This document shows, piece by piece, positions 1 through 64,000 of a stretch of DNA of 64,000 nucleotides. Positions within the stretch are counted from its first letter, which is position 1. The number at the start of each line of letters is the position of its first letter. This stretch comes from a virus, in IMG/VR virus record IMGVR_UViG_3300019487_000023, positions 8,850 through 72,849 of that record; one strand, 5' to 3'. The position numbers were made by a program, and so were the translations under genes. The notes under the pieces were generated by a model that saw only the letters and a list, made by a program, of their open reading frames with translations, had not been told where the DNA came from and made no database searches.

Positions 1-1
1 A

Positions 2-373
2 TGAACCAGCTGCATGATAAAGAATCCCACCGATCACCTGTAGCTTGGGATTCAGATTATATCCAGTATTGATCTTTAGTGCAGCATCCGCTCCTTTCCA
101 TAAATCCAGCCCAACTCCAACTTCCGTAAATAGCTTCTCGTTGATATTGAAGCCACCAAGTGCTCCAACGTTGAGTGTCAGCTTGTTCTCCGCCTTGTTT
201 GTACGGATCGGCATGAATCCCAGTTGGCCCATCGCGTAGAACTTATCCAAGTTCAGCTTAGGGTTCCAAGACGCCGCTGCAGTCAACAGCCCGCCATTAG
301 TCTGCGTGATGTACACTGCCGAAAACCGAAATCGTCGACGATCCCTATCGATGTCTTCCTCATCTCTACTCAT
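2..373 (-). CDS. Partial ORF running off the left edge; beta-strand-rich, outer-membrane beta-barrel-like protein
   Basis: Not in the supplied track. ATG at 373 overlaps the TGA of the upstream ORF (ATGA coupling) and the frame stays open to the edge: MSRDEEDIDRDRRRFRFSAVYITQTNGGLLTAAASWNPKLNLDKFYAMGQLGFMP...LFTEVGVGLDLWKG...LQVIGGILYH, with alternating hydrophobic strands. Confidence 0.55.
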   Translation of the reverse strand, partial: MSRDEEDIDRDRRRFRFSAVYITQTNGGLLTAAASWNPKLNLDKFYAMGQLGFMPIRTNKAENKLTLNVGALGGFNINEKLFTEVGVGLDLWKGADAALKINTGYNLNPKLQVIGGILYHAAGS

Positions 374-702
374 GCATCATCTCCTAGAGGGAATAACCCT
401 CTATCCCAATGCCAAACCTTACCTCTACGAGCCCTATCCTGACGAATAAGTAGGCCTATCGTATAGGCCACACCTTCAGCCAGATACCACCCCACTGCGA
501 TGCAACCTGGACATATACCCTCTATATGTCCTATATTGTAGTAATACTCACCCGACTCTACCTTATTTGCCACGTTATTCAGCAGGTCTTCCCTACCCTC
601 TCTAGCTACTATTAGGGCCTTTCCAGCATCTGCCACAGGACACCAGGGGAATCCGTAACTTGTTGAATTTGCTAGAACACACTGACGAATAGGATGGGCC
701 AT
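370..702 (-). CDS. Hypothetical protein (110 aa)
   Basis: ORF track; GGAG-type SD upstream; stop coupled to the next start. Confidence 0.6.
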   Translation of the reverse strand: MAHPIRQCVLANSTSYGFPWCPVADAGKALIVAREGREDLLNNVANKVESGEYYYNIGHIEGICPGCIAVGWYLAEGVAYTIGLLIRQDRARRGKVWHWDRGLFPLGDDA

Positions 703-747
703 GGCACGCCTCTCCGAGGGTCTTGCTTCTCCCCTCTCCTATTCCGG

Positions 748-1011
748 TCAGTCGTAGAAGTGCTCTCCTGCATGATCTCCTACGGCAAAATTCATATTCT
801 CTAGAAGGACTCGGATATTGTTTAGATCTGCATCATCTCCTCTTCCTTCGGATAGTTCTTTTAAGGAATGTTCTGCTATGGGGAGATTGTTGACGATTAT
901 CTTAAGGTGATGCAGGAGGACTTTTGAGGCCAGGATGGTTAGTTCCGTCTTGGGCTCTGCGTTGGCTTCGGCCATCTGTTGGGCGAGGATAGACATTTCG
1001 ACTTCGTTCAT
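748..1011 (-). CDS. Hypothetical protein (87 aa)
   Basis: ORF track; AAAGGTG SD-like sequence upstream; co-oriented with neighbours. Confidence 0.7.
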   Translation of the reverse strand: MNEVEMSILAQQMAEANAEPKTELTILASKVLLHHLKIIVNNLPIAEHSLKELSEGRGDDADLNNIRVLLENMNFAVGDHAGEHFYD

Positions 1012-1066
1012 ATTGTGGACACACCTTTCCGTTGATGGTATTGGTTCGGGACAGGGTAGGGGGAGT

Positions 1067-1083
1067 GGCGTAGCAGTGTCAGT
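1067..1083. repeat. 17-bp intergenic motif GGCGTAGCAGTGTCAGT, copy 1 of 3
   Basis: Exact copies at 1067-1083, 1769-1785 and 2856-2872. Confidence 0.95.
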
Positions 1084-1100
1084 ATATAGGCGTAGGAGAT

Positions 1101-1138
1101 AAGGGAAAGGCCCAACCCAGGTTTCTCCAGGTTGGGCC
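1101..1138 (-). terminator. Probable intrinsic terminator after the 161-aa gene
   Basis: GGCCCAACC (1109-1117) pairs with GGTTGGGCC (1130-1138), followed on the minus strand by TTTCCCTT. Confidence 0.65.
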
Positions 1139-1166
1139 AGTTGGAGATGCGACTTACGGACTTGAG

Positions 1167-1652
1167 TTACTCGGTGATGCCGAACTTCTCGCGAAGCGAG
1201 GCAGGGAGAACCGAGGTGTTGACGGCGACCTTGGAGGCTTTGAGAGCTGCGAGCTCAGCGACTCGGGCGTCGATGTAGCTCTGGACTTCAGCTTTCTCCT
1301 CGGCGGTCGAGCGAGTGGCGAGGAAGAGCTTCAGGTTCTTGAGTTGTTCATCGCCTTGGCCAGCACGACTTCCCGGGTTCTTGGGTTCGTACTTGGTGTT
1401 GCCGTTGAACCGAGGATCTTTGCGAATCCAGTTCGACTGCAGACCAGAGACGTACTCCTTGAGTTCCTCGTCGGTGAAGGACTTGGTGAGGTCGATTTTG
1501 CCCGCTCGGAAACCTTCGAAGAGGATCGCGTTCACCTGAGTGCGACGCTCCTTGGTCATCTCGGCGGAGATGTTCATCCCATCTTCGAAGTGGACGTTGG
1601 CGGAGTCGAGGACGGAAGTGATTGCCATGTAGACTGCGTCTTTCTGCTTCAT
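1167..1652 (-). CDS. Hypothetical protein (161 aa), paralog of 2917-3408
   Basis: Strong bias to C-ending codons; shares RKDPRFNGNTKYxPKNPGSRAGQGDEQLKNL with its paralog; AAAGGA SD. Confidence 0.9.
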   Translation of the reverse strand: MKQKDAVYMAITSVLDSANVHFEDGMNISAEMTKERRTQVNAILFEGFRAGKIDLTKSFTDEELKEYVSGLQSNWIRKDPRFNGNTKYEPKNPGSRAGQGDEQLKNLKLFLATRSTAEEKAEVQSYIDARVAELAALKASKVAVNTSVLPASLREKFGITE

Positions 1653-1768
1653 AGTATTCCTTTGTTTGTTTGGTTATAGTTGATGATTGTTTCAGTATCA
1701 TCGACTTGTCACTGTCGTTCAGTGATGACTACATATAGTATCGGGAACTGTTAAGTGCCGAGGTGGGT

Positions 1769-1785
1769 GGCGTAGCAGTGTCAGT
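1769..1785. repeat. 17-bp intergenic motif, copy 2 of 3
   Basis: Exact match; shares a 19-bp match with copy 1 when the preceding GT is included. Confidence 0.95.
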
Positions 1786-1845
1786 CGCCTGGTGGGCGCT
1801 GACCTACTGCTTAGTAACGGAAGTCGTGACCTTTAACGAAATGAT

Positions 1846-2130
1846 CTACGTATTTGTCACAGCGGCCTTACGGAGGATAACTCGTGGCTTCATCGGCGGT
1901 ACCTTCATAAAGGTAGAGATGCGAATGAGGTATACTTTCTCGTTCTTGTGGAGCTTCATTGTATCCTTGTGGTGTTGGACAAACCAAGACCAAGTGAGGA
2001 TACCCAACGTCTTACCAGTCTCGATATCCCTTACAACCATCGGTAACCTATCCTTTGACCACTCAATGATCTGGTCCCTGTTGAGCGAGATCGTATTCTC
2101 ATAGTGAGTCCGAATTGTGCGGCATTGCAT
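1846..2130 (-). CDS. Hypothetical protein (94 aa), TAG stop
   Basis: ORF track; GAGGTG SD. Confidence 0.75.
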   Translation of the reverse strand: MQCRTIRTHYENTISLNRDQIIEWSKDRLPMVVRDIETGKTLGILTWSWFVQHHKDTMKLHKNEKVYLIRISTFMKVPPMKPRVILRKAAVTNT

Positions 2131-2156
2131 ATATCACCTCGTGTTGGTTAATAGTT

Positions 2157-2264
2157 TCAGCTCAGACTATTCAACTCGATAAGTATCACTCCAGCCTCGT
2201 ACACAGCATACCCAGCGAGTACGATCAATCCACCTTCAATCATGCGGTCAAACCAGGTTCTCAT
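2157..2264 (-). CDS. Small membrane peptide (35 aa)
   Basis: Below the track cutoff. MRTWFDRMIEGGLIVLAGYAVYEAGVILIELNSLS, with an AAGGAG SD. Confidence 0.55.
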   Translation of the reverse strand: MRTWFDRMIEGGLIVLAGYAVYEAGVILIELNSLS

Positions 2265-2379
2265 AAAGTCTCCTTCAGTTTAAGGTCCTTGTAGTCCTTG
2301 CCGTTGAGTCGGCACCATCGGATGGTATTGGAGGAGAGGTCGTCGTTGCAACCCATCAACCAATACCATATCGTCCACA

Positions 2380-2634
2380 TCACTCTTGCCATATCGCGTT
2401 CACTCGCAGTTGGGTTTGGACCTGACGGAGAGTGATGATGCCTTCGTTGATTGCTTGGGCGATCTCATTCTCAGTGAGCGACTCGAGGTTAAACAAGACG
2501 AAGTCCTCCATCATCTCGCGGTCGCACGCAGCGCACTGATGTCCGATGAAGGTGTTGTGCTTGCAGCGCTCGTCGTTCTTGAGTTGGGTTTCGATAAACG
2601 ATTCAAATGCTTTCATGTCTTTTCTCGAGGTCAT
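2380..2634 (-). CDS. Hypothetical protein (84 aa) with Cys/His motif (CxH...HxCxxC)
   Basis: ORF track; ATGA-coupled to the upstream ORF. Confidence 0.75.
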   Translation of the reverse strand: MTSRKDMKAFESFIETQLKNDERCKHNTFIGHQCAACDREMMEDFVLFNLESLTENEIAQAINEGIITLRQVQTQLRVNAIWQE

Positions 2635-2807
2635 GCGACTTTCCTTTCGTTGAGGTTGATTTGTTTCAGCTCGATGTTCTGGAGGTGGATGATACTCTTC
2701 ATTATCTCAATCCGAGCTATCAGGAGTTCAATTATTCGAGTACTTCTGCGTTCAGTGAGCAACTCTTGATCATTCTCAGCTAGGGCTTGATATAGTTCAG
2801 CTAGCAT
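2631..2807 (-). CDS. Hypothetical protein (58 aa)
   Basis: Below the track cutoff. MLAELYQALAENDQELL..., TAAGGAG SD, stop overlaps the next ATG. Confidence 0.65.
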   Translation of the reverse strand: MLAELYQALAENDQELLTERRSTRIIELLIARIEIMKSIIHLQNIELKQINLNERKVA

Positions 2808-2855
2808 AACGTTCTCCTTATTTATAATTATTTATAGGTTCGGCAACTCCCTATA

Positions 2856-2872
2856 GGCGTAGCAGTGTCAGT
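2856..2872. repeat. 17-bp intergenic motif, copy 3 of 3
   Basis: Exact match. Confidence 0.95.
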
Positions 2873-2916
2873 GGGTGGGGACAGCTTGCGCCATCCCCAC
2901 CGTACCGACTTACCTA

Positions 2917-3408
2917 TCAGCTGATACCGAACTTGGCCTTCAGGCTGTCGGGCAATACCGAGGTATTGACCTCGACCGACTTGGCCTTCTCAGCAGCGAG
3001 CTCGGCAACCCGAGCATCGATGTACTGCTGCACTTCGGCCTTCTCAGCAGCGGTCGTCCTCGTGTTGAGGAACAACCGGAGGTTCTTGAGCTGCTCGTCA
3101 CCTTGTCCCGCTCTCGAACCGGGGTTCTTCGGAGTGTACTTCGTGTTCCCGTTGAAGCGAGGGTCCTTGCGAACCCAGTTGCTCACGAGACCGGAGACGT
3201 ATTCCTTGAGACCGCTCTCGTCAGGAAGGTCGCCGCTGTAGTCGATCGTTCCCTTCTGGAATCCCGCGATGAGGATGGCAGAGACCTGAGCGCGAGTCTC
3301 GCGGGTCATCAGGGACTTGATGTCCATCCCGTCTTCGAAGGCATGACCTTGCTCGTTGAGGACGGAGGTAACCGCTTGATACACAGCATCTTTCTGTTTC
3401 ATTCGCAT
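2917..3408 (-). CDS. Hypothetical protein (about 161-163 aa), paralog of 1167-1652
   Basis: Clear end-to-end similarity to 1167-1652; AAGGAG SD; same codon bias. Confidence 0.9.
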   Translation of the reverse strand: MRMKQKDAVYQAVTSVLNEQGHAFEDGMDIKSLMTRETRAQVSAILIAGFQKGTIDYSGDLPDESGLKEYVSGLVSNWVRKDPRFNGNTKYTPKNPGSRAGQGDEQLKNLRLFLNTRTTAAEKAEVQQYIDARVAELAAEKAKSVEVNTSVLPDSLKAKFGIS

Positions 3409-3577
3409 TCTCCTTGTTATGTGGATTAATAGTTTCGGTATTAATCCGGTTTCCCGTAAGACTTGGCATGGTTTTTGGTACCCGCTATCCTCGCCTTACA
3501 AGGGATCCCTTGAGTCGGTACCGGTACTCGCCGCGCGCCTACCCTGTACATGAGCTTTTTCTCCTAATAGGCAAAAC

Positions 3578-3988
3578 TTAACTGGTACTTGGAATTAAAT
3601 TTAAAAATATAAGTTTTTCTGGCTCTACAACCTCATACCAACTTTTTAAATTATGGCAATTATGACATAACGTTTGCAAATTCTCTTTAGAGTTATTGTT
3701 TCTGTTCTTATCAATATGAGCTACTGTTAACTGACAATCTTTCTCTGGCATAAATCCACAGCGCCTGCACTTATCTTCTCTAAACTTTAAATAGGGTCTC
3801 TTCTTTAACTGTGACTTTGTTCTAACATAGTTCTTATTCTTAGCGTCTTGAATCCATTTCTTTTGATATTCACTGGCCTTTACTCGCACACATACCTTAC
3901 AACGATGCGCCAATCCATCTTTCGTTGTTGGATGCTTATAAAATTCACTAACGTCTTTATTTTCTTTACACAAAGTACAACATTTCAT
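3578..3988 (-). CDS. HNH homing endonuclease
   Basis: N-terminal CxxC...CxxC; C-terminal CRRC...AHIDKNRNNNSKENLQTLCHNCH; AT-rich. Confidence 0.85.
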   Translation of the reverse strand: MKCCTLCKENKDVSEFYKHPTTKDGLAHRCKVCVRVKASEYQKKWIQDAKNKNYVRTKSQLKKRPYLKFREDKCRRCGFMPEKDCQLTVAHIDKNRNNNSKENLQTLCHNCHNLKSWYEVVEPEKLIFLNLIPSTS

Positions 3989-4074
3989 CTTACATTTGTA
4001 CCCTGGCCCGCTATCAACCTATTAGGCTACATCAGGCACCAGTACTCATTTTCCTATTAGGGTATAAATTTTCC

Positions 4075-4242
4075 ATGGCCATTAAAGTGAATTTCGCCAA
4101 CGCAACAATCCACCTTCCTGGGCGCTACGGTCCTCACCAAGACTTATTTCCTACTCTGCGTTTCTTCACCGTACTGAAACTTCTTAACATTTGCAAGGCC
4201 TCCACATTGCGAGCCTATATCCGTAACAAGAGGCTCACCTAA
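4075..4242 (+). CDS. 55-aa protein whose N-terminus resembles the tail-sheath N-terminus
   Basis: Below the track cutoff. MAIKVNFANATIHLPGRY versus sheath MAINVSFNGATIYKPGAY; TATAAA 6 nt upstream; stop coupled (TAATG) to the next ORF. Confidence 0.6.
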   Translation: MAIKVNFANATIHLPGRYGPHQDLFPTLRFFTVLKLLNICKASTLRAYIRNKRLT

Positions 4243-4460
4243 TGTGCATCGGCTGCTCCCCATCAAACAAACTCAAGAACCATTTCCTTTATATCTTGGT
4301 GGATTTAGGCCTCACCAAGGCTGAAGAGCTAGGTGCCATCACCAGCTACCACACTCCCGCAACGAAACCCGCACTTGCCCACTCCTTTTGGTCCATCTGG
4401 TACCAGCACCCGCAGGACGACGCGTGGAAGGCCTCGCTACTTGACAAGGAGGAGTCGTGA
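4242..4460 (+). CDS. Hypothetical protein (72 aa), LxxLGLxK/T family
   Basis: ORF track; coupled on both sides. Confidence 0.6.
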   Translation: MCIGCSPSNKLKNHFLYILVDLGLTKAEELGAITSYHTPATKPALAHSFWSIWYQHPQDDAWKASLLDKEES

Positions 4461-4663
4461 TCGATAGACGATTGTCGTACCCTCACCTCGGCCGCGATGA
4501 TGTAGCCTACCAGCTCAACCTCATGAAGTATCGCGGAGCCCACTACCAGCGTCTCTTCGTATTCTTAGCTCGCTTAGGTTTGAAGACTCCGCGCGAGTAT
4601 TTGCCTGTCGGCTGGCAGTATCGTCCCATCAACCCTTTGAAGGGCTGGAAGTACGGGTTATAA
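4457..4663 (+). CDS. Hypothetical protein (68 aa), LxxLGLKTP family
   Basis: ORF track; GGAGGAG SD and GTG start. Confidence 0.7.
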   Translation: MIDRRLSYPHLGRDDVAYQLNLMKYRGAHYQRLFVFLARLGLKTPREYLPVGWQYRPINPLKGWKYGL

Positions 4664-4670
4664 TAGGGAT

Positions 4671-4964
4671 ATGCGCGAGTGGTTAACCTTTAGTAAATCT
4701 GGGCAGTGGGTGTTGCATAAGGCAACCGCACCCAACTCACCTGACGAGCATCCGCCTGCGGATGACTACACCAGTCACAATAAGCCCTACAAATCTTTTC
4801 GAACAAATCAGGGCGAGCTTCACGAGGACCACGGACAGAGGGGTACCCTTCATGACTTTGGCGGCGGCAAGCAACCCAAGCACCCAAACCAGCGCAAGGC
4901 TACAACGCCATCTCAAAAAGTTCAAAGCTTCTACAACGAGCGCAACCCGGGCGTTGGCGACTGA
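4671..4964 (+). CDS. Hypothetical protein (97 aa) with N-terminal KSGQW motif
   Basis: ORF track; TATAAT 6 nt upstream of the ATG. Confidence 0.7.
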   Translation: MREWLTFSKSGQWVLHKATAPNSPDEHPPADDYTSHNKPYKSFRTNQGELHEDHGQRGTLHDFGGGKQPKHPNQRKATTPSQKVQSFYNERNPGVGD

Positions 4965-4981
4965 TCGTATAATCAGGGCAT

Positions 4982-5164
4982 ATATACAACATCTCTGATC
5001 GGATTCGCGTGATATTTGCGCTTATGGATTGTTTAGACCGTTTAGGTTTGAAGTCCCCGAAGAAGTTTTTAGGTACTGAGATACGGTATGTGTGCGGCAC
5101 AGACGACGTGCAGGTGCGCATCTTCCAGAAGGAAGACGGTTCTTGGTGGGAGACGATGTACTAA
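4982..5164 (+). CDS. Hypothetical protein (about 60 aa), LDRLGLKSP family, start uncertain (ATA 4982 or later GTG/ATG)
   Basis: Not in the track. Open frame ...LMDCLDRLGLKSPKKFLG...WWETMY; TATAAT 8 nt before the in-frame ATA; stop coupled to the ATG at 5164. Confidence 0.5.
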   Translation: MYNISDRIRVIFALMDCLDRLGLKSPKKFLGTEIRYVCGTDDVQVRIFQKEDGSWWETMY

Positions 5165-5373
5165 TGCTTAACTTCAATACTCTCAAGGCTGTACATATTG
5201 CGAACGGTGTTGCACAGTGCAGCGAAGGTATTAACAAGCGTCACTACATTGCTAACAAAGCTAGAGGTAGGGCTGGCGGCATCGAGTACATGCAGCACTC
5301 TAGCAATCACAAGCTGTATGCGTTAGAGGATGACTTTGATCGCAACAGTAGGCCAGCACAGAGGATGCAGTGA
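5164..5373 (+). CDS. Hypothetical protein (69 aa)
   Basis: Track ORF 5092-5373; the coupled ATG at 5164 is the more likely start. Confidence 0.6.
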   Translation: MLNFNTLKAVHIANGVAQCSEGINKRHYIANKARGRAGGIEYMQHSSNHKLYALEDDFDRNSRPAQRMQ

Positions 5374-5420
5374 CAGGTTTAATTATCCTGAGAACTCTTA
5401 GGAACATTACAAACTCAATG

Positions 5421-5705
5421 CTAGCTTGAAGCTTGAGGATATCTGACTCGAAAGACTTGGTCAAGGCGGTCCTCCAAGGACAGTCGTCCTTTCCACGAGG
5501 GATCATATCCATAATACACTAGTCGATAGTTGCGACTGAGTTCATCGCCATGATCTAAGTCATAGAAGTCTATGTAGCTTGACATGGATTCGGTCTGCAC
5601 GTGAAGTAGGCCAATTACCCTAAGACGTCTAAGAACCTTCAGTAGCCTGAAGAAGGACGTCACTTGCTGCATGTTGAGATTGTCGAACGGTTTACCAGGC
5701 TCCAC
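5421..5705 (-). CDS. Hypothetical protein (up to 94 aa), TAG stop
   Basis: ORF track. Confidence 0.6.
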   Translation of the reverse strand: MEPGKPFDNLNMQQVTSFFRLLKVLRRLRVIGLLHVQTESMSSYIDFYDLDHGDELSRNYRLVYYGYDPSWKGRLSLEDRLDQVFRVRYPQASS

Positions 5706-5856
5706 TTTTAGTCCCTGCCAGTGTTAGAAGTTGCATATACTCTTCCCATACTTTAACAGAGGGCGTAGCTGCGCTCTTGATCCCAAGATCCCTTAGGACA
5801 AACAGTAGTCGCATTGTGCGCTCAGTAGAGATGATCTTATAAGTCAGCGGGTCCAC
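5692..5856 (-). CDS. Hypothetical protein (54 aa), LRDLGIKS family
   Basis: Below the track cutoff. GTG start 8 nt after TATAAC; MDPLTYKIISTERTMRLLFVLRDLGIKSAATP. Confidence 0.5.
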   Translation of the reverse strand: MDPLTYKIISTERTMRLLFVLRDLGIKSAATPSVKVWEEYMQLLTLAGTKSGAW

Positions 5857-6073
5857 TTAGTGGAGTTATACTTCCACGTCTGGAGTGCTGGTAGAGTAGT
5901 TTCCACATAAAATACAATAGCTCGAGCCTGTAGTGGCAATCGATTAGGTGCTTGTGGTCCGCTTTGGAGATGCGATCTATTTGACGCTCCATAACACAGT
6001 CCTTTTGTAATATTGATGTGGAAGGAGGCGGATTGAAGTTCAGACATGATAAAGCCTCCTCTAGGTTGGTCAA
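5837..6073 (-). CDS. Hypothetical protein (78 aa)
   Basis: ORF track; fits the minus-strand run. Confidence 0.5.
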   Translation of the reverse strand: MTNLEEALSCLNFNPPPSTSILQKDCVMERQIDRISKADHKHLIDCHYRLELLYFMWKLLYQHSRRGSITPLSGPADL

Positions 6074-6098
6074 CCTAATGGCTGACTATAATATTTTA

Positions 6099-6299
6099 TC
6101 ACGAGGTGGGATTGTCTGAATCGAATAGGGTGCGTTCGATGATTTCATCTTCGACCCAAGCTTTTTGCAGCTCGCAGTCAAATTTCTTCACAGAAAGTAT
6201 AGAGTTGTGGGGACCGCAGTAGCGGTTAAGTACCCAATGGAGTTCCCCAAGTGGCATGGCGTGCAACAATGCTTTAATACGATCTGGGCATTCTCTCAT
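6099..6299 (-). CDS. Hypothetical protein (66 aa)
   Basis: ORF track; ATGA-coupled to an upstream small ORF. Confidence 0.65.
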   Translation of the reverse strand: MRECPDRIKALLHAMPLGELHWVLNRYCGPHNSILSVKKFDCELQKAWVEDEIIERTLFDSDNPTS

Positions 6300-6433
6300 G
6301 CAGATATTTTACCATTATTGTATTTTCGGTAAATTCTGTTGCCTATGAGTTTCATTAGGATGATATAGAGGGCGTACTTGTGGAAGTCGTCCTCAGCCTT
6401 ATCAATTGGGTTGGTTCTTACTTTTTGTCCCAT
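6296..6433 (-). CDS. Hypothetical protein (45 aa)
   Basis: Below the track cutoff. MGQKVRTNPIDKAEDDFHKYALYIILMKLIG...; GGAGG SD; fills the gap between coupled genes. Confidence 0.5.
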   Translation of the reverse strand: MGQKVRTNPIDKAEDDFHKYALYIILMKLIGNRIYRKYNNGKISA

Positions 6434-6669
6434 GCGAATTCCTCCTTTGCCTCCTCAATGGTGATATCGTCGTCAATTAGGTAGTTATGCGCCAATATAT
6501 CCATAGCCATTTGGAGTCGTTGTGGTTGTGATGGTGGGTTGGGGTTTAAAAATTCTGGTAAACATGCGGATCGAAACGGGCATTTTTGACAGCGCTTAGA
6601 ATCTAAGCAAGCCCCTTGGGTATCTATGATCTCCTGCATCGTTTGCTTATCTGAATCGCTTAAGGGCAT
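6418..6669 (-). CDS. Cys-rich small protein (83 aa)
   Basis: EIIxxxGxC...CxxCP...C motif shared with 6669-6941. Confidence 0.75.
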   Translation of the reverse strand: MPLSDSDKQTMQEIIDTQGACLDSKRCQKCPFRSACLPEFLNPNPPSQPQRLQMAMDILAHNYLIDDDITIEEAKEEFAWDKK

Positions 6670-6941
6670 TACTCTTCCCTCAGCATTTTGTCTACTTCAG
6701 AGTCAAGGAGTATCTGAGTAGCGACCTCTTTATACCTAATATCTGCTTCTTCCTCTTTCATGTCCTGTGCTCCAATAGCCTCAATGCAACTTACATAGCT
6801 GCCGTCGACTCTCTGCTTAAGCCTACTTAAAGGACATGATCGACACAGGGATTTGTTAGCCCAGCCAGAGCAATTGCCATCTTGAGCTATAATCTCTTTT
6901 AGGATTTCCATCCCTGTCATTCGTTTCAGGATCCTTCCCAA
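6669..6941 (-). CDS. Cys-rich small protein (90 aa)
   Basis: EIIAQDGNC...CRSCPL...C; TATAAT 5 nt before a TTG start. Confidence 0.75.
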   Translation of the reverse strand: MGRILKRMTGMEILKEIIAQDGNCSGWANKSLCRSCPLSRLKQRVDGSYVSCIEAIGAQDMKEEEADIRYKEVATQILLDSEVDKMLREE

Positions 6942-6946
6942 GTTCC

Positions 6947-6983
6947 ATTATACGACGGGCCACACGGGGTAGCAAGGTATAAT
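6947..6983. promoter_or_regulatory. Back-to-back divergent -10 elements (TATAAT on - at 6947-6952, TATAAT on + at 6978-6983)
   Basis: Both lie 5-8 nt from start codons at the strand switch that opens the virion module. Confidence 0.65.
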
Positions 6984-6991
6984 GAGTTAAT

Positions 6992-7807
6992 ATGGCAATG
7001 GACCCACCAAATCAGATATATCCACCTCCAGCACAGTCGATTACGTCAACGCCGTCGCCTATGCCGCTGTACCTTCCTGATCCTTCGATCAAGGGTATTA
7101 GCTTTGATCAACTTTTGAATCAACGTGGAATTCGCTTCTTTCACCAGAAAGCTTTGCCATGCCCAAACATCCTTACAGTGGATACTAACGCTCATCAGCC
7201 AGATTGCAAATTCTGCGACGATAGCGGCATCATCTACTACGATAACAAGGAGTGCTGGGGAATTTTCCAAGGCAACAGCATTGAGAAAACTTTTGAAGCT
7301 CACGGTATCTGGGAAATCGGCACTGCAGTAGTGACGTTCCCCACTGAGTACCCTGATGGTAGCGGTCAGGCAGACTTTAATACCTATGATAGGTTAACAA
7401 TGCCTGATTTTGAAGTTCGCCTGTGGGAACTTAAGGAATACGAGCCTCGTCCCGACGGCCAAGAACTCAGGTATCCAATCCGCAAGGTCGAGTACGCTTC
7501 TTCAATTATCAACAATGTTCAGAAGTTCTATTACCCTGGGGTTGATTTTAACGTAACGCCCGACGGGAAGATCCAATGGATTTACGGAAAAGAACCTTCT
7601 TACGACGCAGATGAGGAAAAGGGCGAGGTCATCGCCTGGTCATATTTTGCCAACCCTGTTTATGTCGTAGTACAGTCTCTAAGAGAACTCAGAATCACGC
7701 AGGAGCTAGTTAACGGCCAAAAAGTCTCTAAGCGTCTGCCACAACAGATCCTAGTGAAGCGTGACTTCATGTTCGGAGCTGGGGAGAAATTGTTACAGAG
7801 TCCGTAA
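6992..7807 (+). CDS. Probable neck/head-closure protein
   Basis: CPN...H.PDCKFC motif; first gene of the structural block, upstream of the sheath. Function inferred from position. Confidence 0.6.
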   Translation: MAMDPPNQIYPPPAQSITSTPSPMPLYLPDPSIKGISFDQLLNQRGIRFFHQKALPCPNILTVDTNAHQPDCKFCDDSGIIYYDNKECWGIFQGNSIEKTFEAHGIWEIGTAVVTFPTEYPDGSGQADFNTYDRLTMPDFEVRLWELKEYEPRPDGQELRYPIRKVEYASSIINNVQKFYYPGVDFNVTPDGKIQWIYGKEPSYDADEEKGEVIAWSYFANPVYVVVQSLRELRITQELVNGQKVSKRLPQQILVKRDFMFGAGEKLLQSP

Positions 7808-7871
7808 TCCTGAGTTAACCCAACGCTAAGTTATAATTGGTATAGAGTTAACAGGGAGCCGATTCTTTCTT

Positions 7872-9401
7872 ATGCCTCAAGCAGTAAGTCGTAGACAATA
7901 CAGAATGATGATGGCTATTCTTCACGGAAAGGCGAAGGATGGTCCGCGCGGTCGTCCTCCAAAGTCCGTCGCCGCGAAGTATACAGATCCAGGTAAAGAT
8001 GCCCCAGAGCAGTCCGGTGAAGATCGTGGCGGTAGCTGGAATGAAGAGCATCATGCAAAGGCCAAGGAACGTACCAAGGCAGCTCGCAAGGATCGCAAGA
8101 AGACAAAGAAAGAACTCCGTAAAGCACTAGAAGATTTTTATAAGGCCACCAAGAGCGGCGCAGCCGCGACCCTTGTGATGGATAACAATAACCGCATCCT
8201 ACTTGGACAACATTGGGGTGACAAGAATTCTCTTGCTTTCCCTGGCGGACACCTAGAACCAAATGAAGACTCTGCACTAGGCGCACTGCGCGAGCTGCAA
8301 GAAGAGACTGGTCTCATTGGACACAACCCACAAAAGATTATGGAACATAAGGACAGCGGCAGAGACGTCACTGTATACCTTATTGAGTCCTTCCGTGGAA
8401 AACCAGCATCTTCGAAAGAGCTCACCAACTTGAAGTGGTATGAGCCTCAGGATATCGAGTGGAATAAAGTTCGTAACTGCTGCATCGCTCCTTTGAAATA
8501 TGTAGTTGAGCAAAAGCTTGGTAAGAGTATCAAGGGAATGCTCGCGATTGAGAAGCTAGAGAAGAATATCATCCGTCAAAGAGGGGACGCAGTTTTCGAA
8601 GTCACTCACGGCGACGCGCTAAAGCTTGTTGGCAATGGCGTCTTTAGAATGTTGCGCGAAGCTGTGCGTGATATGAAGGATGAAGATTTTAAAGATGTTC
8701 ACATCGACACGTACACGGTTTCAATCCGTCGTCATATGTCTGATGTCTATTCTGGTCGCGTAAGCGACGGACACAAGGTCGTATACCAGTTCACTAACAA
8801 GTCGCTCCCTGAACTCACCGCTGGCTTGATGTCTGTGTTCGAGTGGTATCTTCCTGAAGACCAAAAGGACCTAGAACTCCTTGACGAAGGTCTTCTACAA
8901 GACGACGCCATCCACGGCGGCATCAATGAGCTTGTAGACAATTATCGTCGCCACAATATCGGCAACATCTATGAAGAGATGGAAACTATCCGCTCGCACA
9001 TGCGCAACGGTATGGCTATCGACCTTCAGCAAACAGAAGCAAAGATTATGACTCTGTTTGATAAGCTTGAAGACGTTGTTCATGATGTTGTTGGAAAGCA
9101 TAACATGCTTGCTCAAGAAGCAGGCAAAGAGATCGAAGAGCTTGAAAGAAAGCTTCGCGAGCTACAGAGCAAGATTGAAGAAATGGACAAGAAGCCAGAA
9201 GTAGTAGAAGCCTACTCTTCCAATCCTGCTAACAAAGATAAAGTCATCGATGAGTACTACTCATATCTACCTAAGCCATCTATCGAAATTTCCCCTAACG
9301 GAAAGATTCGCATCTCTTTTGGCTCCGACTGGAATACGCTTGAAAAAGAAAACTTCTTGAAGGATATGAGAGCTCGTGTCATCAAGAAGGCGAGCAAGTA
9401 A
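7872..9401 (+). CDS. Nudix-hydrolase-domain protein (509 aa) with basic N-terminus and C-terminal coiled coil
   Basis: Nudix box PGGHLEPNEDSALGALRELQEETGL; RGRP AT-hook-like motif near the N-terminus. Confidence 0.85.
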   Translation: MPQAVSRRQYRMMMAILHGKAKDGPRGRPPKSVAAKYTDPGKDAPEQSGEDRGGSWNEEHHAKAKERTKAARKDRKKTKKELRKALEDFYKATKSGAAATLVMDNNNRILLGQHWGDKNSLAFPGGHLEPNEDSALGALRELQEETGLIGHNPQKIMEHKDSGRDVTVYLIESFRGKPASSKELTNLKWYEPQDIEWNKVRNCCIAPLKYVVEQKLGKSIKGMLAIEKLEKNIIRQRGDAVFEVTHGDALKLVGNGVFRMLREAVRDMKDEDFKDVHIDTYTVSIRRHMSDVYSGRVSDGHKVVYQFTNKSLPELTAGLMSVFEWYLPEDQKDLELLDEGLLQDDAIHGGINELVDNYRRHNIGNIYEEMETIRSHMRNGMAIDLQQTEAKIMTLFDKLEDVVHDVVGKHNMLAQEAGKEIEELERKLRELQSKIEEMDKKPEVVEAYSSNPANKDKVIDEYYSYLPKPSIEISPNGKIRISFGSDWNTLEKENFLKDMRARVIKKASK

Positions 9402-10042
9402 TGGTGAATCTTTACTTTGAACTCGATCGCCTAAGAGCTACTCTAAAAAGTCGTGGACTCTCTGAAAACGCAATCGAGAAAATTACAACGCAAGCGAGAC
9501 TTGAGATCCTCACGGAGTTCCAGAATCAGGCTGAATCTGCGATGGAGCTAGCTGTTGAAGCTGGTGTTCAGAAGGACTCTGTTGACTTCATTAATGAGAT
9601 CCGCCCTAACGCTATCACTATGGAACTGATGACAGACTCTGGTAATCTAGAGTTCTCAGAACCTCCATATCCTATGTTGCCTTGGCTTCTTAAGAATGCT
9701 AAGCCAATGAAGGATGGTAGTGGCGTTTATAAAGTTATCCCTGTAGGTGCTCCTTCAAAGAACCCTAAGCCCTCTATGGCTGGCAATATCTTTGATGCCC
9801 AGAAAGCTATCATGACTGCGCGTGCAGAAGAAGCTAAACGCCAGTATGACAGGGTGAAACCAAAGAATTCAAAGGCTACGTTCCGTACGGCTTCAAGTAA
9901 GCAGAGTGCTGAGACTAAGTGGGTAAAACCTGCTAAAGAAGTGGACTTCACAGATGATGTGAAGGGCATCAACAATGAGTTGACCGAGACTATGGAACAA
10001 GCTATTAAGAGAATCATCGAATCTTACGTGGAGGCCTTCTAA
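9401..10042 (+). CDS. Probable neck/tail-completion protein (213 aa)
   Basis: Coupled ORF in the head-tail block; function from synteny only. Confidence 0.55.
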   Translation: MVNLYFELDRLRATLKSRGLSENAIEKITTQARLEILTEFQNQAESAMELAVEAGVQKDSVDFINEIRPNAITMELMTDSGNLEFSEPPYPMLPWLLKNAKPMKDGSGVYKVIPVGAPSKNPKPSMAGNIFDAQKAIMTARAEEAKRQYDRVKPKNSKATFRTASSKQSAETKWVKPAKEVDFTDDVKGINNELTETMEQAIKRIIESYVEAF

Positions 10043-10043
10043 C

Positions 10044-10787
10044 ATGCCGTTTGTAATGCCTGAAATTGTAGTACACAAGATTCTTAAAGATGGCCTTAAG
10101 GACCTAAGGGCTAATCGTCCTGCCTTCAACGACCTCTTCTGTCAAATGACACAAGATGAGTTGGGCAAGGAGTATGGTCAAGCTTATGTTGACAGCATCT
10201 GGGATTGGTTTACAACCACCAAGATTCCTGTTGTTCAGGCTTGGTCGCTAAATGCTCAGAAGATCCCTTGCATTAGCGTTCATCTTGCCAACGAAACAGA
10301 AGATGAATCCAAGGCTACCTTGAATGACTTTGCAGGCATCTTTGATGAGGATGCAGAAACTGGCACCGGAGTGTTTACGGTGATGGTTGATATTGGGTTG
10401 CACTCTAATAGAGCTGGTGACCAAGTATTATGGCTTTATTACATTGTTAGCTATATTCTTTTTAAGCACAAACTTAAGGCACATAGGTTAGGTCTTAAGT
10501 TACACACCTACAGCGCTTCCGATTACAATAAGGATGCCGCTAAGATGGGTGAGAACATTTGGACTAGGTGGATTAGGTTTAGATGTACAACTGAGAACTT
10601 TTGGTCTGGAGATGCATTGGGTGAAGCCGATGGCGTCAACCTTGATCCAGCGATTGGCAATGAGCCAGCCTCTTCTGTGGCTACCTCTCTAGACGTTGAC
10701 ATCGAAGAGGTAGACATCACCGCTAACACCGGTTTACAGGCTGGCAGGGTAGGGGATGAAGAAGATGACGAGTTGGTAGATATTTAA
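10044..10787 (+). CDS. Probable tail terminator/completion protein (247 aa)
   Basis: Position just before the sheath; IPCISVHLANETE strand pattern; acidic C-terminus. Confidence 0.55.
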   Translation: MPFVMPEIVVHKILKDGLKDLRANRPAFNDLFCQMTQDELGKEYGQAYVDSIWDWFTTTKIPVVQAWSLNAQKIPCISVHLANETEDESKATLNDFAGIFDEDAETGTGVFTVMVDIGLHSNRAGDQVLWLYYIVSYILFKHKLKAHRLGLKLHTYSASDYNKDAAKMGENIWTRWIRFRCTTENFWSGDALGEADGVNLDPAIGNEPASSVATSLDVDIEEVDITANTGLQAGRVGDEEDDELVDI

Positions 10788-10824
10788 CCACTTAAGTCGG
10801 ATAAAATCAATTAAGGAGTAGCAT

Positions 10825-11070
10825 ATGGCTAAGAAAAAGAAAGAACAAAAGGTAGCTCAAGAGCAACAGGCACCTGCCGGCGCTCCAGAAGCAACTGGTA
10901 ATCAGAAGCTAGATTTTGATGCATGGTGGGCGCTAAGGGGCAAAAAGCTTCCTAAGCATCATCACAAAGAAATCATCAAGGCAGACTTCGCCGGTCGTGG
11001 TCTAGACGACAAAGAAAGCATGGAAGATTTTGATAGAGCGCTTGAGATGTACGGCGTTAAGCTTGACTAA
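10825..11070 (+). CDS. Hypothetical protein (81 aa)
   Basis: TAAGGAG SD; own TAAAAT -10 element. Confidence 0.8.
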   Translation: MAKKKKEQKVAQEQQAPAGAPEATGNQKLDFDAWWALRGKKLPKHHHKEIIKADFAGRGLDDKESMEDFDRALEMYGVKLD

Positions 11071-11122
11071 GCCTCTATGTTATAATTGGTTGGTATACAA
11101 AACCTGACTCAGGAGATGCAAC

Positions 11123-13321
11123 ATGGCAATTAATGTAAGTTTTAACGGGGCAACAATTTATAAGCCTGGCGCTTACTCCAAGACTTCGATTGATCTTGGT
11201 GGTGGTTTTCCACTATCACCAACTGGTCTAGTCGCTATTTTTGGTGAAGCGGACGCAGGTGCTCCAGGCGCAAACGAAGTAAATATCGCTGACAACGTGT
11301 TCAGCCCAGAACAACTTCCTGCTATCAAGCAGAAGTATCGCAGCGGTCCACTTGTTGATGCATGCGCGTTCTTGTTCGCACCAGGTGCCGATGGCGCAAT
11401 TCCTGGCGGAGCAAGCGCTGTCTATATCTACAAGACAAACGCTTCTGTTCGCGCAACGCTCGCACTTGACAATACTTGGGGAACTCTACGTTCTCTTGAG
11501 TGGGGTGCAGGCGGCAACAAGCTCACCTACAAAAACGTTCTCACTCCAGCTGTAAGCGCTACTCGCGCTTCGTCTGCTCCATTCGACGTCACTGGTGACG
11601 TTGCAACGGAAACCCTTGTGCTTCGCGTACAAGGCGGCGCAGACAATACGTTCACTGCTCCTGCAAGCACCACGACTCGTGCATTGCTTCAGACTGCGTT
11701 GAACACTGCTGGTAACTGGTCTGGCGGTCTTCCTTCAGGCGTCACTCTCACTGTTGGCGGTGCATCTGATGCAGCTGCTACTTTGACGATTGCTCGCTCT
11801 GCAGCTGGTACTCCAAACCGTGAAGGATACGGTCGCAACTTCCAGATTGTTAGCGGTACGCTAGCAGCTTCTGCAAATCTTGCAACTGGTCTCGTAACCT
11901 CTTCTTCTGAAGATATGGCTACGATCACTATCTCTAACAAGCGTGACCTCATCGACGAAAGTGAAACTATCGGCGGAGATCTAGTTTTGAAGCTTGGTCG
12001 CAGCGGCGGCGTGACTCCACAAGTCACCGTCAACGCTACTCAAGTTCTCTTGATTAACAACTCTGTCACTGAGTATGCTATCACTAAGTCTGATTTCGGT
12101 ACTCTTGCAGAAATGTTGGCATGGATCAACAGCACCGCAACCAACTGGTCCGGTGAACTTGGTTCAACCTTGTTCGGTCAACTAAGCCCAAGCATCCTTG
12201 ATCGCGTAACCGGTCTTGGCGCTCTTGGTTCTGCTTCGATTCGTCCAGCTCAGATCAAGCGCGATGCACAACTTGCTCGTGACATGTTTGCTCAAAGCTC
12301 TATGATCAGCCAGAGCATCGTAGGCGCAAACGCTTACGCTGGTCTTCCTGATGCAGCTGCTGAGATCTTCCTAACTGGTGGATCTAAGGGCGGCACTCAG
12401 ACTGCTGAGATCGCTTCTGCTCTAAGCAAGTTCGAAAAGTTCCGCGTGAATAGCGTTGTTCCTTTGATGTCTCGCGACGCAACGGACGATGCTGCTGACG
12501 GTCTTACTGACCCAAGCTCTAACTACACCATCGATGGTATTCATCAGGCTGTGAAGACTCACTTGAGCTTGATGGCAACCACCAAGAAGAAGTCTGAGCG
12601 TCAAGGATACTTGTCTTACAAGGCAAGCTACTCTGATTGCAAACAGAAGTCTCAAGACTTGGCATTCCAACGCATTCAACTTGCGATCCAAGACGTTCGT
12701 CAAGCTGACAGCGATGGCAACATCAAGTGGTTCCAGCCATGGGCTGGTTCTGCTCTCCTAGCCGGAGCTCGTGGTGGTAGCCCAGTCGGTCTTCCAATGA
12801 CCTTTAAGTATTTCAACATGTCTGGTATTCGTCAGACTGCTCAGCCAATGAGCACTGCCGAAGCTGATATCGTGGTGGATTTCGATCCTGATACTCAGTA
12901 TGATGATGCAATTCAAAACGGCATCACCTTCTGGGAAGCTCCACAAACTGGCGGATTCCGCCTTGTTGTGGATAACACCACCTATGGTAAGGATGGAAAC
13001 TGGGTGTTCAACCGCGGCAACGTTCAGTACGCTGCTGACGTTCTAGCCTACGACTTCCGTAACCAACTTGAGAATATCTATGTTGGCGTGAAGAACACTA
13101 TCACTGCAGCCGAAGTTAAGTCAACATGCGAAGCTATCCTAGGTACCTACCTAGCTCAAGGTATTACGGTTTCGACCTCTGATGCCAAGAACGGCTTCAA
13201 GCAGCTTGTAGTACAGATCAACGGCAACACTATCAACATCTCAGTTGTAGTTAAGCTTGTTGAGGGTATCGACTTCATCTTGGCCGACATCACTCTTCAA
13301 AGAGCTCAGCAAACAGCTTAA
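11123..13321 (+). CDS. Contractile tail sheath protein (732 aa)
   Basis: N-terminal IYKPGAYS...GLVAIFGEADAG motif and a C-terminal sheath domain (LVVDNTTY...VKLVEGIDFIL); followed by tube genes. Confidence 0.92.
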   Translation: MAINVSFNGATIYKPGAYSKTSIDLGGGFPLSPTGLVAIFGEADAGAPGANEVNIADNVFSPEQLPAIKQKYRSGPLVDACAFLFAPGADGAIPGGASAVYIYKTNASVRATLALDNTWGTLRSLEWGAGGNKLTYKNVLTPAVSATRASSAPFDVTGDVATETLVLRVQGGADNTFTAPASTTTRALLQTALNTAGNWSGGLPSGVTLTVGGASDAAATLTIARSAAGTPNREGYGRNFQIVSGTLAASANLATGLVTSSSEDMATITISNKRDLIDESETIGGDLVLKLGRSGGVTPQVTVNATQVLLINNSVTEYAITKSDFGTLAEMLAWINSTATNWSGELGSTLFGQLSPSILDRVTGLGALGSASIRPAQIKRDAQLARDMFAQSSMISQSIVGANAYAGLPDAAAEIFLTGGSKGGTQTAEIASALSKFEKFRVNSVVPLMSRDATDDAADGLTDPSSNYTIDGIHQAVKTHLSLMATTKKKSERQGYLSYKASYSDCKQKSQDLAFQRIQLAIQDVRQADSDGNIKWFQPWAGSALLAGARGGSPVGLPMTFKYFNMSGIRQTAQPMSTAEADIVVDFDPDTQYDDAIQNGITFWEAPQTGGFRLVVDNTTYGKDGNWVFNRGNVQYAADVLAYDFRNQLENIYVGVKNTITAAEVKSTCEAILGTYLAQGITVSTSDAKNGFKQLVVQINGNTINISVVVKLVEGIDFILADITLQRAQQTA

Positions 13322-13350
13322 TAAGAATCATTATTTAAAGTTTCTAGTGA

Positions 13351-13380
13351 ACCCCGACCAAAAGTCGGGGTCCTACTTTC
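13351..13380 (+). terminator. Intrinsic terminator-like hairpin after the sheath gene
   Basis: CCCCGAC-CAAAA-GTCGGGG at 13352-13370, then TCCTACTTTC. Confidence 0.65.
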
Positions 13381-13418
13381 TGGTATATTAAGTTTAAACT
13401 TTATAAAGAGAGTGACAC

Positions 13419-14117
13419 ATGTTATCGAAAGCAGCAAGACACAGATTAGTAATAGCCCTTACTTCTGAAAAAGTTGGAGAAGAGGTCGCTGATGCAATTG
13501 ACACAGAAGATTCAGGCGATGGTACTATCCTACCAAATTTCACTAATAACCAATTATTAAGAGGCAACGGAACCAACATTCCAATAACAGATGGCCAACT
13601 TCAGTTTGATCCAGGATCAAACAGACTGTATGTTGGTGCATATGCAAGTAGCTCAAACGGTATTATTACAGTCGGTGGCTCTGGAACTGGCATCGGAACT
13701 ATTGATGGTGGCGGCGGAGCACTTAATGTAACTGGTGGTCCACTTACAATGACCACTCATGTAAGTGCTCAACCTATTGTTTTTAAGCCAGGCACTACTG
13801 AATCCTTTAGGTTTCTTGGAACTGGCCAATCTGTGTTCAACAACGCTATTCGTGTTAAGACTAGAGTTGTTGCTGGTGCAACTGTAACTATTGCCGATAC
13901 AGACTATGCTGTATTTTGCACTGCTGGCGGTAGCGTTACTGCTAATCTTCCTGTAGGAGTAGATGGTATGGAAATTAAGGTTGTAAGCAGGAACACCTCT
14001 TTAGTCGACATAACACCAAACGGTTCAGATACAATAAACGGCACAGGCGCTCCTTATCAGATGAGTGCCGCAGTAACGCTGATATTTGCAGCGGGCGATT
14101 GGGCTGTCTTTAACTAA
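13419..14117 (+). CDS. Probable virion structural/decoration protein (232 aa)
   Basis: Gly/Thr-rich beta composition; C-terminal VTANLP...EIKVV...DTING...AVTLIF..DWAV resembles fibre-type domains. Confidence 0.6.
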   Translation: MLSKAARHRLVIALTSEKVGEEVADAIDTEDSGDGTILPNFTNNQLLRGNGTNIPITDGQLQFDPGSNRLYVGAYASSSNGIITVGGSGTGIGTIDGGGGALNVTGGPLTMTTHVSAQPIVFKPGTTESFRFLGTGQSVFNNAIRVKTRVVAGATVTIADTDYAVFCTAGGSVTANLPVGVDGMEIKVVSRNTSLVDITPNGSDTINGTGAPYQMSAAVTLIFAAGDWAVFN

Positions 14118-14129
14118 AAATAAATAATT

Positions 14130-14183
14130 ATGAATGAAATTTTAAAGATGGACAAGAACGGTCAATGGTCCTCTCCAAAATAG
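14130..14183 (+). CDS. Possible 17-aa micro-ORF MNEILKMDKNGQWSSPK (TAG stop)
   Basis: Matches the N-terminal motif of 4671-4964; no SD. Confidence 0.3.
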   Translation: MNEILKMDKNGQWSSPK

Positions 14184-14285
14184 GCTATTTGCTTAACCTA
14201 AAACCTGATATTCTAGACTTAAGTTACAATTAAGTGACTTCAAAAATGCTCGGTAAAGGGAACCGCACCCTAAAAGGAGAAATCA

Positions 14286-14852
14286 ATGGCTTCTAAACTG
14301 CCATCGTTTGTCACAGGTGCAAACGCTAAAATCAAAGTCGGAGGCAAGACGTTCGCGTATGCTTCTGATGTCTCGTACAACGTTGTTGTGGACGTGGTAC
14401 CAATCGAAACAATGGGTCGTTACGAAGCAGTCACCAATGAGCCAGTTAACTATTCAGTTAGCGGCGAGTTGAGTGTCGTTCGTTACACCGGCATTGCTAA
14501 GACCAACAACATGCCAGGAACTAACACTGGTGGTAACGGTCTTGGTAAGGTTGACATGGGCACTGTGGGCGGCATCGGTTCGCATCACATTAACCCAGGC
14601 AATATGCTGTTGTCTCAGACTTGGGATCTTGCTGTATTCCAGAAGACTCAAACTGCTGCAACTGCTGCTGGAGATACCGCAGTCACCGTTGATGCTGTTG
14701 AATTCATCACCATCAAGGACTGCCGTTTCACTCGCAAGAGTGCAGGTATTAACAAGCGTGGTATCCTCGTTGATCGCCTAAGCTTTGTTGGTATTCTTGC
14801 AGACGATGAGTCGTTCGACGCTTCGTACTCTGGCGATACGGATCTGACCTAA
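14286..14852 (+). CDS. Tail tube protein, paralog 1
   Basis: FVTGANAKIKVGG..FAYASDVSY motif; follows the sheath; AAGGAG SD. Confidence 0.85.
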   Translation: MASKLPSFVTGANAKIKVGGKTFAYASDVSYNVVVDVVPIETMGRYEAVTNEPVNYSVSGELSVVRYTGIAKTNNMPGTNTGGNGLGKVDMGTVGGIGSHHINPGNMLLSQTWDLAVFQKTQTAATAAGDTAVTVDAVEFITIKDCRFTRKSAGINKRGILVDRLSFVGILADDESFDASYSGDTDLT

Positions 14853-15937
14853 ACTGTTCGTAAAAAAGCAAGAACCTCGCTAGATGTGCCACTGAACACG
14901 GCTCCTTTAGCGAGGTTCTTCATTCTCTTAATTCTTTGCCTTACTGAATTAGTAATTTGCCCGCCTCGGGCCATCAACCTTGTGCTAATCGTCAACTCAT
15001 CTTCAACAATAACAATTAATTTAATGTCGAATATATCTTTATTTCTTTTTATAAACGAGGAGACGTGCGTGGTGGGGTCATAGATCACAGTGGATGTTTC
15101 GTTCCAAAGTATAGACCTTGTTTGATCTTTAGGTGTTTTATCGTACGAAACATATTTAAATTTATTAATTACTTGATTGCAAATCCAACTCTTTCCAGCT
15201 CCAGACGCACCTGCAATAACATAAACAATCTTCTTTGTTCCTACTGATCTATTGGCTAAAAAATTTTCCATTTGGTCTTTAGTGTTAGGTTTTTCTTTAC
15301 CATTGCCATGTATTGCGTGAAACAATCTGTGACACGGTATACAAAGCGACACTAGATTGTCTATATTGAATCTTTCGGTCGGATGATGCTTCCAAGATTT
15401 TACGTGATGTGCATTTAATGTAACCCCACTGATTGAGCAAGCAACGCAAGTAAAGTTATCGACCTTAAATCTTTCAACATGTAATTTTAAATCTGCAAAC
15501 CTATTGCGCTCTGCTCTTGCAGCCGGTGTTTTAAGTTCGTCAAAATCTGATAACTTAATGCCTCTCAGAGTGCAACTAATTTTTACTTTTTGATCAAAAG
15601 TTAACTTCTTGCCTTTATTAGTCGGTGATCTGCCGCGCTTTACAGCGCTCATTTTATCAATAACTTCTCGCCTAGTCTCCTTCTTTCCTTTATTCCACGG
15701 CACATGATTAACCTTTGCAAGACTCATTTTTAACTTAGATTCTGTAGTGTGCCTAATACAGCATTTAGTGCAGTTTGGTTTAGAAGCGTTAACTTTATTG
15801 AGATATCCTCGATCTTTGCCGCACGTATCGCAGGTGGCCCTATATTTTGTTCTATAGTGTGCGCTGTCAATAGGTTCTTTTATGGTATCATTTAAGTTAA
15901 TCATAATTATTATGATTATACCTTGTATCAGGAACAA
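14849..15937 (-). CDS. HNH endonuclease with NUMOD-like basic repeats, fused to a C-terminal P-loop domain; TAG stop
   Basis: CVAC...HHVKSW...DNLVSLCIPCHRLFH (HNH); PWNKG motif; VIAGASGAGKS (Walker A); AT-rich, antisense insertion. Confidence 0.85.
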   Translation of the reverse strand: MFLIQGIIIIIMINLNDTIKEPIDSAHYRTKYRATCDTCGKDRGYLNKVNASKPNCTKCCIRHTTESKLKMSLAKVNHVPWNKGKKETRREVIDKMSAVKRGRSPTNKGKKLTFDQKVKISCTLRGIKLSDFDELKTPAARAERNRFADLKLHVERFKVDNFTCVACSISGVTLNAHHVKSWKHHPTERFNIDNLVSLCIPCHRLFHAIHGNGKEKPNTKDQMENFLANRSVGTKKIVYVIAGASGAGKSWICNQVINKFKYVSYDKTPKDQTRSILWNETSTVIYDPTTHVSSFIKRNKDIFDIKLIVIVEDELTISTRLMARGGQITNSVRQRIKRMKNLAKGAVFSGTSSEVLAFLRTV

Positions 15938-15943
15938 ACGCTA

Positions 15944-16540
15944 ATGGCAGGTATAAAGCCGTTTTTCATCACAGGCGCAAACGCTAAGGTAAAGCTCAAC
16001 GACAAGACGCTAGCCTTCTGTACCGATCTTTCCTATTCCGTAACGATCAACACTCAAGCTCCTAAAATCTTAGGCATGTATGAAGGCAGCTCTGTCGAGC
16101 CGCTGGGATATACCGTTAATGGCAGCTTCACTGTCATTCGCTACGCTAAAGACGTAAAAAGCAGTGTCGGTGGAACTATCCCAAATGGGATTGCACAGAA
16201 CGACGCCGGCAACGGTGTTGGAAACTGGGGCGGAGTATGGGGTGGAAAAGCTGGAGACTTCTTTGCTCGCAATGGTATCGGCAACGACGGCCGCGCAAAC
16301 GAAGCTCTAGATCCTAGCAAATATCAAAGTGGAACTACTTTTGATATCCAAGTTTATCAAAAGCTTCCTAATGGCAACATCCTAGGTGTTGCAAACATCA
16401 GGAACGCTCGTATTACTAAGGCTGACTTTCAATTAACCAAGAAAGGCGCCGCTGTACAAAGATTTGAGTTCACTGCATTGTATGCAGATGAAGATAGTTT
16501 CGTAGCAGATGCCTCTGGTAGAGGACAACAGTTCACATAA
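15944..16540 (+). CDS. Tail tube protein, paralog 2
   Basis: FITGANAKVKLN..LAFCTDLSY, homologous to paralog 1. Start moved from 15923 to 15944 to match the paralog N-terminus. Confidence 0.85.
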   Translation: MAGIKPFFITGANAKVKLNDKTLAFCTDLSYSVTINTQAPKILGMYEGSSVEPLGYTVNGSFTVIRYAKDVKSSVGGTIPNGIAQNDAGNGVGNWGGVWGGKAGDFFARNGIGNDGRANEALDPSKYQSGTTFDIQVYQKLPNGNILGVANIRNARITKADFQLTKKGAAVQRFEFTALYADEDSFVADASGRGQQFT

Positions 16541-16549
16541 GGGTGATTT

Positions 16550-17182
16550 ATGGCAGATGGCTTTAACAATCGCCCCCCCGGTGCGATACAGCAAATCACA
16601 GATAATATCGTTGGCGGCAATGCTGCTGGCATCATCTCTACACGTCCTACTGCAAAATATGCTTCTGGCGCTCGCTGCATCATGAAGATAAACGACCAAG
16701 TTGTTGGTTTTGCATTTGGTGTTTCGTGGAGAATCACCACGAACTTCGTAGAAGTCACCACTATTGACGACTATCTTCCTTATGAATTAGCTCCGCAAAG
16801 AGTATCGGTAGAAGGAACGATCTCTGCACTGCACATCCCTGGCCAAAGTGCTACTACACAGCTATGGCAAGGCGATACACTCTCCTTCATGTTCAACAGG
16901 TACTTCACGCTGGAAGTGAGAGACTCGCAGACTGATGCCTTGTTGTTCCAGGCTCCTAGGTGTGTTATCACTTCTCGTACTGAAGAAGTGAGAGTTGATC
17001 AACTCAACAATGTTTCGTTGAGTTGGAAGGCTATTGGCTGGCTTGATGAGAAGAAGCCTGAACTTCCAAATAACTTTGATCAACCTAAGAAGCCTTCAGC
17101 CGCTGAAACCACTAACCAAGGTGGTATTGCAGCTACGCTTAGCAACGTAGCTAATGCTATTCGCGGCTTTAATATTCCATAA
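16550..17182 (+). CDS. Tail tube-like protein, paralog 3
   Basis: YASGARCIMKIN..VVGFAFGVSW aligns with the N-terminal motif of paralogs 1 and 2. Confidence 0.75.
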   Translation: MADGFNNRPPGAIQQITDNIVGGNAAGIISTRPTAKYASGARCIMKINDQVVGFAFGVSWRITTNFVEVTTIDDYLPYELAPQRVSVEGTISALHIPGQSATTQLWQGDTLSFMFNRYFTLEVRDSQTDALLFQAPRCVITSRTEEVRVDQLNNVSLSWKAIGWLDEKKPELPNNFDQPKKPSAAETTNQGGIAATLSNVANAIRGFNIP

Positions 17183-17234
17183 GTAGTCTACTTTTCCCAA
17201 GGTATAATCGCATAGTATACCTTAAGGAGAAAGC

Positions 17235-17627
17235 ATGGAGCTACCTAAAAACGAAGCAACCTTCACATTCGAGCACACTGGTCAGGCTACTGGCCAAGAG
17301 TACAAGGGACAATTCACTGTCTTGTGTGTTCTTAACATGGCTCAAAAGCATGCCATGGAACTCGAGAAAACTCGCTTGATGGGTAACTACATTACGCCAA
17401 CAGCTGGTCTCGAAGGCATCGCGACGGTCCTCGCAACCCTTAGAGCTAAGATTGTTAAAGCCCCTGATTGGTGGACTCAAAGCACCGGCGGCCTTGAAAT
17501 CCTAGACGAAGACGCTCTTGTTGTTCTCTACAATAAGATCGAGGAATCGGAGAAAGAATGGCGTACGAAGCTGAAGGAAAAGGGCAAGAAGGCACAGGAA
17601 GCATCGACAACACCGTCGACGCCGTAA
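17235..17627 (+). CDS. Tail assembly chaperone
   Basis: Between the tube and tape-measure genes; IVKAPDWW motif; AAGGAG SD. Confidence 0.75.
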   Translation: MELPKNEATFTFEHTGQATGQEYKGQFTVLCVLNMAQKHAMELEKTRLMGNYITPTAGLEGIATVLATLRAKIVKAPDWWTQSTGGLEILDEDALVVLYNKIEESEKEWRTKLKEKGKKAQEASTTPSTP

Positions 17628-18046
17628 AGGCCATTGCCGCTCATAACGCCAGAGCCGATCTAAGCAATCCAGAACAACTAATCCTATTCCTTAGGAGTTG
17701 GTGGTCTCGTACCTATAACCGCCCACTTAAAGATCCGCTTCTATTGTCATACACCACAGAAGAGCTCCTATACGAGTTCTTTGACCGTATTGAGCGTGTC
17801 AAGGCTCAAGAAGAGCAAGCTAATAAAGCTAATGATAAGATAGAAGAGGATAAGGAAAAGGCTGCCTTAGACTGGGCACAAAAAGAAGAACTTAAAGAAC
17901 TTAAACAAGAACTTAAACTTGCTAAAGTTGATCCAACTAAAGATCCAGCAAACATTAAGTGGATGGAAGAACAGCTTCAAAAAGCCAAAACTCAGTTTGG
18001 GGAAGATTTTGGAGAAGACATAAATGAAAACTTTGAAGACATGTAA
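17558..18046 (+). CDS. Second tail chaperone ORF, overlapping the first in the -1 frame
   Basis: 70-nt overlap; position equivalent to lambda gpT. Confidence 0.65.
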   Translation: MAYEAEGKGQEGTGSIDNTVDAVKAIAAHNARADLSNPEQLILFLRSWWSRTYNRPLKDPLLLSYTTEELLYEFFDRIERVKAQEEQANKANDKIEEDKEKAALDWAQKEELKELKQELKLAKVDPTKDPANIKWMEEQLQKAKTQFGEDFGEDINENFEDM

Positions 18047-18629
18047 ATCTTGCAAAATACTTCTATCATTATCTTGTTTTAATAAAAACAAAGGCGGTCT
18101 GCTTGGTTTAAGAGCTAGATGTATCTTGTGTGAAAAAAGTCGTAAAGCAAATTTCTATTCACAAAATAGACTTAAAATTTTAGCTAACAAAAAAACTTAC
18201 CAAACCATTAATGCCGAATCTAGAAAAGCGTACAGTTACGCATATTGTAAAAACCGTTTAAAAAACGATAAACTATATAAACTAAAAATCAATATAGCCT
18301 CATTAATTAGAAATTCTATAAAATCTAAAACAACAAAAAGAGCCTTAAAAACAATAGACTTATTGGGTTGTTCTGTTGAGTGTTTTAAACAACACATAGA
18401 ATCAAGTTTTTCCCCAGACATGAATTGGAACAACTATGGATCCTATTGGTCTATTGATCATATTTGCCCATGTGATCAGGCGCAAACGGCAGCTGAAATA
18501 ATAAAATTACAGCATTATTCTAACCTAAGACCGATGACAGTAACCGACAATATCGTTAAATCCAATAAAGCAACCACAGAAGCGACATTCAAGTGCCAAG
18601 AACTATTAAATAGAGCCTGGATTGAATAA
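18024..18629 (+). CDS. HNH homing endonuclease (GC..E..F...M.W.N.G..W.IDH family)
   Basis: N-terminal CxxC...CxxC; LLGCSVECFKQHIESSFSPDMNWNNYGSYWSIDHICP; AT-rich. Confidence 0.85.
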   Translation: MKTLKTCKSCKILLSLSCFNKNKGGLLGLRARCILCEKSRKANFYSQNRLKILANKKTYQTINAESRKAYSYAYCKNRLKNDKLYKLKINIASLIRNSIKSKTTKRALKTIDLLGCSVECFKQHIESSFSPDMNWNNYGSYWSIDHICPCDQAQTAAEIIKLQHYSNLRPMTVTDNIVKSNKATTEATFKCQELLNRAWIE

Positions 18630-21526
18630 TGAGTAAACCAAACCAGTCAGATAATCAAAACGCGCAGAATATGTTGGCGCAGGAGCAAGACTTAAAGTTT
18701 GAGTCTATTGCTCGTCGACACTCTACTCCTTACGCTTCTGAAATGCGCATGATCATGCGCTCAGGTACACTTGAATCTGAAATGGAAGAGTTATCTCCAT
18801 TTGTGGGTCAAGGTAGTGCTAAAGAACAACTGCAAATTCAAGAAAAACTCAAGGCTCGTCAAGTTGAGTTTGACAGAGTTGAAGAAAAACTAAGACGCGA
18901 AGAGCAGCGCCGTGTTTCTACTGGCGTCACTCGTATGCGTGCTGAAGTTAATAGCACCATGGGCCTTGGAGGCATGCGCTCATATATTGGCGCAGCCACA
19001 GAAGAACTTGGAATGAGCGGAGTTGGAGTTGCTCAGCAGCGCTCAACCTCTGAATTAGAAGTTCAACGCAAACAAGCAATGATTATGGCTGCACAGCAAA
19101 GAGATATTGCGATGCAGAATGTCAACGTCTTCGATGCCAGCGGCTCTCTCGACACGAACAAGATGGGAGTCCTTAATCAGGCTCGTTCTACTCAACGTAA
19201 CTATCTTGAACAGGTTGCACAGGCTGAAAGTGCCCTAAGGGCTCAAAAGAAACTTGGCATCGACACAGAGTCCAGATACTACGGAGCTCAGCGTCAAAGC
19301 GCCTCTGTTGAACGCGACTTGATGAAGGCCGGTATTGCTAAAGAAATCGAATCTGGTAATGCTCCTAGCCTTAATGATGCTCGTAAAGAAGAATTACGTC
19401 TCTTAGAACAATTCTCTAAGCAGATGAAAGAGGTTAATGAGGCTACCGAGAAAACCGGTCCTGCTTTTGAACAACTTCTTGGCAAAGTAGAACAAACTTC
19501 AAAAGATTTAGATAAAACTCAGGAAGTTATTCGTCAGCGCTCCTCTGGTGGAGGTGGCGATAGTAACACCATGAAACTCGGTCGTAACCTTTATGCGGCC
19601 AGCAACATTATCAGTCAGCTAGGCAACACCTATCGTGAGATTACGGTTGGCCAAACAAATGCTATCACTGGCAACAGAATCACTGCTGCTAGCATGACAA
19701 ATAGCCTTTATGAACGTAGAAATGCCGCTCTTGCAGGTGACATGACTCAACTTGGTCTCCTAAGTGGTGACGCTTTTCAGCGTGCTGCTGGCGAAGGCAA
19801 GATCAACGAGAGAAATACTAACGTTGCAAACGTAGCGACAACTGCTGCTGGTGGTCTAGGTGTTATTGCAGGTGGTTTGATGACCGCTGGCGCAATTGCA
19901 GGTGGCACCGGTATCGGTATGCCAGTAGGCGTCGCTCTCGCAGGTGCAGGAGCTTTAGCTTATGGTCTTAGTGACCTTACTCGCGGCGGTGGAATTAGCG
20001 GTACTGCAGAAAACCTCGCTGAGCAACAGAGACAAATTCAGTTGCAAGAAGAGATGAGTCGCATCACTGGCGCTCAACGTCAAAAACTTTATAACTACTC
20101 AATGAGCAGCAGAACCGCCGCATTGACAGCTGGTGGAGCTCAAGGCCAATCGTACTTTGATCAGTATGCTGGTCCAGGCGGAGATGCAATGCTTGCTAAG
20201 ATGGCAAACATGCGAATCGGCGCTGACCAATTCGCAGAACTATCTGCTCAGGGTTTCCAACAGGGTGGAAGTACATTCAATCCGAACTCTATCTTCACTG
20301 CTCGTGAAATGGAAAGTCGTGGCTATGGAACAATGTCACAAAACGTTGGTCGCATTAGTCAACTAGCTGCTGCAGGATCGCAGAATCCGCAAGCAAGCTT
20401 TGGTTCCGTCCTTGAAGCTGCATTCAGTAAGAGCTTAGATTCCTCTAAGGCCCTTGACATGATGGTGCAGAATACTGCTGCTCTAGTACAAGTAAGTGCT
20501 GGTGCTGCTCGTGGCATGGACACGACTGCATCCTCTGCTGCTATCATCTCTGGATTGGTCGACAGCAATAACCCAAACAAAGAGTTTGCTATTCAGCGCG
20601 CTACTAACGCAGCCGATATCCTTAACCAGATCAATACTGGCACAGGTGTGAACTTCGCAGATATGTCTGGTATCGCAGCTATTGCCGCAGGTACTGGCGT
20701 CGGACAAATGGGCGCTGTTAACCTCAAGAAACTAGATAATCAAACTCGTGCTGCAATTGGTGCTCGCCTAGATGACATCGACAAGATGGATCCTAAGGAA
20801 CGCGGAGCTGCAGAAGCTCAATTGCGCAGTGACATGACACTCAAGTATGGCTTGGGTTCGTTCTTGAACAAAGACACAGGCGATATCAATAAACAGGCTT
20901 TAAGAAAAGGTCTTGACCTCACCTCTGAATCTATCTTCAGGAAGGGTGAATTCATCGCCAACGTTGATCCTAACTTGCCTGGCTATCAGGAATTTACTCA
21001 AGGTAAACTGACTGCTGATGAGTTGATGAAGCGCTTTCCTAATACTGCTGTGAAGGTCGGTGAATCGGCTGCGGCATTGGGTCTTACAGTTGATGAAGTC
21101 GCATCTGGAGGGAGAGCAGCTTCTACTGCTGCAGGTGCTGCAAAAGCTGCAGAAGTTCAAGGCAAAGCAATGGGTCCAGAACCTAAAACTGCATTTAGCG
21201 ATGCAGACAAACTGGCTACTGCTGCGATGCAAAATATGACTAAGGAAGCAATGCTTGCTGCTAAAGAACTTGGTGGCGTTGCTCAAGCGCTTAGCAAGAT
21301 CTCAGAGGCTACTGAGAAACTTGGTGGAAAACTTAACGAATCTACGTCTGATGAGTTCCGTGGAGCAGCCGCTAAGGCAGCTGCCGATTTCAAGATTGCT
21401 GCTGATACATTTACGGGCGGAGTTAGTCAGTTTGGTACCTTCCTGAAGACCTACTCTGAGAGAGCAAATATTAAGTTACCTAGCTCAGATAGTAAAACCA
21501 GTAAGGTTGGTATGCCAGGTGAATAA
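18629..21526 (+). CDS. Tape measure protein (965 aa)
   Basis: Ala/Gly/Gln-rich helical protein with a hydrophobic Gly-Ala stretch; directly follows the chaperones. Confidence 0.8.
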   Translation: MSKPNQSDNQNAQNMLAQEQDLKFESIARRHSTPYASEMRMIMRSGTLESEMEELSPFVGQGSAKEQLQIQEKLKARQVEFDRVEEKLRREEQRRVSTGVTRMRAEVNSTMGLGGMRSYIGAATEELGMSGVGVAQQRSTSELEVQRKQAMIMAAQQRDIAMQNVNVFDASGSLDTNKMGVLNQARSTQRNYLEQVAQAESALRAQKKLGIDTESRYYGAQRQSASVERDLMKAGIAKEIESGNAPSLNDARKEELRLLEQFSKQMKEVNEATEKTGPAFEQLLGKVEQTSKDLDKTQEVIRQRSSGGGGDSNTMKLGRNLYAASNIISQLGNTYREITVGQTNAITGNRITAASMTNSLYERRNAALAGDMTQLGLLSGDAFQRAAGEGKINERNTNVANVATTAAGGLGVIAGGLMTAGAIAGGTGIGMPVGVALAGAGALAYGLSDLTRGGGISGTAENLAEQQRQIQLQEEMSRITGAQRQKLYNYSMSSRTAALTAGGAQGQSYFDQYAGPGGDAMLAKMANMRIGADQFAELSAQGFQQGGSTFNPNSIFTAREMESRGYGTMSQNVGRISQLAAAGSQNPQASFGSVLEAAFSKSLDSSKALDMMVQNTAALVQVSAGAARGMDTTASSAAIISGLVDSNNPNKEFAIQRATNAADILNQINTGTGVNFADMSGIAAIAAGTGVGQMGAVNLKKLDNQTRAAIGARLDDIDKMDPKERGAAEAQLRSDMTLKYGLGSFLNKDTGDINKQALRKGLDLTSESIFRKGEFIANVDPNLPGYQEFTQGKLTADELMKRFPNTAVKVGESAAALGLTVDEVASGGRAASTAAGAAKAAEVQGKAMGPEPKTAFSDADKLATAAMQNMTKEAMLAAKELGGVAQALSKISEATEKLGGKLNESTSDEFRGAAAKAAADFKIAADTFTGGVSQFGTFLKTYSERANIKLPSSDSKTSKVGMPGE

Positions 21527-23274
21527 TGGCCAATTCAAATTTTAGGATTCAAACACCACATGCAGCTATCATCATTTGGAACTATGATGACAGAGTGAGC
21601 GCTGATCCAGCTGCTTCACCGGCTTCTATTAATAAGACAGATAAACGCATCATCTCTACCCTTTCTTGCACCGAGATTAGAACCTCTAAGTCCAAGTCAA
21701 ATCCTCAGGGATCTTTTCAGATCGCTCTTGCTCCTACTAAGAATTGGATCTCAGCCATCACAGTAGGAAGCTGGTGCGCGATCTTGATGTCTGATGAGCC
21801 AATTACTCAAAAAGACTTTGATCAAGCAGATCACAACAAGGTGAAGATGATTGGCAAAATTGAGAGTGTCCGTTGTGACACGCAAGCAGGTCCAGATGGC
21901 GCTCGCACTACTCGCTACTTGGTTGCAGGCGTTGACTGGGGTTACATTTTTAATAACGTCATCTACATTGACAATTACCTATCACTACAAAGTGAACCAA
22001 GAACGCTTGGAAATGCTACTGCAGTGGCTATCGACAAGATTTTATTCGGTGAGAGAGGACTTCCTAAGTCTTTCTCGACGCACGATAACCTAAGTTCTCT
22101 CATCAACATCTTTGGTAAGACTATTGCATTCCAGAAGCAGGGCGACATCATCAATCGTCTCGCAAATGCTGCTTACGACTTCACGATGCCAACAGAGATG
22201 GTGAACTACTTTAAGTTTGTCGACGAAGAAGGAAGCTCCTTGTCGGGAACTACCATTAACTCAGTATTGAACTTAGTATATGGAACTCTAAAAGGACAGG
22301 ACGAGTACGACTTCCAATCTGAATCCTTGGGATTCATTGATCCATTCTCTCTTCAAGGTAGTCATACGTTTTGGCAAGTGTTGCTGGAGAACAGCAACCC
22401 AGCAATGAATGAGATGTTTAGCGAGATTCGTTGGAACGAGAATGGTAGACCTCAGCTTGCTCTATATAACAGAATTAAGCCTTTTGCGTTCCAAGACTTC
22501 ACTGGTTCAGCCGGACCATACAATAAGTCATATCAAGCTGGTGCACCAAAGAGTTTGAAGTCATACATGCAACTTGTTAGGACCCATGACATCGATGCGG
22601 TCACCGTTAAGAGTGTAAACGCCGGCACCAACTGGCGCGATAAGTACAACTTCGTGGAAATCAAGCCTCAGTTTCAAGAGTTTCAAATCTTCGCCAACTG
22701 GTACAAGCAGAAGAGTCAGCAGTTTGATCAAGTGGCTTTCTCAAGAGAAGGTTTCAGGCCTCTTATTGTTGAAACCAAGCAGTTTCCGGGCGATATTGGG
22801 AACGGTCAGAAGCGCGAAGGGAAGCCAAACTGGGAAACACTTGCTTCATGGGCAAAGACCTTGAAGGAATGGTATTTCGATACGCATCGCATGCTCAACG
22901 GTACTATCAGCATGACTGGCACCACTGAGTACATTGGCGTGGGCGATAACATTAAGTTTGATGCAGGACTCATTAATCCAACCACTAACCTTAAATCTGC
23001 TCAAAAGAGGGCAGCCAAGAATGGCTATATCCTTGCGCACGTCGAGAACGTAGAGCACTCCTTCTCTGTTAGCTCAGATGGAGCCCGTGAATACTCTACG
23101 ACGATTCAGTTCGTTCGCGGAATCTTGATCGATGACAATGGTATTCCACAAGGTTGGGGCGTATTGGACAAGAATGCTTCGCAACTCACTGTTCCAGAAC
23201 AAAAGAACACTAAGAACACTCTTGGAACCTCTGATTCTCAGGACCCAGATCCTCAGAAAGTGAGAGGTAACTAA
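21526..23274 (+). CDS. Probable baseplate hub protein (582 aa)
   Basis: Follows the tape measure gene; SKSNPQGSFQIAL and C-terminal YILAHVENVEHSF...YSTTIQFVRG resemble hub architecture. Confidence 0.65.
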   Translation: MANSNFRIQTPHAAIIIWNYDDRVSADPAASPASINKTDKRIISTLSCTEIRTSKSKSNPQGSFQIALAPTKNWISAITVGSWCAILMSDEPITQKDFDQADHNKVKMIGKIESVRCDTQAGPDGARTTRYLVAGVDWGYIFNNVIYIDNYLSLQSEPRTLGNATAVAIDKILFGERGLPKSFSTHDNLSSLINIFGKTIAFQKQGDIINRLANAAYDFTMPTEMVNYFKFVDEEGSSLSGTTINSVLNLVYGTLKGQDEYDFQSESLGFIDPFSLQGSHTFWQVLLENSNPAMNEMFSEIRWNENGRPQLALYNRIKPFAFQDFTGSAGPYNKSYQAGAPKSLKSYMQLVRTHDIDAVTVKSVNAGTNWRDKYNFVEIKPQFQEFQIFANWYKQKSQQFDQVAFSREGFRPLIVETKQFPGDIGNGQKREGKPNWETLASWAKTLKEWYFDTHRMLNGTISMTGTTEYIGVGDNIKFDAGLINPTTNLKSAQKRAAKNGYILAHVENVEHSFSVSSDGAREYSTTIQFVRGILIDDNGIPQGWGVLDKNASQLTVPEQKNTKNTLGTSDSQDPDPQKVRGN

Positions 23275-24287
23275 TGGCTGTTCAGAATCCATTCGACATC
23301 GTTAAAGATAGTAGCGTCTGGTACAGTCCTAAGAATTTCGCTGCAATGACTGAGAAGGACCCATACTTGCGTATTGGCGTTGTTCAGAAGTCATTTATAG
23401 ATGAAGAGAATAGTGACATTCGGTACCTTGTTCAGATCTTTGATCGCAACGATAAGATTCAGGTAAGTTGCCGCCTAATGAGGCGCTTTGGTGGTGTATA
23501 CAACTACGAAGACGAGACCCTCAGAGGTTACAACACTACCGATAAGCCAGATCCTGTTGATGACTTTAGCGCTAAAGCTGGAGATTGCGTTCTTGTAGCA
23601 TTCATGAACGGTGAAGCCCGCGAAGGTATCATCCTTGGTGGTCTCACTCATGCCGCACGTGCGATGACTATTAAGCCAACGGATGGTCCACAATACCTCT
23701 CTGAGTTTAATGGAGTCGAAACCTCTATCAATAAGGATGGAGAGTACAAGTTGACGTTTAAGGGTCAACCCACAAACCTTGCACGCCTAGCAGATATTCC
23801 TAACGCTAAGATTGCAGCACCGCAATACAACACAGATGTTGGCGGTAGCTACTGGACCTTTAATAAGACCGGTGGTTGGAAGGTTAACGACGCTGCTAAA
23901 GAGAATCCTCAAGGAATTGAGATTGACAAAGCTGGTGGAACCCTCACCGTCACTTCTGGAAAAGTTGTTATAAAGATCACAAAAGCTTCAGAAACTGTTA
24001 CGGTTACGAGTAAAGTTCTGGATATTACATCCACCGACAAGATTAACGCGACTACCAAAGAGTGGGCTGTTAAGGCTGAAACCTCTATCAAGATGAACTC
24101 TCCTAAGATTGCCATCGGTCAAGATGGCGTAGAGTTGCTAGACCAAATCTTCCAACTCGTTGAGAAGTTAGGTATGGTTCAACCTATTTCACCTCTTGGA
24201 CCTTGCACTCCATTGATGGCTACACCTCAATGGGCTCAAGTTAAGCAGGTTCAATCTAAGGTTAAGCAGATTACTGGAACCTTCTAA
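23274..24287 (+). CDS. Baseplate central spike (gpV-like) with a PAAR-like tip
   Basis: OB-fold-like AGDCVLVAFMNG...GIILGGL; beta-helix repeats; C-terminal PISPLGPCTP. Confidence 0.75.
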   Translation: MAVQNPFDIVKDSSVWYSPKNFAAMTEKDPYLRIGVVQKSFIDEENSDIRYLVQIFDRNDKIQVSCRLMRRFGGVYNYEDETLRGYNTTDKPDPVDDFSAKAGDCVLVAFMNGEAREGIILGGLTHAARAMTIKPTDGPQYLSEFNGVETSINKDGEYKLTFKGQPTNLARLADIPNAKIAAPQYNTDVGGSYWTFNKTGGWKVNDAAKENPQGIEIDKAGGTLTVTSGKVVIKITKASETVTVTSKVLDITSTDKINATTKEWAVKAETSIKMNSPKIAIGQDGVELLDQIFQLVEKLGMVQPISPLGPCTPLMATPQWAQVKQVQSKVKQITGTF

Positions 24288-24311
24288 TTTAAGTTAAGAT
24301 ATAATGAACTT

Positions 24312-25277
24312 ATGAGTTTTACGTCACTTTTAGACAGATTTAGCAAGCCAGCGCAAGCGGCTACACAACCTGGTCCGGTGTTGAGCGAAGATATCGACAA
24401 CCTTACGGAGCAGAACTCTAACTTTTTCTATAAGACCGACCCAAAGAATTGGTACTCTGCAAGGCCATATGGCTTCAAGATGAACATGAGGGATGGCAAA
24501 CGTACCTTCATCTTCTTCTTGCCTATCAACCCAAGCAATATTGTAACGACCACGCATTTTGCGACAAATATGGTCTCTACACTGTATGGTACTGTTGAAG
24601 AACACTCTGACATCAGGTACTTTGATATCGAAATCAGAGGAAGCACAGGCTTCGTGCCAATGTACACGCGTCATGCTTCTGGCACTACTCCTGCTGTTGC
24701 CGCAGAGCTCATTAAGAAAGATTTTGGAACTCCAGGAAGAGCTTCGTATTCCGCTCTTACTAAGGTTCCACTCGGTGGATTCTTCGCTAAGACAGTTGGT
24801 GCGATTAACCAGATCAAGAATAAAGCCGCTGACTTGTTAGATGGTGGTCCAAAACCAGAAACAGGCGTCTACACAGAGCAAACTGGTTACTTTGCCTTCC
24901 ATAACCTATATAAGTTCCTCATGCGTCACAAGAAAGATGCCTCTGGTGCTGACGGTGGCGTTGGCGAGCGCTCTAAGCATCCGTTGACATTCTTTAACTA
25001 CAAAGACAATCAACAATATGACGTAGTTGTCCGAAACTTTACGCTGACTCGTAGTGCCGAAAATCCGATGATCTATAACTACGCTATCAGCTTGCGTGGA
25101 TATAACCTAAGAGGCCTAGATGACAAGATAAGCGATGATTTAACACAGCGTCTTAAGGATCTAGGGCTTAATGGGGTTGATACTTCATCTCTATTGGGCG
25201 ACATTAAAGATATTTCTAGTTCAGCAAAGGCTATCATTGGATCGGCAGTAGCTGGCATTAACGTATTGGGTAGATAA
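24312..25277 (+). CDS. Probable baseplate/tube-initiator protein (321 aa)
   Basis: FFLPINPSNI and NFTLTRSAENPMIYNYAISL motifs; position. Confidence 0.6.
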   Translation: MSFTSLLDRFSKPAQAATQPGPVLSEDIDNLTEQNSNFFYKTDPKNWYSARPYGFKMNMRDGKRTFIFFLPINPSNIVTTTHFATNMVSTLYGTVEEHSDIRYFDIEIRGSTGFVPMYTRHASGTTPAVAAELIKKDFGTPGRASYSALTKVPLGGFFAKTVGAINQIKNKAADLLDGGPKPETGVYTEQTGYFAFHNLYKFLMRHKKDASGADGGVGERSKHPLTFFNYKDNQQYDVVVRNFTLTRSAENPMIYNYAISLRGYNLRGLDDKISDDLTQRLKDLGLNGVDTSSLLGDIKDISSSAKAIIGSAVAGINVLGR

Positions 25278-26872
25278 TGGCTACAGTGAATGAGGCCTAT
25301 ACGGCCATGGCAGATTTGAACTTGTGGTTGAAGTCGCGCAGCGGCGACCCTCTCGTTCTCTCTGACCTTCCACAGATCATTCCTCTCCGTTGGAACTACT
25401 TCAAAACGGAGTGGGAGTATATTAAGTCTGACTTGCAGTCGAAAGTTCCTTCGTACAGCAACCCAGATTTCTTAAACCAACAGATTAAGGACTTCGACAG
25501 CTTCATTCAGTCGCAGCGCATCATCTCTAAGATCATCAATCCGTTTCAGGATAGTCAGACCTTCTATAAGTACTATGCTGTATTCGATAACATCTTCATC
25601 GATGCTATTAACCTCACCAACGAAGAAGCTCGCATTGTTAAGCAAAAAACAGACACGATCGCAGCGCTCTCTAAGAATGACTTCTTAAGAATCAAGAGTG
25701 CTATCACGGAGTATAGAGATCGCTATGCAGACTCTGTTAACCTAAGTGATGCCACTTACGACCATGCATTTAACAGAAGCTCTATTCCTCCTCAGTTGGA
25801 TGCTAGCATCACCGATGCTAATAAGCTTCTAGTGCTTCAACAGAGTATCTCTAACGTGGACTTCGTTTTGGCTAACCTATTTGCGGTTGATGCCTTTGTA
25901 GACCCATTTGCTCTAGCTCGTCAGAATGCTAACAATCCAGATATCGATATTGGGTCATACGCTTCAGGTCGCCTAGTAAAGATTAACTATGGCGAAGACC
26001 TACAAGGACTTGCTAATAGGTTCTTTGGCAACCCCGACAAGTGGATCGATATTGCTATCGCCAACGGATTGAAGCCACCCTACATCGACGAAGTAGGAGA
26101 GAAGCTTTTCTTGATCTCTAACGGTAGTGGTAACCAAATCAACCTCCCAAAGACCAGTAACACTACACTTAACGTTGATAAGATCTACATCAATCAGCCT
26201 GTATACTTACAGAGCACTACACGGGTATTCCCAGATCAACGCACGATCATCAATATTAAGCAGATCCCAGTATCGGGCGAAATCGTTCTAGAACTTGATG
26301 GCGAACCAGATCTTGACAAGTACAAGTTATCAGAATTGGCCAATATCAGGGTCTATAAACCAAACACCATCAACAGCGGTCTGTACGTTCTAATTCCTTC
26401 CCAGGAGCCATTGGATGACCAGAGACGTGAAGAAACGCCATGGTTCTTGGCCAAGAGTGCAGAAGATGAGAAACGCGCTAAAGTGGATATCGCAGTAGAT
26501 GATAAGGGTGAAATTAACTTCACTACCAATGGTGACATCAGATTAAGTTACGGCTTAGAGAATGCTATCCAAGCTATTCAACTTAAAATGCTCACCGAGC
26601 TAGGCACCTTAAAAAGGCACCCAACATATGGCCTCATCAATGTGGCTGGTAGCAAGAACAATGACATCGACGCTATCAGGACGCAGCTCATTGAGTCGAT
26701 CTCTGCCCAAATTGAGGCCGATGATAGGTTTGACCGTATTGAGAACCTATCCGTTGACTACCTAGTGAGCAACGCCACCAACCAGGGAGTGGCTGCCTTT
26801 GGCATTACCCTATCAGTTAGGCTAGCCGGGGGATCAAGAGTGATCCCAATTAGCTTTTCAGTGAACGTATAA
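25277..26872 (+). CDS. Baseplate wedge protein with LysM-like and gp25-like domains (531 aa)
   Basis: GEDLQGLANRFFGNPDKWIDIAIANGL (LysM-like); C-terminal GLENAIQAI..K..TELG.LKRHPTYG (gp25-like). Confidence 0.75.
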   Translation: MATVNEAYTAMADLNLWLKSRSGDPLVLSDLPQIIPLRWNYFKTEWEYIKSDLQSKVPSYSNPDFLNQQIKDFDSFIQSQRIISKIINPFQDSQTFYKYYAVFDNIFIDAINLTNEEARIVKQKTDTIAALSKNDFLRIKSAITEYRDRYADSVNLSDATYDHAFNRSSIPPQLDASITDANKLLVLQQSISNVDFVLANLFAVDAFVDPFALARQNANNPDIDIGSYASGRLVKINYGEDLQGLANRFFGNPDKWIDIAIANGLKPPYIDEVGEKLFLISNGSGNQINLPKTSNTTLNVDKIYINQPVYLQSTTRVFPDQRTIINIKQIPVSGEIVLELDGEPDLDKYKLSELANIRVYKPNTINSGLYVLIPSQEPLDDQRREETPWFLAKSAEDEKRAKVDIAVDDKGEINFTTNGDIRLSYGLENAIQAIQLKMLTELGTLKRHPTYGLINVAGSKNNDIDAIRTQLIESISAQIEADDRFDRIENLSVDYLVSNATNQGVAAFGITLSVRLAGGSRVIPISFSVNV

Positions 26873-26890
26873 GTAAGTACAATCAACTTT

Positions 26891-27397
26891 ATGCGATATT
26901 GCTTAGAGTGTAATAGTTCCATAAATCATAAATATAAGTTGGCTAAGTTTTGTACTGTTAAATGCAAAAATCATTACTGGCAAATCAACAATTGGACAAA
27001 GGTTTTGGCAACCGCTAAAAGATATCGTCAATCACATAAACGCTCAGAATTAGCGAAAAATCAAATAAAAGAGTGGCACCGCATCAATAAAGACAAGGTT
27101 GTACAACTTAATAAGGCTTACCATCAACGAATGAAAGGCAATATTGAGTATTTGGCCAAAAGAAGGCACCATGAAGCTCTCCGACGAGCCCGTAAATTAC
27201 AGGCCACACCTAAATGGCTCTCTAAAGAACAAATACAAACTATTAAAGATATTTATTTTAAGTGCCCTATTGGATATCATGTAGATCACATTGTTCCCTT
27301 AAGTAGTAAAGAAGTTAATGGACTACACGTGCCTTGGAATCTTCAGTACTTACCTGGTATAGTTAATAAGATAAAGTCTAATAAGGCGAACATTTGA
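26891..27397 (+). CDS. HNH homing endonuclease
   Basis: RARKLQATPKWL...YHVDHIVPLSSKEVNGLHVPWNLQYL; AT-rich. Confidence 0.88.
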   Translation: MRYCLECNSSINHKYKLAKFCTVKCKNHYWQINNWTKVLATAKRYRQSHKRSELAKNQIKEWHRINKDKVVQLNKAYHQRMKGNIEYLAKRRHHEALRRARKLQATPKWLSKEQIQTIKDIYFKCPIGYHVDHIVPLSSKEVNGLHVPWNLQYLPGIVNKIKSNKANI

Positions 27398-30300
27398 TGT
27401 CTATTGAAATTAGATCATTTAACCAAATCCTTGGTGACATGATTAGAAAAATAATTAGCGAAACCCCTTTGAACGACCTAAATGCTGGGTCTGTTCTCCT
27501 ATCGCTTTTGGAAGCTTGCGCATCTAATGACTTCGAAAATAACACTGCAATCCTTAACGTTCTTGAGCTTCTAAATATTGATGCCGTTAAGAATAATGAC
27601 CTAGATAGTAGAGCTGGCGATTATGGCTTGAGCCGTAATGCTGCAATTAAGGCGTCCGGTCAGGTAAGCATTCTAAACACTAACATCGTCAAGCGTAGTA
27701 CTGGTTTGTATGTTATTAAGCCAGCACCTATTCAAGGTCAAACTACAATTTATGTGAACAACACAACTGGTTGGGCTCCAACCGGCGCATTGTTCATCGG
27801 TCGCGATACTGAATCTTTCGAAGGTCCAATCAACTACACTGCGATCACTCAGTTTCCTACTTACTCTGCAATTACACTTGCGTCCGCTCTTCAGAAGGAT
27901 CACTTGATCTCTGATACTGTTATTGACTCTCAAGGTCAACCAGATCGCGTCATTGCCGCTGGCACTGTTGTTAAGATTCCTGCCAACAATCAGAACCCAG
28001 AAATTAACTACACTACACTTCGTGACGCTGTCATCCCTTCCGGTGAAGATCGCGTAGATGGCGTAGACGTCATTGCGGTGCTTCCTGGTTCTCAGGGCAA
28101 TGCGATGATCAACACGATCACCCAATTTAACACCCTTCCTTTCAGCGGCGCAGCAGTCACAAACACCTCTGCCTTCTCAAACGGTCGCGATGTTGAAACC
28201 GATACTGAGCTTCGCAACAGGATTAAGTCTTATTCGATCACTCTTGCTCGCGGTACTGCCCCAGCGATCCTCTCTGCTGTTATCGGCGTCTCTGACCCAG
28301 ATGAATCTAAGCAGGTAGCCTCTGCAGTTCTCACCGAACCTGTTAAGGTCGGTGACCCATCGATCATGTACATTGACGATGGTAGCGGATTTGAACCTTC
28401 TCAGGCTGGTCAATCCGTTGACTTGATGTTGCCATTTGCTTCTGGAACTGAAGAGTTCTTGCAGCTTGCTAACTACCCAGTTCCACGTCCACAGGTTGTT
28501 AACGTAGTAGAAGGTCCTTTCACTCTTACCGACGGCATGTACCTACGTGTTGTTGTTGACGGCAATGAAGAGACTGTCTTCTTTCAAACCTCTGACTTCT
28601 TGAACATTGCCGCTGCTACTGTAGCTGAAGTAATTGTAGCAATTAACACTCGTTCAACTCTATTTAAAGTTCGTTTCACTGACAACAGCCAACACATGCT
28701 CATGTATCCTGTTGCCTCTGATGCTGAGATTATCCAAGTTTCTCCTCTAAGAAGCTCTGATAATCCTCTCTTCTATGTGAACACAATTTTGAAGTTCCCA
28801 ACAAACGAATTCTCTTACATCTCGCTATATCAAAATAGCACTCGTTTGAAAGAGAAGCCAAAGAATGCATCGTTGGAGACTTCTCCGTTTGCATCTTGGA
28901 ACGTCACCGTTGCAAGCAATATCATCATCGCTGTAGACAATACTCCTGCTCAGGATCGCCCTTTCGCTATTACTGATTTCCCAGGAGCATCATCGTTTGC
29001 AGCTCTAAGTCTTGACGACTGGGTGACTGCATTCAATCAGAAGTTTGCTGGTCTTACCGCTACTGCCACCCCAAGTCAGACGATGAAGATTACCTCCAAC
29101 AAGGTTGGAACCGAATCTGCTATCAATGTCACTGGCGGTTCGCTACTCAATAAGTGGTTCCCTAACCTTCCATTGACCTCTGTAGGTCAAACTGCTCAGT
29201 TCGAATTGAACAGACAGACTGGTAACCTACGTATCCTAAGTGATATCCTCCCAGGAGATGCAATCTCCGCTGGTGTTGAGGACGCAAAGGGTTTCTCTAT
29301 CTCTAGCGAAACTACCTCTGGCACATACAACGTCTCGAATGATGGCTTCGGTCGTCCTGCTGAGATGGTTGTTGTTGTGGATTCGACATATTGCGATCAA
29401 CGTGCAGTACCACTCTTGATTGGTTCAACAATCACTATCTCTGACGAAGGCAGCAGCGTAATGCGCATCTTGTCTTCTGCTCCAGATACCTTCACCGGTC
29501 TATTGCCTGGTGACTTCATCTACATGGTCTCAAGAACCTCAGGATGGTTGTCTGCTGGTAACACTGGTTTATATAAGATTATTCGCAAGGGTCCTCACCT
29601 AACTGCAAACGTAGATACCTATGTTGAAGTTTTGAATGACTCGATCGTTGCTCCAGAAACAGTATCTGTTGCTGACTCTCAAGACATTAAAGCATTTACC
29701 ACTGATGTCTATCCTCAAATCTGGAGAGGTTCATACGTTACAAACCCACCAGCAGAACCGCTATCTGGTATCGTCACATCTTTGAATCGTGACCTTGCAG
29801 GCGTTAAGGCATCAGTCTTTAAATCTAAAGCTATTAAACTTACTTCTGCAACTGAAACTAACGGCAGCATTGCTATCCCAGTTTCTATCGGTCTTGCAAG
29901 TGTATTATTCGCAGAAACAACTTCTGCTCAACTTGGAAACCCAAGTCACATCGCGCACAGAATCTCTGACAAGAGCTTGTTGGCATTCTTCCGCAGGACA
30001 GTGCCAACTGCTACAAACGTATTCCTAGGTCGCCATACTTATGTTGACGTCAAGGGCCCATTACTATCTAACGGTACTCGCGATGTTCCTCCGTTCTCTG
30101 CAACCTACTCTGATCAGGTTGAAGTGGGCAGCACGATTGCCAATCAATTGAGTTACGATGACATCCTATCGTTAACGCATGGAAATAATAAGGATCAGTT
30201 TAGAAGCATTAAGGCTATCATCACCGGCGACACCATTGGAACACAGCAAGGCGTTGCTCGTACTGAATTCGACCACATTGCTGGCGATCAGTTCGAGATC

Positions 30301-33300
30301 ATGCGTCCATTGCAGTTCTCTACCGATGACAGTATGGTTGTTGTCATGGATGGACAACCAACTACTAAGACTGTCGATATTAAGTTATCTCGTATTGGTT
30401 TGATTAACTCTGGTTCTGGCGGTGGAACATTCATTCCAACCACAACTGAATTCTCTGCTAATGACTACGACAATGAGCCAGGTATTGACTTCAGTAATGT
30501 GACTGTTTGGGGAACCACTGTCAACAATACTGACTTCAGTGACTATGCAGTTTGGATGCGTTCACGCAACTGGTACTCAACTGACGGCGTAGCAGGAATC
30601 GCGGGCAAGATGATTGTTCGTGCAGTTCAGTATGGTCCAAACGGCGACAAGCTTCGCTTTGCAATCATTCATCCTCAGACTCCAAACCAGAGTCCAACGA
30701 CCACGTTCATCAACACTCCTTCTTACAGTACGATTTCATACGTGTTCGGATCTGGAGCTGCTCGCCCAATTGCTCTAACAGCCGGCGACACGATGGCAGT
30801 CGATGGTCCATATCCTGATGACTCTACAAATTTCCCAGCAGGTGCTTCAAGCACTGGTGAATACTATGACTACACCTTCTCTGCTGGTAACTTTGCGCCA
30901 GTAGTTGTTGGCGATGTTATCAGTATTGCAACAATCTCAGGAATTAGCTCTGGTAACAGAGGTCAATTCAGGGTCGCAAACGTAAGTGGTAATACAGTTC
31001 GTGTGTTCAACCCTAATGGATCAACAACTCTTGCTCCAGTGGCCGAATCTACGCCTATCACCGTTACAGGTGAAACCCTTGGTTCCCAGACTGCCTACAA
31101 CGTAACCACTGTTGCAGACGTCGCTGGATCATTGCATCAAACTTACTTCATCATCTACGATACCGCCGGCTCTGTGGCTGTTTGGTTTGACGTTGGAAAC
31201 GTTAATCCAGTGCCACCAGCTCACGGTGCTGCTCGTGCTATTCGCGTCGCTACAATCATTGCTAACGACTCTGCAAACACTGTTGCAAGCAAGATCCAAA
31301 CGTACTTGAACAACGATCCTGCATTTACTGCGTCAGTGGGCGGCAACACTGTCACGATCACTAATAAGCAAGAAGGCATCACTGGCGCTTCTTCTGCAGG
31401 TACTTCTGGTTTCGTCACTGCAGACATCTTCGGCACAAATCCTGTTACACTTGCAGGAAAGTACTTCATCATTTATGATGACAATGGCTCTGTGGCTGTT
31501 TGGTTTGATCCAGGCAGCGAAGGCAACCCTGAACCTTTCCACGGCGCTCAGCGTTCTATTAAGGTTGATGGATATGCTCCAGGCTCTAACGCCAATACTG
31601 TGGCTTCTGCAGTAGTTGCTGCTGTTAATCCAGATACTAAATTCAATGCTTCTGCTCTTGGCGCTGTTGTCACTGTTGTAAATAGCTTCTTCGGAAATGT
31701 CCCAGATGCAACCCCAGGTAACTCTAGTTTCACAATCGGTGTTATTACACCTGGTTCACTAGGAAGCGCAGAGTTGATCACCAATGCTGGTGGCATCAAC
31801 CTATTCCCACTCACTGGTACTGATGTCACAACCATCACTGCAACCATTAACGACAGCGATGTTCTAGTAGCTGCTGCCGTTGGCAACCCAGCTCTGTTAA
31901 TTGAAAAAGCCACAGTAGAAGAAGACTATGCTTATAGCGGTAACTCTAGTGCACTTGGATACGGACACAATCCTACAGATCCTGCCCTAAGGTCGTTCAT
32001 TGGCTTGTATGATGGTGTCAACTGGGTGAAGACATTCCAGAATGCAAACCCAAATTTCACGATGAAGACTGCCTTCATCTTGAACAACGTTGCTCCTTCT
32101 GTTTATCAGATGGATACTACACCAAATCCAAACACTGCGGATCTTGGTGAATTCTTCAAGTTGATCCCAACCACTGTTAAGAATTTCCATCATCACTTGA
32201 CTCAGAAGGCTCTATCGCAGCTTCCGATCGTCTCTGACATTGACATCTCTAATAACAGGAGAAACGTGCAGATCAAGTCTAAGCAACTTGGTTCTAACGG
32301 CGTTGTTGAAATCATCGGTGGACAAGCTAACAAGGCTAAAGCCTACATCTTAAGTGAATCTGAAGTTGCCAATGACAGCAGCGGAAATTATCTACAAGTA
32401 AGTGTTCCTGCGTTCCCAGATACTTTCAACTCTGGCGACGTTATTAAGATTGAAAACGACGCAGGCGTTAAGCGCTTCTCTCGTTTGATTAGCTCGGACA
32501 CAATCGACGTTACAAACCCTTCTGCTGGTATCATCGAATACAACTATAATCCTAAGAGCATCAACGTAAACTCTGGCACATTGATCACAATCACTGATGT
32601 TTCTGGTACATATGGTCGCCCAGCAGGATATGTGTGGCGTTGGACCCACAATGGTGGCGGTCCATCGTTAGCTCAAGTTCGCACAGGCGATCTACTAGCG
32701 TTCACTGGAACCCCATCGGGATGGGATCAGGGTAACAAGGCACGTATCGGTGGCGACGGTAGAGTGAGCGGTCTAACAATTGTTGCTGTCAACGACGGTG
32801 CAAACTGGGTGGATGTCATCAACCCATATGGTCGTGCAATGAGTTCCACTGCTATTAGCACGGGATCTCTTCAGATCTTCCCAACACCTATTAACAAATG
32901 GAACCTAAATCACGCTGCTCGTGCTAAGGTCTCATCGATGTCTCGTGTAACAAATGTTATTACAATCACCACGTTTGGCGCGCATATGCTAAATACCGGT
33001 GACAGTATTGATGTGATTGACTCTGATAACCTAATAGACGGCATTTACGGACCAGTGACGGTCTTGAATGCAAGTCAGTTCACGTTCGCTAGCGTTGGTT
33101 CAAACTTTAGCGAAGGCGCAGTTAATGCTTCGATCCTAAATATCGGAAACACTCAGACTCGTTACAAGATCGAGAAGCTTGGATTCAACAGTCTCACTCG
33201 CATTAGCAGAGTAGATGGCCAAAGTCCAAGGTTCTTGGATTGCGGTGTTGCCGTTGATGACTATTTCATCATCACAGGATCAACCTTTAAGTCTAATAAC

Positions 33301-34488
33301 AACGGTAGGTTCCGTGTCATCGCCGTTGACAATGACTCTGTCATTTACCTCAACGACACTGCTTCGGACGAGATGAACACGATTGTTCCTTTCAACAACA
33401 AAACCCTTGTTGCTGATTGGGTTTCTAACTCCCCAATTGTTACTGGCGTTGCTGGAACATTCAAGAACTTGAACGTTGGTGATTGGGTTAAGAAGGCTGA
33501 AGATCCTGAAACCTACTATCGTCAAATCCTATCGATGAACGCAGCTCCTGCATCTGCAACCTCTATCACTCTTGGTGGTAACTATGGTGGCAGTACTGCT
33601 TCTGCAGCTGGTGTTTTTTACGATCAATTGAATAATGCCGATGAAGGCGTTGTTCTGCAGGATATTGAGGATCTTCAAGTACTAGAAGGCGACGCATCGA
33701 CCGTTGGTGATTCACTATTCGTTCAAAACATCATCAACAGTAACTGGTTCAGTGTGAATAACATTGGAACATTTGGAGTTACCGAAGTTGGAACTAACCC
33801 AACTACACAGAAGCCATTCATCAGAATCAATAATTCTAATGGCGTAGCTGAAACCAATCGCTTGATGTCGATCAACCCAGCAGGCTTCTATCTAATTGAA
33901 GGTCTAACTTATAAGTTCTACTCTATTAGACAAGTTTCGCATATTGTCCTAGATGACCTAAATCAAGATCGTCGTTCGATCTATATTACTCCTTCGAACC
34001 GTTCTTATAAGTTCTCAAGTGCTAACACTACAAGTGTTTCACACATGGGTAAACTTGGGTACAATACTGACGTAACAACTGGTATCGACGGTTACTTGTA
34101 CTACACAGGCTTGCTACGCAGAGTACAACGCATCGTTGACGGATATGAGCCAGATGCTGACAACTTCCCAGGAAGAAGAGCTGTTGGTGGTGCTATCGAG
34201 ATCTTGCCTCCGCTTATTAAGCGTATCAACATCTCTATCAACGTTACAACCGATGAAGGTATTAACCTTGGTGACATCTCTAACATCATCAAGTCTGTCA
34301 TCATCCAATACGTTCAAGGTTTGGGCGTAGGTGAAGACGTCATCTTGTCAGAGATCATTGCTAACGTTATGCAGGTGAAGGGTGTTGCTGCTGTGACATT
34401 CACTAACCCAGTACCAAGCACTGAACGTATCGTCATCGCCGACAACGAGAAGGCTACAATCGTTCCTGAGAATATCGGAATCGCTTAA
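27397..34488 (+). CDS. Very large baseplate J-like wedge protein (2,363 aa)
   Basis: J-like N-terminus (LNAGSVLLSLLEA...GRDVETDTELRNRI) and C-terminus (GLGVGEDVILSEIIANVMQVKGV) around a large Ser/Thr/Gly beta insert. Confidence 0.85.
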   Translation: MSIEIRSFNQILGDMIRKIISETPLNDLNAGSVLLSLLEACASNDFENNTAILNVLELLNIDAVKNNDLDSRAGDYGLSRNAAIKASGQVSILNTNIVKRSTGLYVIKPAPIQGQTTIYVNNTTGWAPTGALFIGRDTESFEGPINYTAITQFPTYSAITLASALQKDHLISDTVIDSQGQPDRVIAAGTVVKIPANNQNPEINYTTLRDAVIPSGEDRVDGVDVIAVLPGSQGNAMINTITQFNTLPFSGAAVTNTSAFSNGRDVETDTELRNRIKSYSITLARGTAPAILSAVIGVSDPDESKQVASAVLTEPVKVGDPSIMYIDDGSGFEPSQAGQSVDLMLPFASGTEEFLQLANYPVPRPQVVNVVEGPFTLTDGMYLRVVVDGNEETVFFQTSDFLNIAAATVAEVIVAINTRSTLFKVRFTDNSQHMLMYPVASDAEIIQVSPLRSSDNPLFYVNTILKFPTNEFSYISLYQNSTRLKEKPKNASLETSPFASWNVTVASNIIIAVDNTPAQDRPFAITDFPGASSFAALSLDDWVTAFNQKFAGLTATATPSQTMKITSNKVGTESAINVTGGSLLNKWFPNLPLTSVGQTAQFELNRQTGNLRILSDILPGDAISAGVEDAKGFSISSETTSGTYNVSNDGFGRPAEMVVVVDSTYCDQRAVPLLIGSTITISDEGSSVMRILSSAPDTFTGLLPGDFIYMVSRTSGWLSAGNTGLYKIIRKGPHLTANVDTYVEVLNDSIVAPETVSVADSQDIKAFTTDVYPQIWRGSYVTNPPAEPLSGIVTSLNRDLAGVKASVFKSKAIKLTSATETNGSIAIPVSIGLASVLFAETTSAQLGNPSHIAHRISDKSLLAFFRRTVPTATNVFLGRHTYVDVKGPLLSNGTRDVPPFSATYSDQVEVGSTIANQLSYDDILSLTHGNNKDQFRSIKAIITGDTIGTQQGVARTEFDHIAGDQFEIMRPLQFSTDDSMVVVMDGQPTTKTVDIKLSRIGLINSGSGGGTFIPTTTEFSANDYDNEPGIDFSNVTVWGTTVNNTDFSDYAVWMRSRNWYSTDGVAGIAGKMIVRAVQYGPNGDKLRFAIIHPQTPNQSPTTTFINTPSYSTISYVFGSGAARPIALTAGDTMAVDGPYPDDSTNFPAGASSTGEYYDYTFSAGNFAPVVVGDVISIATISGISSGNRGQFRVANVSGNTVRVFNPNGSTTLAPVAESTPITVTGETLGSQTAYNVTTVADVAGSLHQTYFIIYDTAGSVAVWFDVGNVNPVPPAHGAARAIRVATIIANDSANTVASKIQTYLNNDPAFTASVGGNTVTITNKQEGITGASSAGTSGFVTADIFGTNPVTLAGKYFIIYDDNGSVAVWFDPGSEGNPEPFHGAQRSIKVDGYAPGSNANTVASAVVAAVNPDTKFNASALGAVVTVVNSFFGNVPDATPGNSSFTIGVITPGSLGSAELITNAGGINLFPLTGTDVTTITATINDSDVLVAAAVGNPALLIEKATVEEDYAYSGNSSALGYGHNPTDPALRSFIGLYDGVNWVKTFQNANPNFTMKTAFILNNVAPSVYQMDTTPNPNTADLGEFFKLIPTTVKNFHHHLTQKALSQLPIVSDIDISNNRRNVQIKSKQLGSNGVVEIIGGQANKAKAYILSESEVANDSSGNYLQVSVPAFPDTFNSGDVIKIENDAGVKRFSRLISSDTIDVTNPSAGIIEYNYNPKSINVNSGTLITITDVSGTYGRPAGYVWRWTHNGGGPSLAQVRTGDLLAFTGTPSGWDQGNKARIGGDGRVSGLTIVAVNDGANWVDVINPYGRAMSSTAISTGSLQIFPTPINKWNLNHAARAKVSSMSRVTNVITITTFGAHMLNTGDSIDVIDSDNLIDGIYGPVTVLNASQFTFASVGSNFSEGAVNASILNIGNTQTRYKIEKLGFNSLTRISRVDGQSPRFLDCGVAVDDYFIITGSTFKSNNNGRFRVIAVDNDSVIYLNDTASDEMNTIVPFNNKTLVADWVSNSPIVTGVAGTFKNLNVGDWVKKAEDPETYYRQILSMNAAPASATSITLGGNYGGSTASAAGVFYDQLNNADEGVVLQDIEDLQVLEGDASTVGDSLFVQNIINSNWFSVNNIGTFGVTEVGTNPTTQKPFIRINNSNGVAETNRLMSINPAGFYLIEGLTYKFYSIRQVSHIVLDDLNQDRRSIYITPSNRSYKFSSANTTSVSHMGKLGYNTDVTTGIDGYLYYTGLLRRVQRIVDGYEPDADNFPGRRAVGGAIEILPPLIKRINISINVTTDEGINLGDISNIIKSVIIQYVQGLGVGEDVILSEIIANVMQVKGVAAVTFTNPVPSTERIVIADNEKATIVPENIGIA

Positions 34489-37004
34489 TGGCTACTAATA
34501 AGACAGCTGTTGATAGAATTCATGACTTGCTTCCTAAGCATCTCAATACCCGCACCAACATCAACTGGAAGGGTATCATTGACGCTATTGGTTCACAAGA
34601 TCAACTTACATCTGACTTAGTGAGTGATGTTCGCAAGCAATTCTTTGTTAAGACAGCATCGCGTCCGTACATTGACAGGTTAGCTGCCAACAACAGGATT
34701 AGCCGTCCTCGTTTGGTTGGTATGGATGATACATCATTTCGCGAATATATCCCGGTTCTTTCTTATAGTCCTAAGCAAGTGAAGCTCATCATCGATGAAC
34801 TTCTCGACATCTTCTTTTTTAAGGAAAGCACGACCGCTTACATGACTACTACTGTTTCTGCCCCATTTGCTTTGCAAGATGGGTGGGAACTAGAATACAT
34901 AGTTGACGAGAACGAATCTGAGCGCATTGAGTTCAATACTGCTGACTTCGTCAATATTGCTGCTGCAACGGCCAACGAAGTAGTGAGCGCCATCAATAGA
35001 CAGGCTACCAAGAGCTATGCTACTGCCTTTTACGACAGCGTTAGCAAGAACACCTATATTAGGTTGTTCACTAAAACTGTTGGTTCTAAGGGATCTTTGA
35101 GGATCACAGGTGGAAGAGCAGATATTGCGCTTCGCTTTAACGGTTTCATTGCTACTGCTGGAAATGGTAACAACACTCAGTGGAGCGTTACAAAGATCGG
35201 TGATGAAGTCACCATGCAACATATTGCTGGCGTGTCTCCTGGCATTGACCAATTACAGACTGGCGATATCATCATCAGCAATCTAACAAACAACATTGGA
35301 TCGTTTGTACTCACTGAAGTCAACCTCTCTGACTCATTAATCAAGTTTAAGAACCTATTTGGAACTCCAGGTACGTTCACCCAAACCAGCAGCGATGATG
35401 TTAAGTTCGTTCGCGCTAGTAAGATTGTGGCCTATACAAATCCAAGACGTGCTATGACCTGGGAAACTTCTCCAGGCGAAATCGTCGTTGAGATGCCAAC
35501 ATCTCCCCCTGTCGTGAAGCGTTCTTTGCAGGGTTCCTATCACATCAACGGTCCCGTTGGTGTTATGACAAGTCGCGATAGCGATACATCCCTAACACTT
35601 GTAGGCGCAAGTACGTTCCCAAACTCAGGAACCTTCTATCTTGAAGAGCAGACTGAAATTCAGACTCGCATCAAGACCAGTACCGAAAACACTGTCATCA
35701 CTAGACAGCAGGGCGGAAGAATTCAATACCCAATTCAAAAGTATGAATTCACTAGTCGCACAATCCTTACTACCACAGGTGACATTGTTGCAGGACAAAG
35801 CCAGATTATCAACCTAGCTTCAACGATTGGCCTAGCAATTGGACAAAGCATTGAGATGGATGGTGTACCTTTGTATGCCACAATTACAAACGTAGCAGGC
35901 CCTGTGGTGACTATGTCGTTTCCAGCGACAAAAACCGCTAACGGAGAAGCAGTTTCGTTTTTAGGCAATCAGCTCACGGGCATCACACCTCCGCTTCCTG
36001 CGGTATCAAGCCTAAACGAGTTTAGCTTATCGTCTCTATCAAGAGCTTCAAATCTTATTGTTACTGGCGTAACTAGTGCCCCTCATGGATTCTTAGAGGG
36101 TGAAACAGTAGTTATCTCAGACAATAGTGGCATCCTAGTGTTTACAACTACAGGAAATACGGCTATTGGCAGCAATCAACTTACTGCTTTGGCCGGTGTT
36201 TCTGGAATTGGTTCTGGTCAACTCATCGACATGAGCGGTGTTCCGGCTGGAACAACTGTTCTATCGATCTTGGGCAATACTGTTACGATGTCTGCAAATG
36301 CTACCGCTGCTAACACAGGTGCATCAGTTACTTTTAATGAAAATCTAAATGTTTCTGCTGCACTAACGAGTGCATCAGGTTCTACTTTTACATTCAATCT
36401 AATCGGTGCAGACGGTTCCACCACGACTCCTGGAGGTGCTCGCGTTGAGCGCATCGGTATGTCAAACTCTGGCTCTAAGGTCATCCTTTCGGACGCTATC
36501 AGCAGAGATCAGTCCCGTATCACGGGGGCGTACGTTTGGGACTTAGCTGCTCCATTCGTTTTGTCGTCTTTGAAGGCCGATATTCAGGACGAAATTAAGG
36601 CCGGTACCATCGTTAGGTTGCTCAATACGTCGGCTAGCGATATCCCTGCAGAGGGCGGTTTTGTTATCTTTGACTATGGTCTAAATACCCAAGAAGGTCC
36701 AGTAAGGTATCTTTATAAGCCTACCGCTACCACTATTGCTATCGACCCATCGTATACGTTCCAAAAGAACCATGACATTGGGAGCGCCGTCGTGTCTATT
36801 AGATCTAAAGGCCCTCATCTTATGAGCACTGTGGGTTCCGAGTACCCACCTTATATCACCGACCCTTCACAGGCTAGGTTCATTCTGCAGGATTTGATTA
36901 GGTCAGTTAAGTCCGCTGGTATCTTTGTCAACTTCTTGATTAGGTATCCTGAGCAGCTTTATGCTACCCTTGATGTCTATAGTAGTGGCGTTGATCCAGG
37001 TTAA
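34488..37004 (+). CDS. Baseplate wedge protein (gpI-like N-terminus, 838 aa)
   Basis: Coupled to the J-like gene; FVKTASRPYIDRLAANN; C-terminal LIRSVKSAGIFVNF. Confidence 0.7.
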   Translation: MATNKTAVDRIHDLLPKHLNTRTNINWKGIIDAIGSQDQLTSDLVSDVRKQFFVKTASRPYIDRLAANNRISRPRLVGMDDTSFREYIPVLSYSPKQVKLIIDELLDIFFFKESTTAYMTTTVSAPFALQDGWELEYIVDENESERIEFNTADFVNIAAATANEVVSAINRQATKSYATAFYDSVSKNTYIRLFTKTVGSKGSLRITGGRADIALRFNGFIATAGNGNNTQWSVTKIGDEVTMQHIAGVSPGIDQLQTGDIIISNLTNNIGSFVLTEVNLSDSLIKFKNLFGTPGTFTQTSSDDVKFVRASKIVAYTNPRRAMTWETSPGEIVVEMPTSPPVVKRSLQGSYHINGPVGVMTSRDSDTSLTLVGASTFPNSGTFYLEEQTEIQTRIKTSTENTVITRQQGGRIQYPIQKYEFTSRTILTTTGDIVAGQSQIINLASTIGLAIGQSIEMDGVPLYATITNVAGPVVTMSFPATKTANGEAVSFLGNQLTGITPPLPAVSSLNEFSLSSLSRASNLIVTGVTSAPHGFLEGETVVISDNSGILVFTTTGNTAIGSNQLTALAGVSGIGSGQLIDMSGVPAGTTVLSILGNTVTMSANATAANTGASVTFNENLNVSAALTSASGSTFTFNLIGADGSTTTPGGARVERIGMSNSGSKVILSDAISRDQSRITGAYVWDLAAPFVLSSLKADIQDEIKAGTIVRLLNTSASDIPAEGGFVIFDYGLNTQEGPVRYLYKPTATTIAIDPSYTFQKNHDIGSAVVSIRSKGPHLMSTVGSEYPPYITDPSQARFILQDLIRSVKSAGIFVNFLIRYPEQLYATLDVYSSGVDPG

Positions 37005-37050
37005 GCTAATGCAGTTCATAGTATAATGTTTAAGTTATAGGAGATTTCCC

Positions 37051-40000
37051 GTGGCTGTATTAGGTCGCCTACTTGTAAGTTCAGCAGAACGTTTAGATTT
37101 ACCGGACCTCTTGAGCGTTGATTCGTACTCAGGCGGCGACTGGAAGTATTTCGTTCGCTCTCTCGTGGGCGGAGATACGCCTTATGTTCTAAAGGGCTTT
37201 GATGTCATCGATCCTCAAAATGCTATCGGTACGCAAAGCTGCTCTATCAGAGTTGCAGACTCTGTAGTCTACTATCCTGGTTCTAATTCTGGTTCTTTCT
37301 TCCATGGTCTTGAAGATGGCAACGCTAATGCACTCCCATTGGTTCCAGAATTGCGTAAGAACGCTGTTAACTACGTCTATTTGACCTTCAGTACCTTCAA
37401 TACCTCTATCGATACCAGAGCATTCTGGGATCCAGATAAAGACGGTGGCGTTGGTGGTGAGTTTACGCAGGATGTCAACACAGAGGCTGTTCTAAAGGTT
37501 GACGTTAACGTTTCAACCGGTTCATTCCCAGCTAATACAATCCCAGTAGCAAAGATCACTGTTGGTCCAGTTGTTATCACTGCAATTGAAGATGCTCGCG
37601 ACTTGATGTTCCGTCTTGGTACTGGCGGCATTAACCCAGATCCTTTCAGCCGTTACAATTTCCGTAGTTTGCCTTCTTCGCCTTATAAGCGCTCTGAACC
37701 ACCTACTACGATGACTTCGCCTTCGGATCCAAATCCGTTCCAAGGCGCCGATAAGAACATCCTCACCCTTAAGGAGTGGATGGACGTTGTTATGACTAAG
37801 CTCACTGAGCTTGGTGGTAGCGTCTTCTGGTACGAAGATGCTGCAACATACAACCTTGTTGCAAACTTTCAAGATGCTCTTGCAACCAGCTTCAAATCTA
37901 AGGGTCAATGGATCCACGACAGCTCTACTCCTGGTCTTGTAACCTGGACAGAAGATATCGTCGTTAAGACCACACAAGACACTCGCGACACATATATTCG
38001 CGCTGGTTCTAAAACACTTGTTGATGAGCAGGTGATGTATGTTCCTCTTGTTCGTCAACAGCCCCTAAACGGCTCTGATCAAGAAGTGATGTTCATTAAC
38101 AGCCAAAACTATCTCAATACCGTTGGTGGTAGCCTTGGATTGTTTACTAACCTTCGCAAAGGCGATTGGGTAAAGAAGATCACCGATCCAAACCACATGT
38201 ATTTGCAGGTTCAGGAGTTTTATGACACCATTAACCTTGGTGGCTCAGTAACTACTGCCGCCAATGCTCGCTCTGTTCGCTTGAGCGGTAACTACCTTGG
38301 ATCTACTGGCGTTGAAAAAGGTCGCTTCGATAGAGGTGAATACCTTGTCTCTGACGTTGTGGTTTCAAACCGCAATAACACTAATTTGAGTCTTGCTGGT
38401 GGTAACTTCCACTGGATGGCAATTCGCTCTGACACCATCGAAGATGTTGGTAGCGCACAGTCATACACTCTCTCTGGTACTCTAAGTGAGCCAGATGGAC
38501 AAACCGCTAAGGTCACTGTCACAGCGCACGGTCTCGTTGATGGCGATATCATCGCTGTTTCTGCTCCTGCTGCTCAAGCTGGTGCATACTCTGTTGAAGT
38601 AGAAGATGCAAACACCTTCTATATCCAGACCACAAACATGACCACTGGCGCCTTTGCGGCAACCTATGCTATCATTACTACTGCTGCTCGCAGCAACGGT
38701 TATGGTTTCCAACTTGAATCTGCTAACCACGGATTCGAAACTGGTGAAACCATCATCATCACTGGTACTACTAATTACAACGGTACGTGGGTAATTAAGA
38801 AGCGTGATGCAACTCATTTCCAGTTTGCATTAAACTCTGCTCCTGCAACTGAAACACCTGCAGCAGATACTGCATTTGCAACTCTTGCTCGTGTTAACGT
38901 TCGTGCAGAACAAGGCATCATTAAGCTTGTTCAGGGCGAAAGTGCTGACATTGGTGAACTTGAAACTCAAAACATCAAGTCGTTCATCGGCATGCAGTCA
39001 ATTGCAGAAACTTATCCGTTCTACTCTATTCCTGGAGGCTATAACGCTCTTCAAGGAATGCAGAATTACAATAGCCTTGCAACTGACAGCTTGACAACCC
39101 GTGCAAGCCGTCTATCTGCAATGATGGCCGACAAGGCACAAGACAAGACTATTAAGGCTCTTCCAAGCAATATTCACTTTGTTCTTAATACAACAAATGG
39201 TGCTGCTCAGGAGATAAGCTTCTTGCCTGCTGCGAGCACACTGACATTTGTGCAACCAGGTTCTCCAAACGGTAATGCTGTTGTTACGCTTCCAGATACT
39301 GCCCCTGGTATCAGTTTGGCTGTTAATCAGGTAGCATACATTCTTCTTGATAGAAATGCTGCTACAACCCCAAGTATCCTAGTCTCTGATCTTGCAACTG
39401 CACCAATTGGCGAAAACGTATTTGTTGTTGCAATGCGTCTTACAGACACAGAAATTTATCTTTGGGACGGCTCTCTGTGGAGAGCTGGAAAGAATGCAAC
39501 TCCAGCATTTAAGGCTCAACAAGACCTAGACATGACCTTAGTTGGTGGTGGCACATGGAGTTGGGACATAAACACCAATCTTCTCACATGGGATGCTGCT
39601 GCCTACATTCAAATGCAAGGTTTGCACCCTAACAGAAACTCGTTTGGTGCAAGCAACGTTTCATTGCTCAACGATGGCGATTGCGCATACGTCACTGTCA
39701 ACCGCGACGAAGCAATTATTGCTGGACTTACAGTAACGGCAACTCCACTTTACCTAGTTCCAGAAGACGTAAACACTAAAGTTATTGCTGTTAGATTTGA
39801 TAATGTCATCTACGTGGGCGACACCATGATGTTGATACATGGTGAAAGCAAGCAACTTTATGCTGGCGCTTCTGATCAGACACTTACCTTTATTGGTGCA
39901 ACCGACGAAGCAGATGACGCCCCAGCTTACACAGCGGTCTCTGCCGGCTCACTCAACCTTCCTGACTACAATGGAACTCCAGGAGAAAGCTTAACGGCTC

Positions 40001-40329
40001 GTCTGGCAAAAGTTACCGCAATGTTAGCGGATGCTCGTCAAGACTTCAATATCGCTCTAGATCCAGGCATAATCACTTGGGATGGTACTAACGTGACCAT
40101 TTCTTCTGCACAACTCTCTATCCCTGGCACCACCATCGGTGCAGCTCCTGTCTCGATCAACAACCTAGTATCGACGGCGGTGCCCGCTAATTCGTGTTTG
40201 TATGTAGATATCGACAGGGTTACAGGCGCTGCTTTGACATTGGCTGTAAGTACGTTGGCAGCATTAACCCCATCTCAACAGCGTCTAGTTGTAGCTAGAA
40301 ACGTCGCTGGATCGTTGTTGGTGAGATAA
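37051..40329 (+). CDS. Baseplate/tail-fibre attachment protein (1,092 aa)
   Basis: GTG start with AGGAG SD; beta-rich; ERLDLPDL N-terminus; position. Confidence 0.7.
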   Translation: MAVLGRLLVSSAERLDLPDLLSVDSYSGGDWKYFVRSLVGGDTPYVLKGFDVIDPQNAIGTQSCSIRVADSVVYYPGSNSGSFFHGLEDGNANALPLVPELRKNAVNYVYLTFSTFNTSIDTRAFWDPDKDGGVGGEFTQDVNTEAVLKVDVNVSTGSFPANTIPVAKITVGPVVITAIEDARDLMFRLGTGGINPDPFSRYNFRSLPSSPYKRSEPPTTMTSPSDPNPFQGADKNILTLKEWMDVVMTKLTELGGSVFWYEDAATYNLVANFQDALATSFKSKGQWIHDSSTPGLVTWTEDIVVKTTQDTRDTYIRAGSKTLVDEQVMYVPLVRQQPLNGSDQEVMFINSQNYLNTVGGSLGLFTNLRKGDWVKKITDPNHMYLQVQEFYDTINLGGSVTTAANARSVRLSGNYLGSTGVEKGRFDRGEYLVSDVVVSNRNNTNLSLAGGNFHWMAIRSDTIEDVGSAQSYTLSGTLSEPDGQTAKVTVTAHGLVDGDIIAVSAPAAQAGAYSVEVEDANTFYIQTTNMTTGAFAATYAIITTAARSNGYGFQLESANHGFETGETIIITGTTNYNGTWVIKKRDATHFQFALNSAPATETPAADTAFATLARVNVRAEQGIIKLVQGESADIGELETQNIKSFIGMQSIAETYPFYSIPGGYNALQGMQNYNSLATDSLTTRASRLSAMMADKAQDKTIKALPSNIHFVLNTTNGAAQEISFLPAASTLTFVQPGSPNGNAVVTLPDTAPGISLAVNQVAYILLDRNAATTPSILVSDLATAPIGENVFVVAMRLTDTEIYLWDGSLWRAGKNATPAFKAQQDLDMTLVGGGTWSWDINTNLLTWDAAAYIQMQGLHPNRNSFGASNVSLLNDGDCAYVTVNRDEAIIAGLTVTATPLYLVPEDVNTKVIAVRFDNVIYVGDTMMLIHGESKQLYAGASDQTLTFIGATDEADDAPAYTAVSAGSLNLPDYNGTPGESLTARLAKVTAMLADARQDFNIALDPGIITWDGTNVTISSAQLSIPGTTIGAAPVSINNLVSTAVPANSCLYVDIDRVTGAALTLAVSTLAALTPSQQRLVVARNVAGSLLVR

Positions 40330-40330
40330 T

Positions 40331-43072
40331 ATGTCGCAATATAAGTTAAAATCAGGTTCGATCTTAGTAAATCCAACCAACCTGCAACAGGGTTCGGTAC
40401 AGGATCAACTTGAAGACAGATCTTCGTACCTGCGCTCTGATGAGCCTATAACATGGACAGGTTCCGAACTTCAGTTCACTCAGGACATAGTTATTGAGAT
40501 CGTTCACTCTGCTAACGGCACAGTGACAGAGCATATTGTTCAGCTCGCTGACAGCCCAATTCAACTTGCAGATCTTGAAAGCGCTTGGGTCGAGATCGAT
40601 CGCTCAGCTGCTACTGAAAACTTAACGGTAAGCCTCTCTGGAACTCTTCCAGTTCCTGCTCACAGCGCTCAAGATAAAGACGTCATCATCCTCTTCAGGA
40701 GAGTTGACGCTGGTGGCGCTGGCTACCTACACATTCCTTTCCACAAACAAGTCCTCGAACCGGGTCAGACTGTTCGTCTTGGCGCTTCTGGTTCTGGATC
40801 TGGTGCTGGCGACGGTCTTGCTGGCGACTATAAAAGACGTCTCGTCCTTTCTCCGTTCGATTATGTGACCCCGAACATCTTCGAGACCGACAAGGTCACG
40901 AAGATCGCTTCAGGAACCGGCGAATACGATCCCGCGAAGAAGGCCTTCCTGATGAACATCGGTCAGAACATGGTCTCGACCCAGAATCTCGACCCCGAGT
41001 TTCTGGCGACCGGAACTGACGTCGCGACCCTCGAGCTGTACCTCAACTGGCTCGAAGGCTTCGTCGACTTGGCTGCAACCTATGAAGTTTCCCGCGATGG
41101 TGGCGTGAATTGGCAACCGATCACGATGTCCCGCGTCGGTCTCTCTGAGACCTTCCGTGGATACCTCAACGTGGTCACCGAAGGCGCCAACAACGACCTC
41201 GAGGGTTATTCCGTAGCCAACGCCGACACCAACCTCGCTTTGAACGCGACGACTACCCAGCAACGCGCTGGATCGTTCGTGGCGACCAACTCTGAGATCG
41301 CCAAGACCGTTGAAGTGTACCTCAACAAGACGGGCTCCCCGACCGGTAACTACAAAGTTCAGGTCGTCAAGGACTCGGCTGGTTCTCCTTCTACCTCCGT
41401 CCTCGACGTGATCTCCGAGAGCGACCTTCTCCCGATTGCCAGCCTAAGCGCTGGTAACAACACGGTTATCGTCGACATCTCTGACATCGGCCTCGTCGCT
41501 GGAACGTACTGGATCGTCTTCGTGACGGACGCGACCTACAAGGGTGTATTCTCGGCTGGCGTGACCCAATTGGCGGTCAGAGCTGATACCTCCGCTCCTA
41601 CGGGTGGAGCTTCCGCTCAGTATAACGGCACGGCTTGGTCTGCTACGGCATCGACCTCGACTTGCTTCCAGTTCAAGGGACGTGTTCTCGACGTTCGCGT
41701 GAGAGTGACCGCTGGCACTAACGGAGTCTACCTCCGCGGATATGGCTTGTACTACGGCGTCGTTCAAGGTGTCACCACCCAGAACGTTCGCAAGTACCAC
41801 AAGACTTCCTTCGCTGGCGTTGCCGGCGTCGTGACCGTCAACTTACCTTTTATTCCCGATCCCTACCTCCTCACCGTGTACGACGTGTACCGAGGCCAAG
41901 TCTACGTGGCTGACTCCGAGATCTTCCGCATCGATGGTTCTTCGGTCACTTTCATCAGTGACTTGTTCAACTTCATCGGTGAGACCGTAGTTCTCGTATT
42001 CCGTCAGAACGACGTTCCGGCAGCTCAGGACACCAGCGATTCCAATGCTACGCTGATCCAAGCGAATACAAACCGCATCGACGACAATGATTTGCTGGAA
42101 ACAAACTACGCAACCAACGCGCAGTTTCGGGGTTTTCAGCGCCAAGTTCCTGCCACTTTGACCACAAAATCTGATGCTGCGTACGGCCCAGACCGTTGGA
42201 AATTGTTGACGTCTCACACTACTAACGTTCAAAGCGCGCGTGTAGTTGATTCTCCATCCAACTCTCCTTCTAAAAATGCAGTCCAAGTCAGACAAGCAGA
42301 CGCCACTGCAAGACAGTTTGGCATGGTCCAATACTTAGATTCTGATCGCGTTTGGGAACTTCGCGGAAGACGAGTAACGTATGGTTTTTGGGTCAAAGCG
42401 ACCGCAGCGAACATCCCAAATATTCGCGCGTCCATAGTCGAATGGAACGGTACAGAAAACAGCCTAACCTCAGATCCAGTAGCGACGTGGGCAGCCACTC
42501 CTACTCTCGCGGCCAACTTCTCGCACGCATCTTCTGTATCAGACTTGGCCATGACTGGTAACTGGGTCTACTTTGAAGTCTCGACGACGTTGTCGGGTTC
42601 ATTTAATAACTTGGCTCTGATGATTTGGACTCCTGCGACTGCCGCTCAGAACTCTGATCTTTATGTGACTCAGGTTCAGTTAGTTTCTGGCTCAAAGGCT
42701 AGACAATTTACTCGCATTGCACTTAAACCCGCAGAAGACATAACTGAGATGGAGCGCTTCTATCAAAAAAGCTATAATTTCGACACAGCTCCTGGAGCAG
42801 TTGGCGTACAAAATGGTGCGATTCAGGTCGAAGAGAAAGGGGCCGCTGGTACCTCAGGGCTCCAAATTCATTTTAGATCTCGACTATTTAAAGATCCCGC
42901 TGTCGTTGGGTATTCGGATGTAACGGGCGCGTCTGGTGTGTTTAATAGAGCCACGATCGATACGGCTATTGGGTCGATTCAAAACACTGGTCAAAATGGA
43001 TTTATCATTACTGGCGGTGCGGGGGCAAGTACGTTCTCACGCGTGCATTATACGGCTGAAGCAGAACTTTAA
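40331..43072 (+). CDS. Tail fibre protein (913 aa), internally mosaic
   Basis: Beta-rich; C-terminal MERFYQKSY...HYTAEAEL receptor-binding-type module; compositional shift near 40,850. Confidence 0.75.
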   Translation: MSQYKLKSGSILVNPTNLQQGSVQDQLEDRSSYLRSDEPITWTGSELQFTQDIVIEIVHSANGTVTEHIVQLADSPIQLADLESAWVEIDRSAATENLTVSLSGTLPVPAHSAQDKDVIILFRRVDAGGAGYLHIPFHKQVLEPGQTVRLGASGSGSGAGDGLAGDYKRRLVLSPFDYVTPNIFETDKVTKIASGTGEYDPAKKAFLMNIGQNMVSTQNLDPEFLATGTDVATLELYLNWLEGFVDLAATYEVSRDGGVNWQPITMSRVGLSETFRGYLNVVTEGANNDLEGYSVANADTNLALNATTTQQRAGSFVATNSEIAKTVEVYLNKTGSPTGNYKVQVVKDSAGSPSTSVLDVISESDLLPIASLSAGNNTVIVDISDIGLVAGTYWIVFVTDATYKGVFSAGVTQLAVRADTSAPTGGASAQYNGTAWSATASTSTCFQFKGRVLDVRVRVTAGTNGVYLRGYGLYYGVVQGVTTQNVRKYHKTSFAGVAGVVTVNLPFIPDPYLLTVYDVYRGQVYVADSEIFRIDGSSVTFISDLFNFIGETVVLVFRQNDVPAAQDTSDSNATLIQANTNRIDDNDLLETNYATNAQFRGFQRQVPATLTTKSDAAYGPDRWKLLTSHTTNVQSARVVDSPSNSPSKNAVQVRQADATARQFGMVQYLDSDRVWELRGRRVTYGFWVKATAANIPNIRASIVEWNGTENSLTSDPVATWAATPTLAANFSHASSVSDLAMTGNWVYFEVSTTLSGSFNNLALMIWTPATAAQNSDLYVTQVQLVSGSKARQFTRIALKPAEDITEMERFYQKSYNFDTAPGAVGVQNGAIQVEEKGAAGTSGLQIHFRSRLFKDPAVVGYSDVTGASGVFNRATIDTAIGSIQNTGQNGFIITGGAGASTFSRVHYTAEAEL

Positions 43073-43096
43073 GCCCAGATCGGATAAAATAGAGTT

Positions 43097-43837
43097 ATGG
43101 GACAAAAGCTTTACACAGATAGGATTGGCGCACTGAGCTTCAGCACTCCAAACGTGCTGCTGGCTGCGTCTATTCTGACTATCGGAGGTCAGCAATACGT
43201 GACTTCCGCGTTGTCGGTATCCGTACCGGTCATGACCGCCAACACGCTCTACATGGTCTACGCCGTACAAACCGCCGGCGTCGTGTCCTTGGTCATTTCT
43301 GTCAACGTCAACTCTGTGGGACCTACGGGATACTCCTCGTGGAAGCTGGTGGGCGCGTTTTATACGGATGGCACTGTATCGCCCACGTTGGGTACTTTCG
43401 TAACGATCGATGGAGTTCCTACCGCTCAAACTCCAGTCACTGTAACTTTGACCGTTTCGAATATCCCGCTCACTTCCCAATCCTTCAAGATGCGTCGGGT
43501 TGGAGACAAGGCTTGGATCGAAGGGTATTGCGTAGCTTCAGGTGCTGCCACGGGTAACATTCAATTCGCGCTCCCGTTCGTTCCAGATACCTCTAAACTA
43601 GCCCGCTCGGATTTTCCTACCTTAGGCACCGCCAAGGGTAATGATGGCACCGGCGACCACACTGGTGTCGTATTCAACTTTGGTGGAACTGGAACGTGCG
43701 GAATGTCAGGTGATGATGGCGCATCGAACTGGAACCCGACAGTGCCATTCACTTGGGCCAATACCAGAATCCTTGAGATCTTTCTTCCAGGTGTTCCTAA
43801 TTCTGCGTGGACCAACACTCCACTGAAGGACCTGTAA
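43097..43837 (+). CDS. Fibre/receptor-binding protein (246 aa), paralog of 47111-47845
   Basis: Shared TANTLY, LVGAF, GDDGA..W..TVP and terminal TPLKDL. Confidence 0.7.
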   Translation: MGQKLYTDRIGALSFSTPNVLLAASILTIGGQQYVTSALSVSVPVMTANTLYMVYAVQTAGVVSLVISVNVNSVGPTGYSSWKLVGAFYTDGTVSPTLGTFVTIDGVPTAQTPVTVTLTVSNIPLTSQSFKMRRVGDKAWIEGYCVASGAATGNIQFALPFVPDTSKLARSDFPTLGTAKGNDGTGDHTGVVFNFGGTGTCGMSGDDGASNWNPTVPFTWANTRILEIFLPGVPNSAWTNTPLKDL

Positions 43838-43838
43838 T

Positions 43839-45137
43839 ATGTCAGGCATAACTGGAAAAGATTCCCTCTCTTATAAGAAACAAGACGTAGCCCAGTCCCG
43901 CGTTCCGGCACTCGGCTTCAAGAAGACCGTGTTCGCCCACAAGGCGACCGCAGGTCAGACCGTCATTTCTCTTTCCTCGCTCACGACTCCCACGGAGATG
44001 ACCGCCAACGGGTTTCAACAAGCCTCACTAGCTGAACTCACCTCGGTCAACATCCGTCAGTTCAAGGAGAACTTCACTTTAAGCTCTTCACTCCGCGGCA
44101 TCCTTCAGCCCTTCTTGGGATACGTGGTGACCGGCGGAACCTCGATCAAACTCTTGTTCTCAGCCGAAGACGGCGAGATCTTCACGGGTGTATTCGACGC
44201 CAACCCCCGCACCTTCACCAGCGCCGCCGATGCCATTCCGATTTCCGTATCCGGAACCTTGCTCGCTGGCCAAACTGACTTCAACGTCGGCACGGCCTTC
44301 AACGTAGGCCTTTTCCCTGGCTCTCAGCACGGCGCGATCCTAGTGTTCGCCAACGACCGCTTGGTCTACCGCAACGCTTCGTCCCCGACCGGTCCTGGAA
44401 CGGACGGTGACTACTACGAAGTCCCAGCTGGAAACGGTCTCGGCGTCATGATCCGTTTCAACGTCGCCGATCCGGTCTACGACCGTTCCATTTCGGTCGT
44501 CTCGATCGGTTCCTTGATTCAAGCTCCGAGTGGTTCTGAAGTGGCCCTCATCGAGGCTCTGCAAGGTCAAGTCGATTCGATCATTCCTACGCTCGCCGCT
44601 CTCGCTGGCGTTCCAGAGTCCACCTTCCAAGGCGCGCCCAACAACGTCAATCTCAAGGCTTTCGGTGACACGGTTCTAAGCAACACGACTCGGATCACGG
44701 CGCTTGAGAATCCAACGCAAAGCGAAGTCTGGGTATACGTCGGCAACGGGTACGGCTCGACCAACACTGTAATCCGTAGATTCACCACGGTTGGGAAGAA
44801 CGTTGGGGCTGGGATCAACTACGTCGATTCAGCTACTCTAGGCGCTTCCTTTACGATCGTCGAAGCTGGAATTTACGCCATCGAGTACTCTGACGAATTT
44901 AACGCTGGATCTAACTTTGGCATCAGTTGCAACTCTAACCAGCTCACGACTCAGATCGCCACTATCACGGCCGCTCATCGACTGGTCGCCTCGAACACCC
45001 TGAACGCCAATGAGGGCAAGACGGTGACGGTAACCTTGCGACTGGAAATTGGCGACGTCATTCGTCCTCACGCCCAAGGAACTGCTGGCGGAGCTGCGAC
45101 GTGGATCGACAGCTTCAGAATCACGAAGGTGAGATAA
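43839..45137 (+). CDS. Tail fibre-associated protein (432 aa)
   Basis: C-terminal GASFTIVEAGIYAIEY...LEIGDVIRPH jelly-roll (C1q-like) pattern. Confidence 0.65.
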   Translation: MSGITGKDSLSYKKQDVAQSRVPALGFKKTVFAHKATAGQTVISLSSLTTPTEMTANGFQQASLAELTSVNIRQFKENFTLSSSLRGILQPFLGYVVTGGTSIKLLFSAEDGEIFTGVFDANPRTFTSAADAIPISVSGTLLAGQTDFNVGTAFNVGLFPGSQHGAILVFANDRLVYRNASSPTGPGTDGDYYEVPAGNGLGVMIRFNVADPVYDRSISVVSIGSLIQAPSGSEVALIEALQGQVDSIIPTLAALAGVPESTFQGAPNNVNLKAFGDTVLSNTTRITALENPTQSEVWVYVGNGYGSTNTVIRRFTTVGKNVGAGINYVDSATLGASFTIVEAGIYAIEYSDEFNAGSNFGISCNSNQLTTQIATITAAHRLVASNTLNANEGKTVTVTLRLEIGDVIRPHAQGTAGGAATWIDSFRITKVR

Positions 45138-45140
45138 TTT

Positions 45141-45605
45141 ATGGCAAAAGCCCGCAGACAATCGAACAACACTATCACCGGCATTCAAACCGACATTTCC
45201 GCATGTGTGGAAGGGATCGGCCCGCTAGGCTCTGATGGAATCGAGTCAGATCTTACGACTGGCACGGAAGTCATTGACACCGCCGGGGCTATGAGCTCCT
45301 CGCTAGTTTTCACTTGTCCTCCGGGGCAAGGCGGCAGGTATTTTGTGGCCGGCGTCATCGAGTTTAACGGATCATTTTCCGGCGACGAATCTTGTTTCAT
45401 CCGCATCAAAAAGAACGGGGTGACAAAAACTACAGGATGGGGCGGTTCTGCTACGGCCAACGTCGAAATCGGAGCTCAGGTCATGACGCTATTAGATTTG
45501 GTCCCAGGTGACACGGTGACCTTTTCTAAGCGTTGGAACGGTATCTCTAGCGCTAGCATCAATGGTTCGGTCAGCATCTTCAAGCTAACCGGGACGGCGG
45601 CGTAA
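45141..45605 (+). CDS. Small C1q-like fibre protein (154 aa)
   Basis: FTCPPGQGGRYFV...LLDLVPGDTVTF pattern. Confidence 0.6.
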   Translation: MAKARRQSNNTITGIQTDISACVEGIGPLGSDGIESDLTTGTEVIDTAGAMSSSLVFTCPPGQGGRYFVAGVIEFNGSFSGDESCFIRIKKNGVTKTTGWGGSATANVEIGAQVMTLLDLVPGDTVTFSKRWNGISSASINGSVSIFKLTGTAA

Positions 45606-45617
45606 AGGAAATAAATC

Positions 45618-46715
45618 ATGGGATCTCAACTGCTTACTCCAAGAATCAATCGGCTCGAACCCAACGTCCTCATTAACGGGGCGATGGAGCTTCGTCAGCG
45701 TGTCGCAGCTACGGGTGGACTTTCCAACGCTTACGCCATGGATCGTTTCTACGTCAACAACTTGAACACCTCCATGACGACCCTGGTCGATCAATCGGCC
45801 ACCGTACCATCAATCGGAGCTCTGGCCTCGTCCCAGCGCGTCTATAACACCACTACGGGATCGCTCGTGGCTGGCACTCAGTGCGACGTGAGGTACCGGG
45901 TCGAAGGCTACGACATTCTGCCCTTGGTCACCTCCGAATGGACTCTGATCTTCTGGGCGCGTTCTTCGGTGGCAGGCACATATTCCGTCGCCGTCAAGAA
46001 CGGAGCCACGACTCATTCTTACGTTCGTCAGTACACCATCTCCACGATCAATACGTGGGAGCTGAAGTGCATCAAGTTCCCGGCGCTCTCGACTTGCCCA
46101 GGCGCGCTACTCCGCACCAACGGCATCGGTCTTGAGATCAAGTGGTCCATCGTGACTGGTACGACTTTCCAGACTGGCTCCTTGAATCAATGGGCCGCGG
46201 GCAACTTCGAAGCGGGTGCAGGCCAAGTCAGCAGCTGGCTCACTTCCGGCAACGAATTCTTAATGACCGGAATCATGGCTCTCCCAGGCGACTGGGAAGC
46301 TCTCACCTCGGCTGGGTACCAGTTCGTGAGATGCGGCCGTAACTTTCAAGAAGAGCTCGCCAAGGCTCAGCGGTACTACGAGAAGTCGTACGACCAAGCC
46401 CAAGTGCCCGGAACGGGCGCCGGTAACTTCAACGGATCGTGGTGCGGTTCAACTCCTTCCGTCACGGGCGGCGGTGACCGTCTGACTGGACCTCACTTCG
46501 CGGTCCTCAAGCGCGCTACTCCTTCAGTAGTGATCTACAACCCGAACACGGCCGGTACCTCGGCTGTCTACGAGGTGAACACGGGCGCCAACAAGGCGAC
46601 GACCGGATTCGTCGGGACAGGCGAGCACGGTGTTGGTCAGATCGGCGCCACGGGTAACTCCCTGATCGTCAACAACACGTACCTAATGCACTGGACTGCG
46701 GACGCGGAGCTGTAA
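45618..46715 (+). CDS. Tail fibre protein (365 aa), homologous to the C-terminal third of 40331-43072
   Basis: NVLINGAMELRQR...MDRF; ELAKAQRYYEKSYD...PG; terminal HWTADAEL. Confidence 0.75.
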   Translation: MGSQLLTPRINRLEPNVLINGAMELRQRVAATGGLSNAYAMDRFYVNNLNTSMTTLVDQSATVPSIGALASSQRVYNTTTGSLVAGTQCDVRYRVEGYDILPLVTSEWTLIFWARSSVAGTYSVAVKNGATTHSYVRQYTISTINTWELKCIKFPALSTCPGALLRTNGIGLEIKWSIVTGTTFQTGSLNQWAAGNFEAGAGQVSSWLTSGNEFLMTGIMALPGDWEALTSAGYQFVRCGRNFQEELAKAQRYYEKSYDQAQVPGTGAGNFNGSWCGSTPSVTGGGDRLTGPHFAVLKRATPSVVIYNPNTAGTSAVYEVNTGANKATTGFVGTGEHGVGQIGATGNSLIVNNTYLMHWTADAEL

Positions 46716-46716
46716 G

Positions 46717-47070
46717 ATGAGAACGTGGGTGATCGCAGACATTCAGAGCCTAGAGATCCTGACGACGTATCGTTCAGATTTTTCTCAGCAATCGACCTAC
46801 GGTGGTCCTTGGGGTGACACCTCCAAGACCGTCCACTTGCCCGTTCCTCAGGACCTAGAGAACAAGAAGATTCAAGTCTTGGCTCTGGAGTCGACTGAGC
46901 TCCAGGACGAAGAAGGCGACACCATCGTGGACCTTTCGCCTGGTCCCACTCAGGTAGCTCACGACTCGCAAGGCCGGATCATTCTCAACGAACTGGGCAA
47001 GCCAACGCTCGTCTCGTCCTGGGAGTGGCGTCCTCGAATGGGAGCGGCCCTCAAGGTCGTCCTGAAATAA
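46717..47070 (+). CDS. Possible tail fibre assembly protein (117 aa)
   Basis: Small acidic ORF directly after a fibre gene; function from position. Confidence 0.5.
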   Translation: MRTWVIADIQSLEILTTYRSDFSQQSTYGGPWGDTSKTVHLPVPQDLENKKIQVLALESTELQDEEGDTIVDLSPGPTQVAHDSQGRIILNELGKPTLVSSWEWRPRMGAALKVVLK

Positions 47071-47110
47071 AGTTAAGTTGTCCTAGGTATAATTAGGATG
47101 GAGATTCAAG

Positions 47111-47845
47111 ATGGCTTCTAAACAACTCAAAGCGACACACCTGATTCCGAACTCGCTCTCCCATTCGGGCGGGACGATCACGGCTGTCTTCAACTCCGGT
47201 ACGCGCCAGGTCGTGTTGTCGGCTCTCACGGCCAACACGCTTTACTTTCTGTACCTTCGAACCGTTTCAGGTACGCCAACCCTTTTCTTTGTTACCACGA
47301 TTCCTAGCACGTACCACGCATCCTTCTCTGACGCTATTTTGGTAGGCGCCTTCATGGCAAACGGCCTTACATCTGTTTCTTTTGGTTCTTTCGTCAACAT
47401 CGAAGGCACTCCCACTTCTGACGAGATCCAGTTCAACTCTACCATGACGAACGGCGGTAACGGAGTCTTGAACGCCTACTACGTCCGCCGAGGCAAGCTT
47501 GCTGATATATTTTGGTACTTCTCAGTTGGTTCTTCTATTCCTACCGGTTCAATGTCTTTTGCGATGCCCTTAAATTTGGCTCATGACCAAGCTGCCAGAA
47601 GCGGCGATTTCGGTATTGGTGGTACAGCCTGGGCTCGCGGCGCTGGTGGCAACGACACCCACATGGGTACCCCTAACATTAACGGCGGGACTCTAATTGT
47701 TCCTGGCTATGGTGACGATGGCGCCGCAGGTTGGTCCAACACCGTTCCCGTGAATCCGCTCACTGCCAGCACGTCAGTATTCGGCGGCATTCTCCAAGAT
47801 GTCGGCATTACTGGATGGACGTCTACCCCTCTGAAGGATCTATAA
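47111..47845 (+). CDS. Fibre/receptor-binding protein (244 aa), paralog of 43097-43837
   Basis: Shared motifs as above; own TATAAT at 47088-47093 and GGAG SD. Confidence 0.7.
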   Translation: MASKQLKATHLIPNSLSHSGGTITAVFNSGTRQVVLSALTANTLYFLYLRTVSGTPTLFFVTTIPSTYHASFSDAILVGAFMANGLTSVSFGSFVNIEGTPTSDEIQFNSTMTNGGNGVLNAYYVRRGKLADIFWYFSVGSSIPTGSMSFAMPLNLAHDQAARSGDFGIGGTAWARGAGGNDTHMGTPNINGGTLIVPGYGDDGAAGWSNTVPVNPLTASTSVFGGILQDVGITGWTSTPLKDL

Positions 47846-48018
47846 CATGATCTCCATGCAAGAACTCCTCTCGGGGGGGGGACAAGCAGACCCCCAGAGT
47901 GTTGCCAATTGGCACAACAAACCCTACACTGTGCTTTAACGCCAAATAAACCATTTTTCTTTTTATGAAAATCAGAAACAGGTTTCTCTAAGCCACAACC
48001 TTTACACTTTTTAATCAT
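47830..48018 (-). pseudogene. Truncated HNH endonuclease remnant
   Basis: MIKKCKGCGLEKPVSDFHKKKNGLFGVKAQCRVC matches the N-terminal Zn domain of the HNHs at 3578 and 18024; no intact nuclease domain follows. Confidence 0.55.
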
Positions 48019-48890
48019 ACTTTTTTGACTTTACTTAAGAAGTAACTTGCTAATTCTTCAAAAGAAAGCTCCTTTAACATGTCATTCCAGTCTTTGTCTG
48101 TATCTTCGGTGAAAGCCACATGAGACACAGATTGATGATCATTGAATTTCTGGAACATCTTGACGCCGGCTTCATCAGTATCCGGTGCGACGATGGTCTT
48201 TACTCCTTCGTCTCGGAGTTCTTTGATTGCGTCTTTTTGATGATCCGTGGCACCAGCACCGGAGCAAGCAATAGCCCTCCAGGGATTACGAGCAATACCG
48301 CCGTAACGCAAATTAAGCGCTTGTTGGAGGCTAAGCGCATTAATGGCTCCCTCTGTGATGATAACACCTTTAACGTTCCCGACAAAACGGCTCTGATTCC
48401 AGCCATAAAACAACAACCCTAAACGAGTGCCAGGAATAGTGTCCATCTTTTGGAACTCTCCGTCCCCTAGATCTTTTGGGACGATCAACCTGATCTGCGC
48501 ACCTACAAAATGATTTCCGAAGTAGTACGGAAACACAATTCCGTTCCTATCCATATCATAATACATGTCGCCTTCAAGAGACATCTTGCGGACGTTTTTT
48601 AGATAGTCAACTGCTGGTTCTGCACGAGGATCCGACAATGGAATGAACGAAGCGGGCCATGCCATGGCTTGCACTTCATTGGGGCGGGCTTCTTCGATTT
48701 GGAAATCGCCCTTCAAGAAGTCAGCAAGTTCAATGCCAGCCTTATAGCAATAGTCATGTAAGGAATAAGCTCGGTCACACTTGTTGCAATAGCACCAAAT
48801 GTCATTAGTTTCCGCATTCTTGTGCCAGTATAGGGTCCTATTCTTAGGACGGCAGATTAGGCACCACCTGTTATCTTTCGGAGTAGCCAT
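48015..48890 (-). CDS. DNA primase (Zn finger + TOPRIM)
   Basis: CLIC...CYCNKC; IITEGAINAL; APDTDEAG; DWNDML. Confidence 0.88.
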   Translation of the reverse strand: MATPKDNRWCLICRPKNRTLYWHKNAETNDIWCYCNKCDRAYSLHDYCYKAGIELADFLKGDFQIEEARPNEVQAMAWPASFIPLSDPRAEPAVDYLKNVRKMSLEGDMYYDMDRNGIVFPYYFGNHFVGAQIRLIVPKDLGDGEFQKMDTIPGTRLGLLFYGWNQSRFVGNVKGVIITEGAINALSLQQALNLRYGGIARNPWRAIACSGAGATDHQKDAIKELRDEGVKTIVAPDTDEAGVKMFQKFNDHQSVSHVAFTEDTDKDWNDMLKELSFEELASYFLSKVKKV

Positions 48891-49894
48891 TATTCCTCCG
48901 CAGTGTGATCGTGGATCTCTTCTCCAGATTCGATCATCTCTAACTTACGTTCTGCCAAGAAACGCTCAACATCATCAGGTTGCCTTAAGAAGCGACCCTT
49001 CTCAAAGGGACAGATAATCTTCTTGCCTTGGGCACCGAATCGGTCTTTGTGGATCAAGAAGGCGGACGTCTTGGTCTCAAAGTCAGGTACGACTTCGATG
49101 ATGACAGTGGCCGGTTCAACAACCGCTGGACATTCCTTGATTCGAGCATCCATCTCTTTCACACCGCCCTTCTTACCAGTGGAGTGAAGTTGAACGAACA
49201 GAACAATTGGGATATTAGAGTCCTTGATATATTGACCCATCCAGATCCTTAGGTCATTGAGGACGTCATACCTAGTACGCGACTTATCTTCAACTGAGTA
49301 TTGAATAAGTTGATAATAGTCAATAAGAACGCAGGAGTATTGGCTAGTCTTCACCGCTGAAAGCGCATTCTTAACGCCCTCAAGTTTAGTGGTGATGCCA
49401 TTCTTAAAGTTAACGTCTACGACCTTAACATAGTCAGAGATAGAGGGGAACAACTTGAAGAGCTCCATTTGCTCTTCCTTAGACATGAGACCCTTCTTGT
49501 AATCGTTAAAGCTAGAGCCGTGCTCAAGACACGCAATACGCATGATGACGTCTTGGGCTGATTCTTCGTTCGAGATAACGAGAACCTTCTTATTTTGTTT
49601 CCAGAGAGGATACGAGATGTTCGCAGCTACAGTGGATTTACCAGAGCCCGTATATGCGCAGAACAGGTATAGGTTCTCACGCGTAAACGGAACGGTGGCT
49701 GTTAAAGACTCATTCACTAGAGTGATGCGCTCGGAGAGCATCTTGTTGTAAGCTGCTACTCGCTTAATCATCTCACGAAGTGAGTCTTTGTTACCAAAAG
49801 AGTCAATGTCATCGAATGACACAGCCATAGCATCACTCTTATCTGCTTCACCCTTTATGATCTTATTGATCTGATCCGCTGTCAATTTCGCCAT
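48890..49894 (-). CDS. DnaB-like replicative helicase
   Basis: Walker A AYTGSGKST; VISNEE; LIDYYQL; LFVQL; IHKDRFG; adjacent to the primase. Confidence 0.88.
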   Translation of the reverse strand: MAKLTADQINKIIKGEADKSDAMAVSFDDIDSFGNKDSLREMIKRVAAYNKMLSERITLVNESLTATVPFTRENLYLFCAYTGSGKSTVAANISYPLWKQNKKVLVISNEESAQDVIMRIACLEHGSSFNDYKKGLMSKEEQMELFKLFPSISDYVKVVDVNFKNGITTKLEGVKNALSAVKTSQYSCVLIDYYQLIQYSVEDKSRTRYDVLNDLRIWMGQYIKDSNIPIVLFVQLHSTGKKGGVKEMDARIKECPAVVEPATVIIEVVPDFETKTSAFLIHKDRFGAQGKKIICPFEKGRFLRQPDDVERFLAERKLEMIESGEEIHDHTAEE

Positions 49895-50405
49895 TTGTGT
49901 ATCCCAAAACGTTTAAAATATCATCGATGTTCATGTCGGCCAACTCTTTAATTTTGGCCTCAATTTCTGAAACATTCACCGTTTCAAATGATTCTACATA
50001 TCGTTGTTGCTGACGGTGCTCCTTGAGGGTTAACCCTCCGTAGCGCTTTGGGGTTTCGTCTTCAGCCTTGATCTTGTAGAAAGAATAGAACGATTCAGTT
50101 GCAGCATCTTTGATGTTATTGTGCCAACCATCAATGAACTCCTTCTCCGTATGTTCTGTGTGGTCCTTGCAGCGTTTATAGACTGCACGAGCTACAGCAG
50201 GAGGAGGAAGGTGAGCCTTGATAGCTTTTGGCAATACTTCTTCGTGAGCAACTTCAAATGGGACATCTGCCTTATAGAGCTTCTCAAAAAGCTCGTCCAT
50301 ATTCCCAGGAACTTGTTTGTTGCTACGATCTCGCGATGGTAGAGATGCGACCCATTTTTCAAGAATCAGAGACGCATTTCTTTTTGCGTCTTCATTCTTG
50401 TCCAT
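49863..50405 (-). CDS. Hypothetical protein (180 aa)
   Basis: Start moved to ATG 50405, which has an AAGGAG SD. Confidence 0.75.
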   Translation of the reverse strand: MDKNEDAKRNASLILEKWVASLPSRDRSNKQVPGNMDELFEKLYKADVPFEVAHEEVLPKAIKAHLPPPAVARAVYKRCKDHTEHTEKEFIDGWHNNIKDAATESFYSFYKIKAEDETPKRYGGLTLKEHRQQQRYVESFETVNVSEIEAKIKELADMNIDDILNVLGYTNGEIDSGSDQ

Positions 50406-50604
50406 TAGAGTCTCCTTCGTCATCCACTGACGAAGCGATAGTTTCACCTGTTTTTAGGTTTGTAACTTTGATTTTAGCGGAGTTATTGTGCTTGTCGATG
50501 AACATCAACTCAAGTTTATACTCGTCGTTGATGATGAAGGGACGCTTCTTACCAAGCCACCAGTAGAGGGTGTCTTTAAGCTTATCTGCATACGAAATTT
50601 GCAT
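50392..50604 (-). CDS. Hypothetical protein (70 aa)
   Basis: ORF track; AGGAGG SD. Confidence 0.75.
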   Translation of the reverse strand: MQISYADKLKDTLYWWLGKKRPFIINDEYKLELMFIDKHNNSAKIKVTNLKTGETIASSVDDEGDSNGQE

Positions 50605-50706
50605 ACGATCCTCCTATAAATGGATCACAGTAATTATACGATCAGAAAAACGACCGTATTATGGTATGCATACCGAAGTAGTATTGTACCTTCGTATAAT
50701 TGCACC

Positions 50707-52098
50707 ATGAACACAACAGTCAACAATGACCGCACGATAATTCAAGACCCAACTCAAGATGTGGCAGACTTTATCGAGTCAACTCTAGTTTATCTTGACA
50801 AGAGCAAGCAATACCAACTCAAGAGAATGGCCAGAAATATTTGGCAACGTTCTACCCCTCTATATACGAAGTTGCAGAAAGAAGTGAATGGTCAACTGTT
50901 TGAAAAGCTAGCAGATGGCTCGTACTCTATTTCCTCTTGCTTCATCAATGCAATTGAAACAGAGTTTCCTGGCTTCGCCTATACAGATAAGCGTAAAGAT
51001 ACTGGTAAAACAGTCGCACTACCATGGGTTACTAAACCTCATAACATGAGGGATTATCAACAAGAGGCTTGCGACATTATGCTTAAGTCTCATCGTGGCG
51101 TTATCAATTTTGCAACAGGATTGGGAAAGACCCTTGTAGCTACTCACCTAGCGAAGCAGTGTCGGAAGAGAGCCCTTATCGTTTGTCCTTCAGAATCTGT
51201 AGCATCCCAATTCTATGAGATCTTCGTCAGTGCCTTTGGAAAACAGAAGGTCGGGTTTTATGGGGACGGCAAGAAGAAGCTGGGCGAATTAACGATCGGT
51301 ATTGCTGCCTCTGTATCTAAACATATCGCAGATTTCCAGAACCATGAACTTGGACTTGTCATTATCGATGAGACACACCATACTCCTGCTACCACGTTCT
51401 TCACAATTGCTGAAGGGTTGGCAGGCGTAGGTAAAGTGTTTGGTCTTACTGCAACCGATTACAGATCCGACGGCAAAGATATTATGATCACTGGTGGATG
51501 TGGCCATGTGTTGATGCGCCGTGACATTAAGTGGGGCGTCGATAATCAGTGGTTGGCTGAACTATACTTTATCGTTCGTGAAGTTCAAACTGGTGGACGT
51601 GATTATAAAGATGACAAGTTGAAGTCCTATAAAGAGCATGTGCTCAATAACCAGATTATGAAGGATCAGATTCTTGCTGACTGTCAGAAGATGATGGCCT
51701 CTGGCAAAACGATCCTATGTCTCGTAGATGAAGTAGCTCACGGTAAAGAGTTGAGCGCAGCTCTCGGTATCCCATTCGCCACAGGTCAAGATTCTAAATC
51801 GCAAGAATACGTAGACCAGCTAAATGCTGGGAAGATCAAGGGATTGATTGGTACAGATTCTAAGGTAGGCGAAGGAACAGATACAAGAAATGTGGATGTA
51901 TTGATTATGGCCAACTTCGTAGCTTCAAAGGGTCCTGTTATCCAAGCAATTGGACGAGGACTCCGTAAACAGGGCACTAAAACGAAATGCATCATTCTCG
52001 ACTATATTCCTATGGGTTCAACGATGCTCACTCGCCATGCCCATAATCGTATTGTCTTCTATAGAGAGATCACTGATAAGGTAAAGGTTGTAAAATGA
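50707..52098 (+). CDS. Superfamily 2 DNA helicase (UvsW/XPB-like)
   Basis: MRDYQ; ATGLGKT; IIDETHH; TAT; GEGTD; QAIGRGLR. Start moved to ATG 50707, 6 nt after TATAAT. Confidence 0.9.
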   Translation: MNTTVNNDRTIIQDPTQDVADFIESTLVYLDKSKQYQLKRMARNIWQRSTPLYTKLQKEVNGQLFEKLADGSYSISSCFINAIETEFPGFAYTDKRKDTGKTVALPWVTKPHNMRDYQQEACDIMLKSHRGVINFATGLGKTLVATHLAKQCRKRALIVCPSESVASQFYEIFVSAFGKQKVGFYGDGKKKLGELTIGIAASVSKHIADFQNHELGLVIIDETHHTPATTFFTIAEGLAGVGKVFGLTATDYRSDGKDIMITGGCGHVLMRRDIKWGVDNQWLAELYFIVREVQTGGRDYKDDKLKSYKEHVLNNQIMKDQILADCQKMMASGKTILCLVDEVAHGKELSAALGIPFATGQDSKSQEYVDQLNAGKIKGLIGTDSKVGEGTDTRNVDVLIMANFVASKGPVIQAIGRGLRKQGTKTKCIILDYIPMGSTMLTRHAHNRIVFYREITDKVKVVK

Positions 52099-52331
52099 AT
52101 TTCAAAAGACCAAAAGAAGAAGTAATTGAACGAGCATATATTGCAGCCGACTCGGTTCTATATTCTCAACTTCATCAACTCGCGTATGCAGGAGCTAGTT
52201 ATTCACCCAATGGTGTAATCAGCATGTTTCAGATGGCCATGAGTCATGCCATTAAGGAAGCCATCCGATCAGTGGTTGAAGACACATATAGCCACGATGA
52301 ATTTGAAAGAGACCTTGGCATAAAAGAGTGA
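52095..52331 (+). CDS. Hypothetical protein (78 aa)
   Basis: ATGA-coupled. Confidence 0.7.
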   Translation: MNFKRPKEEVIERAYIAADSVLYSQLHQLAYAGASYSPNGVISMFQMAMSHAIKEAIRSVVEDTYSHDEFERDLGIKE

Positions 52332-52344
52332 TATAATGTGAGCT

Positions 52345-52881
52345 ATGCGTCAGCTTAGCTCTGAGGGTGTTAACCTAATTAAAAGTTTTGAAGGTCTATA
52401 CTTGACCGCCTATCTAGACATCGTAGGAGTGCCTACGATTGGATATGGATGCACTGAAGGCGTTACCAAGGCCGACGTGCAGAACAAGCGTACAATCACT
52501 CCCCAACAAGCAGAAGACATGCTCCGCACTGAATTAGACAAGTTCTGTGTTGGTGTAGAGAAGTACGTTAAAGTCCCCCTCAATGACAATCAGTTTGCTG
52601 CTTTAGTATCTTTTAGCTACAACCTAGGTTTAGGTTCCCTACAAAAGTCAACTCTACTTAAACTTCTTAACTCTGGCGACTATACTGGCGCTAGTAACGA
52701 ATTTGTTAAGTGGAATAAGGCTGGTGGGAAAGAGGTCAACGGTCTCACCCGTAGACGCAATGCTGAACGCGACCTATTTTTGAAATCTTCAGGTACAATA
52801 AAATCAAATAGTCTTCTTCCAGATGGTCCATCAGATGATGAGATTCGCAAGAAGCTGGAAGCAGCGGAAGGAAAGAAGTAA
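52345..52881 (+). CDS. Lysozyme/endolysin (GH24)
   Basis: LIKSFEGLYLTAYLDIVGVPTIGYG (E-8-D-5-T); NQFAALVSFSYNLG; KWNKAGGK...GLTRRRNAERDLF. Confidence 0.93.
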   Translation: MRQLSSEGVNLIKSFEGLYLTAYLDIVGVPTIGYGCTEGVTKADVQNKRTITPQQAEDMLRTELDKFCVGVEKYVKVPLNDNQFAALVSFSYNLGLGSLQKSTLLKLLNSGDYTGASNEFVKWNKAGGKEVNGLTRRRNAERDLFLKSSGTIKSNSLLPDGPSDDEIRKKLEAAEGKK

Positions 52882-52965
52882 TGCATTAGGTTAATAGGCC
52901 TCCCTAAAGCTCGTGATTAAGTTTCCGTTATTTCTAATTAACAACTTACTTACGAGGATAAACAA

Positions 52966-53517
52966 ATGAAAGAACAAATCAAAAAGCTTAAGCTCGAACT
53001 CAAAGAGTTGGCTAAGCAGATCAAAGAAAAGAAATCTCAAAGAAAATCGTCTAGCTGTGGCTATGTATCTGGTCTACACGAAGCCCGTGTTGCATTCAGA
53101 CACAAACATGTTGCCTATTGTCTTGCGAGGGGCCGAACCCTTGAGCAAGTAGATAAGGGCGAACGTCTTAATATGGACCATGTCCAATGGTACATGGACT
53201 CCATGAAGCCAGAATCTAAGAAGAAACTATACGCTGTTGTTAGCGACAAGCTCACCCCATCTCAACAAGCAGTACAGGCCGGTCATGCTGTAGCGGAATT
53301 CTTGAAGAAGAACCCGCACACTCAGTGGGATAACGGCTACCTCATCTACCTCACCGAAGCACCAGGATTTGACGGGAACATGCGCGGTTATCGTTGGATG
53401 GTCGGTAGTCATCAATATGCAGAGTTCGTTGAACCTGACCTTGGGAATAAGATCACCGCGTACGCGTTGTTCGGTCCTGAGGCTGAAAGGATTCTTCAGC
53501 GTCACAAACTCCTTTAA
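52966..53517 (+). CDS. Two-domain protein: N-terminal RHxHxAY..RGR domain plus C-terminal peptidyl-tRNA hydrolase 2-like domain
   Basis: KLYAVVSDKLTPSQQAVQAGHAVAEF...FVEPDLGNKITAYAL matches the Pth2-family pattern. Confidence 0.65.
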   Translation: MKEQIKKLKLELKELAKQIKEKKSQRKSSSCGYVSGLHEARVAFRHKHVAYCLARGRTLEQVDKGERLNMDHVQWYMDSMKPESKKKLYAVVSDKLTPSQQAVQAGHAVAEFLKKNPHTQWDNGYLIYLTEAPGFDGNMRGYRWMVGSHQYAEFVEPDLGNKITAYALFGPEAERILQRHKLL

Positions 53518-53538
53518 TATTGATCTACCGGAGGTAAC

Positions 53539-53628
53539 ATGGAAGACAAAATCGATATCAAGAAAGATCTGGAGCTTATGACGAATACCAGGAGGCACTA
53601 TCCGATATTGAATAAGTATAATGATTGA
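53539..53628 (+). CDS. Micro-ORF (29 aa)
   Basis: GGAGGT SD; MEDKIDIKKDLELMTNTRRHYPILNKYND. Confidence 0.55.
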   Translation: MEDKIDIKKDLELMTNTRRHYPILNKYND

Positions 53629-53732
53629 TGTGCGGCATCTCGGATAGACGAGAGAACCGTTGGGATAGGATTAAAGAGTTACTAAACAATCCGAGGACGG
53701 TTCGAAACGAGCCCGCCAAAAATATCGGATAA
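53628..53732 (+). CDS. Micro-ORF (34 aa)
   Basis: TGATG coupling; TATAAT 5 nt upstream; MCGISDRRENRWDRIKELLNNPRTVRNEPAKNIG. Confidence 0.45.
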   Translation: MCGISDRRENRWDRIKELLNNPRTVRNEPAKNIG

Positions 53733-53789
53733 GGCCTTGATGACTCAGGTGATCCAGTGAGTATAGCTTAACCTCACCCGCACAACAAT

Positions 53790-53867
53790 GCTCCATTAGC
53801 TCAGTTGGTCTAGAGCGGCGATCTCTAAAATCGTGCGTCGTGGGTTCGAATCCCTCATGGAGCGCCA
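53790..53867 (+). tRNA. tRNA with CUA anticodon (amber suppressor type)
   Basis: Acceptor GCTCCAT/ATGGAGC, G73, encoded CCA; D-stem GCTC/GAGC with GG in the loop; anticodon stem GCGAT/ATCGT with loop CT-CTA-AA (CTA at 53825-53827); T-loop TTCGAAT with one T-T mismatch in the T-stem. Confidence 0.9.
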
Positions 53868-53872
53868 AATTT

Positions 53873-54310
53873 ATGAAACTCGTTAAAGCACTACAAGATG
53901 CCCATGCTGGAGAACTTGCCGCGTATTACGCATACCAAGGGCACTGGAAGTCTCTCAAAGACCCTGGGGAACGAGTTAAAGTGCAAGAAATCCAAGAAGA
54001 CGAACTAGAACACATCCTATTCCTGTCCCATTACCTTCACAAAATGGGATATCAATCCTCTCCATATAAAGATTTCATCTGGACTCGTATTGGCAAGGCA
54101 ATTGGTGCTCTTTGTCACATTACTGGTTGGTGGTTGCCGATGCGCATTGCTGGAATGATGGAAAGAATCGGCACTAAGAGTTATATCGAAATTTCAGTAA
54201 TAGCTCGTGCCGAAGGGCATCCAGTGCTAGCAAGAAAACTTCTCGCAATGGCTGAAGTTGAGAAAAAAAACACGAAGAGTACTTCAATACCGTTTCAAGT
54301 TAAGATATAA
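53873..54310 (+). CDS. Ferritin-like diiron protein (Coq7/DMQ-hydroxylase-like) with an apparent frameshift at A8 near the 3' end
   Basis: HAGELAAYYAYQGH; EDELEH; ME; the last ExxH appears only in another frame. The track start (GTG 53840) lies inside the tRNA. Confidence 0.75.
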   Translation: MKLVKALQDAHAGELAAYYAYQGHWKSLKDPGERVKVQEIQEDELEHILFLSHYLHKMGYQSSPYKDFIWTRIGKAIGALCHITGWWLPMRIAGMMERIGTKSYIEISVIARAEGHPVLARKLLAMAEVEKKNTKSTSIPFQVKI

Positions 54311-54312
54311 GG

Positions 54313-55122
54313 ATGGATTCCTATCTTGACTTTCAAAAATATCGTGATCAATATGGCCTCAACGGTCTTAACACCAACGGCATAGAGGGATTGCCTACTC
54401 AAAACGGCGCTCTATTCACCGTAGAGTACTTGCTCTGTCTTCTCGCAGATCCTAATGTTCCAGAGTCAATTAAAGTTTCTGAAGTTGAACGACTTAAACT
54501 CGTCTACAACTCCTTAGAGCTATTCCCTGGCATCTCTGTTCGAACCCCAACCTCAAATGAATTCGATTCGATGGATAATGTAGGTGCAATTTGTGCCTTC
54601 TCTGGCCTATTCGATAACGGGAATTTCTCAAAGCGCTCGTATGAGCATGGGTCAAAAACTAGAGCTGAAGGAATAGATGACGGGCAGGATGCTAGCAATA
54701 ACCACAAGTACTATCGCCTAGCTTGGGTATGGAATCTATTCAGAGCTCCTCTATTTTTCTGGAATAACAATAATCCAACTCTATTCTGTTTTCCAGGATG
54801 GCATGGTAGGTCGCCCGGCCACGTAGCGTTCATGAAAATGACCGCAGGAAAGTGGGTAGGTCCATTTGGGCAATTCGCAATCCTTATCAGTCAGTTCTTG
54901 GGATGCTTCAAAGATAAGGGAGATACAGACGCGCGAAAGCTCCCATATGTGAATTGGCAGTATCTCAAAACCAGAAACTTCGTATGGCGTCTCTTCTATA
55001 AGTTTTGGTGTTATATCTTGATGAAGCAATATCAAGATGGCATGCGTACCGTCTATTCAACCTACTATAACGATCCAGACCATCCGATCCGAAAATACTC
55101 AACTAAGTACATCTCTGGTTGA
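54313..55122 (+). CDS. Hypothetical protein (269 aa), aromatic-rich
   Basis: ORF track; no family recognised. Confidence 0.8.
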   Translation: MDSYLDFQKYRDQYGLNGLNTNGIEGLPTQNGALFTVEYLLCLLADPNVPESIKVSEVERLKLVYNSLELFPGISVRTPTSNEFDSMDNVGAICAFSGLFDNGNFSKRSYEHGSKTRAEGIDDGQDASNNHKYYRLAWVWNLFRAPLFFWNNNNPTLFCFPGWHGRSPGHVAFMKMTAGKWVGPFGQFAILISQFLGCFKDKGDTDARKLPYVNWQYLKTRNFVWRLFYKFWCYILMKQYQDGMRTVYSTYYNDPDHPIRKYSTKYISG

Positions 55123-55176
55123 TTTGGGCGGCCCACTCAACTTCCTTAGTCTTCAAATATTTCTTCTCTCACTTAC

Positions 55177-55215
55177 TCACGCACGAAGTGCGTGACCACA
55201 CGCGGCACGCGTGTG
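55177..55215. repeat. Two adjacent perfect 19-nt inverted repeats with GNA triloops
   Basis: TCACGCAC-GAA-GTGCGTGA (55177-55195) and CACACGCG-GCA-CGCGTGTG (55197-55215). Confidence 0.95.
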
Positions 55216-55358
55216 AAACGTTAGTATATAAATTTCTCTGGTTAGATAGGTTAGTAAGGGGTGGTAAAGACATAGATCTATATACCCGCGACAGAGACAT
55301 TTTTAACTCAGTTTTGAAAATAAATTTTACAAGTATAATGCATGCAATGGGAGATTTT

Positions 55359-55874
55359 ATGGATAATGAAACTGCGATTGCGGTAATGGAACAGCTTAAG
55401 AAAGAACACTTCGAAATTCAAGTAGAGGTTCTTGACGGCGGTAAGATGCCAACAAAGGCACACGCATCAGATGCTGGTTGGGATTTATACGCCACTGAAG
55501 ACATTAAACTTTACCCAGGACAAGTTCTTAAACACCCATTGAATATCAGGCTTGCTTTACCGAAGAGCACTTGGGCAGAGATTACCACTAAGTCTGGACT
55601 CGGTAGCAAAGGTCAACTCGTTTATGCTGGCGTCATCGATCAGGCATATCGTGGAGTTCCGCACGTTGTCATGACGAATGTCTGGATCATCCAAGAGATT
55701 GACCCAGAGGGTTTCCCATTGATGCGCACTGATCCCCTTGTAATCAAGAAGGGCGAGAAAGTAGCTCAACTTATCATGAATCCATACTCTGACAATTTCT
55801 ATATGGTCCAGGTCGACCAAGTTGACTCCAATACTGATAGAGGCGCTGGTGGATTTGGATCCAGCGGCAAATAA
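55359..55874 (+). CDS. dut: Trimeric dUTPase
   Basis: SDAGWDLY; TTKSGLG; GVIDQAYRG; KVAQLI; RGAGGFGSSG. Start at 55359 (GGAG SD) or 55347 (leaderless), not 55119. Confidence 0.92.
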   Translation: MDNETAIAVMEQLKKEHFEIQVEVLDGGKMPTKAHASDAGWDLYATEDIKLYPGQVLKHPLNIRLALPKSTWAEITTKSGLGSKGQLVYAGVIDQAYRGVPHVVMTNVWIIQEIDPEGFPLMRTDPLVIKKGEKVAQLIMNPYSDNFYMVQVDQVDSNTDRGAGGFGSSGK

Positions 55875-56302
55875 TGGGACCATACACGATGAATGAGCTT
55901 CTACAGGAAGCTTTCAGAGACTATAAGATCATAGATTTATCGGTAGAGCATGTCTACCATAATTCTCCAATTTTCGTTATGGGAAACCAAAGTCCAGTGG
56001 CTCAATCTGGGCACCATGAGATTAAGTTAGAGCTCACTATCGTGGGGCCTCACGCAAGTATTAAGAAATTTAACGAAATGTTCAATACTGCTCGCTGTCT
56101 GTCCGTTACGGACAATACTCCTTATCCCTACTATTTCCAGCCAGATGATCCGATGAAAGATGTCGGTCGTTATGACATTGCATATCAACTTTTGGATATG
56201 GATGCATTCATGGAAGAACTTCAAGATTACGAATACAAACTTTATAGTAAAGAGTTTGACAAGCTTATGGAGAAAGAATTAGATGCTAGTGATTCAGAGT
56301 GA
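55874..56302 (+). CDS. Hypothetical protein (about 137-142 aa)
   Basis: Coupled ORF. Confidence 0.75.
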   Translation: MGPYTMNELLQEAFRDYKIIDLSVEHVYHNSPIFVMGNQSPVAQSGHHEIKLELTIVGPHASIKKFNEMFNTARCLSVTDNTPYPYYFQPDDPMKDVGRYDIAYQLLDMDAFMEELQDYEYKLYSKEFDKLMEKELDASDSE

Positions 56303-56711
56303 CAACCCAGCATTCTTTGATGTTGATGAGACTCTAGTTTTGTGGGATTACCCAGCAGAAAGAGAATCAGAGGTTATTCATATCCAGATCCCAGGCAACC
56401 CAATTGCCGGGAAGGTGGTCCCTCATCACCGTCATATCGAGATGGTGAAGCGTCATAAGGCGTGGGGAAACGGTGTAGTTGTGTGGTCACGCTCAGGTTT
56501 TGCTTGGGCTAAGGCTGTAGTTGAGGCATTAGGGTTAGAACCTTATGTTGATGCTGTAGCTTGTAAACCTATGTACTACTATGATGATCGTAAGTGTTGT
56601 CAATTTATGAAGGAACATCATTACCACGAAGACCGCGTTCCTGAGTATAATGCAGGCAATGGACAATCTAGCGACCCTATTCAAAACCAATGTTCGCATT
56701 CAAAACCTTGA
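56283..56711 (+). CDS. HAD-superfamily phosphatase-like protein
   Basis: FFDVDETL (motif I); VVWSRSG (II); KP...YDD (III/IV). Confidence 0.75.
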   Translation: MLVIQSDNPAFFDVDETLVLWDYPAERESEVIHIQIPGNPIAGKVVPHHRHIEMVKRHKAWGNGVVVWSRSGFAWAKAVVEALGLEPYVDAVACKPMYYYDDRKCCQFMKEHHYHEDRVPEYNAGNGQSSDPIQNQCSHSKP

Positions 56712-57420
56712 CCCAATGGATAAGGATGCAGTCTGGCCGAAGAACACGGAAATCTGCATTACGAGGATCCCAATCCGCAAACGTGACGGATGGGACCCAG
56801 AACAGTTTGCTGAGTTCGCTAAGCGACTTAAGAATCACGTAGTCCAAAACGGAATCGTCTTCCTTATCTGTTACGCCCCCATCGAAGCTAAAGCCCGTCC
56901 TTTTGAAGTTGCTAAGATCATGGCTGATAGCGGTTTCACCCACATAGATAACATCATAGTTCAGAAGACCTGGTTTCCTGGCAAACGCTCAGAGACCAAT
57001 CTTGTCAACTCCCACGAGTACGTTTTGCATTTCTGCAACGGCGATGTATGGAAACTGGACCGTTTACCAGTAAGGGAGTATCTCGAAATTCAGGATGAGG
57101 TTACCTGTCCAGGCAACACATGGGAGATTGAGACCGGTTCGCTAGACGAGTCTTATCCTGTAGATCTTGCTGAACTACTAATCAGAATGACTGATTGTCT
57201 TCCAGGTTCAGTGATCTTTGATCCGTATTGTGGCGGAACAGGATCTTTACGGGCATCGATGAAGTTAGGTCATAGTTTTTACGGCTTTGAAAAAGATACA
57301 AAGCAGATGAAGAAGTACGAAAAGGTTATTAAGGAACTAGATAAGGAGACCGTCGATGAGCCAACTCCAAAGCGCAATAAATCAAAGAGTAAACGAAATG
57401 ATAGCGGAGAACAGGACTGA
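56659..57420 (+). CDS. N4/N6 DNA methyltransferase-like protein (beta class) with a degenerate catalytic motif
   Basis: SAM motif IFDPYCGGTGS...GHSFYGFE present; TRIP stands where (D/S)PP(Y/F) is expected. Start 56659 is 7 nt after TATAAT. Confidence 0.75.
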   Translation: MDNLATLFKTNVRIQNLDPMDKDAVWPKNTEICITRIPIRKRDGWDPEQFAEFAKRLKNHVVQNGIVFLICYAPIEAKARPFEVAKIMADSGFTHIDNIIVQKTWFPGKRSETNLVNSHEYVLHFCNGDVWKLDRLPVREYLEIQDEVTCPGNTWEIETGSLDESYPVDLAELLIRMTDCLPGSVIFDPYCGGTGSLRASMKLGHSFYGFEKDTKQMKKYEKVIKELDKETVDEPTPKRNKSKSKRNDSGEQD

Positions 57421-57946
57421 AGAGGATCCGTTTACGGTGGTACGCACTATGGAAGTTGATGATTTATTTGCACCTAATGTTTTGAACTTTTCTCCAAAGA
57501 CATACCGAGCTCTAAGTCACAAGACTCAGAATTTGCTGTATCAGTGGAATGAACCTACCAGCCCATTAATTCCACTCGTTGAGTTTCTTGCGAAATTGAA
57601 ATTGAAGACAGCAAAGGCAGCTATTGAACAAGGGCAATTTACGTATATACGTAGAGCAGCCCCAGTGGAATTCTATGGTTGCACTGTAAGTGAAGATAAG
57701 GTTCAAGAAGCTACTGACGCCATGATAGCATTTTTGAATGATGTTGGCGACAAAGGTTATATCTTAGCGACTTTATTTTCTCTTGGTAAACTTACATTAG
57801 CTACTAAACCCGGCACACCAAAGCAATATGCCCTGTTTTCCTACTTTGTGGTGGACCCTAAGGGTCAAACATATGTTGATACTACATATCAAAAGTTTAG
57901 CTTTCAAGAAGGCGCAGTACCTGCAGCATACGAGGACATTAAATGA
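57398..57946 (+). CDS. Hypothetical protein (about 182 aa)
   Basis: Track ORF 57356-57946; start uncertain. Confidence 0.7.
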   Translation: MIAENRTEEDPFTVVRTMEVDDLFAPNVLNFSPKTYRALSHKTQNLLYQWNEPTSPLIPLVEFLAKLKLKTAKAAIEQGQFTYIRRAAPVEFYGCTVSEDKVQEATDAMIAFLNDVGDKGYILATLFSLGKLTLATKPGTPKQYALFSYFVVDPKGQTYVDTTYQKFSFQEGAVPAAYEDIK

Positions 57947-59661
57947 TTTACGAGAAGTCTAAAGCAAAAAGAATCATCGCAGATAAGAAGCTTATTAAGG
58001 GTATTGTTCATAAGACCATCGATGAGATGGCTACTGTAGTTGGTGCAACTCTTGGGCCCGGCGGTCGACCTGTCATTATTGAGCGAGACGGCTTGTCTCC
58101 TCTAATCACAAAAGACGGCGTTACGGTTGCTAAAAATCTTGGCGTTGATCAGGCTGAAGAGAATATCATTATTGAGGCTGCTAAGGAAATCTGTCTAAAT
58201 ACGGCTAAAGAGGCTGGTGACGGTACCACGACTGCTATCGTTCTTGCAAATGCAATCACGAAGCATGGTCTAGAGTTTCTAGAGAATAGTCCTAAATATA
58301 ATCCTCAGCGTATGGTGACTGAACTTCAGGAACTATATGACAAGGTCGTTATCCCATTTTTAAAGACACACGCTAAAGCTGTCAAGACCCGCGAAGAGCT
58401 CATTCATGTTGCTAAGATCTCTGCTAACGGTGATCAGAAGATCGCAGAGGCAGTTGTTGAAGCTGTTATGGCTGCAGGTGAAGACGGAACTGTTCTTCTT
58501 GAGGAAGCTCAAGGTTCTCAGTTGCGCGTCGAGACAATCGATGGGTATGTGGTAACTTCTGGCTTGAAAGATATCGGTCAGGTTGGACCTGCATTCATCA
58601 ACGATCGTGCCAATCAGCAAGCGAAGATGGACAACGGCTTGATCTTCCTATATGATGGTTCCATGAACGATCTTAAGGTTCCAGGCGTTATTCAGACTGC
58701 TGTCGAGAATACAGACCATTTCGGGAAACCGATCATTGTGTTGGCTCACGCCTTCTCTGATGTTGTTCTAGAGAGGTTTGCAAAGTCTACTAAAGGCGGT
58801 TACACTGTAGTTCCTGTTAAGACCCCAATGGCCGGCGTTGCAAATTCGCGCTCAATGTTCCTACAAGACATGGCAGCATATACCGGTGGGAAGGTTTATG
58901 ATCCAGGCAATATCGATCAGATGGTGAATGAAGACGAAGAGGAAGGATTCGGAGTATTTCAATCTGCAAAGGTTGGCATGTACGAGTGTTTCTTGAATTG
59001 CGTATCAGAAGCCGATCACATCGATGGTCGCGTTGCTGAGTTGAAGTCTTTGTTACTCGCAGCTCCTAGTGAATTTGATAAGATGCATATCAGGGCCGCA
59101 ATCGGTAAACTAACTGGCGGGATCTCCACCATTTGGGTTGGAGCAGCCTCTGAACTTGAAGCTCGCGAAAAGAAAGCTCGCGTTGAGGACGCTGTTGAGG
59201 CTGTTCGTTCTGCTATTGCGGAGGGAATTGTCCCTGGTGGTTGCGGTGTTCACCTTGTTCTATCAGATATGCTATTGCGTCACCCAGAAGCAAAACCTTC
59301 TTGGAGCATTATGGCTAAGGCCCTTCGTGCACCTTTCGAGATGCTACTTTCGAATTGTGGTGAAGATATTAATGATATTTGGGGGGCGCTAGATCAATAT
59401 GTGCTTGGAAAAGATGAGCCACCTAAGGTTATCTTTGATGCCAATCAGCACCTCATGGTTGATCCCATGGAAGTTGGCATTATCGAACCTGCGAAGGTTT
59501 GCCGTGTAAGTATCGGAAATGCGCTCTCTGTTGCATCCCTACTAATCACTGTCGGAGGTATCGTTGTTGTTCCTCGTGATGCTGGTCTTGAAAATCAGCT
59601 TGCAATGAGCAAGCAGGCTTTTAGGGACATGATGAGTGGTGGAGGTGTTGGTGCCGAATAA
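57943..59661 (+). CDS. groEL: Phage-encoded GroEL-like chaperonin (572 aa)
   Basis: TLGPGG; ITKDGVTVAK; AGDGTTTA; ISANGD; RVEDAVEAVRSAIAEGIVPGGC; IIEPAKV. Confidence 0.93.
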   Translation: MIYEKSKAKRIIADKKLIKGIVHKTIDEMATVVGATLGPGGRPVIIERDGLSPLITKDGVTVAKNLGVDQAEENIIIEAAKEICLNTAKEAGDGTTTAIVLANAITKHGLEFLENSPKYNPQRMVTELQELYDKVVIPFLKTHAKAVKTREELIHVAKISANGDQKIAEAVVEAVMAAGEDGTVLLEEAQGSQLRVETIDGYVVTSGLKDIGQVGPAFINDRANQQAKMDNGLIFLYDGSMNDLKVPGVIQTAVENTDHFGKPIIVLAHAFSDVVLERFAKSTKGGYTVVPVKTPMAGVANSRSMFLQDMAAYTGGKVYDPGNIDQMVNEDEEEGFGVFQSAKVGMYECFLNCVSEADHIDGRVAELKSLLLAAPSEFDKMHIRAAIGKLTGGISTIWVGAASELEAREKKARVEDAVEAVRSAIAEGIVPGGCGVHLVLSDMLLRHPEAKPSWSIMAKALRAPFEMLLSNCGEDINDIWGALDQYVLGKDEPPKVIFDANQHLMVDPMEVGIIEPAKVCRVSIGNALSVASLLITVGGIVVVPRDAGLENQLAMSKQAFRDMMSGGGVGAE

Positions 59662-60121
59662 GTATGCTGACTATAACAAGACGTGGAAAGAAAACAACAA
59701 AGACCGTGAATTGGATAATTGTAGGCGTTGGGCCAAAGAAAACTTAGAACATAGAAGACAATATAAAAGATTGTTGCACCAAAAACAGATGCAAGATCCA
59801 AATTATAGACTTAAAAGAATATTAAGAAATAGATTTTATAAAGTTATAAGTGGTCGCTCTAAGGTACAGTCAGTTTTATGTTATATAGGGTGCACTGTCG
59901 ATGAACTAAGGGTTCATCTAGAAAAACAATTCGTTGATGACATGTCATGGGACAATCATGGCAGCTATTGGCACGTAGACCATGTCGTGCCGCTAACGTT
60001 ATTTGATCATTCGAACCAAGATGAAACAGCCAAAGCGTGGCATTTTTCTAATTTACAGCCATTAAAAGCGTTAGATAATCTTCGTAAGGGCAGTAAGGTT
60101 TATTTATGTGGGATAAAGTAA
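59636..60121 (+). CDS. HNH homing endonuclease (same family as 18024 and 61176)
   Basis: IGCTVDELRVHLEKQFVDDMSWDNHGSYWHVDHVVPL...NLQPL. Confidence 0.85.
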   Translation: MVEVLVPNKYADYNKTWKENNKDRELDNCRRWAKENLEHRRQYKRLLHQKQMQDPNYRLKRILRNRFYKVISGRSKVQSVLCYIGCTVDELRVHLEKQFVDDMSWDNHGSYWHVDHVVPLTLFDHSNQDETAKAWHFSNLQPLKALDNLRKGSKVYLCGIK

Positions 60122-60816
60122 AAACCTTCGTTGAAGGAAGCAAGGTAGCACAATTCGTACTTGTACTCCTTTTGGGAGTAGCGATTGGGGCCATCTTTTA
60201 TCCCACAAAGCGCATTGAAGAACGTGAGAAGTCTCGTTACGAAGAGCAATTGAAAATTACGAAAGAAGCCAACGAGAAGGAAGTTAAGCAACTCAATGAG
60301 AGGCTTGATAAGTCAGTAGAAGAAACTAAACAAGTTAGACAAGAGTCTGAAACTAAAATCTCTAAGCTTACTACTCAGGTTCATGATTTACAATCTAAGC
60401 AGAAGACCTCTTACTACAAACTTGTAAAGCCCGATGGTACTGTTGAGATTAAGAAGTACTCTGAATCTGAAGTAACAGAGTCTACAAAGGTAATCACACA
60501 GATTCAAGAAGAGTTTAAGACAAAGATTGAATCTATTGAAACCAAATGGGAAACTCTACATAAGGAACGCGTTGAGACTCTTCAAAAGGAATGGTCTTCA
60601 AAAGAGCAAACCTATCAAACAAAGATTGCTGAGCTAGAGAAATCAAAGGTCACTGAGATCAATCAGAAGAAATTTGGACTAGAAGCTGGTTTGATGTCTA
60701 ACCTAAACTATTATGGTCACTTCAATGCTGATATCTTTGGTCCGATCTTTATCGGTGGTCAAGCAGAATTTGGTCCTGCACCAGCATTTGGATTGGGCCT
60801 CGGAATTCGATTCTAG
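60106..60816 (+). CDS. Membrane-anchored coiled-coil protein with four C-terminal beta-strands (spanin-like); TAG stop
   Basis: N-terminal TM VAQFVLVLLLGVAIGAIFY; long Glu/Lys coiled coil; C-terminus ...AFGLGLGIRF. Confidence 0.7.
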   Translation: MWDKVKTFVEGSKVAQFVLVLLLGVAIGAIFYPTKRIEEREKSRYEEQLKITKEANEKEVKQLNERLDKSVEETKQVRQESETKISKLTTQVHDLQSKQKTSYYKLVKPDGTVEIKKYSESEVTESTKVITQIQEEFKTKIESIETKWETLHKERVETLQKEWSSKEQTYQTKIAELEKSKVTEINQKKFGLEAGLMSNLNYYGHFNADIFGPIFIGGQAEFGPAPAFGLGLGIRF

Positions 60817-60828
60817 TATAATAGAGTC

Positions 60829-61179
60829 ATGCCTAAGTATAAATTCAAGTGTCCTGCCTGCAATGAAGAACGCGAGAAGTATACCTCTAAGGACATAGAG
60901 GAAGTACCTTGTCACAAATGCGAAGGGCAACCTATGTTTCGCCAATTGCCTACAATCACCGGCCAAGAAGTACGGGAAACTGTAGACCCTATCCTTAATA
61001 CTAAGTGGAAACAAGATCACAAGCAGATCATCAAGGATCGCCATGATGATCACTATTGGGAAGTCGAGGTTCCTCGTCTTGTCCAAAAGTACTCTGTCGA
61101 AACCTGTTTAGAGCAACAGTGGCTCATTTATAACGAAAAGGGCGAACTGGTCATCAATAAACCACCAAAAAAACGATGA
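60829..61179 (+). CDS. Zinc-ribbon protein (FmdB-like N-terminus)
   Basis: MPKYKFKCPAC...CHKC. Confidence 0.75.
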   Translation: MPKYKFKCPACNEEREKYTSKDIEEVPCHKCEGQPMFRQLPTITGQEVRETVDPILNTKWKQDHKQIIKDRHDDHYWEVEVPRLVQKYSVETCLEQQWLIYNEKGELVINKPPKKR

Positions 61180-61682
61180 AAAGCTTTTATTCATTAGGAA
61201 AACTGTGCACTTGTGGCGCAAGATTAGCAAACCAAAATAAAACTAATCTTTGCAGAAAATGTTATATGTTAATTTATAATGAAAAACACAAAAATGTTAT
61301 GAAGTTGTATTATAAAGAAAAATATCAACTTAATAAACACGACATTAATAAGCATAAAAAGTGGCTATATCAAAACAATGTCCAATTTAAGCTTAAAGAT
61401 AATCTTCGTCGTAGGTTGCGAAGTTGCATAAAGGGTAAAAAGGTCGGCTCAGCTGTAAAAAATTTAGGTTGCACTGTTCAAGAACTTAAAATTTATTTAG
61501 AATCCAAGTTTCAATCAGGGATGACCTGGGAGAATCATGGTAAGTTTGGGTGGCACATTGATCATGTTAGGCCACTTTCTGAATTTGATTTAACGGACAC
61601 TGAACAGCTAAAAGAAGCGTGTCACTACACTAATCTTCAGCCGTTGTGGTGGCAAGATAATTTAAGTAAAAGCAATTTATGA
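61176..61682 (+). CDS. HNH homing endonuclease (same family as 18024 and 59636)
   Basis: LGCTVQELKIYLESKFQSGMTWENHGKFGWHIDHVRPL...NLQPLW; very AT-rich. Confidence 0.87.
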   Translation: MKSFYSLGKLCTCGARLANQNKTNLCRKCYMLIYNEKHKNVMKLYYKEKYQLNKHDINKHKKWLYQNNVQFKLKDNLRRRLRSCIKGKKVGSAVKNLGCTVQELKIYLESKFQSGMTWENHGKFGWHIDHVRPLSEFDLTDTEQLKEACHYTNLQPLWWQDNLSKSNL

Positions 61683-63421
61683 GAGTAAAGTCAATCGAAA
61701 TTAAAGACATTTTGAGTATTAAGGACTTCAGGCTTGACTTTACAGATTCTGGTCTTGTGCTCGTTGAAGGGTGGAACTATGATGCCAACCGCGCTAATGG
61801 TGCTGGAAAGACTGCTATCTTTAATTCCCTTTCTTTTGGCCTCTTTGATAAGATGCCTCGTAAGATCACGTCCAGTCAAATCCTTCGCCGCGGTGCTAAA
61901 AGCGGTACGGTCACTGTTGAACTTGAGTCTGGAGGAGATCTTTATAAGGTCATCCGTCATAGACCAAAAGGTGTTGAGTTCTACAAAAATGGCATCAAGC
62001 AAGAAATCACGCAAGAAGAATGGGAAAGCAAGCTCCGCATGAACTATGACCAGTTCTTGCTAACCCTTTATAACGCCCAGATCACTGTTGGTGGTTTGTC
62101 TCCGCGTTTCTTGTTGGTGAATGATTCAGATAAGAAGGCCTTCTTATTACAGCTTCTTAATCTCGCCCACTTCAGTTCCTGCAAGAAAAAGGCGGATGAA
62201 GCAGTGTCAAGGTTTGAAGCAGCTGTTTCTGCAGATCTAAATTCTATTTCTTCCACGCAATCCAAGATTGAAGCATACTCTGAATCAATGGTAGATGCAT
62301 TTGAAACTTCTAATACTATTAAGGAATTAGAGCTCGATATTGCATACATGATGGATGAAATTACAGAGCTCTCTAATACCCAAAAACCAGATGTCTCTAA
62401 GTATCAGAGAATTGAAGACGGTCTCCGTGCAAAGATTTCTGCATTCGATACGGCTAAGGCACGTCGTTCTGTGTTACATGATAATTACCGCAAGCAAAAT
62501 GCAAAGCTTCATCCTTTTGATGGTGCAGCACAGTGTCTTGAGTGCGGCACTACTCTTGATATTCAGGATGCTATGCAGGCTCATGAGCAGCAGCAGGACA
62601 AGATTCGCGCAGAAGCCTCTTTGACAAAAGTTTTGATCGACGAATGTGATGCACTTCTAGCAAATGAAAATGAAGTACTAGAACTTCTTCGTAAGTTGAA
62701 GATCAAGAAAAATCAAGAAACTGCAGAGTACGATACTGCACATGCCAGGATTCTAGAACTTAACTCTTCTCTTAGAATTAAGCAAAACTTGAAAGAAAGT
62801 GCTGTATTAAAACTTGCTAAAAATCAAGACTTAGTTAACAAGGTTAAAGACTTAGAAACTACGTGCCAAAAACTCCGTGACGCAATAGCCTTGAATAAAC
62901 GCAATATTGAGCTTTACAAAACCGTAGTTGCACTGTATTCACCTACAGGTGCTCAGGCCTATGTTCTTGATTCTGTTATTGATTGTTTCAATGAAACAGT
63001 AAAAGAATACATTGATATCGTGTGGCCAAACGCCTCTTACACCCTCAACTCCTATAAAGAGAACGTTCGTGGAGATGTGGTTGCAAAATTCTCTGAAACC
63101 CTCGTTATGAACGGTGAAGAAGTCTCTATTGGTTCCCTCTCTGGCGGTGAGTTTAAGGCATTGTCCCTATGCGTTGATTTCGCGATGCTAGACGTCCTAG
63201 AGAAGCAATTTGGCATCTCGTTAAACCCTGTCATCCTTGATGAGCCGTTTGATGGCCTAGATGCTGTAGGGCGTGAATTAGTGGTTGATTTGCTCACCAA
63301 ACTCTCTGTTGACCGTCAAATCTTTGTGGTTGATCATGCTAGTGAGGTCCGTGCTTCGTTTAGTCAATGCATAAAGGCAGAAAAAAGAGATGGCATATCT
63401 ACGTTTGATATGACCATTTAA
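61679..63421 (+). CDS. SbcC/Rad50/gp46-like SMC ATPase
   Basis: Walker A NGAGKT; coiled coil with CLEC hook; LSGGE; ILDEPFDGLD; VDH. Confidence 0.92.
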   Translation: MRVKSIEIKDILSIKDFRLDFTDSGLVLVEGWNYDANRANGAGKTAIFNSLSFGLFDKMPRKITSSQILRRGAKSGTVTVELESGGDLYKVIRHRPKGVEFYKNGIKQEITQEEWESKLRMNYDQFLLTLYNAQITVGGLSPRFLLVNDSDKKAFLLQLLNLAHFSSCKKKADEAVSRFEAAVSADLNSISSTQSKIEAYSESMVDAFETSNTIKELELDIAYMMDEITELSNTQKPDVSKYQRIEDGLRAKISAFDTAKARRSVLHDNYRKQNAKLHPFDGAAQCLECGTTLDIQDAMQAHEQQQDKIRAEASLTKVLIDECDALLANENEVLELLRKLKIKKNQETAEYDTAHARILELNSSLRIKQNLKESAVLKLAKNQDLVNKVKDLETTCQKLRDAIALNKRNIELYKTVVALYSPTGAQAYVLDSVIDCFNETVKEYIDIVWPNASYTLNSYKENVRGDVVAKFSETLVMNGEEVSIGSLSGGEFKALSLCVDFAMLDVLEKQFGISLNPVILDEPFDGLDAVGRELVVDLLTKLSVDRQIFVVDHASEVRASFSQCIKAEKRDGISTFDMTI

Positions 63422-63998
63422 AACTTTTATAGTGGGCGATTTTACCCTTGCAACTCTGCACAATTCCAGAATTAATAAAGCGTTTATCGGCCCCCGCATG
63501 AGTTAAGTGAAGGATTTCGCCGGTTTTAATGTGAACACCTAGGACAGGCCGTCTTTTTGAGAGATTTAATTTTTTGATGTGGTTTTGGGTTTTTGGACTA
63601 TTTTGTTGAGCAATAGACATGTTGCGTTTTTGTTCTGCGGTCGCAAGCAAACCCTTATTGCTTGGACTTTTGTAAACTCTATTTGCGCTAATTTTTAATT
63701 TAGTTTCTGGACTGTGTGTTCTGCCAAGAGTGTTTCCGGCAGTTTTACATAAGTTATAGCCAATATTTGGCAAATAGCTTTTATATAGATCTAAATAGTG
63801 TTGTTCTTTTTCGAGACATTGTTCTGGTTCACAAAGCTCTAATATTTCTAACTTAAAAACTGATAGTCCATGCTTTGTGGCTGCATTTTGTAGATGCTTA
63901 TTGACATGCCTTTGATTTTTAAGTGCACTTTTATGTTGGTACCATCGATCAACGATACCGCGCCTACTAGCAGAACTTCCAATGTATATTTTGTTGTT
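63399..63998 (-). CDS. GIY-YIG homing endonuclease with NUMOD3-type repeat, 5'-partial
   Basis: The frame of track ORF 63399-63773 stays open to the edge: NNKIYIGSS...RWYQH...NKHLQNA...ILE...EKEQHYLD...GYN...GRTHSPETKLKIS. Confidence 0.88.
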   Translation of the reverse strand, partial: NNKIYIGSSASRRGIVDRWYQHKSALKNQRHVNKHLQNAATKHGLSVFKLEILELCEPEQCLEKEQHYLDLYKSYLPNIGYNLCKTAGNTLGRTHSPETKLKISANRVYKSPSNKGLLATAEQKRNMSIAQQNSPKTQNHIKKLNLSKRRPVLGVHIKTGEILHLTHAGADKRFINSGIVQSCKGKIAHYKSFKWSYQT

Positions 63999-64000
63999 TG

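Follow-up and report, generated by a model that had tools for sequence, protein, structure and literature searches.

The 55-aa product of ORF55 (positions 4075–4242, + strand, stop included) has only the N-terminal arm in common with the tail sheath of its own phage, and belongs to an undescribed family of sheath-arm mini-proteins in related phages. Members combine a copy of the arm, predicted to form a beta-hairpin, with a short amphipathic helix that bears a motif. We propose, with a probability of roughly 40%, that such a protein acts as a stand-alone donor strand on the sheath. ORF55 lies in a window of 64,000 nucleotides (positions 8,850 to 72,849 of IMG/VR record IMGVR_UViG_3300019487_000023), to which coordinates without a prefix refer. 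The source is an uncultured phage, represented by a 108.6-kb IMG/VR contig (G000, 64% complete) from a cave metagenome, with Myxococcus phage Mx1 as its nearest named relative. A full-text literature search returned no report of a protein made of a sheath arm only, and no family of this kind is listed in Pfam or PHROGs.

The source of the copied arm is the tail sheath gene at 11123–13321 (+), which encodes 732 aa with a sheath core and a C-terminal domain. Its product is 32% identical to the annotated sheath of Mx1 over 94% of the length, also matches Bacillus phage sheaths, and gives a profile match to the solved sheath of phage 812 (5li2, E 1.6e-6). The N-terminal arm (codons 1–18, 11123–11176, +) is invariant or nearly so in 30 of the 30 relatives listed, and the first ~40 and last ~25 residues are almost invariant in 22 relatives that are otherwise 55–70% identical. 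Across L002–L030 (alignment A2), sheath length ranges from 599 to 947 aa, varying via insertion domains in the middle.

ORF55 and the sheath N-terminus are identical at 11 of 18 residues, in register from Met1. As an earlier note made from the DNA alone had described, the similarity ends at residue 18, beyond which nothing aligns in any frame. The arm-coding part (codons 1–19, 4075–4131, +) comprises the sheath-arm copy and a family-specific Gly19; the sheath core and the conserved C-terminal domain are absent from ORF55, which aligns to the sheath by residues 1–18 only. The same note had read the use of different synonymous codons as a sign of selection on the peptide, and this reading holds. 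Five of the 11 shared residues (A2, V5, F7, I12, G16) differ in codon, and the arm codons agree at 13/18, 13/18 and 8/18 of their first, second and third positions, respectively. Nucleotide identity over the arm is 34/54, with the 30 nt upstream and the 36 nt downstream at random level. The third-position mismatches and the random flanks argue that the conserved object is the peptide, and neither a DNA element nor a recent duplication. The same codon-position pattern is also seen in the related locus L019 and is less clear in L007. A frameshifted continuation of the sheath past residue 18 was dismissed as a 9-nt coincidence (CCAAGACTT), the other frames hitting stops without any sheath-like sequence. 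Another candidate sheath fragment in the window, an 11-residue match at 1091–1123 (−; E 0.084) with an in-frame stop 19 codons upstream, was judged to be due to chance.

The sheath arm was scanned ungapped against all six frames of G000 and of 31 related loci (1.06 million positions); background matches did not exceed 7 of 17 identities save for one 9, and ORF55 and an ORF of a relative (L019:1292–1429) both reached 10/17. When the 17 residues after Met were compared start to start between small and large ORFs of nine genomes or loci (~3.0 million pairs), at least nine identities were obtained only for the sheath pairs of ORF55 and L019 and for one trivial internal repeat. When ORF55 was left out, a profile of 36 relatives recovered it with 38.4 bits (E 6e-10) over residues 1–49. 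This leave-one-out profile scores every sheath N-terminus at 22–30 bits, at profile positions 1–18 only, which places ORF55 ~9 bits above the arm-only matches. On these counts, we regard a chance match of the arm as excluded, and in profile terms the homology is reciprocal. Apart from one shared C-terminal tag, no small ORFs were found that copy N-termini or segments of the other large proteins of G000, and the equally conserved C-terminal arm of the sheath has no mimic above background in any locus.

A degenerate DNA pattern of the arm, run over IMG/VR, retrieved small ORFs of 44–89 aa on eight further contigs and one true sheath from another clade. Two protein searches, one seeded with an alignment (5.8 billion proteins) and one an exhaustive profile search (1.84 billion representatives), gave only small proteins; the exhaustive search yielded 29 clusters (50% identity, E up to 0.001) of 42–105 aa, none with a name or a Pfam domain. 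At 42 aa, the shortest members are apparently too small to fold autonomously and may do so only upon binding a partner. A word-indexed search with ORF55 as single sequence returned no candidates; the alignment-based search succeeded. Neither ORF55, nor eight family members, nor the neighbouring tiny genes have a Pfam or PHROG match.

Every member opens with the arm pattern M-A-I-x-V-x-F-N-G-x-x-I-x-K-P-G-x-Y-G, followed by a short helix motif. In an alignment of 37 members including ORF55 (A3), columns M1, A2, I3, F7, G9, I12, P15, G16 and Y18 are kept, as is G19, with positions 4, 5, 6, 8, 10, 11, 13, 14 and 17 free. After the invariant Gly19 there is usually Pro, Asp or Gly and then Trp, followed by h-h-x-x-L-x-K-L-[GND]-[ILV]. 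The commonest family residue is the sheath residue at 15 of the 18 arm positions. Seven to eight arm residues that are invariant in the sheath (including N4, S6, N8, T11, K14, A17 and S19) are variable among the mini-proteins, whose position 19 is an invariant Gly versus Ser in the sheath. Past the helix motif the sub-families are wholly different, the arm being their one common element. ORF55 has all arm features of the family (start at Met1, M1 A2 I3, F7, I12, P15 G16, Y/W18 and G19) except G9, where Asn occurs in 4/37 aligned sequences, its own included. Its helix motif (residues 30–43, 4162–4203, +) is a degenerate h-h-x-x-L-x-K-L-G-[ILV] with Leu for Lys and, as in several other members, Asn at the Gly position, and its leave-one-out score is 38 bits versus 68 for two relatives. 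Judged from its sequence, ORF55 is a genuine but rather degenerate member of the family.

The arm gene is present in G000, G010, the contig of L019 and G001–G005, and in a divergent form in G008. All five further carrier contigs that were tested encode the cognate sheath type, at 53–78% identity. The arm gene is invariably found 5–9 kb from the sheath gene, within a variable array whose tiny genes often overlap and which is placed between copies of a conserved gene family of 161–163 aa and orf97 with the virion module. This synteny of ORF55 is common to L033, L034, L038, L041, L042, L043 and L063. The arm gene is absent from G007 (100% complete) and G006 (91%), both of which have the same sheath arm; because it is missing from these two complete or near-complete relatives, it is accessory. 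Mx1, the only cultured relative, has a different sheath arm and no mimic. Absence from G007, G006 and Mx1 argues against an essential part in assembly.

Many of the tiny array genes (~35–100 aa) share the helix motif h-h-x-x-L-x-(K/R/D)-L-G-[ILV]-(K)-(S/T)-(A/P), often without an arm, and a profile of the C-terminal part of the family alone also matches such non-arm ORFs. In the window, the motif is found at 4242–4460, 4457–4663 and 5009–5164 (+) and at 5692–5856 (−). Corresponding arrays of relatives lie at L019:447–2934, L007:1342–4100 and L014:286–2540; at least 12 tiny genes of the L019 array bear the motif, and array content differs strongly among relatives. A 17-residue tail, N-T-[SA]-x-L-P-x-x-L-[KR]-x-K-[FY]-G-I, ends four otherwise different proteins: the 161/163-aa paralogues at 1167–1652 (−) and 2917–3408 (−), a 70-aa protein (G000:15–227, −) and a 363-aa protein (G000:99101–100192, +). 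The tail resembles the helix motif of the arrays and may be a shared docking tag.

Upstream of ORF55, at a distance of 86 nt, there is an HNH homing-endonuclease gene (3578–3988, −; PHROG 2255, E 1e-12) in an island of 33% GC, and weak HNH-like matches occur at other places near the sheath gene of relatives. Carriage of the arm by co-conversion with this endonuclease was considered and rejected, the arm genes of relatives having no adjoining HNH match in the loci whose flanks the analysis covered. In an 80-aa sub-family, the arm gene lies ~1 kb from a phage gene of the sigma-70 family with r1_2, r2 and r3 domains (L063:398–1096, −, and the P0015 contig); the incomplete G000 yielded no sigma gene.

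The earlier note had assigned ORF55 its own -10 element. As a conventional promoter this does not stand, since the hexamer TATAAA at 4063–4068 (+) lacks a -35 element and failed a sigma-70 scan; the hexamer, the 6-nt spacer and the ATG do fit exactly a leaderless class in G000, and this geometry predicts a leaderless transcript. Over the whole 108.6 kb, a -10-like hexamer followed by 6–7 nt and an ATG is found at 21 ORFs of at least 45 aa, with ORF55 among them and further examples at 4659–4673, 6978–6994, 24300–24314 and 50695–50709. Each of the other spacers between 0 and 30 nt occurs at 0–4 ORFs, mostly 1–2. There is no Shine-Dalgarno sequence upstream of ORF55, and the hexamer is kept in a second strain (run X2). 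For the arm genes of relatives, ordinary Shine-Dalgarno sites were seen in most of the upstream sequences that were read. The sequencing runs listed as containing the DNA of G000 comprise two DNA runs from cave metagenomes and no RNA run. The coupling to the next ORF, likewise claimed before, is real, with a TAATG overlap at 4240–4244. This next gene, ORF72 (4242–4460, +), is preceded by AAGAGG and has an L-x-x-L-G-[IL] motif and no arm; no homologue was found in the loci of relatives. It overlaps in GTGA with ORF68 (4457–4663, +), which has a strong AAGGAGGAG upstream and the motif form L-G-L-K-T-P-R-E, also present in L007:1858–2076. ORF55 therefore heads a coupled unit of three genes, after which comes the leaderless promoter of orf97. 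ORF55 is a real gene and, from these signals, is probably translated from a leaderless mRNA.

Selection was assessed on three close pairs by the Nei-Gojobori method, giving dN/dS values that are rough as the arm has only 18 codons. Pair 1 (L041:7069–7335 versus L061:283–552, 89 aa) has a dN/dS of 0.085 in the arm and 0.46 in the rest, pair 2 of 0.14 and 0.17, and pair 3 of 0.72 and 0.42. In pair 3 the arm is thus almost neutral, while the remainder of the protein is constrained. By these values, purifying selection is the rule, though the arm can evolve fast, and the family as a whole is old and under selection. The dS of pair 1 is 0.87 in the arm codons versus 0.07 in the rest, which indicates that its arm segment was swapped by recombination. 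The divergent arm ORF of the complete relative G008 (L057, G008:176173–176346) keeps the arm up to residue 15 and then has G16S, Y18N and G19S. Its arm DNA matches the phage's own sheath gene in a 24-nt run with 2 mismatches, which hints at occasional gene conversion with the sheath gene. In X2, the second cave-metagenome strain, ORF55 is uninterrupted and differs by one synonymous change and by V33I. X2 and G000 differ at 4 positions in ~680 nt over the HNH gene and ORF55; over ORF72 and ORF68 (4283–4670), X2 is heavily diverged with many indels, and two blocks past 4973 are replaced. A mosaic boundary between the two strains thus lies right after ORF55.

AlphaFold2 with alignment A3 models ORF55 with a mean pLDDT of 79 and a pTM of 0.39, as a hairpin (strands 3–7 and 10–14) and two helices (24–36 and 42–54). 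In this model, the conserved I3, F7, G9, I12, P15, G16 and Y18 would provide the hydrophobic and turn pattern of the hairpin. Fold searches with the model gave a best E of 0.19 in Foldseek against the PDB and a best Z of 3.7 in a wide VIA search, and an ESM Atlas search returned no usable match. A complex prediction of the arm-deleted sheath (residues 21–732, A2) with ORF55 (A3) scored 0.00, which counts neither way. The AlphaFold2 model of the sheath monomer leaves residues 1–34 disordered (pLDDT < 50) and is uninformative on arm docking; as expected, these low values would fit an arm that is ordered only in the polymer.

An alternative is that ORF55 forms an autonomous mini-domain, a self-contained hairpin with helix that serves, for instance, as a nucleic-acid- or protein-binding early or accessory regulator and in which the captured arm is only structural. 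That AlphaFold2 folds ORF55 alone agrees with this, as do the conserved arm positions, which are exactly those that any hairpin needs, and the loss of the sheath-invariant polar residues. The gene is, moreover, accessory and lies among tiny arm-less genes with the helix motif, outside the conserved virion module. An unconstrained hairpin should drift, however, and the remainder of the protein is unalignable between sub-families; yet the arm consensus has stayed that of the sheath at nearly all positions. Among the carriers examined, the family occurs only in phages with the cognate sheath, and the model combines a low pTM with the lack of a fold match. Weighing these points, we find the mini-domain somewhat doubtful, although it is the alternative that survives best. 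Small DNA-binding folds (ribbon-helix-helix, HeH/SAP/Rho_N-like) gave no Pfam match up to E 10 for ten array or family proteins; the motif L-x-K-L-G-I-K resembles, we presume, the first half of HeH motifs.

The arm-less neighbours share the helix motif, so the core activity of the family may lie in the helix. A combination of tag and mimic can be envisaged, in which the shared helix L-x-x-L-x-(A)K-[LF]-G-I-K would anchor the proteins that bear it to one common partner and the arm-bearing member would recruit or block the handshake site of the sheath. Carriers of such a helix are a dozen tiny array proteins and the C-terminal tails of the 161-aa paralogues and of the 363-aa protein. We consider this arrangement unlikely; if it were true, the arm-bearing protein would be a natural regulator of contractile-sheath polymerisation that is encoded genetically and works through a donor strand.

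Phage decoys of sensors that recognise structural proteins are known in principle, and the mini-protein might likewise mimic the sheath N-terminus towards a third party, such as an immune sensor, protease or chaperone of the host or a factor of a competing phage, which it would titrate or block. The sheath arm is invariant in the clade and hence a good recognition target. Accessory status, a fast-changing array, copy content that varies among relatives and the one fast-evolving arm pair are all traits of conflict genes. Against this, the arm gene has no linked gene for defence or sensing, and we know of no sensor for sheath arms. Such a decoy seems to us decidedly improbable. Interference with host contractile systems, which the earlier note had also suggested, finds no support here.

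That ORF55 is a non-functional remnant, whether as a piece of a duplicated sheath 5′ end in decay or as an ORF that arose by chance, is hardly credible: it departs from the consensus at well-kept positions (N8A, G9N and K14L, absence of the Trp that follows the arm elsewhere, and Asn in place of Gly in the helix), the word-indexed search found no homologue and the G008 member looks degenerate, but the leave-one-out profile match extends beyond the arm, the family is under purifying selection, the start lies exactly at the leaderless promoter position at the head of a coupled unit, the ORF is intact in X2 with one synonymous and one conservative change, and intact homologues with the same arm exist in many related phages.

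The reading that we prefer is thus that of a stand-alone donor strand. In solved sheaths, the N-terminal arm pairs with the C-terminal strand of the neighbour in the ring, and this strand pair adds to the C-terminal-domain sheet of a subunit in the adjoining ring; the handshake site left free on the last ring is filled by the C-terminus of the terminator (PMC10457771). The sheath proteins of T4 and phiKZ self-assemble into polysheaths without tube or baseplate (PMC6088184). The arm of the mini-protein would occupy the handshake site on free or terminal sheath subunits. Subunits occupied in this way would be capped, and polymerisation delayed or limited, or a partner bound by the helix would be tethered to them; the helix would either stabilise the hairpin or bind this second partner. 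An essential structural cap is unlikely, because the gene is accessory, belongs to a hypervariable array of motif-sharing genes and has lost sheath-invariant residues. It might instead be a modulator, a decoy or an adaptor.

Residues 1–18 of ORF55 are homologous to the arm of its own sheath and predicted to be beta; handshake arms of this kind are known from R-type pyocin, from T6SS VipA/B and from phage sheaths such as Vibrio phage XM1 gp6 (PMC10457771). Unlike the arm of a sheath subunit, that of ORF55 comes without sheath domains, leaves the 7–8 sheath-invariant positions free and is followed by Gly19 in place of Ser. The tail terminator (XM1 gp5, T4 gp15 class) and the sheath initiator (gp25/TssE class) are comparable by analogy, in the proposed supply or acceptance of a strand in the sheath sheet (PMC10457771, PMC6088184). 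They are, however, essential conserved virion parts of the tail module, whereas ORF55 is accessory and encoded in a variable array, and no relation in sequence or fold to either was found with Pfam, PHROG, Foldseek or VIA. For mimicry of a terminal peptide in phage assembly, the precedent with the best documentation is CpmB of SaPI1, which serves here as an analogy. This protein of ~70 aa has only its C-terminal 16 residues in common with the 80alpha scaffolding protein, binds the same site on the capsid protein and redirects assembly (PMC5644958). ORF55 similarly has only a terminal peptide in common with a structural protein; CpmB is a helix-and-hook mimic encoded by a parasite, whereas ORF55 would be a beta-arm mimic encoded by the phage itself, with putative binding. 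In chaperone-usher pili, a foreign strand fills the site for the N-terminal extension of the next subunit and prevents premature polymerisation (PMC4654587). The concept of donor-strand complementation and exchange is alike, but the proteins and the compartment are unrelated, and the comparison is an analogy only.

To our knowledge, it is not understood how phage sheath subunits avoid dead-end polysheaths before baseplate and tube are ready, and for the handshake site we know of no soluble partner in nature. The family described here offers a ready-made probe of this site, namely a protein of 42–105 aa that bears just the donor arm and is under selection across many phages of this kinship. Binding of the arm would make it a natural and minimal means to inhibit or cap sheath assembly, which might be transferred to the engineering of tailocins or T6SS. 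Failing such binding, the family would be a case of a structural-gene fragment put to another use.

Follow-up and report, generated by a model that had tools for sequence, protein, structure and literature searches.

An amber-reading tRNA gene is conserved next to a predicted Pth2-fold protein gene in a clade of phages that use the standard genetic code

The locus described here raises the question of what an amber-reading tRNA is doing in a phage that uses UAG as an ordinary stop codon. The window, by which we mean the whole stretch of 64,000 nucleotides that was analysed (positions 8,850 to 72,849 of the IMG/VR virus record IMGVR_UViG_3300019487_000023), carries on its plus strand, at 53790-53867, a tRNA gene with the anticodon CUA, which reads UAG. 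Phage suppressor tRNAs are usually explained as a tool for, or a prelude to, stop-codon recoding. A preliminary description of this DNA had offered three explanations, namely a conditional readthrough device, an early stage of TAG reassignment and a tool acting on amber-terminated genes of the host. On balance, our study speaks for a functional amber-decoding tRNA which is probably kept by selection, forms a two-gene module with a protein of Pth2 fold and would act on UAG codons outside the conserved phage genes.

The gene was found to encode a complete class I cloverleaf. ARAGORN has detected it as the single tRNA of the window (53790-53867, plus strand, anticodon CTA at tRNA position 36), and the Rfam model RF00005 matches 53790-53864 over model positions 1-71 of 71 with 61.9 bits (gathering score 29, E-value 5.3e-11). 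Reading of the sequence gives an acceptor stem of 7 bp, a D-loop with GG, an anticodon stem of 5 bp, a variable loop of 5 nt and a T-arm having the loop TTCGAAT and one U-U mismatch in its stem, followed by the discriminator G73 and a genome-encoded 3' CCA at 53865-53867 of the plus strand. The anticodon loop C32-U33-C34-U35-A36-A37-A38 occupies 53823-53829 on the same strand, with the anticodon CUA at 53825-53827, and it has the traits of an amber-suppressor loop, that is, CUA in a loop of 7 nt, U33 and a purine at position 37. ARAGORN, Rfam and the sequence thus confirm the cloverleaf, the encoded CCA and the CU-CUA-AA loop reported in the preliminary description. A scan of the surroundings of the tRNA has revealed neither a consensus sigma-70 promoter nor a terminator, and no RNA run was found to contain the locus. 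tRNA-Pyl is recognised by its short D-loop, in which GG is lacking, by an anticodon stem of 6 bp and by a variable loop of 3 nt; the present tRNA shares the CUA anticodon with it, whereas all three of these elements are canonical here, and an identity as tRNA-Pyl has been rejected because none of the three structural traits is present in the sequence or in the ARAGORN drawing. ARAGORN prints 'tRNA-Pyl' for any CUA anticodon, which is a naming convention and carries no evidence for pyrrolysine.

A similar picture could in principle be given by a sense tRNA (Trp CCA or Lys CUU) carrying an assembly or sequencing error, or by a decaying pseudo-tRNA. The U-U mismatch in the T stem may be taken as a point for this explanation, as may the fact that the comparison of assemblies was made on contigs, in which minority variants are invisible. 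Against it, the tRNA is identical (0 differences) in the source contig and in one assembled from another cave-metagenome run, of a different study; the two contigs differ at 11 positions just downstream of the tRNA and at none inside it. An ENA assembly also carries the CUA tRNA, so that three assemblies from different runs show the same sequence. Moreover, CUA is present in 22/22 distinct homologs, the stems of which have evolved in a compensatory manner (see below). An artefact has next to no probability and is already refuted by the conservation data. The independent assemblies and every relative examined have CUA, and the view of the preliminary description that this is a genuine amber reader, neither a sequencing error nor an ordinary tRNA-Trp, has stood; the CCA anticodon in relatives that would have spoken against it was seen in none of them.

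The record comes from a cave metagenome and has 108,664 bp with 45.4% GC. Its gene content (tail sheath, helicase, lysozyme, dUTPase, DNA methylase, GroEL-like chaperonin and SbcC) indicates a myovirus-like phage, and a baseplate-J domain is present within a protein of 2,364 aa. The completeness of the record was estimated by CheckV as 64%. A JGI contig with 99.7% identity runs 1.1 kb beyond its left end into sequence absent from the record, the first base of the record corresponds to position 59,448 of the contig from the second sample, and a protein identical to the Pth2-like protein discussed below is also encoded on a contig of 178,111 bp. The right end, with the terminal sequence read by eye, appears to lie inside a tail-fibre-like repeat gene. 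The CUA tRNA is the only tRNA in the 108.7-kb record and, the record being partial, this statement holds for the record and not for the genome. No near-identical phage was found among the GenBank phages, and, judged by the tail sheath, Myxococcus phage Mx1 (32%) comes closest among the cultured ones.

Relatives of the locus were collected in two ways. A scan for the anticodon-arm pattern, with the anticodon left free, has given one IMG/VR contig, which is a syntenic relative having CUA at the same place. A search with the 183-aa protein encoded upstream of the tRNA has given 14 IMG/VR loci (54-67% protein identity) representing about 11 distinct phages, two of which (G002 and G005) are complete genomes of 176 kb; four more divergent homologs (48-56% identity) were sampled from independent Logan assemblies. 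A CUA tRNA was found downstream of the 183-aa gene in 14/14 IMG/VR and 4/4 Logan relatives, at a distance of 8 to about 850 nt (8-240 nt in the Logan relatives), while the shared proteins of the relatives are 26-80% identical. In the alignment with the relative G001 only the tRNA is conserved and the flanking DNA is unalignable. In some genomes, including G002 and L035, a second CUA tRNA stands in tandem; some of these second copies, as well as one ortholog, have imperfect anticodon stems. The two complete relatives additionally carry 22 and 31 sense tRNAs in arrays 83-106 kb away from the CUA tRNA.

The order of the locus is helicase, endolysin, Pth2-like gene, tRNA, a variable stretch and dUTPase, which forms a replication and nucleotide-metabolism block. 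Its surroundings are changeable among the relatives: the endolysin is either a lysozyme or a CHAP protein, and the spacer and the downstream genes change as well. Here the tRNA follows the hydrolase-like gene after a spacer of 272 nt (53518-53789, plus strand), a stretch which varies in length and content among the relatives; its small ORFs were considered as remnants of the 142-aa gene which G005 has at that position and were rejected for lack of similarity. Downstream of the tRNA, a ferritin-like gene (53873-54310) has shown only generic COQ7, rubrerythrin and ferritin matches; it has been rejected as a MiaE-type tRNA hydroxylase as no MiaE signal was present, and it is missing from the relatives and altered in a strain variant. 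No defence or anti-defence genes were identified near the tRNA.

The tRNA itself bears clear signs of selection. In an alignment of nine CUA tRNAs, 13 of the 21 stem pairs are changed on both sides and 94.2% of the cells are paired; none of 500 shuffled controls was as high, and sliding of the 3' partners has left 30-50% paired. The anticodon loop is YUCUAAM in all of the 22 distinct family members, and CCA is encoded in 21 of these. The discriminator varies (G in 9, A in 8 and U in 4), so that G73, presented in the preliminary description as a Trp-type trait, is no trait of the family. The compensatory stems together with the invariant loop point to a long-lived functional tRNA whose anticodon matters. 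As judged from these comparisons, the lineage is best read as an old and selected suppressor lineage, not as a freshly mutated tRNA-Trp and not as a passing stage before recoding.

A derivation from tRNA-Trp had been suggested on the ground that the loop is one base from CU-CCA-AA of tRNA-Trp; it is equally one base from CU-CUU-AA of tRNA-Lys, the difference being U36 to A. BLAST against the GenBank phages has retrieved mostly tRNA-Lys genes, the top annotated matches being phage tRNA-Lys and the nearest sense tRNAs Lys(CUU). Further, 18 CUA tRNAs were compared with 72 class-I sense tRNAs from the arrays of the relatives, XacN1 and other loci, a small and phage-derived pool, in which the nearest sense isotype was found to be Lys for 12/18 (7/18 without the Lys genes recruited by BLAST), Trp for 1/18 and Gln for 0/18. 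The mean identity of the family is 0.60 to Lys in comparison to 0.54 to Trp. These values disfavour the Trp origin and suggest, with moderate confidence, that the tRNA body is Lys-like and closest to tRNA-Lys(CUU). Among the tRNAs of E. coli, one for Arg comes nearest (77%). An exact-pattern scan for the anticodon arm with any anticodon over 185,579 bacterial and archaeal species genomes has given no match and hence no host donor tRNA. In a distant phage, a homolog of the Pth2 part alone is flanked by tRNA-Lys(UUU) and tRNA-Lys(CUU).

The invariant upstream partner of the tRNA is the gene at 52966-53517 (plus strand), which encodes the 183-aa protein. More than 400 homologs of this fusion protein are on record. 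AlphaFold and Foldseek analysis has shown a basic, helical N-terminal half, an extra domain of about 85 aa, and a C-terminal alpha/beta domain resembling Pth2; the AlphaFold model is of moderate quality (pLDDT 71.6). Ranks 1-14 of the Foldseek search of the PDB are all of Pth2 fold, comprising 13 Pth2/Bit1 enzymes or archaeal homologs and Atu0240 of unknown function, with probabilities of 0.80-1.00 and TM-scores by target of 0.46-0.57. By sequence, the protein of the window has no PF01981 match in Pfam at E<=1 and no match in the PDB. In G005 the two halves are separate ORFs, the C-terminal one of which matches Pfam PF01981 with 29.9 bits against a cutoff of 23, over positions 1-111 of 115. 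A partial alignment to MJ0051 retains the ...VVVRNDL...Q.GHA core and has the GKGK loop shortened. The C-terminal half is thus predicted to have the Pth2 (peptidyl-tRNA hydrolase) fold, and the protein is a predicted hydrolase. In this phage and at the 14 IMG/VR loci alike, the coding sequence opens with MK(E/T)Q, preceded by a Shine-Dalgarno-like motif (GGAG or a similar purine-rich one), and no in-frame TAG is present in any of the 15 genes, at the start or elsewhere. An amber gate in the Pth2-like gene or in a neighbouring ORF was considered and found to be absent. Since the Pth2-like gene is free of TAG, the tRNA is not needed for its translation and the coupling of both genes has another cause.

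The genetic code of the phage and of its relatives was examined at the level of whole records. The ORF at 27394-34488, with 2,364 codons, is open and no gene of the window is split by TAG. Under code 11, greedy non-overlapping ORFs cover 92.5% of the 108.7-kb record, and reading TAG, TGA or TAA as a sense codon changes this figure to 93.6%, 93.2% or 89.3%, respectively; as the gain for TAG is similar to that for TGA, there is no TAG-specific gain, and three relatives are likewise without one. All TAG-containing stop-to-stop frames of four genomes were then screened for cross-genome homology spanning the TAG. No in-frame TAG was found in conserved genes of the four genomes, the TAG-spanning HSPs being antisense or out-of-frame shadows or 5'-leader extensions; two apparent N-terminal TAG cases in G002 are HSPs which extend upstream of the genuine Met codon into the 5' leader. 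On the basis of the ORF coverage under the four codes and the homology screen, TAG recoding, be it whole or partial, has been rejected for the available sequence. The phage is not TAG-recoded and all four genomes use the standard code, in agreement with the preliminary description, which had seen a standard-code phage without a gene broken by in-frame TAG.

The usage of stop codons gives the same picture. The 85 ORFs of the record with homologs in the relatives end in TAA (58), TGA (19) and TAG (8), which agrees in magnitude with the earlier count of about 5 TAG-terminated ORFs among roughly 75. Across the four genomes, TAG terminates 8/85, 3/30, 15/115 and 14/108 of the conserved ORFs (9-13%), without TAG depletion, and the GC content ranges from 40 to 49%. 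The genes of the structural block terminate almost only in TAA. The in-frame extension after TAG has a median of 11 codons as compared to 7-8 after TAA or TGA (Mann-Whitney p = 0.24), so there is no sign of selection for backup stops behind TAG, the extensions being no shorter than after the other two stops; the next stop after TAG is often TAG again. Nothing in the phage genomes thus indicates that they depend on amber suppression, and no obvious adaptation to it is seen. Among the four records, PF00152 and PF00749 (class IIb Lys/Asp/Asn-type and Glu/Gln-type synthetases) are absent, which is weak evidence for the partial record G000, and no full-length release factor is present, the RF-1 domain occurring only in a 125-aa GGQ (ArfB-like) protein of G002.

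With this background, the explanations in which the tRNA serves the phage's own UAG codons can be weighed. Programmed readthrough of one or a few UAG-terminated phage genes would yield C-terminally extended isoforms or open an amber-gated client, and the window does contain a pair of the required shape: the ORF at 60106-60816, which encodes a 236-aa membrane/coiled-coil protein and ends in TAG, is followed after 12 nt and in frame by a 116-aa Zn-ribbon ORF (60829-61179), so that readthrough would give a fusion of 357 aa. However, the upstream product ends in a natural ...GIRF C-terminus, the beginning of the downstream ORF aligns with position 1 of the Zn-ribbon model, and the ortholog of the upstream gene has a TAA stop in G001 and G005, with the next gene of G001 overlapping in another frame. 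The spanin-like/Zn-ribbon fusion over 60106-61179 was therefore rejected as a conserved feature, and the in-frame arrangement is most simply a coincidence. Moreover, no ortholog group has a TAG stop in all relatives, TAG is found in none of the 15 Pth2-like genes, and a scan for early-TAG (gated) ORFs near the tRNA has found none. A specific phage client may yet lie in lineage-specific genes or in the missing ~70 kb, and nothing points to one. These findings go against the conditional readthrough device of the preliminary description, and we regard programmed readthrough as improbable. Equally improbable is an intermediate on the way to TAG reassignment, in which, following the model of Borges et al., the suppressor comes first and TAG codons appear later in late or lysis genes. 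Standard-code relatives of recoded phages with suppressor tRNAs have been described (10.1101/2021.08.26.457843), the structural genes here end almost only in TAA, and recoded genes could lie in the missing part of the record. On the other hand, the tRNA is held at one locus in 18/18 relatives whose proteins have diverged to 26-80% identity, two complete relatives of 176 kb are standard code throughout, TAG is undepleted and the GC content is not low. Conservation, standard code, undepleted TAG and GC content taken together indicate a long-lived stable state and not a transient one, and the early stage of reassignment proposed previously is disfavoured by the retention of the tRNA across these standard-code relatives and by the lack of TAG depletion.

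The tRNA may also have a role beyond general decoding, in which, together with the Pth2-like enzyme, it would counter a host defence acting on tRNA or on stop-paused ribosomes as a decoy or competitor, or would serve as a regulatory or processing element. The absence of any footprint of active suppression in the phage genomes, which is a point against our main reading, speaks for such a role when combined with the invariant anticodon loop; the strict coupling to a protein of tRNA-hydrolase fold, the small GGQ (ArfB-like) RF-1-domain protein encoded by the complete relative G002 and the variable discriminator (G/A/U), unusual if one fixed amino-acid identity were needed, point in the same direction. 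The features of a translating tRNA are nevertheless all kept (encoded CCA, T-loop, D-loop GG, U33 and A37), no defence or anti-defence gene was identified nearby and the idea is purely inferential, so we hold a role beyond general decoding to be rather unlikely, though less so than the two explanations based on the phage's own UAG codons.

Returning to the reading that we favour, of an amber-decoding tRNA kept by selection, we start from four observations, namely the structure of the tRNA, its conservation, its association with the Pth2-like gene and the lack of recoding, and from these we infer its charging, decoding efficiency and target as well as the role of the hydrolase. The tRNA would be transcribed together with the genes of the replication and nucleotide-metabolism block and charged by a host synthetase, most likely with Lys or Gln because the CUA anticodon keeps U35. 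In E. coli, U35 is the main anticodon determinant of LysRS and GlnRS, and Normanly et al. are said to have reported in 1990 that amber suppressors made by a single anticodon change frequently receive Gln or Lys in that organism. During infection, the charged tRNA would compete with RF1 for UAG codons. The conserved phage genes do without suppression, most of them having TAA stops, so the UAG codons that matter probably lie outside conserved phage ORFs, and the effect would be exerted on mRNAs of the host or on the condition of the translation apparatus; an action on amber-terminated genes of the host, the third explanation given earlier, is possible. The Pth2-like enzyme would most likely handle peptidyl- or acyl-tRNA species linked to the CUA tRNA, and the two genes could also be adjacent simply because their order has been inherited within the clade.

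It is an appealing speculation that the module acts at translation termination, either against a host defence or in the takeover of the cell. In its fuller form, to which we would assign a small probability only, the tRNA(CUA) and the Pth2-like protein, with the ArfB-like GGQ protein in G002, would make up a host-directed termination toolkit: the tRNA would take UAG in the A site, out-competing RF1 or defence toxins directed at stop codons, such as RelE-type A-site mRNases, and the hydrolases would recycle peptidyl-tRNA and stalled complexes. If this is true, orphan phage suppressor tRNAs would gain a host-directed or counter-defence function independent of recoding. A deep and stable amber-reading lineage in never-recoded phages weakens the explanation of such tRNAs as a transitional state, at least for the clade examined. 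Further, the puzzle of orphan suppressor tRNAs, such as those of XacN1, becomes a testable two-gene module, and cultured carriers of the tRNA family exist. In addition, the 22 distinct sequences of the family, in which three discriminator types occur, offer a varied natural supply of putative amber suppressors.

In comparison to the classical suppressors of E. coli, namely su7/supU (tRNA-Trp), supE (tRNA-Gln) and the synthetic tRNA-Lys(CUA), in which CUA has arisen by the change of a single anticodon base, the phage tRNA appears as an old lineage with its own covarying stems and not as a recent point mutant, and the su7/Trp route is unsupported by its body. Suppressor tRNAs are carried by 40-52% of TAG-recoded phages (10.1101/2021.08.26.457843; PMC11210395), and those found in standard-code relatives of recoded phages have been read by Borges et al. 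as a step before recoding (10.1101/2021.08.26.457843). In the code-15 phages with suppressor tRNAs and 'code-change modules' (crAss-like, Lak and others; Borges et al.; Peters et al., PMC9523058; Cook et al., PMC11210395), the tRNA(CUA) is encoded in a standard-code part of the genome beside lysis or replication genes, as is the case here. Unlike in those phages, no in-frame TAG is present in conserved genes of the four genomes, a full-length release factor and the synthetases searched for are lacking from their records, and the tRNA body appears Lys-like whereas an assignment of Gln has been inferred for code 15.

Closer counterparts were found in cultured jumbo phages, XacN1, CBB and Phosso, which like the present phage use the standard code. 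The CUA tRNAs of Pectobacterium phage CBB and Sinorhizobium phage Phosso have 85% identity over ~58 nt to this tRNA, and the CUA copies of Xanthomonas phage XacN1 share its D-arm, anticodon loop and T-arm and belong to the same sequence family. XacN1 has two tandem CUA tRNAs in each terminal repeat, and in-silico readthrough of 18 amber stops has given no target (PMC5852040); its two copies differ from each other only in the acceptor stem and the discriminator. XacN1 ORF087 and the ORFs adjoining the CUA tRNAs of Phosso and CBB were considered as Pth2 homologs and rejected, as no similarity was seen among the ORFs checked. XacN1 and Atu_ph07 each encode suppressor tRNAs as well as peptidyl-tRNA hydrolases, and no paper linking phage suppressor tRNAs with peptidyl-tRNA hydrolases was found in the literature. 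In XacN1, CBB and Phosso the CUA tRNAs lie in or near large tRNA arrays, whereas in the clade of myoviruses studied here the tRNA stands apart from the arrays and is locked clade-wide to the Pth2-like fusion gene. Hence, the tRNA is of a known kind, that of the phage suppressor tRNAs including the orphans of standard-code phages, and what is new is the stable, clade-wide and ungated module of a Pth2-like gene and a tRNA(CUA).

The region directly after the amber-reading (CUA) tRNA (window 53790-53867) has shown a cassette swap at the strain level. The end of the ferritin-like gene and a 269-aa ORF occupy window 54205-55162, and other sequence is present at this position in a second cave-metagenome sample and in an ENA assembly. 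In the second-sample contig compared, the substitute is 278 nt long, and the called genes of the second-sample and ENA assemblies place a 136-aa Endonuclease VII gene there. In the replication block, a large protein is a single ORF of 1,149-1,191 aa in the relatives G001 and G002 whereas in the window it is broken up (66448-70594) into a 756-aa ORF ending in TAG (66448-68718), a 194-aa ORF overlapping it (68688-69272) and a 454-aa ORF (69230-70594). This split looks like the result of an inserted mobile element or intron. A TAG stop also closes an HNH/NUMOD3 homing-endonuclease-like ORF on the minus strand (14849-15937), which is inserted antisense within the tail gene block. Half of the TAG-terminated conserved ORFs of the record (4 of 8) lie on the minus strand, which is the minority strand. 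As regards translation starts, many genes carry a TATAAT-like hexamer 6-8 nt upstream of the ATG in place of a Shine-Dalgarno sequence (window 24300-24312, 26878-26891, 43085-43097, 52332-52345 and 64088-64102, among others), unlike other genes in the window, which have a clear GGAG before the start.

The 108.7-kb record is a fragment of a larger phage genome. Its completeness was estimated by CheckV at about 64%, judging from the second-sample contig the phage has 59 kb or more of sequence beyond the record, and the Pth2-like protein of the record is also encoded on a 178,111-bp contig. At the left end of the record (window 1), a JGI contig with 99.7% identity runs 1.1 kb further (L032:1-1104), and the right end, from reading of the sequence by eye, appears to be truncated within a tail-fibre-like repeat gene. 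The complete relative G002 encodes, within its tRNA array, a 125-aa ArfB-like protein consisting of the RF-1 GGQ domain only (53.4 bits; G002:153760-154137, equivalent to L021:13760-14137). Such a GGQ protein was not found in G005, and the record lacks the part of the genome expected to carry one.

No tRNA or tRNA-like gene lies between the endolysin and Pth2-like genes in the window. The same interval holds a tRNA-Ser in G001 and G002 and, on three other contigs, tRNA-like genes detected by ARAGORN (L035:2815-2895, L036:2811-2894 and L038:2818-2897) and labelled 'Phe(aaa)' or four-base 'taaa'; judged by eye, their anticodon loops seem oversized (about 9 nt) and A-rich. Irregularity was also observed among the CUA tRNAs themselves, as second tandem copies and one ortholog (L009:5092-5167, L035:3948-4022, L036:3948-4022 and L012:5043-5117) have two anticodon-stem mismatches or an irregular loop, with ARAGORN giving 'ctaa' for one and miscalling another as Phe. 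Such genes may represent duplicates in decay or non-standard decoders. Tandem CUA tRNA pairs with G/U discriminators occur in G002 and L035. In the tandem pair of XacN1 (L048:36047-36205), the sequence is identical from the D-arm through the T-arm and the differences are confined to the acceptor stem and the discriminator (A vs G), as if the same body were presented to two different charging routes.
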